NCBI GenBank assembly: GCA_964016885.1
Contig: OZ024747.1
Coordinates: forward strand, 36,952,001 to 37,016,000
DNA: 64,000 nt
Reading direction: 5' to 3'
Source of the DNA: Eledone cirrhosa
Taxonomy: Eukaryota
Position numbers and translations under genes: made by a program. Below, piece after piece: positions 1 to 64,000 of the stretch; the first letter of the stretch is position 1; each line of letters opens with the position of its first letter. The notes under the pieces are model-generated. The model did no database searches. It was not told the DNA's origin and saw nothing but the letters and a program-made list of their open reading frames with translations.

Positions 1-2232
1 AAGCCACAGCCACACAAACAATGTTCTTCAACATATACCTCTTCCTTTTTTTAATATATTAAATCTAGTATTTCATTGGTGTCTTATATTCTAACCTAAC
101 AGTAATTCAACTGCGAAATTAGAAATTCTTGGAGCACAATTCCAGAAATTCCTCTTGTAAAGCGTGAAATGTTAGGAGGAAAAGAAATTCAATATTCTGA
201 CATTTGTAGATTTTCTAAGGATCAAGACGTAAGTGAATTGAAATGATTCCAAATAGTATATTGATCTTTGTCTAAAAATGTCAATCTTCGAAATCACAAT
301 GCTACTTTGAAGCCTTTCACAATACATTTGTCTTTGTTAATGCAATTCTCTTCACGTAATAACGATACCCTAGATGGTCTTGGGTTTACAGCGATAGAAA
401 TATGCCATTGCACCCTCAATACATTTAGGAAGAAGTGAAAGTCACAAAAACTACCCGCTTCAGCTTACCTCTTTCTTTCTAACTTGAATGAGAAAATTAT
501 TATTATCCCTTTTTTCTTTTAATTTTTATTACTTTTCGAAGAACTGCCGGTTTTTCTCGTCAGGTAACATTCAATTACCTTTGCTTTTCCATTGTATCCA
601 TCTATGTATCGTTCACATTAGTTAATCCTTTGCATGTCATTCTTTTTAGCACATCGTTCATTTTCAAACTCCTTGTGGATTTCTAACTGTTCCAGAACCC
701 TCCTTGCATTGTAATTGATGAATTACATTGAATATATATTCCTTCTTCAGTTGTGCAGTTTTCCCGAGTGTTCTTTACAAATATATGAAAGTATTACTCA
801 TCACAATTGGTATAATGCTTACGTATGTATAACACGAAAGAAAAGTATTTACTTCAGCTGAATGATGTTGTGCAGAAACAAATTAACACGGTTACAAATA
901 AAATACGGATGTTTATAAATAACATTCAGGTGAAATTTAAGCTGAAAGATCCAGCTGCTCTTGTAATACATTGAAAGACGAATAGAGAATATCAATTTGT
1001 TTTGTTTTGTTTTTTACTGTAGATCAAAAGAAAATATTTATTCAGGAATATAGGTAATGTAACAGGGACATCATTGGGAAGAACATCATAAACAGAATAT
1101 TTGAGAAGATATTTAAATCAACTTTGAAAGGATCAAACACTTTCCTTGCAATAAACAAAGTTGGCCACTAATGTCATACACAGCAAAATAAGTAAATTTA
1201 ACAATATAAGATGGATACTACACAGGGAAGGATCTTAAATATATATTATCCTCCCTATCAATGATTATCAAATTTGAAAGAAGATACTGAAGGATATTGA
1301 AGTTTAAATATGTGAGGTCTAAATTCTGTAAAAGCCTACAAACTTCATGACCACTGTGTTCCCTCTATTAGATAAAGGCAAGAAGTTTAAACGTTTAGAT
1401 TAGTGAACTTTTAACAATCAACCGGATAGCCATATGTAAGAGGTCATGAAAGTTTTGGCATTGTAGCATACATGAGCGAATTAGTTTCTTTGGTTGAGAG
1501 GGCATAGGTTTGATGTGCCTAAACCTTTCCACAAATTAACACACAATTTCAATGGAATAAACAGAATTGGGATAAAGCAGGCTAAAGTCAAATCAAAATC
1601 TTTAAATCTCAATACAAGAATAATAGCAAAAATCATTGACAATTAATGGTTCAAAAGAAATTCCTTCAGAAATTGAAATAATAAACTTCAATTTACCAGG
1701 CAAACAAAATAAAGGAAATATCAAAAAGGGGATCATAAAAGTCGGAATTGAAATAAAATCCTCAATACTATGTGAGGAATGATTGATTGCAGACATCTTA
1801 CAGTGTCTAAATATAGGGAATAAAGGCAACCGAATATTTTATCTAGAGACAATCAGATGGAAGTAACGGAGTTAGATAAACAGATAGGAGTAATATTACT
1901 GATTGAAAACATGAATTCTATTGTTATTACATCAAAGTAGCAGATACAAAATATTAAATGATTAAATCATGCAACCAGTTTTTTTCTAGATAATGTAAAG
2001 CTGCTAAAATAATTAAAGTAAATGTTTACACGACATAATGCACGGTAAGTGACCAAATATGATTATGATTACAAAGAGAAATTATGATAGCTTATACCAA
2101 ACACAACCTAATTCATTTATAACTATACAGTAAAGAAACAATAGAGTAAAATGAAGCAAACTGGCTGACAACAGAAGACGAGAAGGAAATATACATTTTA
2201 CAACTTGGATTTGGATAGAATGAAGTTATTAA

Positions 2233-2353
<121 letters not shown>

Positions 2354-2377
2354 AATATATGTATATATATATATATA

Positions 2378-2510
2378 GTGACGAAACATAAGTCAATTGC
2401 ATGAACTCATAATCCTATATTTACTGCTATGATAGCCATTGAATGGCTATGACCTCATCAGGCAGTTAGTCAGTTCTTAGATATGCCAGCTCTGTGTTTA
2501 TAGTGTTGAT

Positions 2511-2512
<2 letters not shown>
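2378..2512 (-). mobile_element. Short Penelope-like pLTR fragment between (TA)n tracts with a half hammerhead
   Basis: Minus strand ctgc-CTGATGA-ggtcatagc (core 2455-2461) matches the motif at 40016-40074, then folds back (gatagccattgaatggctatg) with no GAAA. Confidence 0.5.
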
Positions 2513-2580
<68 letters not shown>

Positions 2581-2963
2581 AGTACAATAACAAGCACATA
2601 TAAACACACACTAGTTAACAAAGATACAATACGAAAACAAAAATACATACGCTCAAACGCGAACACACACACCAAACATTAAATATTATATATACTAGCA
2701 GTTTTCTGTTAGCATGTGTAGTGTGTATATTGATATTATATGCAAGTATATATACATGTAGATATGATACATCAAATAAAATCGTAATTGACAATATACA
2801 CAGAAATTGAACGAAGACTGTGTTACACTGTCTTATGTAATCAGTAACGTAATCCATGATACATTATAAAAAGACGATATTATATATAAACTGCATCGGG
2901 AGAAAATTAGTGACAGAAAATTAATATGTTTATTTAAGCAATCGCCACCGGAAGTGTGAACAT

Positions 2964-4302
2964 TTGCAATTGTTCATCATTTTTTGCAAATAGTTTCAGG
3001 TCATCCATGTAGAACAGGTGATTAATGGTTTTGTCATAGACTTTATATCCATGTTTTGTTTCATTAAGCATTTTACTTAATGGTATAAGTGCGATGCAGA
3101 ATAAAAGCGGTGATAAAGAGTCACCCTGAAAAATTCCACAATTAATATTAACTTCTCCAGCTTCCAGTGATTTTGTTTCACTATTCAAAAGGAGTGTCGT
3201 TTTCCATGTCTTCATACTGAATGACAAAAACCTCCTGACAACGGGGGATATTTTGAAAATCTCTAAACATTTTTCAATCCAACTGTGTGGCAAACTATCG
3301 AATGCTTTTTTATAATCTATCCAAGCAATCGATAGATTTTTGTGTCTATTATGACAATCTTCCAGTATCATTTTGTTAGCCAGAAGCTGATCCTTACAGC
3401 CATATGAGCCTCGTTTACACCCTTTCTGCTCAATGGGAAGTAGGTCATTTGTTATCAGGTGGTCATATGTGTATTCAGTTAGGACTGATGTTAAAATTTT
3501 ATACATTGTGGTCAAGCAAGTTATCGGTCTGTAATTTTGGGGATTGTTTGTTTCATCATTCTTCGGAAGCAGGAATGTAATGCCGTTAACTAGCCATGAT
3601 GGTATCTTTTCTGGCTCCTTAACTATTTCATTGTAAAGTTGGGCTAACAGCTCATGAGACTCTGTGAAGGCATTTATCCAAAAGTTTTGTATTTTGTCTT
3701 TTCCTGGGGATTTCCATTTGCTGGTTTTTCTTAGAGCCAAGCGCAACTCTTCAACTGTTATATTTTCCCATATTTGTTCCTCAAGGTGGGCTGTATCTTT
3801 CATTTGTCTGTCTATCCATGGGGCATGTATATTATGAACTTTTTATTCGGCCCAGATCTTTTCCCAGAATTCTTGCACTTCCTCCTTGGGTGGTATTGAT
3901 TTAGCAGTTATTGTTGACTTACCAATTTTTCTGTAGAAGTTTCTTTGGTTGTTTTTGAACATGTTATTGTCATATAGAATCTAGATCGTTTTTCAAAGCG
4001 CCTTATACGAGCAGCTTTGGCCGACACTTTTTGCTTGATTATTTCTATCAGCATGTCTATGTCACATGTTGATTTTATACTGTACTTTCTTTTCAATTTT
4101 CTAAGTTTAGTTTGTTTAACATGTTCACCTACTTTATAGTTTGTTAAAATTTCTATGTCAGATCGGAGAAGGTTTATTTGGCGATTGATGTTCTCTTGCC
4201 AAGTAGATTTCTTGTGGGAATTCCTTTGTTTTTTCATCTTCACTCCACATAAGTGAGTGGTGACTTTAGCCGATGCATAATAAAGATGATTTAAATCAGT
4301 AA
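2964..4302 (-). mobile_element. R4/Dong-type non-LTR retrotransposon family A, internal fragment (A1), truncated at both ends
   Basis: ORFs 2934-3803 and 3908-4243 with NYRPITCL, WIDYKKAFDS, GIFQGDSLSP, YMDD; near-identical to 14883-16222; 5' junction abuts (ATT)n. Confidence 0.95.
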
Positions 4303-4338
<36 letters not shown>

Positions 4339-4350
4339 GTTATTGTTATT
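4303..4350. repeat. (ATT)n tract separating A1 and B1
   Basis: Direct reading. Confidence 0.95.
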
Positions 4351-7151
4351 CCTTGAATCTCAGTCATTGATGTTGGTTAACTGGAAAGTCCGTTGGATTG
4401 AATATCAAGCCACTACCTGCAGCCTCAGATATTCAGGACGTATCGGAGGGTTCTTGCCGTTCCAAGCAAGCATGCCTTTTGAAGCGTTCCAAAAAGCGTG
4501 AAGGGGCCGATTTTCTTTAACCATCCCTGGAAACCTTTGGAGATAGTCCCCAGTGCGCCTATGACAATCGGGATCACTTTGACTTCATGGCAGTTCCAAA
4601 TCCTTTTCACCTCCCACTTTAGGTCCTGGTATCGGTTAATTTTCTCCCTCTCCTTCTCTTGCACTCTCGTGTCGAACGGGCAGGCCACATCCACAATCAG
4701 GCACGATCTTTTTTCTTTGTCCACAACCACCAGGTCAGGTCTATTGTGTTCCAGTTTTTTGTCCGTCTGTATCCTAAAATCCCACAGCACCTTCACCTGA
4801 CTGTTCTCCATCACCGCCTCTGGCCTATGCTCATACCATTTCTCAGAATGTGGTAGATTGTTTACTTTGCACAGGTGCCAGTGGATCACCCTGCCCATCA
4901 CATCGTGTCTCCAGCCCTTATAGTGGGTCTGGGCTAGGTGTTTACACTCGGACACAATGTGAGCCACAGTCTCCTCTCTCTCTCCACAGATCCTGCACAG
5001 TGGGCTAGCCTCCTCCTTGTAGATATGGTGCTTCAACCACTTCGTTTTGAGGGCCTGCTCCTGCGCAGCCATTAGCATTCCTTCTGTAGCCTTTTTGAGG
5101 TCTCCTCTTCTCAACCAGTTCCATGTCTGTGGATCTCTAAATTCAGTTTTCTCAAAGAAGGTACTATGAAGGGATTTTCCCTTAAGGCTGCTCTTCCTCC
5201 TTGATGTTATTTCCTCCTTGGATATCCCCTGGCCTACTGTCCCCTCCTTCAGTACAGCTCTGAGCATTGGCTCCTTACTATAGGTCACGTATTTGTATAG
5301 GTTGTTTTTCTCCATCTGAACACAGTCCTCTATGCTGATAAGACCTCTTCCACCCTCAGATCTCCTTAGGTAGAGTCTATCGACATCACTCCTCTTGTGG
5401 AACATGTTGTAGATAGTCAATAGCTTCCTAGTCTTCCTATCCATTTCTTTTTGTTCAGCAACATTCCATCTCAGAATTCCCGCACTGTACCTAATAATAG
5501 ACACAGCTCGGGAATTTACTGCGCTTATGGCATTTCTGCTGTTCAGATGTGACTTCAATACGCTCCTTACTCTCCGAATGTATTCAGTTCTTAACAATTC
5601 CTTCATTTTTTTGTTCTTTATGCCATCAGCCTCCAGAACGCCCAAATACTTGTATCCTTCCTCAGAGTCAATTTCCTTTATCATCTCACCTGTTGGTATC
5701 TGGATCCCGTTACTTCTGCTCAACCTACCCCTCCTCATCACAATGACTCCACATTTACCAATACCAAACTGCATACATATATCACTGCTGAAAATACGGA
5801 CAGTGTCAACAAGCACATCCAACTCCTTCTCACTTTTCCCGAAGAGCTTAAGATCGTCCATGAAGAGGAGGTGATTGATGGTAAGCTCTCCCCTTCCCAA
5901 CTTGTATCCTGCTCTCACTTTTCGCAGCATAATGGTCAAGGGCATCAGGGCAAGGACAAACAACAGAGGGGACAGGCTATCTCCCTGGAAGATATCTCTC
6001 TTGATCTTCACGCTTCCCAAGGATACTCCAGTTGATGTCAACTCTGTCTCCCAGGACCCCATACTCCTGCCCAGCAACTGTCTGATGTTATCTGCCACCC
6101 TGAAGATCTCCAGGCTTTTGGTGATCCAGGAATGAGGCACCATGTCAAATGCCTTTCTGTAGTCTATCCATCCCATGGCAAGATCAGTGTGTCTCCTCCT
6201 GCAATTCCCCATTACCATCTTATCAATAAGCAACTGGTCCTTTGTACCACGTGACTTCTTTCGGCATCCTTTCTGTTCGTCCGGTAACAAGTTGTTTGTG
6301 TGGAGGTGATGGTAGATTTCCTCAGACACAATGCTCGTCAACAGTTTCCACATTACGGGCAGACATGTGATAGGTCTATAGTTGGTAACATCATTACCCT
6401 TGATTCGGTCTTTCATTATCAGAACTGTGGTACCTTTTGTCAACCACTCTGGCACCTCACCCGACACCAAGCAGTCATTGAACATGGCCGTCAGCTTCGG
6501 GTGGAGGGATGTTAAATGTTTAATCCAATACCCCTGCACACCATCTGGGCCTGGTGATTTCCAGTTGGTTAGTTTTTTGGCTTGCCCCTTAAGAGTTTCA
6601 ACTGTGACACTCAAATCAGTCTGTTGTTGTGCCTGCTCACCGATCTCCCTCTGTACTGTCTCAATCCACCCTGCCTGGGCATTGTGTCTAACATCCTGCT
6701 CCCATATTCCTCTCCAGAATGTTTTAGCTTGTTCCGCCCCAGGGATCAAGTCGTTGCCTCTTTCTTTCCCCTCAAGCTGTCCAAACAGCATCTTCTGGTT
6801 GTTGTCGAACATGCGGTTCTGTTTATACTGACTGACTCTGTTCTCGTATCGCCTGATTTTGGCACTCTTTGCTACAATGCGTTGCTTCAATTCCTCTATG
6901 ATAATATTTAGCTTTTTACTCCTAGTTTTGTATTTTATTTCCAGTCTATTTTTAGTGTCCCATTCAGTAGTGACTCAAGCTTTCCTATGTCATTTCTCAT
7001 TTCCCCGATTTGCCCACTCAGTCGCTTCTTCCACCACGGCTCTGCTCTTTCTTGTCTGTTGTTTCCTCTCGCTTTTATACCAAGTAGTTTCCTCACCGTA
7101 TTTGCTGTTGCTTTGAGGATATTGTTGCACTGGTGAAGACTCCTCGCCTCA

Positions 7152-7152
<1 letters not shown>
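4351..7152 (-). mobile_element. R4/Dong-type non-LTR retrotransposon family B, 5'-truncated copy (B1) with (TAA)n tail
   Basis: Flanked on both sides by (ATT)n; near-identical to 19066-21883. Confidence 0.95.
4425..6890 (-). CDS. Reverse transcriptase + CCHC knuckle + restriction-like endonuclease (open frame, N-terminally truncated)
   Basis: NYRPITCL, WIDYRKAFD, FQGDSLSP, FMDD; CRICGEREETVAHIVSEC; RHD...RPDL...DVACP...KINRY (PD-(D/E)xK-type RLE). Confidence 0.93.
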   Translation of the reverse strand: MKQRIVAKSAKIRRYENRVSQYKQNRMFDNNQKMLFGQLEGKERGNDLIPGAEQAKTFWRGIWEQDVRHNAQAGWIETVQREIGEQAQQQTDLSVTVETLKGQAKKLTNWKSPGPDGVQGYWIKHLTSLHPKLTAMFNDCLVSGEVPEWLTKGTTVLIMKDRIKGNDVTNYRPITCLPVMWKLLTSIVSEEIYHHLHTNNLLPDEQKGCRKKSRGTKDQLLIDKMVMGNCRRRHTDLAMGWIDYRKAFDMVPHSWITKSLEIFRVADNIRQLLGRSMGSWETELTSTGVSLGSVKIKRDIFQGDSLSPLLFVLALMPLTIMLRKVRAGYKLGRGELTINHLLFMDDLKLFGKSEKELDVLVDTVRIFSSDICMQFGIGKCGVIVMRRGRLSRSNGIQIPTGEMIKEIDSEEGYKYLGVLEADGIKNKKMKELLRTEYIRRVRSVLKSHLNSRNAISAVNSRAVSIIRYSAGILRWNVAEQKEMDRKTRKLLTIYNMFHKRSDVDRLYLRRSEGGRGLISIEDCVQMEKNNLYKYVTYSKEPMLRAVLKEGTVGQGISKEEITSRRKSSLKGKSLHSTFFEKTEFRDPQTWNWLRRGDLKKATEGMLMAAQEQALKTKWLKHHIYKEEASPLCRICGEREETVAHIVSECKHLAQTHYKGWRHDVMGRVIHWHLCKVNNLPHSEKWYEHRPEAVMENSQVKVLWDFRIQTDKKLEHNRPDLVVVDKEKRSCLIVDVACPFDTRVQEKEREKINRYQDLKWEVKRIWNCHEVKVIPIVIGALGTISKGFQGWLKKIGPFTLFGTLQKACLLGTARTLRYVLNI

Positions 7153-7211
<59 letters not shown>
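7152..7211. repeat. (ATT)n tract between B1 and C
   Basis: Direct reading. Confidence 0.95.
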
Positions 7212-7426
7212 GAATGCCATGGTTGACGGAGGCTCGGCTCTGTAAGGTATTGTAAATTTTGACCGTTATAACAATTGTAAATTGTTTAAAACTTTAACCA
7301 AACTGTAGACAAAAACACCCTCCTCCTCGTGAGAGGGGTCTTTCTGTCCGTTATTTGGCCCTTCGTGGTTAAATAACCGCTTATTGGGGTTTTGTGCCCA
7401 ATATTTATTTTAAACAAAAAAAAAAC

Positions 7427-9567
7427 ATGGCTACTAAAAAGAATTTTCACAAGTCACTCCCACTCATTCCGTCTTCTTCTTCCTCAATCGTCACTACAGC
7501 AGAGAGAAGATTGTCTCTCTCTCTCCCTTCTCTAAATGTGTCTCTCTCCCTCCCTCCTCTTTCGCAAGCGACGCCAGTAAAGAAAAATAGTTTACAAAAT
7601 CACGTGCAAATCATGGAACATTTCTCCACGACGACGACAACGACGAAAAAGGTGTGCGGTAAATACGAAAACCCATTTCATTCGTCTGACGTCATGAATA
7701 ATAGCAGTAGCAGCAGCCGTAAAAACAGCAGCAGCATCAACAGTGACAAGGAAAGCAACAGTAACAGCCGCAACAGCATCAGCAGCAGCATAAACAACAA
7801 CAGCATTAGCAGCAACAGCAACAACAACAGCAGCAACAGCAACAACAACAACAACCACAACAACAGCGGTGGCGGCAGTAGTCGTAGTACCTGCAGCAAC
7901 AACAAATGTAACAGCAGCTCTGACGACAACAACAACAACAACAGCAGCAAAGAAAACCAATCTCGTTTGCAGGTATCGCAAAGAACCTGGAAAACATCCT
8001 CATAACAAATGAGGAATTACAGGAAGCGAAGAAGATGGTGACGAAAACCGAACACCGAGCAATCTGCAAGGCAGCCGTAAAATTTTTCGAAACCCAACAG
8101 CACTGTACGGTCACGTACCGTACAGTAAGCACAAAATCCCGTAGGGTTGAAAGAGCCACAGAGGCTCAAATACAAAAAGGCTTAGGGTATGTGTGGCAGC
8201 GGAAAACGCATATCACCCGAGGCAAGAAATATTCCAGCGTAGACGTGCTTTTTGCCACAGCCCAGGAGGAAAAGGCTCAATCCTTAGTGACCCTAAGGAG
8301 CGAGGAAATGGTGTTGATGCCTTCCTACTGCGGGCAAAAAATTGTGAGGGTCAAACTGACCCACGTCCCCGCCCCCGGGATGGCCCCTTCTTGGCTGGCC
8401 GCGTCTGTCCTCGTCGGAATCGAGGAAAAAACAACTGTACTGCAAGTACAGAAAAAAGTAAGAGAAGATTGGGTCGGCACCTCCATTGAGATGTTAATCC
8501 AAACCAACCAGGAATGCATAGAAGCTATCCTGGATGTGATAGACGTCGATAACGGCACTCAACTGCCCATAAGTGTTGAGGGCAAACGCCCGAAATGCTT
8601 TCGCTGTGGATCGAAGACTCACCTCAGGGCCTTCTGCAACGAGAAGACCCTGAGAAATGAGAAAAACCCCCTCCTTCCGAAACCAGCTCCACGGCTACCA
8701 GCAACAGGACAAGCGGCAACCAGGAACGATAGGTCCGTGGCACCCATACCCACGCTACGTAAATCAAGAACAGCAGCAGCAGTGGAAGTATTAACAACAA
8801 CAACAGTAATACCAAATGCAGCTGCAACAGAGACTCCACTGCAAACATCACCAACAACAACAAGTGAAAGAGTGGATCTGGTACCCCTCCCCGACCTCAC
8901 AGAATCAGACATGGAATGTGAGGTGGGAGAGGGATGGCGAAAGGTCGCAAGAAGGCACAAACGCAGAAGCAGCGCATCGTCGCCTTCGAAAAGGGAGGAA
9001 AGAAATGAAAAAAGGGTAAAGACTACTGCAAAGAGACTCACAGCAGCAACACCACCAACACCATCACCACCCACACTAGCACCACCATCACCACCGGCGA
9101 CAACCCCACCGCCAACAAAAACAACACCTTCACCACCACCACCACAAGCACCAACATCGCAAACACAATAACAAAACACACACACCCAGAAAATAGCAGA
9201 ACCACACTCCACCCCCAGAAAAACAAATGCACGGCAATAAATACACACAACAAGAAACTAATGACTTACATAATTGAACACAGGCATTTCACAACACGAC
9301 TACATAATACCAGCACCAATCAAAACGCCAACGAACATAAGACTGCTAAAAATAGCACAGAAACTATACACAAACATTAAAACGAAATTCCCCAACGCAG
9401 TTGGTGATTTCAGAGAACTAGGAGGAACTATCAACCGAAGAGTATATTCGGACATACTCATAGAAGAGCCGACGACCAGCCGAAGGAACGATTCAACGGT
9501 CCCTTCGCCAGACGATCAAGTGAAAAAGGATGGAGAAACCATCCTTCCTCTACGAAAAGTACGGTGA
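7427..9567 (+). pseudogene. ORF1 (gag-like, CX2CX4HX4C zinc knuckle), frameshifted and interrupted
   Basis: ATG at 7427 after an A-rich context; Asn/Ser-rich N-terminus; CFRCGSKTHLRAFC in ORF 8035-9171; Pro/Thr-rich linker; C-terminal block 9274-9567. Confidence 0.75.
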
Positions 9568-9602
9568 GTGGTCTTTCCCATCTTTTCCACTCTATTTTAA
9601 AC

Positions 9603-12600
9603 ATGACCTCACTCAGGAAAGGCAGCATAAATGCGCGTGGCTTGGGGTCGTCATGGAAGCAGGGTCACCTGCTCAACGACCTCAGGTCACTAAACATAGA
9701 TGTAGTGGCCATCAGCGAGACCAGAATCGACGAAGCACGGGCCTTCGCACCGATCTTCGGCGGCTATGTGTGTACGCATCTCCCAGCCGTCCTGGATCGG
9801 GGGAGGAGTTGCTGTGCTTTTTCGGAGAGGTTTGGATCTCGCCATACGGGCCATCTTCCTGGGCCCAGAGGGTAAGTTGGTGGTGCTGGACGTGACCAGT
9901 GGAAACGGGCAAGATTTTAGGCTAGTGGCCGTATATGCCCGACAGGAGCAGGGCGGCCTGATTTCTTCCGGCGTCTGGAGACCTTTCTTGGAACGTCCCG
10001 CTCTTTAGTATTAGTGGGCGACTGGAACGGGACCTTAGATGGACGCTGGGACTGTGTGGGATTAGCGGATAGGGGTGGAGGGTGCAAGAGCATCACCAAC
10101 CTGCTCAGGCGTTATGAACTGTCTGACAGGTACCGACTGGATTTCCCGAATGTACCAATGTGGACTTGGACAAATCGCATAGGGTCATCCAGATCATATC
10201 TAGATAGAGTATTTTGTAGGGAAATAGATAGGTCTAGCATAGGCTGTCCACAATTCAAGATAGTCAGCTACACGGACCACAAATTCGTGATCTGTGTGCT
10301 TGACTTAGATAGGCTTCATAGACGAGGACCCGGCTACTGGAAGCTAAACGTGTCCTTACCAGCGCGCAAGGCCTAGAGAGACCGGATTAGCGAACTAGTT
10401 AAGCGGGCGTTGACGGGGGCCGTCGTCAACAACAAGTGGTGGTTTGCTCTGAAAAGAGCGATTAGAATAGAATCCATTAGGTGTAGTAAGGCTTTAGAAA
10501 TAGAGAAAAAGAGAGCACAGGGAGAACTAGTTAGAAAATTAGACGAGGCGCTTAACAAAGGCATCGCGACCGACGTGCTTGCGGCGAAATTGGCCCTTGA
10601 CCAATTCTTCAATGCAAAGCACGAAGGCTGCGTTGTCAGAGCTAGGGTGCGTGCTCTCAGACACGAGGGGACGAAAGCCGTTCAATGGGCCCGAGTGGCG
10701 GAGGCGCGTCGTGGCAACAAAGCCACGATCCGGTCTTTGGTGCACCACTAGGGGCGAATGCTGCCGATCCCGGGCAAATGTGTGAAGCTTTTCAGCGACA
10801 CTTCGCTCAGCTGTTCGGGGGCAGCGGTGGGCCGGGTCGAGGGATGGACTTTAGTGTCTACCTCGACGGACTGCCGCGGCTCTCGGCCACTGAGGCGGAG
10901 TGTTGCGAAAAGCCGATAACAGCCGCTGAAGTACGGGAGGCAATGACTGGCTGCACAAGGGGTAAATCGCCTGGTTTGGATGGTCTGCCCTATGAACTTT
11001 ACGTACAGATGCCAGACTTGTTCGGAGGCCTCTTGGCGGACGTCTACTGCAACTGGCAACAGAACGGGAGAATTCCCAGCTCTGTGAGCCGAGGAGCGGT
11101 GGCACTGCTGAGAAAGGATCCGAACAAGGGGGATAACATAGATAATTTCAGGCCCATAAATCTGCTAAACACAGAGTTCAAGATTTTGGCCAAGGTTCTA
11201 GCAAAGAGGTTGGCGCTTTTCGTTGGTGGTCTGGTGGGAGAGGCGCAGCCATGCGCCATTCCCGACAGATCCATCCACGACAACCTCCACCTCATGCGAT
11301 ACATCGTAGAGAGGGTAGCTAGGGAACCTGGCACGGGTGGGTCCTTGATCAATTTAGATCAGTCGAAAGCTTTCGATAGGATCGACCATCGTTACCTAGC
11401 GGCAGTACTGAGGGCGGCTGGCTTTGGGCCCGTCTTCAGAGGCTGGATCGCTGCCATTCACAGCGACATCTGCTCTGTGGTGAGAGTGAACAGTCACCTT
11501 TCGGAACCGTTCAACATCATGCGCTCGGTCCGTCAAGGATGTCCACTCTCGTCCCTCTTGTACGTATTTACTCTCGAGCCATTACTGCACAAACTGGAAA
11601 CGTTGAGGGGCGTCCCGCGCGAACTAGGATGCGGATGATCCGTGTCAGCAGGACGATGTCACCGTAGTGGTGTCGAACGCCAAACACATCGAGGCGATCG
11701 GCACTACACTAAGAGAATACGAAGCGGTGACAGGAGCAATGATCAACCAGGAAAAGTCAGTGGGCCTGCAGCTCGGCACCTGGAGAGGCAGGTCCATTCC
11801 GTCCAACATCGTCGTCGGACGCTGGACGGACGGACCGGTTAAATTGCTAGGGGTCTGGTTCGGTCCGGACCTCCAGATGGACAAAAACTGGGACGAGGTG
11901 ACGAGCAGGGTGGCTTCTCTCACCCAGAAATGGGCGGATAGGAAGCTATCCCTGAAAGGTTGAGCGGAGGTGGCTAACGCGTACATCACGCCTGTCATCT
12001 GCTACCGCCTGACCGACGTGCCTTGTCCTAAGCCCCGCCTGACTGCGCTGGAGCGTTTGCTCTTTCGCTTTTTGTGGAAGGGAAGCGCGCCGATGGTCAG
12101 GCGGTCCATCTGCTGTCAACACCCGCTACGTGGAGGGCTGGGAATGCCGTGGCTTATGATCGCAGACACGCGCTCAGGCTACGACATCTCCACCTCTTCC
12201 TCGACGGTGATCAGGTGTGGTCGCCGTTTGCTAGACACGTATTTCCCCAGCTGGTTTCCTTGACGGAGCTGCAGTCCTGGGTCAAGCGAAGACCGAGAGG
12301 GAGCTCCTGGAGACTGGAATGTCTTCAGGCGCTCACAGCCCTCGACCAATCGGTCAATGTGATCGGTGGAAACTCCACCTCGGCGTTCTATAGAGGATTA
12401 GTGGAGGGGAAGAGTGACAACGTACTTGGGGAAACTCTAGGCATCGACGAAAATCAGCTAGCCAATCTCTTCGGAAGAACTTTAGGGCCGGGATCTATGG
12501 ACAACTTCCAGAAATCTCTGTCCTGGCAGTGCTACCGAGGAGCCTTGCCAGTTCGGGATAAACTCTATAGGAATGGAGGTGCCGTCAGCCGGGCATGTCC

Positions 12601-13012
12601 GAGATGCGCGCAGGGCGACGAAACCGTCCTGCACGCACTCGTCCAGTGTCCGAAAATTGCTGACTTGTGGGATTATGTCGAACACCTGCTGTCGCGTGTA
12701 GGACGGATCCGGCTATCAGCTGAGTCCGTCGTGAGGATTGCCCCGCCCTCTTCCTTTAGCCGGGAAGAGCAGGCAGTTTTTATCTGTCTGGTGGCCATGG
12801 CGAAAGAGATAGTATGGTGGACACGTTTGAAAGGGCTGAAGACGAGCACTTACCTCTTCGGTGATGCTCTGATTGACTTTTTCAAATTTCATTTGAAAAG
12901 GAAAATCAGAGTAGAGAGGGAAGTGCTCTCTTCCCAGCATTTTGTTGAAAGATGGGTGAGAGAAGCAAGAATGGCCCGAGTGAATGGGCCTACTCTGAGT
13001 ACGTATCTGTAA
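9603..13012 (+). pseudogene. ORF2: APE endonuclease - reverse transcriptase - C-terminal Zn finger, several frameshifts and stops
   Basis: SINARGL...AISETR, GDWN, SYLDR, YTDH, GYWKLN (APE); KSPGLDGL, NFRPINLLN, DQSKAFD, VRQGCPLS (RT); CPRCAQGDETVLHALVQC. Confidence 0.92.
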
Positions 13013-13261
13013 ATTAAAGGTGGAAAACTGGGAGAGGGCACTTGCCTTAGTGGTCAGAGTCACTGTCGCCTTTTACTGGGCTTTCTCCACAAATGTCCCT
13101 CCGAAGTCTCCCCCCTATTGGGGAATTTTTCATTGTTATTTTTTTGTTACACCCTCTGTTTTTGTTTTTTACATTGTACCGTCCTGTATTGTCCTGCACT
13201 GTCCTTAATGTCTACTTTATGTAAACCCTTGTGGTTAATAAAGAAATCATTATTATTATTA

Positions 13262-16200
13262 CAGTTGCATTTATCTTGCTTTATGTTCATACGAGTTATC
13301 ACCAAGTCACAACCAGTGACCTCAAGAGACATAAAGGTCCGCCATGTTCAAGAAAGGACATACATACTCACACATGCATCTTTCGTGTTTAGACTTGTGA
13401 TGTACTTATATTGACAGAATCTTCCTTAGTATATGGGCAGTTCCCATTAGTACTATCTTTGTATTTCTCCTATACGCGGGTTTCCTGGGATTTGCGATAA
13501 GTAATCATTAGACCCCTTAGGTATCATTCCCGGAGCGCCTACAACCACTGGTATTGTTTTAGTTCTCAATTTCCACATTTTTCCAATTTCTATCTCCAGA
13601 TCCTTATACTTGCTGAATTTTTCAAATGTTTTTATAGATATATCAATTAGCAGGCATACCCTCTTTTTGAAGTCCTTCAATATTATATCAGGTCTATTTG
13701 CATCTATTTTTCGGTCTGTTTGGATGCTAGAGTTCCACAAGATTGAGATGTGATCTTTTTAAAGTATGTGAGGTGGTTGATGCTCCCACCAGTTCTTTTG
13801 ATGGGGCAGGTCAAAATGCTTACACATTATCCAATGTATGTATTGTGCAGCTCTGTCATGCCTGTTTAGGTATCCGGTTGGAGCTATAGGACTGCACATT
13901 GAAATTATATGGTCAATGGTCTCTGGTTGTTTTTTGCATACACGGCATAATGGGTTTCATCCATTTTTTATTATGTTGGCTTGGTAATTTTTGTTGGCAG
14001 ACACTGATCTTGTGCTGATATAATCAGTCCTTCAGTCTCCAATTTCAGTCCAGAGGATGCCAACCACTGATGGGTTAAAGTGTTGTCAACATCAGGATTG
14101 TTAGCTCGTTCTGGGTATTTTCAATACAGAGGCTTTTCTTGCCATTTCTTAGCCAGTTTCTGTAGCAGTTCTTTCTTTGCAGTTACTTTTACCTGCTTTG
14201 CTTTTTCTGTGTTTTCCATTTCAGCAGTAAATGGGACTTCTGAAATTTGTAGTCCATTACTGTATCTTTGTGCATCTTTTGTAATGGAATATGATCTTTT
14301 GATGCTTTCGTGTTTCAAAACGAGTTTGATCATCCAATCATGTGATTCCCTTAGATGTGTAGATAATCCAATTGTTACAGTTTTCAACGCAATGTCTGAC
14401 TGGATTAACCCACGTCCTCCTTCTTTCCTAGGGAGATATATTCTATCTGTATCTGTCTTAGGGTGATGCATTCTGTGCATGGTTAAGAATTTTCGAATTT
14501 TTGTATCGAGCCTACGGATCTCTGTGCTTGACCAGTTGATGACATTGTAACTGTCGGTTACTACTGGTATGGCAAGCGTGTTTATGGCATCGATCCTATT
14601 CCTTGCATTCAATTCCGTTCTTAAGATTGCTCTTACTCTGCGGTAACATTCCTTCCTTATCCTTTCCCTCATTGTCGAGTGCTTGATTCCGTCTCCTTCA
14701 CAAACACCTAGATAATTGTAAGTTTTTTCTTGATCAAGTTCTCTTATCACGTTCCCCCGATCAAGATTAATGTCTGAACTCTTCAGCAAATTTCCTCTGG
14801 TGAACGTTGCTATGGCGCATTTATCTAGTCCAAACTCCATTTTCATGTCATCACTGAACTGCTCCACAGTGGATAATAGCCCTTGCAATTGTTCATCATT
14901 TTTTGCAAATAGTTTCAGGTCATCCATGTAGAACAAGTGATTAATTGTTTTGTCATAGACTTTATATCCATGTTTTGTTTCATTGAGCATTTTACTTAAT
15001 GGTATAAGTGCGATGCAGAATAAAAGCGGTGATAAAGAGTCACCCTGAAAAATTCCACAATTAATATTAACTTCTCCAGCTTCCAGTGATTTTGTTTCAC
15101 TATTCAAAAGGAGTGTCGTTTTCCATGTCTTCATACTGAATGACAAAAACCACCTGGCAAAGGGTGATATTTTGAAAATCTCTAAACATTTTTCAATCCA
15201 ACTGTGTGGCAAACTATCGAATGCTTTTTTATAATCTATCCAAGCAATTGATAGATTTTTGTGTCTATTATGACAATTCTCCAGTATCATTTTGTTAACC
15301 AAAAGCTGATCCTTACAGCCATATGAGCCTCGTTTACACCCTTTCTGCTCAATGGGAAATAGGTCATTTGTTATCAGGTGGTCATATATGTATTCAGTTA
15401 GGACTGATGTTAACATTTTATACATTTTGGTCAAGCAAGTTATCGGTCTGTAATTTTTGGGATTGTTTGTCTCATCATTCTTCGGAAGCAGGAATGTAAT
15501 ACCGTTAACTAGCCATGATGGTATCTTTTCTGGCTCCTTAACTATTTCATTGTAAAGTTGGGCTAACAGCTCATGAGACTCTGTGAAGGCATTTATCCAA
15601 AAATTTTGTATTTTGTCTTTTCCTGGGGATTTCCATTTGCTGGTTTTTCTTAGAGCCAAGCGCAACTGTTCAACTGTTATATTTTCCCATATTTGTTCCT
15701 CGAGGTGAGCTGTATCTTTCATTTGTCTGTCTATCCATGGGGCATGTATGTTATGAACTTTTTCTTCGGCCCAAATCTTTTCCCAGAATTCTTGCACTTC
15801 CTCCTTGGGTGGTATTGTTTTAGCAGTTATTGTTGACTTACCAATTTTTCTGTAGAAGTTTCTTTGGTTGCTTTTGAACATATTATTGTCCTTATAGAAT
15901 CTAGATCGTTTTTCAGAGCGCCTTATACGAGCAGCTTTGGCCGACACTTTTTGCTTGATTATTTCTATCAGCATGTCTATGTCACTTGTTGATTTTATAC
16001 TGTACTTTCTTTTCAATTTTCTAAGTTTAGTTTGTTTAACATGTTCACCTACTTTATAGTTTGTTAAAATTTCTATGTCAGATCGGAGAAGGTTTATTTG
16101 GCGATTGATGTTCTCATGCCAAGTAGATTTCTTCTGGGAATTCCTTTGTTTTTTCATCTTCACTCCACATAAGTGAGTGGTGACTTTAGCCGATGCATAA

Positions 16201-18213
16201 TACAGATGATTTAAATCAGTAATGTGTAGTTTGTTTGTGATGATAATATTTTTGAGAATTATGTTAGTCTTGTGTATTATCATTTGGTTCTGTTTGGAGT
16301 TCTGGATCTTAGGGAGGGTGTCTCGTTGCCCCATGTCAGATTCTCTGATTTTCATCCATTCGATCATAATTTCATCATTCAAGTTGGCAAGTTCATTCTC
16401 ATTCATTTCTTTATCATTTACGATCTCATTATTTTCATTTGGAGTTTCATCTTGAGCATGCACTCCCTCCACTTTTTCGATCCTTTCTTTAATTTGTTCT
16501 GTTTGCCAGTGATTCCGCCCCAACCCTGGGATTCGAAGTGTTACAATTTACCTCGTTTTCACTGACACATGTTTCATTTTCCCTTCGCTGACTTTGTGCT
16601 AATAGCTTGATCTGATCAATTTCTATATCAGTTAGTAACTTTTTTTTTACAATATTTCTTCGTATATTGGCTAGTTTGTTACTGTCAATATAGCCTCTGT
16701 TTTCGGGATGTTTCTTTTTCCAGCAGATATATGTCTGTTCTGTATTCGATGTATTTGATGGGTAGTACATGGCAGTGTAAAAATTCTCAAGGACTTCTTT
16801 ATTATCTTCCCTTGACCATTTTTCTCTCTTTTTCTTTGGATTTCTTGGTGGTGAGCATGGAGGGCCAACAGTAGGAGTATTCCGTTTATGGGAGGTCTCC
16901 AGCTCCGAAGTGATGGGAAGGTTTGAACCATTAGCTGACTTTTCGACCCCAGTCTGGTTCCACTCTGAGGGACGCGGCCCTTTTTTACCCGGGTGACGGC
17001 CGATCCGGTATGAGATTTTATCATTAGACATTTACTTTATTTTGTCGCGTTTTATCCTTATCCGCCAAGGGGTAATCATTTCGTGTTACCACTTCTAGAA
17101 CGAGTGTCAACCAAGACTAGAGGGGTCGTTCTCCCCTAGAGACACGGCTATTCCCCGCCGGCCGCCATCCCGGTATTTCTTGGTCACGGGGTTTTCTTTT
17201 TTGTTGTTTTTTTAAATTGTTATTATCATGAGTGGTTCCTTAATGTGAGCATTGCGTGGCTTAAGAAGGAAATTATTAATAATTGTCTCCACTCCAGGCA
17301 CATGGCCAGCATTTACCCAGTGCATTACAATAATATAATATATTTTTTGCTGAAGTTGCCTGTTATTGTTGTTGGCCATGTCGGTGGTGGTGCTGGGGCT
17401 TTTTATATTGTTGGTGAGGAAGGGGGGAGCCAGCAGTCCCATAGTTGTTGACGTTTGGCCGGTGGCCGGGTCACTAAGTCAATCTATTTATATCTTTTGC
17501 TAGCCTCTCCCTTGTCTAGTGATACCGCTACCTTCCCCTTTCTTAAGTTAACAGGGGAATAGTGGTGGTAGCAATGAAGGAGTGGTGGCGGCGGTGATGG
17601 GATAGTGGTAGCAATGATGGATGGAGTAGTGACGGCGGTGGCGTTGTCGTTAGTGAGTTTTGTTGAATGGACTAGTTTTTTTGATATGTAGTATCTATGC
17701 GTTTGTGTCGCGTATGTTTAATATATGTGTTGAATAGACTAGTTTTGTTTGATCTGTAGTATCTATGCGTTTGTGTCGCGTATGTTTAATATATGTGTTG
17801 ACATATTCCCTTAATATTGGATTTAAACATTTTGTTAAAACTTGAAACAATAATAATAGTAATTATTATTATGATGCTGGGATTGGTGGTGGTGGTGGTG
17901 GAATTGCCGTTATCTGGCTGTTATATTTAGTGTACACAGCGGGGTGATGGGGTAGGTGGTGTATCAAGTTTCTGGTGTTGGTGAAATTGCTGTTATTTGG
18001 CTGTTCTATATAGTGTAGACAGAGGGGTTTTCTTCCATTTATAACCATTTTCTTTTTTGAATATAAAATATATAATACAAAATTTAATATTTGAGCGATA
18101 TAACAATATATTATGGATACGAAATTTTATGAGACTTGATTCGGTGATTTATGCATCATTTGTACTAAGAATTGTTATTTCACAATTGATTTAAATATGT
18201 TAAAAATCAAAAC

Positions 18214-18216
<3 letters not shown>
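13262..18216 (-). mobile_element. R4/Dong-type family A, near full-length copy (A2) with about 1.2 kb 5' leader
   Basis: ORF pieces 16489-17031, 14121-16523, 13453-13740 (RT, CCHC, RLE RPDI...); (ATT)n at both ends. Confidence 0.93.
13398..17031 (-). pseudogene. Family A ORF (N-terminal KWSREDN myb-like region, RT, RLE), with frameshifts and stops
   Basis: Provided ORF translations; frame breaks near 16500 and 14121. Confidence 0.88.
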
Positions 18217-18273
<57 letters not shown>

Positions 18274-18274
<1 letters not shown>

Positions 18275-19013
18275 AGTTGCATTTATCTTGCTTTATGTTC
18301 ATACGAGTTATCACCAAGTCACAACCAGTGACCTCAAGAGACAACAAGGTCCGCCATGTTCAAGAAAGAACATACATACTCACACATGCATCTTTAGTGT
18401 TTAGACTTGTGATGTACAGAATCTTCCTTAGTATATGGGCAGTTCCCATTAGTACTATCTTTTGTATTTCTCCTATACGCGCGTTTCCTGGGATTTGCAA
18501 TAAGTAATCATTAGACCCCTTAGGTATCATTCCCAGAGCGCCTACAACCACTGGTATTGTTTTAGTTCTCAATTTTCACATTTTTCCAATTTCTATCTCC
18601 AGGTCCTTATACTTGCTCAATTTTTCAAATGTTTTTATAGATACATTCTTGTCTATTGGAACAGACATATCAATTAGCAGGCATACCCTCTTTTTGAAGT
18701 CCTTCAACATTATATCAGGTCTATTTGCATCTATTTTTCGGTCTGTTTGGATGCTAAAGTTCCACAAGATTGAGATGTGATCTTTTTCAAGTATGGGAGG
18801 TGGTTGATGCTCCCACCAATTCTTTTGATGGGGCAGGTCAAAATGCTTACACATTATCCAATGTATGTATTGTGAAGCTCTGTCATGCCTGTTTAGGTAT
18901 TCGGTTGGAGCTATATGACTGCACATTGAAATTATATGGTCAATGGTCTCTGGTTGTTTTTTGCATACACGGCATAATGGGCTGCATCCATTTTTTATTA
19001 TGTTGGCTTGGTA

Positions 19014-19017
<4 letters not shown>
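18274..19017 (-). mobile_element. Family A, 5'-truncated 3'-end copy (A3)
   Basis: Near-identical to 13262-13990; CRVCKKQPETIDHIISMC and RLE motifs; (ATT)n on both sides (18214-18273, 19018-19065). Confidence 0.93.
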
Positions 19018-19053
<36 letters not shown>

Positions 19054-19065
19054 GTTGTTGTTATT

Positions 19066-22000
19066 CCTTGAATCTCAGTCATTGATGTTGGTTAACTGGA
19101 AAGTCCGTTGGATTGAATATCAAGCCACTACCTGCAGCCTCAGATATTCAGGACGTATCGGAGGGTTCTTGCTGTTCCAAGCAAGCATGCCTTTTGAAGC
19201 GTTCCAAAAAGCGTGAAGGGGCCGATTTTCTTTAACCATCCCTGGAAACTTTTGGAGATAGTCCCCAGTGCGCCTATGACAATCGGGATCACTTTGACTT
19301 CATGGCAGTTCCAAATCCTTTTCACCTCCCACTTTAGGTCCTGGTATCGGTTAATTTTCTCCCTCTCCTTCTCTTGCACTCTCGTGTCGAACGGGCAGGC
19401 TACATCCACAATCAGACACGATCTTTTTTCTTTGTCCACAACCACCAGGTCAGGTCTATTGTGTTCCAGTTTTTTGTCCGTCTGTATCCTAAAATCCCAC
19501 AGCACCTTCACCTGATTGTTCTCCATCACCGCCTCTGGCCTATGCTCATACCATTTCTCAGAATGTGGTAAATTGTTTACTTTGCACAGGTGCCAGTGGA
19601 TCACCCTGCCCATCACATCGTGTCACCAGCCCTTATAGTGGGTCTGGGCTAGGTGTTTACACTCGGACACAATGTGAGCCACAGTCTCCTCTCTCTCTCC
19701 ACAGATCCTGCACAGTGGGCTAGCCTCCTCCTTGTAAATATGGTGCTTCAACCACTTCGTTTTGACGGCCTGCTCCTGCGCAGCCATTAGCATTCCTTCT
19801 GTAGCCTTTTTGAGGTCTCCTCTTCTCAACCAGTTCCATGTCTGTGGATCTCTAAATTCAGTTTTCTCAAAGAAGGTACTATGAAGGGATTTTCCCTTAA
19901 GGCTGCTCTTCCTCCTTGATGTTATTTCCTCCTTGGACATCCCCTGGCCTACTGTCCCCTCCTTCAGTACAGTTCTGAGCATTGGCTCCTTACTATAGGG
20001 CACGTATTTGTATAGGTTGTTTTTCTCCATCTGAACACAGTCCTCTATGCTGATAAGACCTCTTCCACCCTCAGATCTCCTTAGGTAGAGTCTATCGACA
20101 TCACTCCTCTTGTGGAACATGTTGTAGATAGTCAATAGCTTCCTAGTCTTCCTATCCATTTCTTTTTTTTCAGCAACATTCCATCTCAGAATTCCCGCAC
20201 TGTACCTAATAATAGACACAGCTCGGGAATTTATTGCGCTTATGGCATTTCTGCTGTTCAGATGTGACTTCAATACGCTCCTTACTCTCCGATTGTATTC
20301 AGTTCTTAACAATTCCTTCATTTTTTTGTTCTTTATGCCATCAACCTCCAGAACGCCCAAATACTTGTATCCTTCCTCAGAATCAATTTCCTTTATCATC
20401 TCACCTGCTGGTATCTGGATCCCGTTACTTCTGCTCAACCTACCCCTCCTCATCACAATGACTCCACATTTACCAATACCAAACTGCATACATATATCAC
20501 TGCTGAAAATACGGACAGTGTCAACAAGCACATCCAACTCCTTCTCACTTTTCCCGAAGAGCTTAAGATCGTCCATGAAGAGGAGGTGATTGATGGTAAG
20601 CTATCCCCTTCCCAACTTGTATCCTGCTCTCACTTTTCGCAGCATAATGGTCAAGGGCATCAGGGCAAGGACAAACAACAGAGGGGACAGGCTATCTCCC
20701 TGGAAGATACCTTTCTTGATCTTCACGCTTCCCAAGGATACTCCAGTTGATGTCAACTCTGTCTCCCAGGACCCCATACTCCTGCCTAGCCACTGTCTGA
20801 TGTTATCTGCCACCCTGAAGATCTCCAGGCTTTTGGTGATCCAAGAATGAGGCACCATGTCAAATGCCTTTCTGTAGTCTATCCATCCCATGGCAAGATC
20901 AGTGTGTCTCCTCCTGCAATTCCCCATTACCATCTTATCAATAAGTAACTGGTCCTTTGTACCACGTGACTTCTTTCGGCATCCTTTCTGTTCGTCCGGT
21001 AACAAGTTGTTTGTGTGGAGGTGATGGTAGATGTCCTCAGACACAATGCTCGTCAACAGTTTCCACATCACGGACAGACATGTGATAGGTCTATAGTTGG
21101 TAACATCATTACCCTTGATTCGGTCTTTCATTATCAAAACTGTGGTACCTTTTGTCAACCACTCTGGCACCTCACCCGACACCAAGCAGTCATTGAACAT
21201 GGCCGTCAGCTTCGGGTGGAGGGATGTTAAATGTTTAATCCAATACCCCTGCACACCATCTGGGCCTGGTGATTTCCAGTTGGTTAGTTTTTTGGCCTGC
21301 CCCTTAAGAGTTTCAACTGTGATACTCAAATCAGTTTGTTGTTGTGCCTGCTCACCGATCTCCCTCTGTACTGTCTCAATCCACCCTGCCTGGACATTAT
21401 GTCTAACATCCTGCTCCCATATTCCTCTCCAGAATGTTTTAGTTTGCTCCGCCCCAGGGATCAAGTCGTTGCCTCTTTCTTTCCCCTCAAGCTGTCCAAA
21501 CAGCATCTTCTGGTTGTTGTCGAACATGCGGTTCTGTTTATACTGACTGACTCTGTTCTCGTATCGCCTGATTTTTGCACTCTTTGCTACAATGCGTTGC
21601 TTCAGTTCCTCTATGATAATATTTAGCTTTTTCCTCCTAGTTTTGTATTTTATTTCCAGTCTATTTTTAGTGCCTATGTTTTTTAGTGTCCCATTCAGTA
21701 GTGACTCAAGCTTTCCTATGTCATTTCTCATTTCCCCGATTTGCCCACTCAGTCGCTTCTTCCACCACGGCTCTGCTCTTTCTTGTCTGTTGTTTCCTCT
21801 CGCTTTTATACCAAGTAGTTTCCTCACCGTATTTGCTGTTGCTTTGAGGATATTGTTGCACTGGTGAAGGCTCCTCGCCTCAAGGTATGGGATGACTTTG
21901 TTTACCTTAGCTGTTGTTTCTTTTAACTTTTTCCTGTCTACAAATCTTAGGTTCATAGGTCTCCCACTATCATTGTTCAATTCATCTACCACTAAATTTA

Positions 22001-23617
22001 GGATGTCAACCGAATCTTGTCCTAGCCCGTCAGCATTCATCTCCTCAGTGGCTGTATCTCTGTTCCAGGTATTATTTATCTCAGTATTCAGATCATTGTC
22101 TGCTTCGGGTGGTTCCTCCGTTCTCAGGACCTCTTCACCTTCATTTCCCACTGGCTCGCTTGTCTGGCATACTACACCCGCCATCTCCAAGCCATTCTCT
22201 CTGCTCAGTTCCTCCAGTTCCAGCTCGCTTATCCACCCATTAGTTCTTATTACCCGAGCCTGCCCGGCCAATTTTTGTTCATCTAATTTAAATAAACCAA
22301 TCTCGTTCCAGATGTTATGCATCCGTCTCCTGTAGCCCCTCGCCTTGGGGTTACTTTTCAGGTAACATTCCATAACAGTTCTATTCAATTCTTTCGTCCA
22401 GTTGGTTCTGGCCTCTTTCCTTCTTCTCCTTCCTCCAACATCAGCAGTATTTGGTTGACAGTCAGGTTCCTGCTGCTGAGCCAGGGGGCACCTGTTGGGT
22501 GAGAGTCTGTCACATGACGTTCTAGTCTCCATTTCACCGTTATTCGAACTGTTTATGTTCGATATTTAAACACTCTTATCGAGGATTGGCGAATGTATGG
22601 TTACATAGCCATCTGTGGATCCGCCATTCCACTTGGCCCTTGTGTGGCATTATCACCACGCTGTATACGAACACACATAAACAAACAAACACACAGGCAG
22701 AAAGGGCCCCAAAAATGAATAAGCATAAGTTTCATTGTAATGTAGTGTTCGAATGTCTGACTTAGTTTTTTGTTTTTTAAGTTTTAGTTTTTCCCCCCTC
22801 TTCTCTGTCCGTCCGCCTGCTTCTCTCTTCATTCTTATTTTCTTTACGTTTTTTGGGGTTTTTTTTTTTTGTTTTTGTTTTGGTTTTTCTCTGTTTGTTT
22901 TTCTCGTTTTTTGCTGTTGTTGCTGTGCTGCTTTGGTTTTGTTGTTTGTTTTTTCTTTTTTCTTTTGAGTCTATCTATATATTTTGATGCCTTCCTCTTT
23001 TTTAGCAGTAGGGATTCTATAATGTGGTGGCAGCAGCCAGCTAGAAGAAGTGGGTGACTGGCGGCGGTAGCGATACTGAGACAGTGGTGGTGGTGATGTC
23101 GATACCGAGGCAGTGGTGGCGGTGATGTGACCGTATTACTGTAGTGATGGTGCTGTAGCGGTGGTAGCAGTGAAGGAGTGAAGGGGTGGTGGCGGCGGTG
23201 ATGGGATAATGGTGGTAATGGTGGCCGTAGTGAGCGGTGGTGGTGAAAATGCCGTTATCTGGCTGTTGTGTTTAGTGTACACAGGTGATGGGGTGGGTGG
23301 TGTATCTAGTTTCTGGTGCTGGTGAGTTTGGCTGTTCTATATAGTGTAGACAGAGGAGTGGAGGGGGGGGGGGTTCTTCTTCCATTTATAGCCATTTTCT
23401 TTTTTGGATATACAGTGTACAATACAAAGTTGAATATTTGAATATTTGAGCCTTATAACAATACATTTTGGGTCCGAATTTTTTGGGGCTCAAGCCGGGT
23501 GCTTTACGTAGCATTTGTACTAAGAGTTGTTATTTCACAAATGATTTAAATATGTTAAAAATTCAAAACTTACGGGAGCGATTTCATGACCTCCGCCACC
23601 TCGTGCGTCTTCTTCCC
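19066..23617 (-). mobile_element. Family B, apparently full-length copy (B2)
   Basis: ORF pieces 20601-22532, 19623-20576, 19140-19616 in one frame broken by point stops; about 1.1 kb 5' leader; (ATT)n on both sides. Confidence 0.94.
19140..22532 (-). pseudogene. Family B ORF (RT + CCHC + RLE) with two premature stops
   Basis: Collinear with the open B1 frame; stops at about 20601 and 19623. Confidence 0.9.
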
Positions 23618-23676
<59 letters not shown>

Positions 23677-25745
23677 GGCTGTCAGTCAGTGAAGGCCTGT
23701 GTTTGGAGCTCCGCAAAAGTAGGAAATTTTCTGTTTATATTTTAATTTTCTTTTTCATTTATAATAATTGTTGTATTCTTTGAAAAATGTCGGAAGACTT
23801 CCGAGCATTTTTTTGTATTTAAAAAAAATTCTCGAAATTAAACATGGCTGAGCCACGCCACTAACTTTAAGTCTGCTGTCGTGTCACAGCGACCTAAATG
23901 TTGAGAGGAGGGAAGCGGCAAACACATTGATTTATACTACAAATTCATTTTTCATTTAGCAGCACCACCACAAACAGCATGACAGCTGCAGCAGCAATAC
24001 CAATAGTAAGAACAATAACCTTAAAATAACAAAAACGACATCACCAACCAAAGCAGCAACAGCGATAACCAAAGACAGCCAACAGAAATGATGACAACAA
24101 AAACAACAACGAAATTAACACCACTAACAAGAACATAAACAGCGACAGCACAAACAGCAACAATACTAACTGCACCGAGAACAACAACGGCGGCACCAAA
24201 GATATAATCAACTACAACAGTGATAACAGAAACAACACCAACAATAAAAACGACAACAACAACACCAACAGAACCAACGACAACAACAAGAACACTTTCG
24301 CTGCTGCAGCAGCCAACAAGAGGCCATGCTTCAGCATGGACCTCTCGAACAAAGATGAAGAGTTGACACAGGCCTGGAAGCTCATCAAGCAAAAGCAAAC
24401 CTAGGCCAACTTAATTGTCCCGGTAGAAGCTATTGAAGCAGTGGAGAGCAGAACAGTGCATTACAGATGCATATCAGCAGAAACCAAGAAGGCAGCTTTA
24501 ATTGCACAAGTAGATGTCGAAGTGACGCTCATGTGCATCAGGGATTACACCGAATACATAGCGATAAGCTGTTTAAGTCAGAAGCCCTCGCTATGAAACA
24601 TGCTATGACACCTTGCAAAACCAGCAAGCTCATAATGTACACCTCCCACATGGGAAAAAGAACAGCTCGTCTCTGTATTCCCAGGATCCCACCAGGACTT
24701 GACATGTGGTGGCTTCTGGGAGATGTGATTGTGGAGGGGCCGGAAACAATCCCGATAGAAGTGACAAGAACTGCCAGAGAGGACTGGTCCAGGGTTGACC
24801 TGGAGATATTTCTCCAGATCAGGCCGGAGAAACAATACCGGACCACACCGTCTTCAGAACTGGACGGTAATTAACATTATGACTGAGGAGAAAAGGCAGC
24901 ATTGTTTCGTTTGCGGGGAAAAAAACCTATTTGCGAGCATTCTGCCCTCAACTGCTTAAAGATGCAAGGGGTCGAAGGGTTCCACTGCTGCCGACTTCGA
25001 GGCGACGACCACCACCAACATTAACCACCCAGGGAGGAAACGAAGAAAGTTGTCAAATTACCCCCTCCCCCTTCAATAATACACACATCAATAAAAACAT
25101 AAACACACACACAGACACACTTACAGACCTCATCTACCCCTCATCTACCAGTAGTGAAGATGAGGGAAAACCAAAATCCCCAAAAATACAAAAAAGAAAA
25201 AACAAAATGAAAAAAACTCCACAAAGCACAAAAACACCCACAATAAAAAAAAAGCTGACACCACCCACGCCAACATCTCCCCAACAACACCAACATCAAC
25301 ACCACCATCACCATCACCATCACCATCACCAGACTCTCCCAAACGCAAACAACCTAAACCGACGCAAGAACAAATACACACACACAAACATCTGAAACCA
25401 CAGACACCGCACTCACAACAAACACAGACACAACCGAAACAACACCATCAAAACCATCACCTCCACAGCCACACAAACAAATAAAATCACACAAAAAATG
25501 CAGAACTTCGTATCGTCAGAAGGGCCAACAAGGAATTGATGGCCCTCGTTGCACGAGGTAAAGAAATACAAACAGAAAGGGGACATTTTTAAATAGAGCA
25601 CATTTCGCGTGCCGGAAGATTTGTTTCCGGTGCGAATGTCACTCAATTTCTACAGAGAGATTCGAGACAGCTGTCCTCGCGACGTGGGAAGTCCCAACGT
25701 AAAACCCACATCAAGACCTTTAAAGAGGTTCCCAAAAGAAACCCC
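23677..25745 (+). mobile_element. Second, diverged Tx1-like element (D): 5' leader and decayed ORF1 only, cut off by a Penelope-like element
   Basis: Starts right after (ATT)n 23618-23676; ATGGCT at 23844; REDW motif and CFVCGEK..LRAFC knuckle parallel ORF1 of C; FYREIRDSCPRDVG resembles LYTNIKTKFPNAVG of C. Confidence 0.75.
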
Positions 25746-28700
25746 ACCATTACTTCCTCTAACATGTTTAACCACTTTATTTTCTGTTCTACATTTTGTA
25801 CAGACACAAATTCCCTTTTGGAAGATGATACAAAATAATAACAAAGCGGAGATCTATGAAAAAGGGATTAACTCATCCCCTTTAATCCTTCCCCGTAAAC
25901 TACAAATTAAATCCATCCCAAACGAATCCGAGACACAAAGACGCCCCACGGAAAGAATGTACTTGATAACATGAAAACCGAAATTGAACTCCTTAAATTG
26001 AGAGCCCAAGCAAATGAAGATATGATCAAATGAATCGACGATTAGATTAATCAAGCAATCATCAATAAAACCAAAGACACCACTCTAGAAAATATTTCAA
26101 AACTATGGTTAGAGGACTGTAATAAGGAAGAATTAAAATCCTTTCAACGTTGGGAAATAAACTTAACCTGGTGTTCTAACTATGAAACACTTTTCCAAAA
26201 AGAACACACATCCAACAACCCCTTCATTAAAAACATAATAACAAGAAGACCCAATCACCACACTAACAACAACAAAAAACAATCCCTCCCCACACACCAA
26301 AAAAACAATCCCTCCCCACATACCAAAAAAGGGAGGTATCACCTCGTCCCTACCTCCTACATCCACCACATAGCTACCACACTGATTCCTCTGCAACAAA
26401 TAAAGTAATAGAGAAACATCAGCTACAAGATAGACATTACAACCACACGAGGCATCCCAACTACTACGACCACCAAATCTCACACCCTATAACAACAACA
26501 GCAGGGCTCAATACAACCACACGATACAACCTAACTTCAACAACCACCACAGTTACACACCCTATAACAACAACTGCAGGGGTCAATACAACCATAAGAG
26601 ACAACCAAACTTCAAGAACCACCACAACTTCCGTAGTCATTTTTTAGACATAGCACACAGACACAGGGTAACGAGATAACACAAAACATAAGGAGACACC
26701 AAATGTATTAATAATCGTTAATTTAACCCCTAAAGAATTAACAACAGATCAAATCAACATACTCTCCAAAGGTCTGAAATTTACACCGACTCCCCAACGC
26801 CCAAACTACCCCAAAATGAAAGAAAATATTGCAGAATTCTGTAGAAAACTAAGACTTAGTGAGCAACTAAATGACTAATACAATGAGGACGACTCAATAG
26901 CCAGAAATAGGCGGGGCCTGCAAGGAAGCCACAGACATTTTAATCAATGTCCCGCCTCCTAATGACCTCAAATTAAGACCCATAATAGCAGGTACCACCT
27001 GTGAAACCAACCGCCTAAGCAACTTCCTAGATATACTGCTTAAACCATTCCTGAAACACATTAAAAGCTACATAAGGGCCGACCTGGATATGCTCAACCA
27101 CCTCCCAATAACACTTAATAATGAACATACCCTACAACCTAGGTATAGAGGCAATCCAATTCTGGCTTGAAAATTACCCTAATGAACTTCCTCATCGCAT
27201 CCCTAAAGAATTCGTGATGGAGGGCCTCAAATTCATCTTGGAGAATAATTACTTCGAATTCGATGCCAAATACTACAGACAGAAATCTGGGACTGCCATG
27301 GGCACGAAAGTAACCCCCTTATACGCCAACCTTGTCATGGAATATTTGGAAACCACTCTCTACCGAAAATTTCTAGACAAATACGGAAAACCCTTCTTCC
27401 TCCACATAGAAAACAACTGGAAGAGATATCTGGACGGCTGCTTCATCCTCTGGCATGAAAGTATAGAAAGACTGATTGAGTTTAAAACACTTCTAAATGG
27501 ACTCAACACAAACATTCAATTTACAATGGAATACAGGTATGAACAACTCCCTTTCCTTGACATCCTCATCAAGAAAACAAACAACAAAATAGAAACAGAC
27601 ATATACTATAAACCCACAGACTCCAAACAATATCTTCCCTTTAACTCGTGCCACCCTCGCCATACCAAAATGGCAATTCCTTATAACCTAGCCAAAAGGA
27701 TCTGCACTATAGTTTCTGATAAATACACATGTTACACACGACTAGAAGAATTAAAGAACACTCTTATCAGCAGAAATTACCCCCTTCCTTAATCAACAAT
27801 GGATTCCAACGTGCCCTAAAACTCAACATCCAGGAACTTAGACACCCCAAACCAAGGAATGAACCGAAACAGAAAATTCTACCATACATCAACACACACA
27901 CACAACCCCCTCAACAATGAGGCATTCAACACCATCCTGCAGAACATTCCTTTACTAAAAAGAGACCCAAGAATGAATAAAATCCCCCAAACACAACATC
28001 TTAAAGAGCAAAAGACAAACTAAATCCATAAAAAAACATCCTCACACAAGCCAATATCCAGACAATCCTCACAATGAATCCTACAGTAAAAAACAATGCG
28101 GAAGACCCAACTGTGGTATATGCATAAATATAATAGAAGGTTCAACATTCCACTTTAAACAAGGACAACTTTTCACAGTTAAATACAACTTTACATGTGC
28201 ATCTGAAAACCTAATCTATGTTTTGACCTGTTCAGGTTGTCGAGAGCACTACATAGGACAGACAAAAAATAGCCTCCGACAACGTATGACCGTCCATAGA
28301 TCACAAATCAAAATACAGGAATACAGAAAGATCGCCAACTGTGCACCTGACCAACTACCAAACTTTAGAATTCTCCCATCTACAAATTCATAGACAACGC
28401 TTCTTTCATCCACCGCACAAATAAGGAAACGTACTTCATTAACAAATTCCAACCCCTTCTAAATGGACTAAACTTCGGACTAAACTAAAACTGGAATGAA
28501 CAGTGAACACTGGAGTCACCCATAAGAGACTATTTTACATCTATTTCTACGCTACCCATATCTCAAATTTCTGTGTTCTCTAAGGAGTTACCTACCTCAC
28601 ACCATGCCTATTCCACTTTCTTTCTCCTAAGAATTACCTCCCCCTGCATATTAATTCTCTAAAAAGGGAAAACATCCAGAAAACACATCCGGCCATTTGC

Positions 28701-29000
28701 CTCCTCAAATCTCGACAAAAAAACAATATTTGCACTGCATGTCTTCAAAAACCATGTTTGTAAATAATATTATTTCCTCTTTCCCACTACCTCCATTACT
28801 TCCTCTAACATGTTTAACATCACCTTAATTTCTGTTCTACATTTTTGTAAAAAAACAAATTCCTTTTTTTTTCTCTCACTCACACAATTTGAAAATGCAT
28901 AAAATGCTGAAACCCGCAATTGTTAATTATTAAAAAAATTAAATTAATAAATAAATTATCTTATGTTATTGTTAATTAATAAATAAATTAATTAATACTT
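25746..29000 (+). mobile_element. Penelope-like element, Neptune-type (RT + Cys linker + GIY-YIG), with direct pLTR repeat
   Basis: ccattacttcctctaacatgtttaac... repeated at about 25747 and 28793; LSKGLKF, GTAMGTK, WKRYLDG, LPFLDI, YYKPTD (ORF 27121-27792); CGRPNCGIC...NLIYVLTC..YIGQT near 28097-28265. Confidence 0.88.
28884..28923 (+). ncRNA. Hammerhead-like motif, U3-A8 variant, degenerate
   Basis: acaat TTGAAAA t-gcat-aaa-atgc-t GAAA cccg CA attgt. Confidence 0.55.
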
Positions 29001-29108
29001 TGACACTTCACAGAAGTAAAATAATTTGTTTTAAACATTTTCTAACCCCGAAAAAGAAAAAACTAACCGGAAAAAAAAATGTTTCTTACTAATAATCGTT
29101 TTTTTCTG

Positions 29109-29189
<81 letters not shown>

Positions 29190-29212
29190 CGACTCCTGTG
29201 TTCCTTCTCCAC

Positions 29213-29254
<42 letters not shown>

Positions 29255-29260
29255 GGATTA

Positions 29261-29304
<44 letters not shown>

Positions 29305-29719
29305 ATAATAATAAATTTGAAGAATAAAATCCAAAGAGGGCTCGATAAGGATAAATATATATCAAATATATAAGAACCGTAGAGCAAAAATGTATTAATA
29401 TATATATATATTCATTTTATTAAGGCTAAATAGTGAGTTTTGTTACACTCGAATTTCCGCTTTCATCACACAGTCATCAGGCGAGAACTCTTGTCTGACG
29501 ACTTTGTTTCTGTCTAGAGTTTGATGAAAAATAAACCGCATTTGGTCATTACATGAGAGTATCTTTGTTAACCTAGGAACTTTTCAGCCAAGCCTCGTAG
29601 CACAGATATAGTAATCGTTGGTTAACTGTTATATGTGCTGCAACTCGTGGATCCACTCTTTGTGTTGCTGTATCTGTATATTTTGTAGTTTACGCAGAAC
29701 TATCCAGTGGCATCACAAG

Positions 29720-29890
29720 TAATTAATGGTTTCTTTTACGGCATAATGCCAACAATTTAAGTGGATTAGAATGTCGATTAACTGAACCCCAGTAATTCAC
29801 TGATACTTTATTTTATCGATCCCGGAAGGCTGATAAGCAACGTAGAATTGACAAGATTTGAACTCAAAACGTAAATGGCCATAGCTATAT
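29720..29890 (-). mobile_element. Diverged tRNA-derived SINE copy
   Basis: Reverse complement of the gagttcaaatc...tcgataaaataaagta.cag motif. Confidence 0.65.
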
Positions 29891-30492
29891 GCTGAAAAGG
29901 AAGGTATGACCAAAGTGAGAATAATAGTCAGAATAAATTAGTATATAATAACGATAATTCTTCATATCAGAAACTCAAAACAATTATATTTATTTATTTG
30001 GTTACATAAACAGTTTTACTTAGAATCACATTAAGAGCGTGTATATTTAAACTACAGATATATTTGAATATACGAAAAGCTGAGACATTTGTCACGCTGT
30101 GCTATACATAGATTTAGTCTGATTAGTTTCACTGGAGTTGTAGCTTAAGGAAACTAGTAATTATTTGCATTACCGTTTTCATTTGAATGTATATAAATAC
30201 GAAATTAGATATTGTCGTGAAAAACGGACTTCTTATTCATGTATGTACCTCTGGGTGTAGCATGTTCTAAGCATTCTTATAAAGCTGGTTTGTGTAAAAA
30301 TAAACATTTAGCAGCATGCTCATATTAATTCGTATGAAATGAAATATTCGGAACGAAAATAGAATATTTAATTTGAAAACAAATTAAGAAAAAAGAAAAC
30401 ACTTATTTATACAAACATACATATTGAATAGGGATGTCATATATAAATAAGCAATATCTACACGCATCACCCAAACACTCAAAAACACACAC

Positions 30493-30523
<31 letters not shown>

Positions 30524-30530
30524 ATATATA

Positions 30531-31048
30531 TAGAGGGGAAAGACACAGGAGAGTGTGTTTTCATTACAGGAGTTTCGCACCACCAGCGTGAGATGAATAT
30601 AAGCTACTAGAGGCATTGGTAAAACATTAAAATTAAAAGTATAATTTGAAATGAAAAACCATCCTCACCTAAATCACACATGTACAGTTCTCACATTTTA
30701 GTTCTCTCTAGTAGTGCAGACAATATCGGCCTTCCACATGCTGATGACCCACCGGGCCGTACTGGAACCCACTAAAATGGCGAAACATGCTCCTGGTGAA
30801 TGTGTACATGTGTGATTTAGGTGACGATGGTTTTTCATTTCAATTTAAACTTTTAATTTTAATGTTTTACCGATGCCTCTAGTAGCTTATATTCTTCTCA
30901 CGCTGGTGGTTCGAAATTCCTGTAATGAAAAACACACTCTTCTGTGTCCCCTCTATATATTGTATTTTAAAGTGCCCAGGATAACTATTTCCTTTGAGCT
31001 CATTTAATTACAGGATTATACGCGAGTCCTTTGCTCCGTTATCTTTAC
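30531..31048. mobile_element. (TA)n-flanked fold-back element (arms about 30531-30686 and 30802-30955, plus about 90-nt tail)
   Basis: Long imperfect inverted repeat; hammerhead between and overlapping the arms. Confidence 0.85.
30735..30812 (+). ncRNA. Type I hammerhead ribozyme motif
   Basis: cacatg CTGATGA ...stem II... GAAA catg..tgtg TA catgtg; 6-bp stem I; first stem II pair mismatched. Confidence 0.7.
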
Positions 31049-31067
31049 TATATATATATATACATAT

Positions 31068-31300
31068 AAGATAAGTTATCCCGGGTTAATCGGGGGTAAC
31101 CACAGTAAGTAAGGTACTCAATACAGTGCTGTGTATAAATATGTAATATAGAAAAGCTTCTACGGGACTAGAACTGTTTCATTCGTGAGATATCATCAGG
31201 AAGCTGACTGTCCAAGTAAATATTTAGTTGGACAGTCAGCTTCCTGATGATTTCTCACAAATGAAACAGTTCTATTCCTGTAGAAGCTTTTCTATATTAA
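31068..31300. mobile_element. (TA)n-flanked fold-back element (arms 31144-31215 and 31228-31299, tail on left)
   Basis: Inverted repeat with a 12-nt loop and a hammerhead in each arm. Confidence 0.85.
31238..31288 (+). ncRNA. Type I hammerhead ribozyme motif (mirror copy on minus strand at about 31155-31205)
   Basis: agcttc CTGATGA tttctcacaaat GAAA cag-ttctattc-ctg TA gaagct. Confidence 0.8.
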
Positions 31301-32063
31301 ATATATATATACATATATATATGTGTGTGTGTGTTTATTATAATCGTGATGCAACATCAGTGATTAAATGCACTCGTTTAAGTGATTTTTTAGCACGATT
31401 CTTTTAAAGCCTTAGAATAACATTTATTTTTTCATGTTGTTCATGTAGTTCGTGTGGTGACACAGATGACGTACAGTATCTGTAGATATATAAGAATGAA
31501 ATTTACCCAGATTCTAATGATATAATGTTAACGATTGTGTTGCATCTTGTTCTTTGGATTTGCTTTGTCTACAGTTACATGTGTAAAAATCTATAAGGAA
31601 TTATTTCTTTTATTAAACATTTAAGTGACTTCTACAGGTAACCTAATTTCAACCTTTCTGATCATCTCATAAAATTCAGACAATTCATGGTCATTAAATC
31701 TAATCCAGGGCTTTCCCACTCCTGTTAGAAGGAGCCCTCACTCGTTGACCTCCTCCACTTCTGCTTGGTTTTAGTCATGTCAGCGGTATAGCCATACACA
31801 TCTTGCTTGACCAATTGCAGGTTGGTGAGGTTATTTAACCCCTATTTGAGGAGGATGGCCTTTGATTCCGAGGAGTTCATCTACCCTTTCAACAGCTCAT
31901 GTTTTTGTTTCTTTTATTTTTTGTTTTTTGTTTTTTGTTTTCTGTGCTTTTGGTGTTCCACTTACCCTCCTCACAAGACAGTGTCTGGTGAGGAAGCTAG
32001 TTTACTGGCCGACAACTCGAACACGAAGCAACATACATATATTTTGTTAATTTCCCCCTTCAC

Positions 32064-32135
<72 letters not shown>

Positions 32136-32139
<4 letters not shown>

Positions 32140-32346
32140 ATTAGGAAGTGAACAACACAAAATATAACCAAAGGTTACTGGATCCCAGTACCAAAGGTTA
32201 CTGGATCCCATACAATATTAATATTTTCTGGGTTCCAGAATCCTTTGATAATGGAGTAGTTATATTTTGTGTTGTTCACTTCCTAATTAAATAGCTCTGT
32301 TCAATAGATAGAGCACTTGTTTTCCATTGCTTATCCTTCGGAATTA

Positions 32347-32348
<2 letters not shown>
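32136..32348. mobile_element. Short fold-back element between (TA)n and (CA)n
   Basis: Arms 32136-32168 and 32259-32291, internal about 23-bp tandem duplication, about 55-nt tail; no hammerhead core seen. Confidence 0.6.
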
Positions 32349-32411
<63 letters not shown>

Positions 32412-32749
32412 AATATATATATAATTTTTATAGAGATTTAACCAACCAAAGTTGTGCAAATCATAACCCATTCAGTCAGCGGTGATTTTGTGTTGCTTAG
32501 GTCCGAAATAAATTTAAAAAAGTGCTATTAAACAGTTAAAAGTTTGGGTTTGTAAAAATTCTAAGCTATTCACTAGAATTATTTGTATGCTGGATTTTAC
32601 GTTGTATGTAAGTTTAATTTGCTTCTGTTAAATGATATTTTTTATATATGTTTCAGGTTAAATTAAAATTATAAAATAAAGAGTAATACCTAAAGAAAAG
32701 TATAACAGTGCAGTAAAGTATAAAATTGTTAAAAAGTGATTTATTGATA

Positions 32750-34218
32750 CTGGGGTACCAGAAAAAGTTCCTCACTTCCCAAACCCAAAAGAAGTCAATG
32801 ACTTGGTCAGGGATATGGGTCTGACCAAGTCCAATGCAGAGCTATTCGTCTCCAGGATGAAGCAGTGGAACTTGGTCAAGGAGGAAGTGCAGGTGACAAG
32901 TGAGAGAAGTCGACACGAACCTTTCTCAGGGTTTTACACTCTTAGGGATGGCCTCTGCTTCTGCCATGACGTGCGTGGACTGTTTGATATTATTGGGGGT
33001 GCCGTTTGTGCCCAAGGAGTGACGGCTATTTATAGACAGCTCCACCACGAGTTTGAAGGCTGTCCTCCTCCACAATGGAAACAAGTTCTCGACACTGTCC
33101 CTAGCTCATTCAGTCTGCCTGAAGGAAGATTACTACAGTGTTAATGTCCTCTTGGAAGCTCTGCAATACAACCAGTACAATTGGGAAATCATTGGAGACT
33201 TCAAGATGGTGGCTTTCCTGCTTGGACTTCCAGGAGGCTTTATCAAATTCCAATGCTTCCTCTGCCTTTGGGACAGCAGAGCCACCTCTGACCACTACAA
33301 AAGAAATAACTGGGAGCAGCGAACAGAATTTGTAGTTGGGACCCGGAACGTCATGTGGGAGCCACTGGTTGATCCCAGGATTGTGCTCATGCCGTCACTG
33401 CACATTAAGTTGTGGTTGATGAAGCAGTTTTTGAAGGCTCTCAACCAAGAATCAGCCGCTTTAAGTACCTTCTTGAGTTCTTCCCCAAGTTATCTGAGGC
33501 CAAAATCAAAGGTGGAATTTTTGTTGGACGTCAGATAAAGAAGGTGTTTGAGTTTACCGAGTTCTCCAATAATCTCAATAGGATTGAGAGAGCAGCATGG
33601 AACTGTTTCAAGGCAGTTGTTAAGGGCTTCCTGGGCAACTACAGAGGTGAAAACTACCAGCAACTGGTGCAGGATCTGATAAAGGCTTTTGGCGCCATGG
33701 GATGCAGGATATTGCTTAAACTCCATATGCTGGACGCTCACCTGAAACAATTCAAGGACAATATGGGCGCCTACTCAGAGGAACAAGGCGAACGATTCCA
33801 CCAAGATGTGAAAGAGATAGAGCGGAGGTACCAGGGCCACTACAATTAAAATAATGATGGGGGACTATATCTGGGGGCTATTTCGGGAATGCGACCTGGA
33901 CTACAACCGCAAATCCAGGAAATCCATGTATTTCTGACGTGTATAAGTTGCTTTATAAGTGTTATTTGTTTTTACTTGTTTGCTTTTGATAAGCTTGTGT
34001 AATAAAATAAATATATACTCTGTTGATTTAATTATATGAACTGATAAATTTTTAGAAAATGTGGTTTTTCTTGAAAAATATGAAAATTTTGAAATATCAA
34101 ACTCCTCACCATAAACCCAAACTTCTATGTAAATAATAGTGTTTTTGTATAATAATGGGATGAAACAAACCAGGAAATGATATTTAGAACCGGGCAACAA
34201 AATATATGTTACACGGTG
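32750..34218 (+). mobile_element. DNA transposon remnant with frameshifted transposase, probably Chapaev3/CMC-type; 3' terminus ...ttacacGGTG
   Basis: NDLVRDMGLTKSNAEL, FIDSS..SLKAVLLHNGN, GDFKMV, CFLCLWDSRA, LHIKL, KLHML..HL, SEEQGERFHQD; 5' TIR not found. Confidence 0.75.
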
Positions 34219-34499
34219 TAATTTCTGTTGCTCACCGTTCTCTTCCTTTTGTTTGATCTTTGCTTGAAAGCACAAAAATCATGTTCACTTTTTGGAAAGA
34301 TTGCACAAAGGATTATTTACTTTCCCTTAGAATTTAGAACTATAAGCTAACAAATCAACAAATATACAGTTAGCATTTTAATCTATATTGAAGCCGATGT
34401 GTGGTTGATCGACTTGAGGAAAAAGCAGTTCACTATCCTCAAAAATCCCTTACTACCGTCTTAGTGATGTCTATAATGTCTGTCTCGAACGCGTAAGCT

Positions 34500-34626
34500 C
34501 ATAAGGCAGGTGTTTATCCTGGTCTCCATAGCGTGAAGTGATTCTGAGTACAAGACTCTACTCTTGGTAGGATGCCAGTCCATCACAGGATTAAACCCCC
34601 AGCTACTGCTGGTACTCATTAGCTGT
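34500..34626 (-). mobile_element. SINE central-domain fragment
   Basis: ggatgccagtccatcacagg...ctggtactcatt resembles the conserved core of metazoan SINEs (recalled, not searched). Confidence 0.45.
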
Positions 34627-35872
34627 AAATTAATATCGTATTGTTTAGGATACAGATGAATAGAGCAGGGATGGTGGTCAGTAATACATTGCTTTTGATC
34701 ATAGTACTGAACAATCTAGAATGATATAGGGCTACACAACATGAATATCAAAAACAAAACAATGGATCTTGTGTAGGAAGCTTCACAACTCAAGAAACAT
34801 ATCTACAGCTATGATGCATGTGTGAGAGAATATGCGTGAACTCTATGTGCAGTTCATTACGACATACGTTAACATATTTGAACGATCACAGCGCTTTTAA
34901 TAGTTCACCTTCGGTTACTATGCGGGTTTTATAATATCATTAGTTTAAAATGCGATATTACCTAACATTTGCAAATATGATAAATATCTTGATTGTAATA
35001 CTATACACGAGAAAAACAAATAATTCCAGACTTCCAAATCAAGATATTGCCTTTATGAAATATTGGAGAAAATTTCTGATATAAACTATAACGTAATCAA
35101 TATATAGATTTCTTAATTTCTATGTAGAATAAGCAGACGAAGTAGATTATATCCATTCATAAAATTCTCATACTTTTCATTGTTGTTATCTGAAAAGTTG
35201 CTAGAACAAATCTGTTTTGAAAAGAGACTCTGGTGATCATAAAAAGGAAAGCACATAAGCACGTGTACGCTATTGTATATATGTATACAAATTATAAAAA
35301 GGAATATAATGTACCCATGAATGCTTACACAAATACATATACATATGTGTCCATTATATACACATGTGCGGCTGCGTTCATATATATATATGTGTGTGTG
35401 TGCGCGCGCGCGTGTAAGTGTGTATGCTTGTGTGTATGTGTATGATGCATGTGAGTGTGTGTGTAGATCCCGAGAAAAATCGCGGGTAACCACAGTTAAA
35501 AACAGTACTCAATACATTAGTAGAGTGTAAACAACATTCTTTAAGTGAAAATTCCCTGGGCATAGCTAATGATTCCATACGAATGAAGCAGATTTAGTCT
35601 TGTATAAGCCATTGCTATATTAAATAATGATCAGTAACGTTGGTAGGGGTCGAAACTGCCAAGGTCCACCTGGATGACAGAGTCTCTGGAGTTATGTGCC
35701 CTTTATTTATATATTTTTTTTGTTATTACTTTTTAAGGTTTCCCCTTAAAAAATTGTTTTCCGTTCGTTGTCTTGTCCTGGCTTTGTATATATATATGCA
35801 TGCTTATCTGCACAGGTACATGCATATATAGACATACCTGGGAATATAGTGCGTTTGTATGTATATTATTAT

Positions 35873-36072
35873 TGGTGGATTGGCAGAATCGGCAGAGTAT
35901 CGGACGCCATGCTTTGCAGCATAGAGTTACGGCCCTTTATTATCAGAGTTCAAATCCCGCCGAGGTCAACATTGGCTTTCATTCTTACGAGGGTCGATAA
36001 AATAAAGTACCAGTTATGCACTGGGTAATTGCTGGGCTTGTGCAAAAAGTACAAACAATTATTATTATTATT
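35873..36072 (+). mobile_element. tRNA-derived SINE (octopus OK-like) with (ATT)n tail
   Basis: A-box-like tggcagaatcgg, B-box gagttcaaatccc, ggtcgataaaataaagtaccag, tail attattatt. Confidence 0.8.
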
Positions 36073-39000
36073 GTTCTTTGAGTTTCAGTCATTGATGTTA
36101 TTTAACTGGAAAGTTTGTTGAAATGAATATCAAGCCGTTACGTGCAGCCTCAGATATTCAGGACGTATTGGAGGGTTCTTGTTGTTCCAAGCAAGCGTGC
36201 CTTTGAAGTGTGCCAAAAAGCGGGGTTGGACTAATCTTCTATAACCATCCTTGGAAACTCTTTGAGATAGAACCTAGTGCGCCTATGACAATCGGAACGA
36301 CCTTGACATCATGGCAGTTCCAAATCCTTTTTAACTCCCATTTTAAATCCTGGTATCGGTTAATTTTCTCCCTCTCCTTTTCTTGCACTCTCTGGTCAAA
36401 TGGGCAGGCTACATCTACAATCAGGCACGCTCTTTTTTCCTTGTCTAAAACCATCAGGTCAGGCCTATTGTATTCCAGTTTCTTATCCGACTGTATCCTG
36501 AAATCCCACAGCACCTTCACCTGATCGTTTTCTATCACCGACTCTGGCTTATGCTCATACCACTTCTCAGAATGTGGTAAATTGTTTACTTTGCATAGGT
36601 GCCAGTGGATCACCCTGCCTATCACATCGTGTCTCCAGCCTTTATAGTGAGTCTGGGCTAGGTATTTACACTCGGATACAATGTGAGCCACAGACTCCTC
36701 TCTCTCTCCACAGATCCTACACAGTGAGTTAGCCTCTTCCTTGTCAATATGGTGTTTCAGCAACTTCGTTCTGAGGGCCTGCTCTTGCGCAGCCATTAGC
36801 ATTGCTTCTGTAGCTTTTATAAGGTCGCCTCTTTTTAACCAATTCAAGGTCTGTGGATCTCTAAATTCCGTTTTCTTAAAGAAGGTACTATGAAGGAAAT
36901 TTTCATGGAGGTTTCTCTTCTTCCGATTTGTTATTTCCTCCTTGGACATCTCCTGGTCTATTGTCTTATCCTTCAGTACAAATTTGAGCATTGGCTCCCT
37001 ACTGTCAGTCACATATTTGTGCAGGTTGTTTTTCTCCATCTAAACACAGTCCTCTATGCTGATAAGACCTCTTCCACCTTCAGATCTCCTTAAGTAGAGT
37101 CTATCGACATCACTCCGCTTGTGGAACATACTGTAGATAGTCAATAGCTTCCTAGTCTTCCTATCCATTTCTTTTTGTTCAGAAATATTCCATTTCAGAA
37201 TTCCCGCACTGTACCTAATAATAGACACAGCTCGGGAACTTACTGCACTTATGACATTCCTACTATTTAGATGTGATTTTAATACGCTCCTTACTCTCCT
37301 TATGTACTCAGATTATATCAATTCCTTCCTTTTTTTGTACTTGATGTCATCTGCCCCTTGAACACCTAAATATTTGTATCCCTCCTCAGTGTCAATTTCC
37401 TTTATCATCTCACCCGTTGGTACCTGGATTCCGTTGCTTCTGCTCAATTTACCCCTCTTCATCACTAGGACTCCACACTTATTAATTCCAAATTCCATAT
37501 CATTGCTGTAAATACGGACAGTGTTAACAAGTACATCCAACTCCTTCTCACGCTTCCCAAACAGTTTAAGATCGGTCATGAAGAAGAGGTGGTTGACGGT
37601 AAGCTCTCCTTTTCCCAACTTGAATCCTGCTCTCACTTTTCGCAATATAATGGCCAGGGGTATCAGGGCAAGGACAACCAGCAGAGGGGACAAACTATCT
37701 CCCTGGAAAATACCTCTCTTGATCTTCACGCCTCCCAAGGATTCTCCACCCGATGTTAGCTCTGTTTTCCGGGACTTCATACTTTTGGTCAACAACTGTC
37801 TAATGTTATCTGCCACCTTGATGATCTCTAGGCTTTTGGTTATCCAAGAATGAGGTACTATGTCGAATGCCTTCTTGTAATCTATCCATTCCATGGCAAG
37901 ACCAGTATGCCTCCTCTTGCAATTCCTCATTACCATCTTATCAATAAGTAACTGGTCTTTTGTACCACGGCACTTCTTTCGGCATCCTTTCTGTTTGTCC
38001 GGTAACAAGTTGTTTGTGGAGTGATGGTAGATTTCCTCAGACACAATGCTTGTTAACAGTTTCCACATTGCGGACAGACATGTGATGGGCCTATAGTTGT
38101 TAACATCATTATTCTTGATTCGATCTTTCATTACCAGAACTGTGGTACCATTTGTCAACTACTTCACCCGGAACCAAGCAGTCATTGATCATGGCTGTCA
38201 GTTTTGGGTGGAGGGATGTTATTCTTTTTATCCAATATCCTTGCACACCATCTGCGTCTGGTGATTTCCAGTTTTTTTGGCCTGCTTTGTAAGAGTTTCA
38301 GCTGTGATACTCAAATCACGTTGTTGTGTGCTTATTCACTAATCTCCTTTTGAACTGTCTCAATCCACAGTGCGCGACTATTATGTTCAACTTACGCTCC
38401 CATATTCCTCTCTAGAATGCCTTAGTCTGTTCAGCCTCAGAGATCAAGCCGTTACTTCTTTCGTTCCATTCAAGCTGTTCAAATAATTATCTCTACTTTA
38501 GGCACAAGGCCAGCAATTACCCAGTGCATTACTGGTACTTTATTTTATCGACCCCGTAAGGATGAAAGGCAAAGTCAACCTCGGCGGGATTTGAACTCAG
38601 ATCATAAAAGGACGTAACTATGCTGGAAAGCATGGCGTCCGACCCTCTACTGATACTGCCAATCTACCGCCCTTCAAGCTGTCAAATAATATCTTCTGGG
38701 TGTTGTCAAACATACGGTTCTCTCTAACTCTGTTCTCATACCGCCTAATCTTTGCGCTTTTTCCTACTTCTGTTCCGCTGTGATAGCATTTAGCTCTTTT
38801 CCCCTAATCTTGTATTTTATTTTCAATCTATCTTTAGTGTCTATGTTGTGTAATGACTCAGGCTTTCCAATGTATTTTCTCATTTCCTTGATTTGACCAT
38901 TCAGTCGTTTCTTCCACCAAGTGTCCGATCTTTCTTGTTTGTTGTTTCCTCTCGTTTTTATCCCAACTACTTTTTTCACCACATTTGCGGTTGCTTTCTG

Positions 39001-39197
39001 GATATTTTTGCATTGGTGAAGGTTTGGGATGACCCTGTTTACCTTAGCTGTCGTTTCTTTTAACTTTTTTCCTGTCTACAGATCTTAGGTTCATAGGCTT
39101 TCCACTACCATTGTTCATTTCATCTACCAATAAGTTCAGGATATCAACAAAATCTTGCCCTTGCCCGTCAGCATTCAATTCCTCAATGGCGGTATCT
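36073..39197 (-). mobile_element. Older diverged family B copy (B3), 5'-truncated, 3' end in the (ATT)n tail of the SINE
   Basis: ORF fragments 36239-37039, 37040-37228, 37313-38158, 38764-38982 homologous to B1/B2. Confidence 0.92.
38488..38672 (-). mobile_element. tRNA-derived SINE inserted into B3 with about 18-19 bp target-site duplication
   Basis: TSD ttcaagctgt(t)caaataat at 38469-38487 and 38673-38690; same family as 35873. Confidence 0.88.
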
Positions 39198-39204
39198 TCA
39201 ATTC

Positions 39205-39575
39205 TTCATTACGGCCCTTTATGGTCAGAGTTCAAATCACGCCAATGTTAACTTTGCCTTTCATCCTTACGGGGTCGATAAAATAAAGTACCAGTAATTC
39301 ACTGGGATAATTTCTGGCCTTGTGCTAAATGTAGAAACAATTATTATCAGCATCTACCATTTATGGTCTGAGCACATATCCTGTCGAGGTCAACTGCTGG
39401 TCCTGTGCCACATGCAGAAACAATTATTATTATCATCAGCATCTATCATTTATGGTCTGAGCACAAATCCCGCCGAAGTCAACACCGCTCCTCATTTCTA
39501 CGGGGTCGACAAGTCAAAGCACCAGTCATTCACTGGGCAATCGTTGGCCCTGTTCCAAAGGTAGAAACAACCATC
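39205..39575 (+). mobile_element. Cluster of tandem partial SINE copies
   Basis: Three partial copies ending ggcc(t/c)tgt...agaaaca. Confidence 0.7.
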
Positions 39576-39706
39576 ACCACCAACAACAAATCATTATCAT
39601 TTTCATTTTTCGGTGGTAGTATTGAATGTCATGTACCTTTTCTCTCTTAAACACGCGCCTTATTTAGTCTTCTGAGAAACCTAGAAGAGAGGGTTTACTA
39701 ATTTGT

Positions 39707-39783
39707 ACATCCACTGAAGAGCAATCGGATTGTTAAATCCCTTCATTGATGCGGAACAGTTTTGCCAAATGCTGTCTGGATGT
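39707..39783 (+). ncRNA. Type I hammerhead motif with one core substitution (GGAA for GAAA), in a pLTR-like remnant
   Basis: acatcca CTGAAGA gca...tgc GGAA cag...ctg TC tggatgt; 7-bp stem I. Confidence 0.65.
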
Positions 39784-40015
39784 TTGATAGTTATCACGAT
39801 TCGGTTTGTACTATTTCTTAATTTATTCTTTTAATTGAATCTGACAAACCGTATTGTTCATAATTAGTATCTTATTCGCCCTAGCGATTTAGGTCCCTTA
39901 TGATTTGAACACAGATATGTATATATCTGTGTTTATCTCTCTTTATTATATTAAATTATATATAAACAAGGAGTGTAAGTCAACAGGTTAAAATTAACCT
40001 CGTTCATTCATATTC

Positions 40016-40074
40016 GCTGCAATATATATTTCGGTGATATCCATTATTCAACAGCTATGACCTTATCAGGCAGC
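40016..40074 (-). ncRNA. Hammerhead motif with G8A change, in a PLE 3' remnant (about 39940-40560)
   Basis: gctgc CTGATAA ggt...acc GAAA tatata TT gcagc. Confidence 0.55.
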
Positions 40075-40821
40075 TAGAACCTGAACAGTAAAAGCAGGGA
40101 AACATAATGGTGGAACATTTTACCTTGTTAATTCGTTTATATGCCCAGACCTGAAGTGTGGTGTTGTTTTCTCAAAGAACTGGTGGCATATGAATTAGAA
40201 TGAACGAATTCCAGTAACCGAAGGATACACCTTCCTCTCATTGGTCAGATACTATCTTAACACTCCATTAACAAGTCTGTTGAAATTCTTAGGTCAGTTG
40301 TCCTTGAAACAGGTCAGTTTGCTATATTTGTTTTTTAACATCCAACTATAATAAGTGTATATAGCGGCGTTCTGGTCTATGTGACCTATTTCACTATAGT
40401 GGCAGTGGTGTAAACAGGTCAACTACTATCACTCTTTCCGGTAGTATTGTAGTTGTTAGTGAAGAATTCATGTATGTAACCTGATATGGGTTCATCTGGG
40501 AGTGTGAATGCTTGTCCATATTAAGAGTACTGATAGTAAGAGATGTTAGAATTATAACTGTAGGTGTTAAAACTTATAAGTGTTAGAAATTATAATCCAT
40601 ATTGTAAAAATGTTGTACATACCCGCAAACATACATCTACGTAGCTCCACACGTACACACAAATATATACATACACACACACACACACATTTACATATAT
40701 ACATGCACATACATCCATACATAAACATATCTGTGTACACATATTTACACTCACACACACACAAGCACATACACACCCATACGTGTAGACGTGCACACAT
40801 ACACAGACACATATGTACACT

Positions 40822-43404
40822 TTGGAGGGGTAGGAAAAGAAATAATCGGTGCCTCTTATTTACTTATCACTGTTAGCACTGACTTTTAAGTGCGAAAGGG
40901 ATTAGGTTTGAGGTAGCTTGTCCTTCGGAGAACCGGATCACAGACCAGGGGTGGGTCATGAAGCCCTGTGGTCGGAAATGTGCGGTGCATGGACATACCC
41001 GAGGTAGGACTCTGACAACGTAGATTATCTCGTTAATTAGCTAATGGCTGTTTACTTGGCTTAGAACTAAGGAAGTGAGAAAGAAGGGTGGACCACTGCG
41101 ATGTGAGACACGGGCCTAACCACTAAGTAAATGCGGCTCTGGTAAATGCTAGTCGAAACAAGAAGAGAGGAGAGGAGAGAGGTAAGTACAGTGGGCGGGG
41201 TTGGTGTCTCTGGGACTCAGTGCGGTGCAGTTGCTATCCGTATAGCTTGAGGAAAGTTCCTGTCCTTAGGTATCTACATGTACCAAAGAAATTTTCCCTT
41301 CGATTGATTAAATTTCTTCCACCACTAAGTATCTCGAATGTCCCACTCAGACAGAGGCTACAAATGCCAGATCCACCTCCCTCTGAACATACCTCCCTAA
41401 CTTTGGACCAGACCAAAGAGTACAGGGTCTTGTCCAGCTTGAGCTTTCAGATCAGTTCGGAAAGGGCCGTACTTTTCCTTTAGACGATCCCATTAAAGGA
41501 GTGCCGGTGATTATAGCATCTGTCCTTGAACTTCGTCGACGTTGTTCCAATATAAAGATGCTCCGAGTTGGGGGTTGTAACCCTGCATCAGTAGACTAAG
41601 TTCTTCATCAGGCATTCATTGCTAAGGGAGCATAACAAGGGGTTTCTGCAGTTGCATGAAGTGGTTACACCCACCATGCTTACTGTGGGGTTTCCATTGG
41701 TTAGATTGCTGCGGTCCATCCCTGTGACTTGTTCAGGATCCCTGGGTCGGTTGGTGTTACTTGGATCTGTTCCGGGTTTACTATTTACCCTGTCATGGCT
41801 CTACTGGGTGTCTATAGGATCAGCTGTAGTCTATCTAAATTTCCTAAGTATATTCCTATTAATACTAGTTAAGTGCTGGTCTACGCTGCGCGTGTTGGAG
41901 TATGAGAGCTTCACCGTTTGCCTATTAAAGATTTTGTGGCACCTGTGGGTTGTCGGGAAGCATTTATCCAGTGCCCTAAAGAATGATCGGGCTAGGCTGG
42001 TCTGTAGACCCACGGAGTATGGTGGATTATGTGGGTGGGTTCAGTATGCATCAGGCCAGTGAGGAGTTGTTGGGGTCCCACGGCCTCCTGCCCTGCTGCT
42101 GCCCCGTTGCGCGTTATAGTTTTTGCTAACTGTTCTGTTCTGCCGGTGGGGTGATGCCATCCGCACCGGCGTTTCGATGTCAGAGTGTTCCGCCGTCTAT
42201 CCTAGGCGGTGTTATGGAGTTGGGGATACTGGGGCCGGAGTGGTTTTCATCACTGCTAGACCCACCTCGCATATTGCGTTTATTCTCCTTCCTAGTGGTA
42301 TGTGTCTTTCTCGCAAACGTGATGGTGTTAGGTTCCGGGGGTTTAGGTGCAGTAGCTTCAACCATACCGGTATTACCTAGGTTTCCCCCTTCCCGAGACT
42401 ATAGGGCGGAACTCTCCATAGGTTATCTCTATCATGGCCTCTAGGGTTATATAAGAGAACTTGAATATGGGCCGCCTTAGCTAGAGCTGTATTATAATAA
42501 TCAGCATTACTATCAAAGATCTTATTGGCGGACAAGCTAGAGATCCTGTCCGAGACACTCTTGACCTTAATAATTGGTCTAGGGTGGTTGGATTTAGCGT
42601 TAATATACATTAGATTCTCGTTCGGCTTATGGTAGGAATAGTATAGCTCAGTGTTTAGGTTTAGGGTGGTGTCTAAGACGTTACCTACTTTTCTATTGGG
42701 TTCTATTTCTATACGGAGCCCTTGATTCTTAAAAAAGTGTCTAATTCTCCTCTTCGTTCCCTCCACTATACTGGTGCTGGGGTCAGAGACGGTGAAAAGG
42801 GCATCATCGCGATATAAGCCGCCACCGAAGTTGGGGATTTCCTCCTTAATTTGCCTCAGTATGAAAAGCCTAACCAGATCCGGTATCTGTGCAGAGTCGC
42901 TGGAGCCCATTGGGATGTCAAATTTATTTGGCCGTCACTCCTGGTCCAGGGATCTGCACCGAAACGAATCAAGGTCTTCCGAGCGGTGTGGATGACACTT
43001 ATTTCTTCGCGGATCAAATCTGTTTTACACATCGCCAATATAAGGGTCTTATTTAGAACTATGGGCGAAATTGAAGAGTATTAACTAGCAATATCCGGTT
43101 GTATCAAGATAGTTCTATTCTTCTAAGGTAATAGTGTAAACCCCTCTATCACCTTACTAGTACAGGGCCATAGTTGTAAATTTGATTTTTTATAAGCGTT
43201 GGCAGAATCCTATCTAGTATGCTTTTGCTGATTACCCCCAGATCAGATTTAGAAGGGGCTACTAGTTTAACCAGGTCAGACTCAAAGTTCGGCTTGTTAT
43301 CTTTAATGATAATACTCTGCTCTCTGGGTTGGTACGGAGCCGTCCTATCCTCTATACCGAGTCCAGATACTATTTCATATGCTTGGTGTTGACTTCCTCA
43401 AGGG

Positions 43405-43408
<4 letters not shown>
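40822..43408 (-). mobile_element. Penelope-like element, Naiad-type, decayed
   Basis: MGSSDSAQ...GLYRDDAL, SNHP; CNC..C..CL, VY..YIG, CSLC in the GIY-YIG region; abuts (TA)n at 43409. Confidence 0.85.
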
Positions 43409-43442
<34 letters not shown>

Positions 43443-43446
<4 letters not shown>

Positions 43447-45610
43447 AAGAGTGAAGAATAACATAGTCGGCTGTACAAAAAGGGTTTTATTTACAGTATT
43501 AAAAATTGTTTCATTGATCAGGTGAGTCTAAAGGCCGCTAATCACTCGAAGTTGTGTCACTCAACCTTAAATACAGTGTGTGTCTCTGATCAAATCATCG
43601 TAATACTGGAGGGTGTAGCACATGGCATTGGTATTTATAGATACATCGGAAAATCAAAACAATAACATTAATAATAAAAGATAATTGTTTCTACTTTGGG
43701 CACAAGGCCAGCAATTATCCCAGTGTATTACTGGTACTTTATTTTATCGACCCCGTAAGGATGAAAGGCAAAGTTGACCTCTTAATAATAAAAGATAATA
43801 AAAGATAATAATAAAGAAGTTAGAATCAAAATGATAAAGATGTAAAAAATAAGTAAAAAGTAAGTACAGAATACGATTGCTAATAATAGTAGTGGTGGTG
43901 GCGGTGGTAGTTGAAGTTACAATGGTCAGTAAGTGGATGTGTAAAGTAGTAATGACGGTAGAGATAACAATAACATGAAAAGAAACACTAGCTATATGAT
44001 ATGTAGTATAAATGCAAGAGGTATGGTCAAATCCCAGAGGATTAGAATAAAAAATTTAAAAAATTAAAAATAACAGATAAAAGATAAAAAAAAAAAAAAA
44101 AATAAGTGAGAGAGGAATAGATAAGGGGCAGAATACAGAGAGTGGGGATAAGGATTCGATGATGAGACATAAAGGGTAGGGCTAAGGACGGGAAAGGAGT
44201 AGATAGATAGATAGATAGAGAATAAAAAGTGAAAGGGGCAGTGATGATATATAGGTGGTTAATGTCCGGCAGACTGATTGTTTTATCTTAATGGAGGTGA
44301 TGTGGTTATAGAGAGAGATAGTGAAAGAAATGTTTGAGATTTAGGATGTTGATTTAATAACCAGTTGGTGAGTTGACAGCTAATAACAGGGATGTGGTGT
44401 GGACCTAGTACATTAAAACCCGGGTGGTTCTGCTTGAATTCTGAGATTGCTGCATCGAATCATGCCGGTTTGAAGTTACAGAACGTGGTAGATGTTTTGT
44501 GCCTACAGAAAATTGATCATTCTATTTTGTTGTTAAGCAGCCTTTTATCATACTTTAAAATATGGAGCAGCTCCATATTCCAAAGTCCGCAGTGGGACAT
44601 TCCATTATTGTAGGCCCTTACTCTCGATAATTTCGACCAGCTAATCCCATATTCCTAGTTGGTGTCCTCAAGCTGCCAGATTTTATTGGCCAGCGTCGTT
44701 GAGTTCTCTACTCTACGATTGTTTATAGAATGTCTATGTACATAGCATCTTCTTTTTTAATTCGCCAGCCGTAGAACCTATGTAGTGCCATGCTAAGTTG
44801 CCAGAATTTATAGTACACAGGTACACCATACTTGAATCCAGGCATCTATTTTGTAGTGGGAATTTATCCGGTAGGAAGCAGTTACAGTTGGAGGCCTTAC
44901 TGTGTGCAGGTTCTCCGTTGCGGTTTTGTATGTTGTTAGGGATGGGCTGAGATTTAGGTTTATTGATGTTTTGTTGCGATGTGCCCTGACGTGTGTGTGG
45001 TTGTGATGTTATGTGTTTGCGTTTTGTATTTGGTACTATGGTGTATGTTGGTAGGTTATTTTCCTTAGAGATTCTTTTGTAGTTGATTTTATGTATGTGT
45101 GATTCTATGTTGGCTGCAGTAGAGTAAGAGTGCTTGAAAGTGTTTCTGTTAAAGATTCTATGGTAGTGTGTAGTTTAGGGAAGTGTTTGTCAATTAGCTT
45201 AAATAATCTAGAAGGTAGTTTGGTTTTTATAGAGGAGTTGAAGATTGGATTGAACGATAAATATTTCCTATCTCTGGATTTTCTGTAGTTCCTAGTGGTC
45301 CCTTTATTGGTGTTCGGTTCGGTTATTTCTGGTGCTCGTTTCCTATTTCTATGTTTAGTTCTATATTTATTATTCCTATGGGTGCGGGTAGTGTAGTTGT
45401 CGTTAGGTTTGTAGTTGCTGTCTCTATCTGGTATGTATTTGAGCACCTCCTTGTGGCCTGCCTTATGTAAAGCTATGTTATAGTAGTTTGCGTGCTCGTT
45501 AAAAACCTCTAGGTTAGAAGATAGGCGGGATATTATGAGGGATATATTATGTGCTATGGAGTTAATTATGGAGCGAGGGTGGTTTGAGTTGTAACTAATA
45601 TATATAATCT
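43443..45610 (-). mobile_element. Penelope-like element, Naiad-type, 5'-truncated and decayed, with a SINE fragment at about 43680-43782
   Basis: SNHPRSII, LIDKHFP, CNC, HYIGST, LLNNKIE; degenerate hammerhead at 43494-43608 (cagtatta CGATGA tttgatcag...ctgatcaat GAAA). Confidence 0.82.
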
Positions 45611-45765
45611 CGAAAATTAAGGACATTTAAATAAAACTAAGGTAAAAGACTAATTGTCAACAATATCTTTTGCATTTGCATTCTTTATTCTATGTCCATA
45701 CCTGCATTGTTTTGGCTTTATTATACATATACAAATGTTTATATATATATATATATATATATATA

Positions 45766-45924
45766 CCCTAAGTATTGAGTACTCAATACTTAGGGAAGTA
45801 GAGTGGGAAATAGGAAAAAGTATGACCTCAACGGCAGAGCTCAAGCCGTTTCGACGGCTATTTCTCTACTCCAGAAATAGCCGTCGAAACGGCTTGAGCT
45901 CTGCCGTAGGGGGCCATAAATTTT

Positions 45925-45928
<4 letters not shown>
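45766..45928. mobile_element. (TA)n-flanked double-hairpin element
   Basis: Perfect 30-nt palindrome 45766-45795; 35-bp perfect stem 45831-45907; related copy at 63905-64000. Confidence 0.8.
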
Positions 45929-45988
<60 letters not shown>

Positions 45989-45996
45989 TATGTATG

Positions 45997-46038
<42 letters not shown>

Positions 46039-46043
<5 letters not shown>

Positions 46044-49000
46044 ATAAATGCTCTGAAATAGCGATATATATGTGAATATAGACATAGAATATTCGAAAAT
46101 ATTCTGTATGTTTATAATAAACATTTTGAAGACCTAATCGCTATAGAATAGAATACGTCACGTATTACAATTAGATTCTCGATAAAAGCAAGGGAAGTAA
46201 GTCTACGCGTTTCATTCTTGTTAGAATTCATCAGGACTACATATCCAGTGCTTTTATCGAGAATGACACAGCTAGAGACTTATAGAATACTTAGCTGTGT
46301 ACAGGAACTGGTTTGAAAGAGCGGTTGCCGGTCCGGCAGAAATTAGAAATTGGAATAAATGCTCTGAAATAGCGATATATATGTGAATATAGACATAGAA
46401 TATTCGAAAATATTCTGTATGTTTATAATAAACATTTTGAAGACCTAATCGCTATAGAATAGAATACGTCACGTATTACAATTAGATTCTCGATAAAAGC
46501 AAGGGAAGTAAGTCTACGCGTTTCATTCTTGTTAGAATTCATCAGGACTACATATCCAGTGCTTTTATCGAGAATGACACAGCTAGAGACTTATAGAATA
46601 CTTAGCTGTGTACAGGAACTGGTTTGAAAGAGCGGTTGCCGGTCCGGCAGAAATTAGAAATTGGAATAAATGCTCTGAAATAGCGATATATATGTGAATA
46701 TAGACATAGAATATTCGAAAATATTCTGTATGTTTATAATAAACATTTTGAAGACCTAATCGCTATAGAATAGAATACGTCACGTATTACAATTAGATTC
46801 TCGATAAAAGCAAGGGAAGTAAGTCTACGCGTTTCATTCTTGTTAGAATTCATCAGGACTACATATCCAGTGCTTTTATCGAGAATGACACAGCTAGAGA
46901 CTTATAGAATACTTAGCTGTGTACAGGAACTGGTTTGAAAGAGCGGTTGCCGGTCCGGCAGAAATTAGAAATTGGAATAAATGCTCTGAAATAGCGATAT
47001 ATATGTGAATATAGACATAGAATATTCGAAAATATTCTGTATGTTTATAATAAACATTTTGAAGACCTAATCGCTATAGAATAGAATACGTCACGTATTA
47101 CAATTAGATTCTCGATAAAAGCAAGGGAAGTAAGTCTACGCGTTTCATTCTTGTTAGAATTCATCAGGACTACATATCCAGTGCTTTTATCGAGAATGAC
47201 ACAGCTAGAGACTTATAGAATACTTAGCTGTGTACAGGAACTGGTTTGAAAGAGCGGTTGCCGGTCCGGCAGAAATTAGAAATTGGAATAAATGCTCTGA
47301 AATAGCGATATATATGTGAATATAGACATAGAATATTCGAAAATATTCTGTATGTTTATAATAAACATTTTGAAGACCTAATCGCTATAGAATAGAATAC
47401 GTCACGTATTACAATTAGATTCTCGATAAAAGCAAGGGAAGTAAGTCTACGCGTTTCATTCTTGTTAGAATTCATCAGGACTACATATCCAGTGCTTTTA
47501 TCGAGAATGACACAGCTAGAGACTTATAGAATACTTAGCTGTGTACAGGAACTGGTTTGAAAGAGCGGTTGCCGGTCCGGCAGAAATTAGAAATTGGAAT
47601 AAATGCTCTGAAATAGCGATATATATGTGAATATAGACATAGAATATTCGAAAATATTCTGTATGTTTATAATAAACATTTTGAAGACCTAATCGCTATA
47701 GAATAGAATACGTCACGTATTACAATTAGATTCTCGATAAAAGCAAGGGAAGTAAGTCTACGCGTTTCATTCTTGTTAGAATTCATCAGGACTACATATC
47801 CAGTGCTTTTATCGAGAATGACACAGCTAGAGACTTATAGAATACTTAGCTGTGTACAGGAACTGGTTTGAAAGAGCGGTTGCCGGTCCGGCAGAAATTA
47901 GAAATTGGAATAAATGCTCTGAAATAGCGATATATATGTGAATATAGACATAGAATATTCGAAAATATTCTGTATGTTTATAATAAACATTTTGAAGACC
48001 TAATCGCTATAGAATAGAATACGTCACGTATTACAATTAGATTCTCGATAAAAGCAAGGGAAGTAAGTCTACGCGTTTCATTCTTGTTAGAATTCATCAG
48101 GACTACATATCCAGTGCTTTTATCGAGAATGACACAGCTAGAGACTTATAGAATACTTAGCTGTGTACAGGAACTGGTTTGAAAGAGCGGTTGCCGGTCC
48201 GGCAGAAATTAGAAATTGGAATAAATGCTCTGAAATAGCGATATATATGTGAATATAGACATAGAATATTCGAAAATATTCTGTATGTTTATAATAAACA
48301 TTTTGAAGACCTAATCGCTATAGAATAGAATACGTCACGTATTACAATTAGATTCTCGATAAAAGCAAGGGAAGTAAGTCTACGCGTTTCATTCTTGTTA
48401 GAATTCATCAGGACTACATATCCAGTGCTTTTATCGAGAATGACACAGCTAGAGACTTATAGAATACTTAGCTGTGTACAGGAACTGGTTTGAAAGAGCG
48501 GTTGCCGGTCCGGCAGAAATTAGAAATTGGAATAAATGCTCTGAAATAGCGATATATATGTGAATATAGACATAGAATATTCGAAAATATTCTGTATGTT
48601 TATAATAAACATTTTGAAGACCTAATCGCTATAGAATAGAATACGTCACGTATTACAATTAGATTCTCGATAAAAGCAAGGGAAGTAAGTCTACGCGTTT
48701 CATTCTTGTTAGAATTCATCAGGACTACATATCCAGTGCTTTTATCGAGAATGACACAGCTAGAGACTTATAGAATACTTAGCTGTGTACAGGAACTGGT
48801 TTGAAAGAGCGGTTGCCGGTCCGGCAGAAATTAGAAATTGGAATAAATGCTCTGAAATAGCGATATATATGTGAATATAGACATAGAATATTCGAAAATA
48901 TTCTGTATGTTTATAATAAACATTTTGAAGACCTAATCGCTATAGAATAGAATACGTCACGTATTACAATTAGATTCTCGATAAAAGCAAGGGAAGTAAG

Positions 49001-51655
49001 TCTACGCGTTTCATTCTTGTTAGAATTCATCAGGACTACATATCCAGTGCTTTTATCGAGAATGACACAGCTAGAGACTTATAGAATACTTAGCTGTGTA
49101 CAGGAACTGGTTTGAAAGAGCGGTTGCCGGTCCGGCAGAAATTAGAAATTGGAATAAATGCTCTGAAATAGCGATATATATGTGAATATAGACATAGAAT
49201 ATTCGAAAATATTCTGTATGTTTATAATAAACATTTTGAAGACCTAATCGCTATAGAATAGAATACGTCACGTATTACAATTAGATTCTCGATAAAAGCA
49301 AGGGAAGTAAGTCTACGCGTTTCATTCTTGTTAGAATTCATCAGGACTACATATCCAGTGCTTTTATCGAGAATGACACAGCTAGAGACTTATAGAATAC
49401 TTAGCTGTGTACAGGAACTGGTTTGAAAGAGCGGTTGCCGGTCCGGCAGAAATTAGAAATTGGAATAAATGCTCTGAAATAGCGATATATATGTGAATAT
49501 AGACATAGAATATTCGAAAATATTCTGTATGTTTATAATAAACATTTTGAAGACCTAATCGCTATAGAATAGAATACGTCACGTATTACAATTAGATTCT
49601 CGATAAAAGCAAGGGAAGTAAGTCTACGCGTTTCATTCTTGTTAGAATTCATCAGGACTACATATCCAGTGCTTTTATCGAGAATGACACAGCTAGAGAC
49701 TTATAGAATACTTAGCTGTGTACAGGAACTGGTTTGAAAGAGCGGTTGCCGGTCCGGCAGAAATTAGAAATTGGAATAAATGCTCTGAAATAGCGATATA
49801 TATGTGAATATAGACATAGAATATTCGAAAATATTCTGTATGTTTATAATAAACATTTTGAAGACCTAATCGCTATAGAATAGAATACGTCACGTATTAC
49901 AATTAGATTCTCGATAAAAGCAAGGGAAGTAAGTCTACGCGTTTCATTCTTGTTAGAATTCATCAGGACTACATATCCAGTGCTTTTATCGAGAATGACA
50001 CAGCTAGAGACTTATAGAATACTTAGCTGTGTACAGGAACTGGTTTGAAAGAGCGGTTGCCGGTCCGGCAGAAATTAGAAATTGGAATAAATGCTCTGAA
50101 ATAGCGATATATATGTGAATATAGACATAGAATATTCGAAAATATTCTGTATGTTTATAATAAACATTTTGAAGACCTAATCGCTATAGAATAGAATACG
50201 TCACGTATTACAATTAGATTCTCGATAAAAGCAAGGGAAGTAAGTCTACGCGTTTCATTCTTGTTAGAATTCATCAGGACTACATATCCAGTGCTTTTAT
50301 CGAGAATGACACAGCTAGAGACTTATAGAATACTTAGCTGTGTACAGGAACTGGTTTGAAAGAGCGGTTGCCGGTCCGGCAGAAATTAGAAATTGGAATA
50401 AATGCTCTGAAATAGCGATATATATGTGAATATAGACATAGAATATTCGAAAATATTCTGTATGTTTATAATAAACATTTTGAAGACCTAATCGCTATAG
50501 AATAGAATACGTCACGTATTACAATTAGATTCTCGATAAAAGCAAGGGAAGTAAGTCTACGCGTTTCATTCTTGTTAGAATTCATCAGGACTACATATCC
50601 AGTGCTTTTATCGAGAATGACACAGCTAGAGACTTATAGAATACTTAGCTGTGTACAGGAACTGGTTTGAAAGAGCGGTTGCCGGTCCGGCAGAAATTAG
50701 AAATTGGAATAAATGCTCTGAAATAGCGATATATATGTGAATATAGACATAGAATATTCGAAAATATTCTGTATGTTTATAATAAACATTTTGAAGACCT
50801 AATCGCTATAGAATAGAATACGTCACGTATTACAATTAGATTCTCGATAAAAGCAAGGGAAGTAAGTCTACGCGTTTCATTCTTGTTAGAATTCATCAGG
50901 ACTACATATCCAGTGCTTTTATCGAGAATGACACAGCTAGAGACTTATAGAATACTTAGCTGTGTACAGGAACTGGTTTGAAAGAGCGGTTGCCGGTCCG
51001 GCAGAAATTAGAAATTGGAATAAATGCTCTGAAATAGCGATATATATGTGAATATAGACATAGAATATTCGAAAATATTCTGTATGTTTATAATAAACAT
51101 TTTGAAGACCTAATCGCTATAGAATAGAATACGTCACGTATTACAATTAGATTCTCGATAAAAGCAAGGGAAGTAAGTCTACGCGTTTCATTCTTGTTAG
51201 AATTCATCAGGACTACATATCCAGTGCTTTTATCGAGAATGACACAGCTAGAGACTTATAGAATACTTAGCTGTGTACAGGAACTGGTTTGAAAGAGCGG
51301 TTGCCGGTCCGGCAGAAATTAGAAATTGGAATAAATGCTCTGAAATAGCGATATATATGTGAATATAGACATAGAATATTCGAAAATATTCTGTATGTTT
51401 ATAATAAACATTTTGAAGACCTAATCGCTATAGAATAGAATACGTCACGTATTACAATTAGATTCTCGATAAAAGCAAGGGAAGTAAGTCTACGCGTTTC
51501 ATTCTTGTTAGAATTCATCAGGACTACATATCCAGTGCTTTTATCGAGAATGACACAGCTAGAGACTTATAGAATACTTAGCTGTGTACAGGAACTGGTT
51601 TGAAAGAGCGGTTGCCGGTCCGGCAGAAATTAGAAATTGGAATAAATGCTCTGAA
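46039..51655 (-). repeat. Tandem array of 18 apparently identical 311-bp units, each with a minimal hammerhead ribozyme (retrozyme-like)
   Basis: ggaataaatgctc at 46041, 46352, 46663 ... 51639 (5598/311 = 18); no differences between units seen by eye. Confidence 0.95.
46175..46264 (-). ncRNA. Minimal type I hammerhead ribozyme (first of 18 copies, period 311)
   Basis: agtc CTGATGA attc-taacaa-gaat GAAA cgcg TA gact; stem I extended by a 16-bp helix attctcgataaaagca/tgcttttatcgagaat beyond an internal loop. Confidence 0.9.
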
Positions 51656-51944
51656 AGAGCATTTATTCCAATTTCTAATTTCTGCCGGACCGGCAACCGC
51701 TCTTTCAAACCAGTTCCTGTACACAGCTAAGTATTCTATAAGTCTCTAGCTGTGTCATTCTCGATAAAAGCACTGGATATGTAGTCCTGATGAATTCTAA
51801 CAAGAATGAAACGCGTAGACTTACTTCCCTTGCTTTTATCGAGAATCTAATTGTAATACGTGACGTATTCTATTCTATAGCGATTAGGTCTTCAAAATGT
51901 TTATTATAAACATACAGAATATTTTCGAATATTCTATGTCTATA

Positions 51945-51948
<4 letters not shown>
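51656..51948 (+). repeat. Single inverted copy of the 311-bp unit forming a terminal fold-back
   Basis: Apex gctct-GAA-agagc, then reverse complement of the unit, running into (TA)n. Confidence 0.95.
51757..51846 (+). ncRNA. Minimal type I hammerhead ribozyme in the inverted copy
   Basis: CTGATGA 51787-51793, GAAA 51808-51811, CGCG, GUA cleavage triplet 51815-51817. Confidence 0.9.
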
Positions 51949-51984
<36 letters not shown>

Positions 51985-52543
51985 CATATCGTTATACTTT
52001 GGGAGGGTCATGCTGCCAATAAAAACATACGCACCCGCGATTTTCACTTCAATTTATTATAAACTTTCGGTTGGTTGGCTGGTTCGATAAACGGAAGGTT
52101 GTTTATATATTGTCAAAGCTCTTTCTTCACACATTCTGTGACCACCTCAGTGACTAGGCTTTATTTTGTGTTTCTCCTTTGTTTTTGTGTTTTGTGTACC
52201 GTGTGCTTAGTTTGCGCATGTGTTACATCCGTGTGTGTGTGTGTGTTTTTTTATTTATTTAAGTGTTTATTTACTTATCACTAGCTGGTTGTTTTTTTTA
52301 TCTGTTTGTGTCTGATTTGTTTTGTTAGTTTGGTTTTGTGTGAGTCTGTATGTCTTCATTTTGTCCTTAATTACTAGTTGTGATGTCACTATTCCACTCA
52401 TGCTTTCTGTTTAATTTTGGTTGGAGTTCGTTTATGTTTGTCGCTTCTGTGATTTGTCTGAGCATTTCCCTCCCAAAGTATAACAATATATGTATCAACA
52501 CACGTTTTCAGATAATAAATCTTGCAAAACAAATTCAAAAGGG

Positions 52544-52582
<39 letters not shown>

Positions 52583-52626
52583 TGTGTTTGTGTGTGTCTC
52601 TCTGTCTGTGTGTTTGTATCTGTGTG

Positions 52627-52751
<125 letters not shown>

Positions 52752-53479
52752 TAATTGATATATGCAGATATGTATGTTTCTGTTTACGCATGTACTCATG
52801 CCTAACTGCCATATATGCATTAAGAGTCTATCTCTTTTACAAAAAGTAATTAATCATAGAAAATCCTATAATTTAAATTTGCATTTTTGTAATTTCACAA
52901 ATGGCAAAAATATTGATTGGAATCTCGAGATTCCAGAAAGCAATCTAAGCTTTCTATCGAAGTTCTTAACAATATTTTAATGTAAGAACCGTAATAACTA
53001 TTTCAAGATTAATTTTAAACTTCCAATTGTTATACGATCGTTATATTTGCCATTTGCATTTCGGGATTTTCAAATGAATTTCTATTCGAAAAATATTTTT
53101 CCTGATTTGTATGTATTTTTGTAATTATTTATTTAATTTCTAAATCTTCAATAAAATGCGCTTCTACTTATCGCCATTATGATCAACTTACAACACCTTA
53201 CAACACCAGCGAGAAGGTCATATTCCCTCGCAAGAACTGATATAAACAGAAGTCGTATCTACCTCATTCCATTCTTAATTTTTAACTACGAAAGAACCTA
53301 TTAACAAATGCAGCCCTATATATAACATAGAATGAGACACTCATGGTTATTCTTGTAGAAATCTACACTGTTGTCTAAAGATCTGTAAGGTGAGACCCGG
53401 TCTTTACGTTAAGGGAAATATGTAACTGTCCACATTATATCTATGTGAAAAGCTTGATATCCAAACAGTGTCACTGTAA

Positions 53480-53590
53480 TGATTACGAGGTCGATAAAAT
53501 AAAGTACCAGTAACGCCCGGGTTGATTTATTTGATATTCCTCTCCCTTAAAATATTTGGTCATGTGTCTAAATCAGAAATCATTATTGAC
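53480..53590 (+). mobile_element. SINE 3' fragment
   Basis: ggtcgataaaataaagtaccag...agaaatcattatt. Confidence 0.65.
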
Positions 53591-53645
53591 ATTGTAATTC
53601 ATTTTAACCTTTGAATCATTCAAGGGCATTTTTAATTCTAATTCG

Positions 53646-53805
<160 letters not shown>

Positions 53806-54682
53806 CTGCATGCATGCCTGCGTTCAGTCGATGCAGAAACGTATTCTAATTCCATAGATGAAACAGGTGTGAGATTTCTTTTTCAAAATAAGCTTCAATG
53901 TGTCTTTGTTAACTTTCTTTGTACTCGGTGAAGTCAGAAGTTCAACATACTATATTGTATATAATATAGAACCCCTAATGAGTTTCTACAGTGGCGAATT
54001 TTATGTATATAAGGTAGGTACTGAATAGGTATTTTGCCAGTAGAATATTACACACAACATTAGTGAAAATACAAGACCTCTCTAAACATTAGGCTAGTTT
54101 ATTGCTACTGATACATATTTTCATCTGAAAACCCTGGAGCAACGCGAAATGAAAAATTTTCCCTCGAAGACAACATATAATACTGTCGATAAACAGAACG
54201 TAGAAAATTATGATCATAAGCCTAAATACCATAACAAAAACTAATACCAATACCAATACCAAGCCGTGTGCCTATACAGCCTATGTTGTTTTGAAGTACA
54301 ATACATGAGATAATACTGCAGTAGGACTGGGAAATGTCTGTTCAATATATGATAACATGTCTGTTCAATATATACTGGGTCTAGGATTAAACATCGACAA
54401 AAGCCATAAATTAGTCCCACTCGATTTCTGCTGCATAACTGAATAGATTAAAGTGGGAAGCTGACAGTAACAGTATGCGAACGATGAGATCAGGGGATCT
54501 AGATTAAACTAAAAAATCATAGGGGACGCTTTTCATCACAACCATCGCACAGTAATGCTGCCAACAAAAGTCACGATTTGAATATTAAACCAAATCTATT
54601 GCAGATAATTAACCGTTTCTTGGTACAAAATTGTCAAATTCAAAACAGTACACCAACCCTATTTTTTCCCCATGTGCCTACA

Positions 54683-54936
<254 letters not shown>

Positions 54937-55288
54937 CTGCCTGTTCGTGTAGTGTGTGTGTAAGAGTATGTGTGTGTACGTATGTGTAAGTATAGAAGCA
55001 TGTCTGCTATATAAGAAACACCTGATTTCATAGATGTATTCAGTAGAGAGATGAATGTGTAAATATGTCTAACAATTTACATACCATTAGTTATATATCT
55101 CGGTATCTGTATATGTGTGTGTGTCAGTCTCTCAATGAATGTGTGTGTACATAATCAGGTATATTTACTTGTGTAAGTAACTTCACCTTAGTTACCGGAG
55201 CTGAAATGTATAGTTATGTGCAAAATTACAGGAAATGTAGACATACACATACGCACACGCAAATATGCAAACACATGCACACACGCAC

Positions 55289-55319
<31 letters not shown>

Positions 55320-55444
55320 GATATATGTATATATATACATTCACACGTAGAAACATAAATTCAGATATGTACAAATAAACGCATACGAACTCATCAATAT
55401 TGATGAATTTATATATACATAACTACGTTATATATGTGTGTGTG

Positions 55445-55482
<38 letters not shown>

Positions 55483-55883
55483 ACAGAGACATGCATACAT
55501 ATATACACATGTTTGAAGTATTCCTTACATAAGCTACCACATTATTCCTTTTATCGACCTGTTCGATTCTGTTCGGCATTGCAATGTTGGCTGTGAATTC
55601 TAACAAGAATGGTAATTACAGATTTCAAACACACACCTCCTATTAGATATTCTACAAGTCGTCTGTTCGTTTGTGGTATTTTACTCTTCTGTTTTTGTTT
55701 TCTTGAAATCCTGAATGCAATACTTAATCTGAACATAAATATATATCTTCATTCAAAACATGTAACAGCTATACAACAATGTCTTAATTGACACGGCTGA
55801 GAACTAAGATTCCATCTTCTGACTGTATTTCTCTGTTTGCTATTATTTTTTTTATTTTTTATAGAATACATGGTTCCTCGAGA

Positions 55884-55982
55884 AGGCGCGTGGCTTAGTG
55901 GTTAAAGCGTTGAGCTCACAATCATAAGGCTCTGAGTTCGAAACCCAGACCGGGTTCTTGAGCAAAAGACTTTATTTCACGT
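55884..55982 (+). mobile_element. tRNA-derived SINE head (not a tRNA gene)
   Basis: A box tggcttagtgg, B box gagttcgaaaccc, followed by cttgagcaa..actttatttcac SINE body. Confidence 0.7.
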
Positions 55983-55988
55983 ACACTG

Positions 55989-56024
<36 letters not shown>

Positions 56025-56617
56025 ATAGTTATACTATTTATGGTTATGTAAACACAAGACCTTAAGCAGTTGTAAGTATTTTACACACACCCTAAATAGT
56101 GGTAGGCAGTATTGTATTACTATAAATGTAATCTCGAAGTGTGTACTGCCACTCTAAATTCTGTAATGAATGTTGACCCACAATGTTTGAATATGTATCA
56201 ATGTTTGAATATGTATTGGTATGTCTCTCGGCTGAAGGGGAGGTCATATAACTGTCCATGCATTAATAAATTGCTCCGAAGAATCCAAACCTCGGTTTGG
56301 AGGAAACAGCTGTAAGCACAATAATGTTTTGAACAGTTCTTTGATTCTTATATTTAATATATATATATATATATTTATATAATATAAAACGAAAAATCAG
56401 TATTGCATCTGGACTCAATTTATTGTGTGTTACAATTGTTTCGCCGGCAGACAGCTCGAGACACGATGATTGTATGGATCTGTCTGATTCTGGAACTGCA
56501 GGTTCGTCGGACACTGGCAATAATACCGGATCAAATTTTCTCACTGGGGTGTTAGCGTAAAAAAACATCTTCCTCGCTTGTCCTGCTGTTGGCTGTTGTT
56601 TTTCTACGTCATCAGAA

Positions 56618-56705
<88 letters not shown>

Positions 56706-56930
56706 TAAAAAAATAATGAATAAAACAATGAAACAGTTCCTTATATTAAACAAAAAAAGTTCATTATTTAACGATCGTTTCTAGGATATATATGTGTTAG
56801 AATTGGCATGCATATTCAACAGATCTATGTACAAAATTATACAAAATTATACAAACTATCAAAATTAAATATACATACCAAACACATATATACGGATTGG
56901 ACACTACCGTAAACTCTTGGTAGATTTATC

Positions 56931-56981
<51 letters not shown>

Positions 56982-56985
<4 letters not shown>

Positions 56986-59301
56986 TAAAAGAGAAAACAC
57001 AGGTAAGCATTAAGAGTAGGATTTTATCCAGGTATTTACGACCGTTTCATTGGTAAGTGCAACCTTATATTGCTATACTGCAAATAGCAGCCACTCAATT
57101 ATAATTGTTGTTCACTTCATGTCGTAGAATGTAGTGAGTTAAAGAGAATTAAATTGATCATAGTGGGAGAGAGAGAGGGGGAAAATTTAAAGATATATAT
57201 ATATATAAAAATAAAGATAAAGATAATAATGACAAAAATATAAGCAAAGATGGGGGTGAGAAAGAAGAAAAGAAAAGATAGCCAAGAAGGGGAGGGGAGG
57301 AAGGAAGAAAACGAAGAAATAGAAAAGGAATGAGGGAGAAGAGGGGGATATATGTATTGGTTGTGTGGGTAATTAAAAGGGTTTAGATACAAGAAGAGGG
57401 TATAAAGTCTAAGTATATGCAATTTGTCAGTTGGTAGTAAGAGGTTAAGGGTTCGATTTGTAGTGCGAAAACTTCTCTTTGAATCTATGGTTACAATAAA
57501 TTGATCTTTCGATTTTATTGTTGAGTAACTTATTCTTCGAACTTAAGATGTGGAACAGCTCAAGGTCGCATAATCGACAGCTTCTCATACCACTCCGATA
57601 TGGGGGCGCGTTCGATAATATTTTCCACTTCAGGGTGTATTGATGGTTACTTTCTCTCAGTTGCCAGGTCTTGTTTGCAAGGGTAGTTACATAACGATGC
57701 TGGGAATGTTCCATTGCGTAACGGTGTGTATACCAACGGGCTTTAAATGTATTCCCAGTCGCTCCGATGTAATACCATTTCTAGTTGTCGGATTCCACTG
57801 TGCATTGGTAAACCAGGTTAGACTGCATACATTCATTATGTAATGGACAGGTTTCAGGTAAGTGGCAGTTACAATTCTTGTCATGGTCAACTTTGGCATT
57901 ATTGGTGGGCTACGATGCCTGTACACGTGTGTTACGTTTTGTTTGCCTATTAGCGGGTGATTGTGTATTAGATATTCTGTTGTGTTCGGTGGTGATTGTA
58001 TTGTTATTGTTGTAAATTTGTGTTTTTGTGTTGTTATGTATCTTTTTAGCGTTAAGTATCTTAATGTGTGCCTCTATATTTGGTGCCGTGGAGTAAGATA
58101 GTCTAATAGATTTAGTGTTAAGGATTTTGCTGTAACTATGTGAATCTGGAAAGTGCTTATTTATTATTCTAAAGAAGGTAGAGGGTAGGTTGGTACTAAT
58201 AGAGGTGTTAAATATGGGGTTATACCAAATATATTTTCTACTGCGTGACTTGTTTGATTTCGATGTTGTATTTCTATTTACCGTATACTTTGCAGTTCTA
58301 TGCGTAAGTGCGTGTGTGCGTGTGTTAACGGAGTTTGTGTTATGCGTGTTCGTGTGCGCTTCACGGAGGCTTTCATCTATATATTCTACTCTATCTAAGT
58401 GGCCTACCTTGTCTAATGCGGTATTGTAGTATTCTGCATGTTCTTCGAAGATTTGTCGGTTAGACGAGAGGCAGGAGATCCTAAGGGATATGCTGCGTGG
58501 AATGGATTTAATTATGGGTAGTGGGTGGTTTGAGTTACAGTTGATGTATTCTTAGTTTTCATTATTCTTGTGAAAAGGTCTTATAAGTCCCGTTTTATGT
58601 TAATAGTCGCGTCTAGAAATTAACTGTTTTAGTGCTATACTCATACGTTATGCTAAGGCCTAGTTTTCCGAGAGTCTTTCTAATATTCTTACGGAGACTT
58701 TCTATGCTCTGGTTATTTAGGTTCTTAACTAGGAGAAGGGCGTCGTCTCTGTAGATTCCACCGTGAAGGTCGCTAAACTCACTTTGTAAACTATGGGCTA
58801 TGTCAATACCTACTAAATCTGTGACTTGAGCCGAGTCGTTAGCCCCCATCCTGATGTCAAAGTTATTTAATCTGTCCTTAGGTTCCCAATAGGCGTTTTC
58901 GAATTTAATTATTGTTTTCCTAGCAGCTAATATGATTTTTATCTCGTCGTCTGTTATGTCAGAATTGGCTTTTGCGAATGCTAAGGCTTTATTCAAGGTG
59001 TTGGGGGATATAGATGAGTAATAATCGTTAATGTCAAATCGTTAATGTCAATTATAATTGAGTGACTGCAATTTGCAGTATAGCAATATAAAGTTGCACT
59101 TACCAATGAAACGGTCGTAAGTACCTGGATAAAATCCTTCTCTTAATGCTTACCTGTCTTTTCTCTTTTATACTTTATACTCCAAAATTGAACGGAATTC
59201 TTACATACTTGTAGAGTTACCCCTAACCGTACTTTGAAACCATCCATGAAACTGGCTTTCTTAACCAAGAACTGGATCACAATAAGCAATTGTTTGCTTC
59301 T

Positions 59302-59306
<5 letters not shown>
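56982..59306 (-). mobile_element. Naiad-type Penelope-like element, 5'-truncated, with inverted pLTR and tail, inserted in (TA)n
   Basis: MGANDSAQ...GIYRDDAL (58613-58996); CNC..CPL..C, YYIGAT, CRLCDLE; arms 56982-57107 and 59049-59174 plus about 130-nt tail ending taac(TA)n. Confidence 0.9.
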
Positions 59307-59332
<26 letters not shown>

Positions 59333-59339
<7 letters not shown>

Positions 59340-59967
59340 GTGAGGTTTTTTTTACAAATTGAAAAATAACCGAGGTGTCCTACACGAGTGAAAGTATAAA
59401 GAAAAAGAGATGAAATCGAAAATGCAACTGGAGTCTTATTTTTTTTTTAAATATATATATTTATTTGGTTCCTTTGCCGGTTTCGCAGTTCTTCTGCTTT
59501 TCAAAAGGTGAGTTGAGATGGAGGGTCTATGGTTTTTCTCACAAAAAAAAAAAGAGAGCCGTATCCCAAAACAAAGCGCGTCCTGGTCAACTCTGACAAA
59601 GCAGACATCCCAGTCATGACCGTTCGATTTTTAGGCGTATCTAATCTATTATCCTATCTATTACATAATTTGAGGGAGATTCGGTTACTATTTCTAGCAT
59701 ACATATACTACTATACCGATTCATATTTAGTTTTTCCATACACATACATGCTTTGAGAGGCGACCTTCGCAAACTAGAGAAGCGATGAATGAAGCCCTCA
59801 GCATCGATAAATTCTTCGTTATATTTTGAGAAAAATCACAGACCCTCCATCTCAACTCACCTTTTGAAAAGCAGAAGAACTGCGAAACCGGTAAAGGAAC
59901 CAAATAAATATATATATATTTTTTTTAAAATAAGACTCCAGTTGCATTTTCGATTTCATCTATTTTT

Positions 59968-59973
<6 letters not shown>
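59333..59973. mobile_element. (TA)n-flanked fold-back element (arms about 59393-59540 and 59827-59973, tail on left)
   Basis: Inverted repeat with about 290-nt spacer; hammerhead variant in each arm. Confidence 0.85.
59860..59897 (+). ncRNA. Minimal hammerhead, U3-A8 compensatory variant (mirror copy 59471-59508 has GCA at the cleavage site)
   Basis: cctt TTGAAAA gcag-aagaa-ctgc GAAA ccgg TA aagg. Confidence 0.8.
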
Positions 59974-60009
<36 letters not shown>

Positions 60010-60185
60010 CTTAATTTAGTTATTATTGCACCAACGTGAGGTATATGATTTTTAATGCAATGAAATATCTATGATCGTTGGCAAATCACTGATGAGGGAC
60101 TCATTTTATAACATGTTATCCATGTGCAACCTGCAGTATTTTTCTCCCCATTTTTTCACATATATTTACCTAAACTGCGATTCTG

Positions 60186-60229
<44 letters not shown>

Positions 60230-60578
60230 TGCTCCTTCGTTCTCTCTGTTTCTCTTACTTTCTTTCGCCCCCTCTGTCATGTCAGTTAACACTTTCTCTC
60301 TACTGACCTCTTCCTCACACTTCCACTCACTCACTCACTGTTTCTCCCCTTCTCACTTCACCCCGTTCACGACGTAAACAAATTCCTTCTTTCTTGCATT
60401 TGGATTCATCTCGAAAGGTCTTTTTTTTCTACGCGCTCATATATTCACCCAGCTTATGCTGACAGAACACCTATGTAGCTTGTGCCCTTCCTATCTACGG
60501 TTAGCTTTCCTCTTTGTTGTTACTTGTCTCACTCGCTTTACGCGTTTTAATTGTCCTAATAACTTAATTTAGTTATTA

Positions 60579-61528
60579 CTAGCAGTAAAGCCCGGCGTTG
60601 CTCGGGGTCGCTCAGTAGCTGTGTTAAAGTTACAATGTTAAGTTTCTTTCTTGGCTTAAAAACTGTAGTGTCTACTGTGCAGACTTGTATGTGGTGTTTT
60701 TGATTAATATTCCCTCAACCAACAATATGCCTTATGAAGTTAAGAAAACATAACGATAACCCGAATGTTATAACAAAAGAGGATGCTGGGGATAGAAACT
60801 GCACTGGTTATTTATTAACAAAGATCGAAAATGTAAACACTGCAACACAGAGAAAAACATTAGCGTAACCAAATTATCAGTTATGTCTGTCTGCACGCCT
60901 ATATCACCTCTCTGCACGACTGTCTGTCTGCACGCCTATATCACCTCTCTGCACGACTGTCTGTCTGCACGCCTATATCACCTCTCTGCACGACTGTCTG
61001 TCTGCACGCGTATATCACCTCTCTGCACGACTGTCTGTCTGCACGACTGTCTGTCTGCACGCCTAACGACGAAATATTTGCTTGTTTTACGTAGTCTTTA
61101 AATAGACTTGTTTTCAAGTAAAAATATTGTTTTAAAATGCTTTTAAATGGAAATGAAGCAAAACGGAAGTTTAGTGTTCGAACTGATGAATTTTGCAGGT
61201 CAATATTTTGCTGGCTCGACAACTGTTCGTGTATTGTGTTAATGTCATTTTAAACGCTGAGAAAGCCAGCGTAATTTTTTACGTAAGACGCTCAATGTAA
61301 ACAGAACAAAGGGAAATAACTGATAACTTACGCTCAAAAATCGATACATTATATTCGATTTCGTCACATAGGGTGGGTCAATTTGAAATATTTTTTTTCC
61401 GATGTCTTCGCTAGGGCTCAATGTACAAGTATAGCAATTTCGGTGCTATTCCGTGAGAGATTCTAAGAGGAGATGTGTGCCAAAAATCGATAGACAGACA
61501 GACAACCACAGTTTTATATATATATAGA
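60579..61528 (-). mobile_element. Non-autonomous Helitron
   Basis: Minus strand 5'-TC...CTAG-3' between A and T with no TSD; subterminal hairpin cccgagcaacgccggg; empty site in the paralogous repeat near 60025. Confidence 0.9.
60884..61063. repeat. 37-bp minisatellite (about 4.5 copies) inside the Helitron
   Basis: Unit ctgtctgtctgcacgcctatatcacctctctgcacga. Confidence 0.93.
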
Positions 61529-61659
61529 TTGCACCAACGTGAGGTATATGATTTTTAATGCAATGAAATATCTATGATCGTTGGCAAATCACTGATGAGG
61601 GACTCATTTTATAACATGTTATCCATGTGCAACCTGAAGTATTCTTCTCCCCATTTTTT

Positions 61660-61690
<31 letters not shown>

Positions 61691-61695
<5 letters not shown>

Positions 61696-62107
61696 TAAAC
61701 GGAATAGAAAATGCTGACAAATTGTTCACAGTTGAAAAATGGTTTAATTAGGAATAAAAGAGTATTAGTGATTGTATGGGTTAGTATTCAGTTGTGGTTT
61801 TAAGTTTTTAAGTTTTTACCGGTTGCGCATTTCTAAATGCTTTTCAAAAATAATTTTGAGATAGAGTGTCCGTGCTGTTTGCTCAGATCAGAGCAAACAG
61901 CACGGACACTCTATCTCAAAATTATTTTTGAAAAGCATTTAGAAATGCGCAACCGGTAAAAACTTAAAAACTTAAAACCACAACTGAATACTAACCCATA
62001 CAATCACTAATACTCTTTTATTCCTAATTAAACCATTTTTCAACTGTGAACAATTTGTCAGCATTCTCTATTCCGTTTACCAATATATAATAACTTGTGT
62101 ATTCTTT

Positions 62108-62111
<4 letters not shown>
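61691..62111. mobile_element. (TA)n-flanked near-perfect palindrome (194-bp arms, 6-nt loop) plus about 27-nt tail
   Basis: Arms 61691-61884 and 61891-62084, one mismatch seen; hammerhead-like TTGAAAA gcattt-ag-aaatgc GCAA ccgg TA at 61925-61962 and its mirror. Confidence 0.9.
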
Positions 62112-62206
<95 letters not shown>

Positions 62207-62347
62207 TATTCCGCGTCGTGGAGCTGATAACGTTGTTAGGAATCAATGTGTCCTTAAGAAAGGATTGTTATACGCAAAATATTTCGCTGATTGGATTGAA
62301 TCTGATCTATAACATCATGATGTACGCAACGCATGATTATATATGTA

Positions 62348-62870
<523 letters not shown>

Positions 62871-62927
62871 ATCAATGTAAGCATGTGTGTATGCATGTAT
62901 GTACGTATGAATATATAATATATAAAT

Positions 62928-62980
<53 letters not shown>

Positions 62981-63189
62981 CGCGACTGTGTGTGCGTTAT
63001 AATAATAATAATAATATAAATTTCATGTAAACCGCTTAAAATAGAAACTACGAAAATTTCTTGAGCTATAATCGATAAACATGTAAACATATTTCAATGC
63101 AAGGCTAGTGAGCTGACCATTGTGGAAAGTAGCTATATCGCAGATGAAAGGCCTTCTTTGATCATAAGTTTGCTTGATTAATGTTGCTA

Positions 63190-63830
63190 AACATTTAAAA
63201 CAGGGGCATAAATGATAGCGAAGATCATATCATTTGTGATGAAATTCTATATCCTTATATCCACAACCTTCAATATTTTCCTTTTGACAAATATGGATGG
63301 TGGAATATATGGCTATTCGTGGGCATGCTGGTACATCAACACTGTTCTTTTCAGGCTGATTGTCAGCTCAAACTCATCACAGTTTCTCGAGAAGCAGTCC
63401 CTCAGATGTTGAAAGAACTCTTCCATGTGACTAACATCATTACAGTCCTCTGCATAAAGAAGATGACGTATCGTTGCAATATATGTTTTTTGATGCAACA
63501 TGGAATCGTTGGATGTTAAAGAGTTTTCCCGTTGTTCAATAACTTATATATATATATATATGCCAACATCATTGTTGGTGAATGCTTACATATATACATA
63601 CGGTCTAATTTGGGTTGTCTTCCTTGTAACCAAGCTACCGTCATCAGTCTTGCAGAATCCTGTCAGTTCATTCACATACACTTTCGTTCTCACAGCAGTC
63701 ATACAGGGGTGGACAATCCGATCGGTGAAACGCTCCAGTATGGGCTGGTAATTTGTTGTTGAATTAAATTTGTACGGAACTCGTCCTCGGGACTGTGTGC
63801 TCTAATTACTACGGATATAACTTTATAACT
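63190..63830 (-). mobile_element. Decayed RTE-clade LINE reverse-transcriptase fragment
   Basis: HLLYAEDC...FELTISLKRTVLMYQ resembles RTE LLYADDC...FGLTISLKKT. Confidence 0.65.
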
Positions 63831-63855
63831 TGCCCCTTATTTACCAATATATATG

Positions 63856-63904
<49 letters not shown>

Positions 63905-63907
<3 letters not shown>

Positions 63908-64000
63908 AAAACGTATGACCCCTTAGGGTCATACTTGTTCCTATTTCCCACTCTACTACCCTAAGTATTGAGTACTCTGGTGCTTTATGGTCCATCTGGT
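63905..64000. mobile_element. Short hairpin element of the same family as 45766-45928 (runs off the window)
   Basis: taggaaaacgtatgaccc-ctta-gggtcatacttgttccta then tttcccactctactaccctaagtattgagtactc. Confidence 0.75.

What the first reader, a model, noticed from the sequence alone, without database searches (positions are those of the whole stretch)
46039..51948. Ribozyme concatemer: 18 identical 311-nt hammerhead units capped by a snap-back inverted copy inside (TA)n
Seen: (TA)n, then 18 x 311 bp with no visible differences, then the apex gctct-GAA-agagc, one inverted unit and (TA)n; there is no ORF. Each unit has an intact minimal type I hammerhead with palindromic stem III CGCG. Known: such minimal hammerheads occur in Penelope-like pLTRs and in metazoan non-LTR retrozymes, cleave as dimers and can yield small circular RNAs. 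Inference: this is a young insertion made by rolling-circle reverse transcription of an approximately 311-nt circular RNA using Penelope-like RT/GIY-YIG in trans, finished by self-primed fold-back. Both the left junction and the turn-around fall in the same about 20-nt window, roughly 150-165 nt from the cleavage site, which a linear monomer cut by the ribozyme would not explain. The result joins retrozyme-type multimers to the inverted-pLTR architecture of the neighbouring elements.
Basis: partly seen in the sequence, partly recalled or inferred. Interest (0 to 1): 0.9.

Follow-up and report, generated by a model that had tools for sequence, protein, structure and literature searches.

The report
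Two-armed hammerhead retrozyme with Penelope footprint
This is one copy of a young, protein-free repeat that carries a predicted self-cutting RNA motif and sits at well over a thousand places in TA microsatellites as two back-to-back arrays, one ending at each of two fixed points, a pattern that likely records a Penelope-type retrotransposon enzyme copying one small RNA, predicted to be circular, from both sides of a DNA break.

Summary
In detail: 18.07 identical 311-nt units, a GAA apex and a 293-nt inverted arm lie between (TA)n tracts, each unit with a minimal type I hammerhead. It is one of about 1,250-2,000 loci. In 91 of 91 fully read two-armed loci the arms are head-to-head, one ending at site A (131-140 nt after the cleavage site), the other at site B (166-173). 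This matches the Penelope 'tail' and its two in vitro start sites; 4 of 4 two-armed copies of a young Penelope family here do the same. Both arms share one haplotype, including locus-private variants fixed in every unit; apexes fall anywhere and show microhomology. Either arm can be longer, and in 11 of 91 loci neither contains the other, so fold-back is not the general rule and this snap-back apex is a minority form. Best reading: twin target-primed rolling-circle reverse transcription by a Penelope enzyme in trans. Circular RNA, cleavage and the partner element are unshown. Retrozymes, tails and inverted copies are each published; I did not find this combination. The scan noted this family before (e1-8671497) and similar ones in other genomes.

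The parts
45927..46039 (.). Left (TA)n target tract
   Evidence: TRF; sequence
46038..51656 (-). B arm: 18.07 identical 311-nt units, ribozyme sense on the minus strand; outer (3') end at site B, +166 from the cleavage site
46038..46072 (-). 'Tail' (+132 to +166): present at the left end of the insertion, absent from the right end
   Evidence: matches the 30-40 bp Penelope tail (PMC8557442 passages; PMC11167929)
46197..46240 (-). First minimal type I hammerhead: core 46204-46234; stem I GUAGUC with GACUUAC (one bulge); stem II 5 bp with a 4-nt loop; helix III A-U, C-G with palindromic CGCG; predicted cut after GUA at 46204. Repeats every 311 nt to 51521
46279..46383 (-). Block +132 to +236 of the unit (one example), the part best conserved with a sister family about 68% alike; candidate enzyme-recognition element (inferred)
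51648..51660 (.). Head-to-head apex GCTCT-GAA-AGAGC joining the 5' ends of the two arms (+146 and +150; 1 nt shared)
51656..51948 (+). A arm: 293 nt (0.94 unit), +150 through the cleavage site to +131; outer (3') end at site A
51781..51824 (+). Hammerhead of the A arm (core 51787-51817; predicted cut after 51817)
51948..51989 (.). Right (TA)n target tract
   Evidence: TRF

Best explanation
This is one insertion of a young, abundant, non-coding hammerhead repeat (a non-LTR retrozyme) whose loci are two head-to-head arrays in (TA)n, one ending at site A and one at site B, and it was likely written by a Penelope-type reverse transcriptase and endonuclease acting in trans on a single RNA that is predicted to be a 310-311-nt circle. 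Inferred steps: (1) array transcripts would be cut by dimeric hammerheads and the monomers ligated into circles; (2) the enzyme, probably as a dimer, would cut both strands of a (TA)n tract; (3) one 3'-OH would prime at A (AUAUAUAU, +131-140) and the other at B (+166-173) on the same RNA; (4) both cDNAs would roll round the circle for independent distances (median 3.4, up to 45 turns); (5) their free 3' ends would be joined by microhomology, short templated inserts or snap-back and then filled in. Shown: the architecture, the one-A-one-B rule, the shared haplotypes and the junction signatures. Inferred: RNA, cleavage, circle, enzyme and order of steps.
For: Family size: 1,246 exact B+TA and 1,253 exact A+TA junctions. 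Pairing the first 100 A and 92 B ends on contig C1 gave 63 pairs: 33 B-A, 30 A-B, 0 A-A, 0 B-B. Full reading: 91 of 91 two-armed loci with both ends readable are one A plus one B, including 25 of 25 picked by one end only and 7 of 7 picked by the ribozyme. 181 of 182 ends have (TA)3 or more within 20 nt; 91 of 91 apex pairs are distinct. A Penelope protein in vitro starts at two internal sites that bound the tail, nicks AT-rich DNA, extends both strands and is modelled as a dimer (PMC11167929, main text). In-genome control: 4 of 4 two-armed copies of a young element with RT and GIY-YIG (L173, L174, L176, window 61686-62089) have one tailed and one tail-less end in TA. One template per locus: 0 of 60 loci with both arms of 2 units or more have arms fixed for different alleles, among 26 haplotypes (chance match 0.125 each); 15 variants private to 13 loci are fixed or near-fixed across both arms, up to 24 units. 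Locus-fixed changes are A>G in 10 of 30 against 6 of 92 single-unit changes (Fisher p=0.0006), which suggests an RNA step. Apex overlap of 2 nt or more in 36 of 65 junctions without an insert, against 18% by chance; 26 of 91 carry inserts, several copied from the unit. In L104 a B arm of about 10 nt is absent from its 104-nt A arm. Locus-fixed hammerhead variants fall at N7, loop II, the pair closing stem II and stem I wobble pairs.
Against: No autonomous partner with sequence likeness was found among 62 loci from two protein searches, 30 GIY-YIG loci or 25 exclusion-pattern hits. The one young Penelope family examined has similar spacing (+126, +165) but no likeness beyond shuffles (p=0.72). 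Three loci (L064, L131, L077) carry non-fixed variants at the same distance from the outer end in both arms, which a pure monomer circle cannot give without a template exchange. Full palindromes in end register are in excess (5 of 91, 0.6 expected, p=0.0002), which fold-back or a shared linear end also predicts. Large arrays (L049, L052, L053, the 45-unit arm) show variants repeated in scattered units, so later local exchange occurs. The hammerhead lacks the G10.1-C11.1 pair that PMC4209133 calls highly conserved, and minimal hammerheads cleaved weakly even as dimers (passages); 8 of 9 frog retrozyme dimers did not cleave (10.64898/2026.07.22.740005). The A>G excess over T>C alone is not significant (10 against 5, p=0.12) and was a post-hoc test. 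In the older sister family one locus (L255) looks B-B against six A-B.
Confidence: 0.6

Rival explanations
1. Twin priming as above, but the template is a long uncut linear multimer transcribed from an existing array; circles act only now and then.
For: L077 reads X,X,Y... from the outer end in both arms; L064 and L131 have mirrored single variants in the same register; 5 of 91 loci are full palindromes, as if both cDNAs ran off one end. Hammerhead cleavage was not needed in vitro and uncut RNA was the main substrate (PMC11167929).
Against: 15 private variants fixed across all or nearly all units of 13 loci and 40 haplotypes in 91 loci need repeated monomer bottlenecks. Daughters could never be longer than parents, yet arms reach 45 units and this one has 18 without a difference. 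Only 2 single variants are mirrored in end register, against 92 unmirrored single substitutions.
Confidence: 0.17
2. One cDNA (or an antisense RNA) self-primes and folds back, and the hairpin is resolved by a staggered endonuclease cut that leaves the tail on one end.
For: This locus has a 3-nt hairpin apex; 13 of 91 apexes are near-palindromic (6.8 expected) and 5 of 91 loci are full palindromes; the three mirrored cases all have the B arm longer; shared haplotypes follow at once. PMC3846280 (passages) proposes self-priming from palindromes at inverted junctions.
Against: 78 of 91 apexes join different phases; the A arm is longer in 40 and the B arm in 51, whereas a fixed cut polarity would tie the longer arm to one site; in 11 of 91 neither arm contains the other, with no depletion against independent lengths; L104's B arm is not in its A arm; in L114 the outer four B units differ from all seven A units.
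Confidence: 0.13
3. Short two-armed Penelope-type inserts of one or two units grew in place by unequal exchange or slippage, like a satellite (the array model in 10.64898/2026.07.22.740005).
For: Variants repeated in scattered units in four large arrays, one with a 7-unit period (L052); local growth from one unit would also fix private variants.
Against: Most arms on both sides are multimers (A over 2 units in 70 of 91, B in 71 of 91) although 44 of 91 loci have no single-unit substitution and divergence is 3.4e-4 per base; partly spread variants occur in only 11 of 91 loci; 311-nt units would have to multiply faster than one point mutation in nearly every locus.
Confidence: 0.07
4. The array or its inverted arm is an assembly or library artefact (fold-back chimera, inflated copy number).
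For: 18 units without a difference cannot be counted from short reads; N gaps border some arrays (L038, L102, L112); L112 repeats the apex of neighbouring L058.
Against: Fixed outer ends, 91 distinct apexes, locus-specific haplotypes and unit-private mutations; contigs of run X1 show the tandem joint and loose ends at 46375 (site A) and 46344 (site B) (X1 may be the sample of the assembly); an older subfamily and a sister family share the layout.
Confidence: 0.03

Closest known systems
Metazoan non-LTR retrozymes (Cervera and de la Pena 2020, PMC7229834: passages and Discussion read; Li, Clavereau and Pollet 2026, 10.64898/2026.07.22.740005: parts 1-3 of 5 read)
   Same: Non-coding tandem units of 150-450 bp, GC under 50% (here 34%), a type I hammerhead in every unit, dispersed in high copy; a circular RNA template giving tandem cDNA and mobilisation by Penelope-like elements are both proposed there.
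   Different: The word 'inverted' does not occur in the main text of PMC7229834, and the preprint parts read describe no two-armed layout or fixed ends and ascribe arrays to local amplification. Here the loci are head-to-head pairs with one A and one B end in (TA)n. RNA and cleavage, shown for the published ones, are untested here. Supplementary Figure S9 of PMC7229834 and the preprint's supplements were not seen.
Endonuclease-bearing Penelope-like elements (Craig et al. 2021, PMC8557442: passages and section 10; Arkhipova et al. 2013, PMC3846280: passages; Frangieh et al. 2024, PMC11167929: parts 1-2 of 4)
   Same: Inverted 5'-truncated copy in head-to-head order, 30-40 bp tail often at one end only, AT-rich or (TA)n targets, minimal hammerhead upstream of two internal start sites; non-autonomous members with multicopy head-to-tail inserts (MRC1).
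   Different: No ORF; both arms are long concatemers of a 310-nt unit; the tail rule is strict here (91 of 91), whereas the papers call it optional or 'often', and in vitro the two strands did not differ in start site; no partner with sequence likeness found.
LINE-1 twin priming (recalled, not read)
   Same: Two target 3' ends each prime a cDNA; the products join head-to-head at microhomology.
   Different: LINE-1 uses the poly(A) end plus a variable internal site on a linear RNA; here both starts are fixed, internal and 26-42 nt apart, and both products are multimers.
Rolling-circle cDNA concatemers of the bacterial DRT2 system (PMC12039810, search listing and start of abstract only)
   Same: A reverse transcriptase makes head-to-tail repeats from a short RNA template.
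   Different: Bacterial defence system with a coding product; no ribozyme cleavage step or chromosomal insertion is described in what I saw; only an analogy.

Membership tests
Metazoan non-LTR retrozyme | Type I hammerhead motif in each repeat unit | tested here: met
   19 of 19 positions in the window; core kept in the common variants among 886 motifs from 91 loci; below Rfam thresholds
Metazoan non-LTR retrozyme | Tandem units of 150-450 bp, GC under 50%, dispersed in many copies | tested here: met
   310-311 nt, 34% GC; at least 1,246 loci
Metazoan non-LTR retrozyme | No coding capacity | tested here: met
   Longest stop-to-stop frames 59 and 54 aa
Metazoan non-LTR retrozyme | No primer-binding site or polypurine tract | not tested
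   No search made
Metazoan non-LTR retrozyme | Expressed as linear and circular monomer RNA | not testable with these tools
   No strand-resolved RNA reads were available
Metazoan non-LTR retrozyme | Self-cleavage, as monomer or dimer | not testable with these tools
   A cofold of two motifs pairs the CGCG segments between molecules (-17.5 against -4.8 kcal/mol for one); prediction only
Metazoan non-LTR retrozyme | Canonical loop I-loop II tertiary contact | not tested
   Stem I is closed by the rest of the unit; contacts were not assessed
Penelope-like element (non-autonomous) | Inverted 5'-truncated copy in head-to-head order | tested here: met
   94 of 108 loci read are simple two-armed, 1 is complex, 2 have a tiny second arm, 10 are single-armed, 1 ends at a gap
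Penelope-like element (non-autonomous) | 30-40 bp tail at one end | tested here: met
   Ends at +131-140 and +166-173, one each in 91 of 91 loci
Penelope-like element (non-autonomous) | AT-rich or (TA)n targets | tested here: met
   181 of 182 ends; 84 of the 91 loci were selected through a TA junction at one or both ends; the 7 picked by the ribozyme also lie in TA
Penelope-like element (non-autonomous) | Minimal hammerhead with short palindromic helix III | tested here: met
   GAAAC-GC-GUA; G10.1-C11.1 is absent
Penelope-like element (non-autonomous) | Sequence likeness to the pLTR of an autonomous element | tested here: inconclusive
   None found in 62, 30 and 25 loci, a small sample of tens of thousands of candidates
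Penelope-like element (autonomous) | ORF with reverse transcriptase and GIY-YIG endonuclease | tested here: not met
   No ORF

The most novel reading that the evidence does not exclude
Penelope-type enzymes insert by obligate asymmetric twin priming: one dimer holds a single RNA at two fixed sites, extends both ends of a double-strand break, and on a ribozyme-made circle both polymerases roll round the same molecule. This would explain the Penelope tail, the inverted copy and retrozyme arrays by one mechanism, and this family would be a genomic record of rolling-circle retrotransposition of a circular RNA.
Probability: 0.45. Interest if true: 0.85.

Novelty: new variant of a known kind. Interest (0 to 1): 0.66.

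Why it matters
How Penelope-like elements make their tandem and inverted insertions and their tail is named as an open problem (PMC8557442, passages), and circular-RNA retrotransposition of retrozymes has been proposed but, in what I read, not shown (PMC7229834, Discussion). This family gives more than a thousand young, independent insertions with informative haplotypes. They set strict rules (one A end and one B end, one template, independent lengths, end-joined apex) that a reconstituted enzyme either reproduces or does not. If true, an enzyme that writes multi-kilobase concatemers from a 310-nt circle into both sides of a break would also interest genome engineers. The parts are each known, which limits the novelty.

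Tried and rejected
DNA search of the genome with the whole unit returned nothing, not even the window; patterns were used instead. Gapped end patterns counted minus-strand hits many times over; exact patterns replaced them. Rfam: no match. Partner hunt: protein searches with two Penelope-like fragments of the window, PF01541 and an exclusion pattern on the conserved block gave only family members, sister families and unrelated Penelope elements. The young RT plus GIY-YIG family has similar spacing but is no more alike than shuffles, so it is not claimed as partner. Sequencing runs: no RNA holder listed. 20 runs of 17 studies hold 66-94% of the words, but the three from other organism codes that I laid (X4, X5, X6) each gave one 340-nt contig at depth 7-34, and raw-read run X23 gave none; I draw nothing on host range or expression. 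No contig spans the right junction, so the locus itself and empty sites were not checked. The first microhomology count covered 52 of 91 loci and was replaced. No target-site duplication can be read inside (TA)n. The idea that the apex position is constrained was rejected (uniform, p=0.17). No period-2 variant pattern (dimer circles) was seen, though L064 is too short to exclude it. The sequence look-up of earlier findings was empty.
Full report
Observation. The described structure is real in the window. 46038-51656 is 18.07 copies of a 311-nt unit with no difference among the 18 full copies; a GAA loop at 51653-51655 is followed by a perfect inverted arm, 51656-51948. TA tracts flank both ends. 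The hammerhead core with helix III CGCG occurs 19 times against none in 100 shuffles. It reads on the minus strand in the array and on the plus strand in the inverted arm, so the arms are head-to-head with their 3' ends at the TA. The unit has no long frame and folds better than shuffles (z = -3.9). Rfam is silent. Numbering from the predicted cut, the left end is at +166, the apex at +146/+150 and the right end at +131.

Family. A 40-mer over the ribozyme matches 1,144 times; the first 100 hits form 8 loci, each a minus array followed by a plus array. Exact junction patterns give 1,246 B ends (+166 or +168 then TA) and 1,253 A ends (+131 or +140 then TA). Capture-recapture on contig C1 suggests 1,800-2,000 loci. 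Of the first 100 A and 92 B ends, 126 paired into 63 loci: 33 B-A, 30 A-B, none A-A or B-B. I fetched 62 of these 63 pairs, 40 of the 66 unpaired ends and the ribozyme-picked loci: 108 loci with the window. 94 are simple two-armed, 3 of them cut by a gap or the fetch limit and dropped; 1 has a doubled apex; 2 have a second arm of only about 10-19 nt; 10 are single-armed (8 A, 2 B); 1 ends at a gap. All 91 readable two-armed loci have one A and one B end: 59 were picked as pairs, 25 by one end only, 7 by the ribozyme. All but the window come from C1. The family is young: 3.4e-4 single-unit substitutions per base, and 44 of 91 loci have none. The window's locus is the eighth longest of the 91 and belongs to a minor 311-nt haplotype; most loci have 310 nt.

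Arms and apex. Arm lengths are not significantly correlated (Spearman 0.18, p=0.095); A is longer in 40 loci and B in 51; arms reach 19 and 45 units. Apex positions are uniform round the unit (p=0.17), all 91 pairs are distinct, and only 3 of 182 lie within 5 nt of the cleavage site. Overlap of 2 nt or more occurs in 36 of 65 junctions without an insert (18% by chance); 26 of 91 have inserts, several copied from the unit and one a foreign 272-nt piece. Near-palindromic apexes like the window's number 13 (6.8 expected) and full palindromes 5 (0.6 expected). In 11 loci neither arm could be a copy of the other, against 7.9 expected for independent lengths. So fold-back may seal some apexes but cannot be the general way the second arm arises.

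Template. There are 40 haplotypes among 91 loci. In none of 60 loci with both arms of 2 units or more are the arms fixed for different alleles. 15 variants seen in one locus only are fixed or near-fixed across both arms of 13 loci. That needs a one-molecule bottleneck followed by many copies, the signature expected of a circle. Locus-fixed changes are richer in sense-strand A>G than single-unit changes (10 of 30 against 6 of 92, p=0.0006; against T>C alone p=0.12; post-hoc); RNA editing or polymerase error could cause this (inference). Against a pure monomer circle: L077 switches haplotype after two units in both arms, and L064 and L131 carry one variant at the same distance from the outer end in both arms; L114 has different outer units in its two arms; four large arrays show later local exchange. 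Two polymerases in step on one circle, with an occasional change of template, would give the first pattern; so would a linear multimer.

Ribozyme. Among 886 motifs the common variants touch N7, loop II, the pair closing stem II and stem I, where they keep or move a G-U wobble. Helix III is too short for a monomer and two copies are predicted to pair through CGCG, as described for minimal hammerheads, which would allow cutting of multimers and spare circles (PMC4209133, passages). G10.1-C11.1 is missing, so activity may be weak.

Link to Penelope elements. The inverted copy, a 30-40 bp tail often at one end only and (TA)n targets are known marks (PMC8557442, passages; PMC3846280, passages). A purified Penelope protein starts at two internal sites that bound the tail and extends both strands (PMC11167929). 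In this genome a young family with RT and GIY-YIG shows the same rule in 4 of 4 two-armed copies seen, among 8 loci fetched plus the window copy at 61686-62089. Its ends lie +126 and +165 from a hammerhead-like motif, but its sequence is no closer than shuffles. No partner with sequence likeness was found. A sister family about 68% alike, with a U3/A8 hammerhead variant (such variants recalled from Lunse et al. 2017, not read), uses the same two ends: six loci A-B, one B-B, the rest truncated or single among 17 loci and four met in flanks.

Mechanism. Most likely a Penelope dimer cuts both strands of (TA)n, primes one end at A and the other at B on one RNA, both cDNAs roll round a circle, and their 3' ends are joined (0.6). 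Rivals: linear multimer template (0.17), fold-back with endonuclease resolution (0.13), local growth (0.07), artefact (0.03). Nothing at the RNA or enzyme level is shown.

Novelty. Retrozymes, their proposed circular template and their link to Penelope elements are published (PMC7229834; 10.64898/2026.07.22.740005). Eight searches of the open library gave no paper on two-armed retrozyme concatemers or a strict one-tail rule; subscription papers, figures and preprint supplements were not seen and may bear on this. I recorded my reading before looking at earlier notes. The scan had noted the same family (e1-8671497) and similar layouts in this and other genomes; these are not independent support. 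Verdict: new variant of a known kind, interest 0.66.

Noticed in passing
window 61686-62089: Perfect 202-nt palindrome in TA; it is the terminal region of a young Penelope family with RT and GIY-YIG, with one tailed and one tail-less end.
   Followed up: yes
L170-L176, L180: Young Penelope family (copies mostly 92-98% alike to L174) with a 784-aa RT plus GIY-YIG frame, an overlapping upstream 455-aa frame without Pfam match, inverted copies, a tail of about 40 nt and a hammerhead-like motif with U3/A8 and GCAA in place of GAAA.
   Followed up: partly
L070:3231-3685, L093:3123-3265, L100:1477-2009, L233-L256, L203:2433-2864: Older sister families of the unit (318-324 nt, about 68% alike) with different hammerheads, one with U3/A8 and a long palindromic helix III, and the same two end sites; L180:7037-8371 is a 95% subfamily with the same layout.
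   Followed up: partly
window 30558-30931, 31130-31313, 45750-45925, 56977-59179, 59451-59917: Further TA-flanked inverted structures; several hold CUGANGA or UUGANAA and GAAAC motifs, and 56977-59179 encloses a Penelope-like RT fragment. 31130-31313 has a hammerhead-like core that my scan did not score; earlier notes report scrambled hammerheads in this genome, not checked here.
   Followed up: partly
window 51990-52490: High-copy element beside the insertion with short inverted ends and a degenerate hammerhead like those in L107, L134 and L136; its end reads GAGCATTT...CAAT then AT, like site B.
   Followed up: no
L053:1550-1821: A foreign 272-nt GC-rich piece captured at the apex between the two arms; source not traced.
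   Followed up: no
L031:3043-3220: The same apex junction (+66/+30) occurs twice around a short inverted piece.
   Followed up: no
L044, L050, L053, L090, L096, L109, L112, L125, L176: At least four other hammerhead families in the flanks, some tandem and some on both strands of one locus.
   Followed up: no
window 2934-22565 and 36239-38158: Nested non-LTR retrotransposon copies with RT domains, two with frames of 808 and 849 aa.
   Followed up: no
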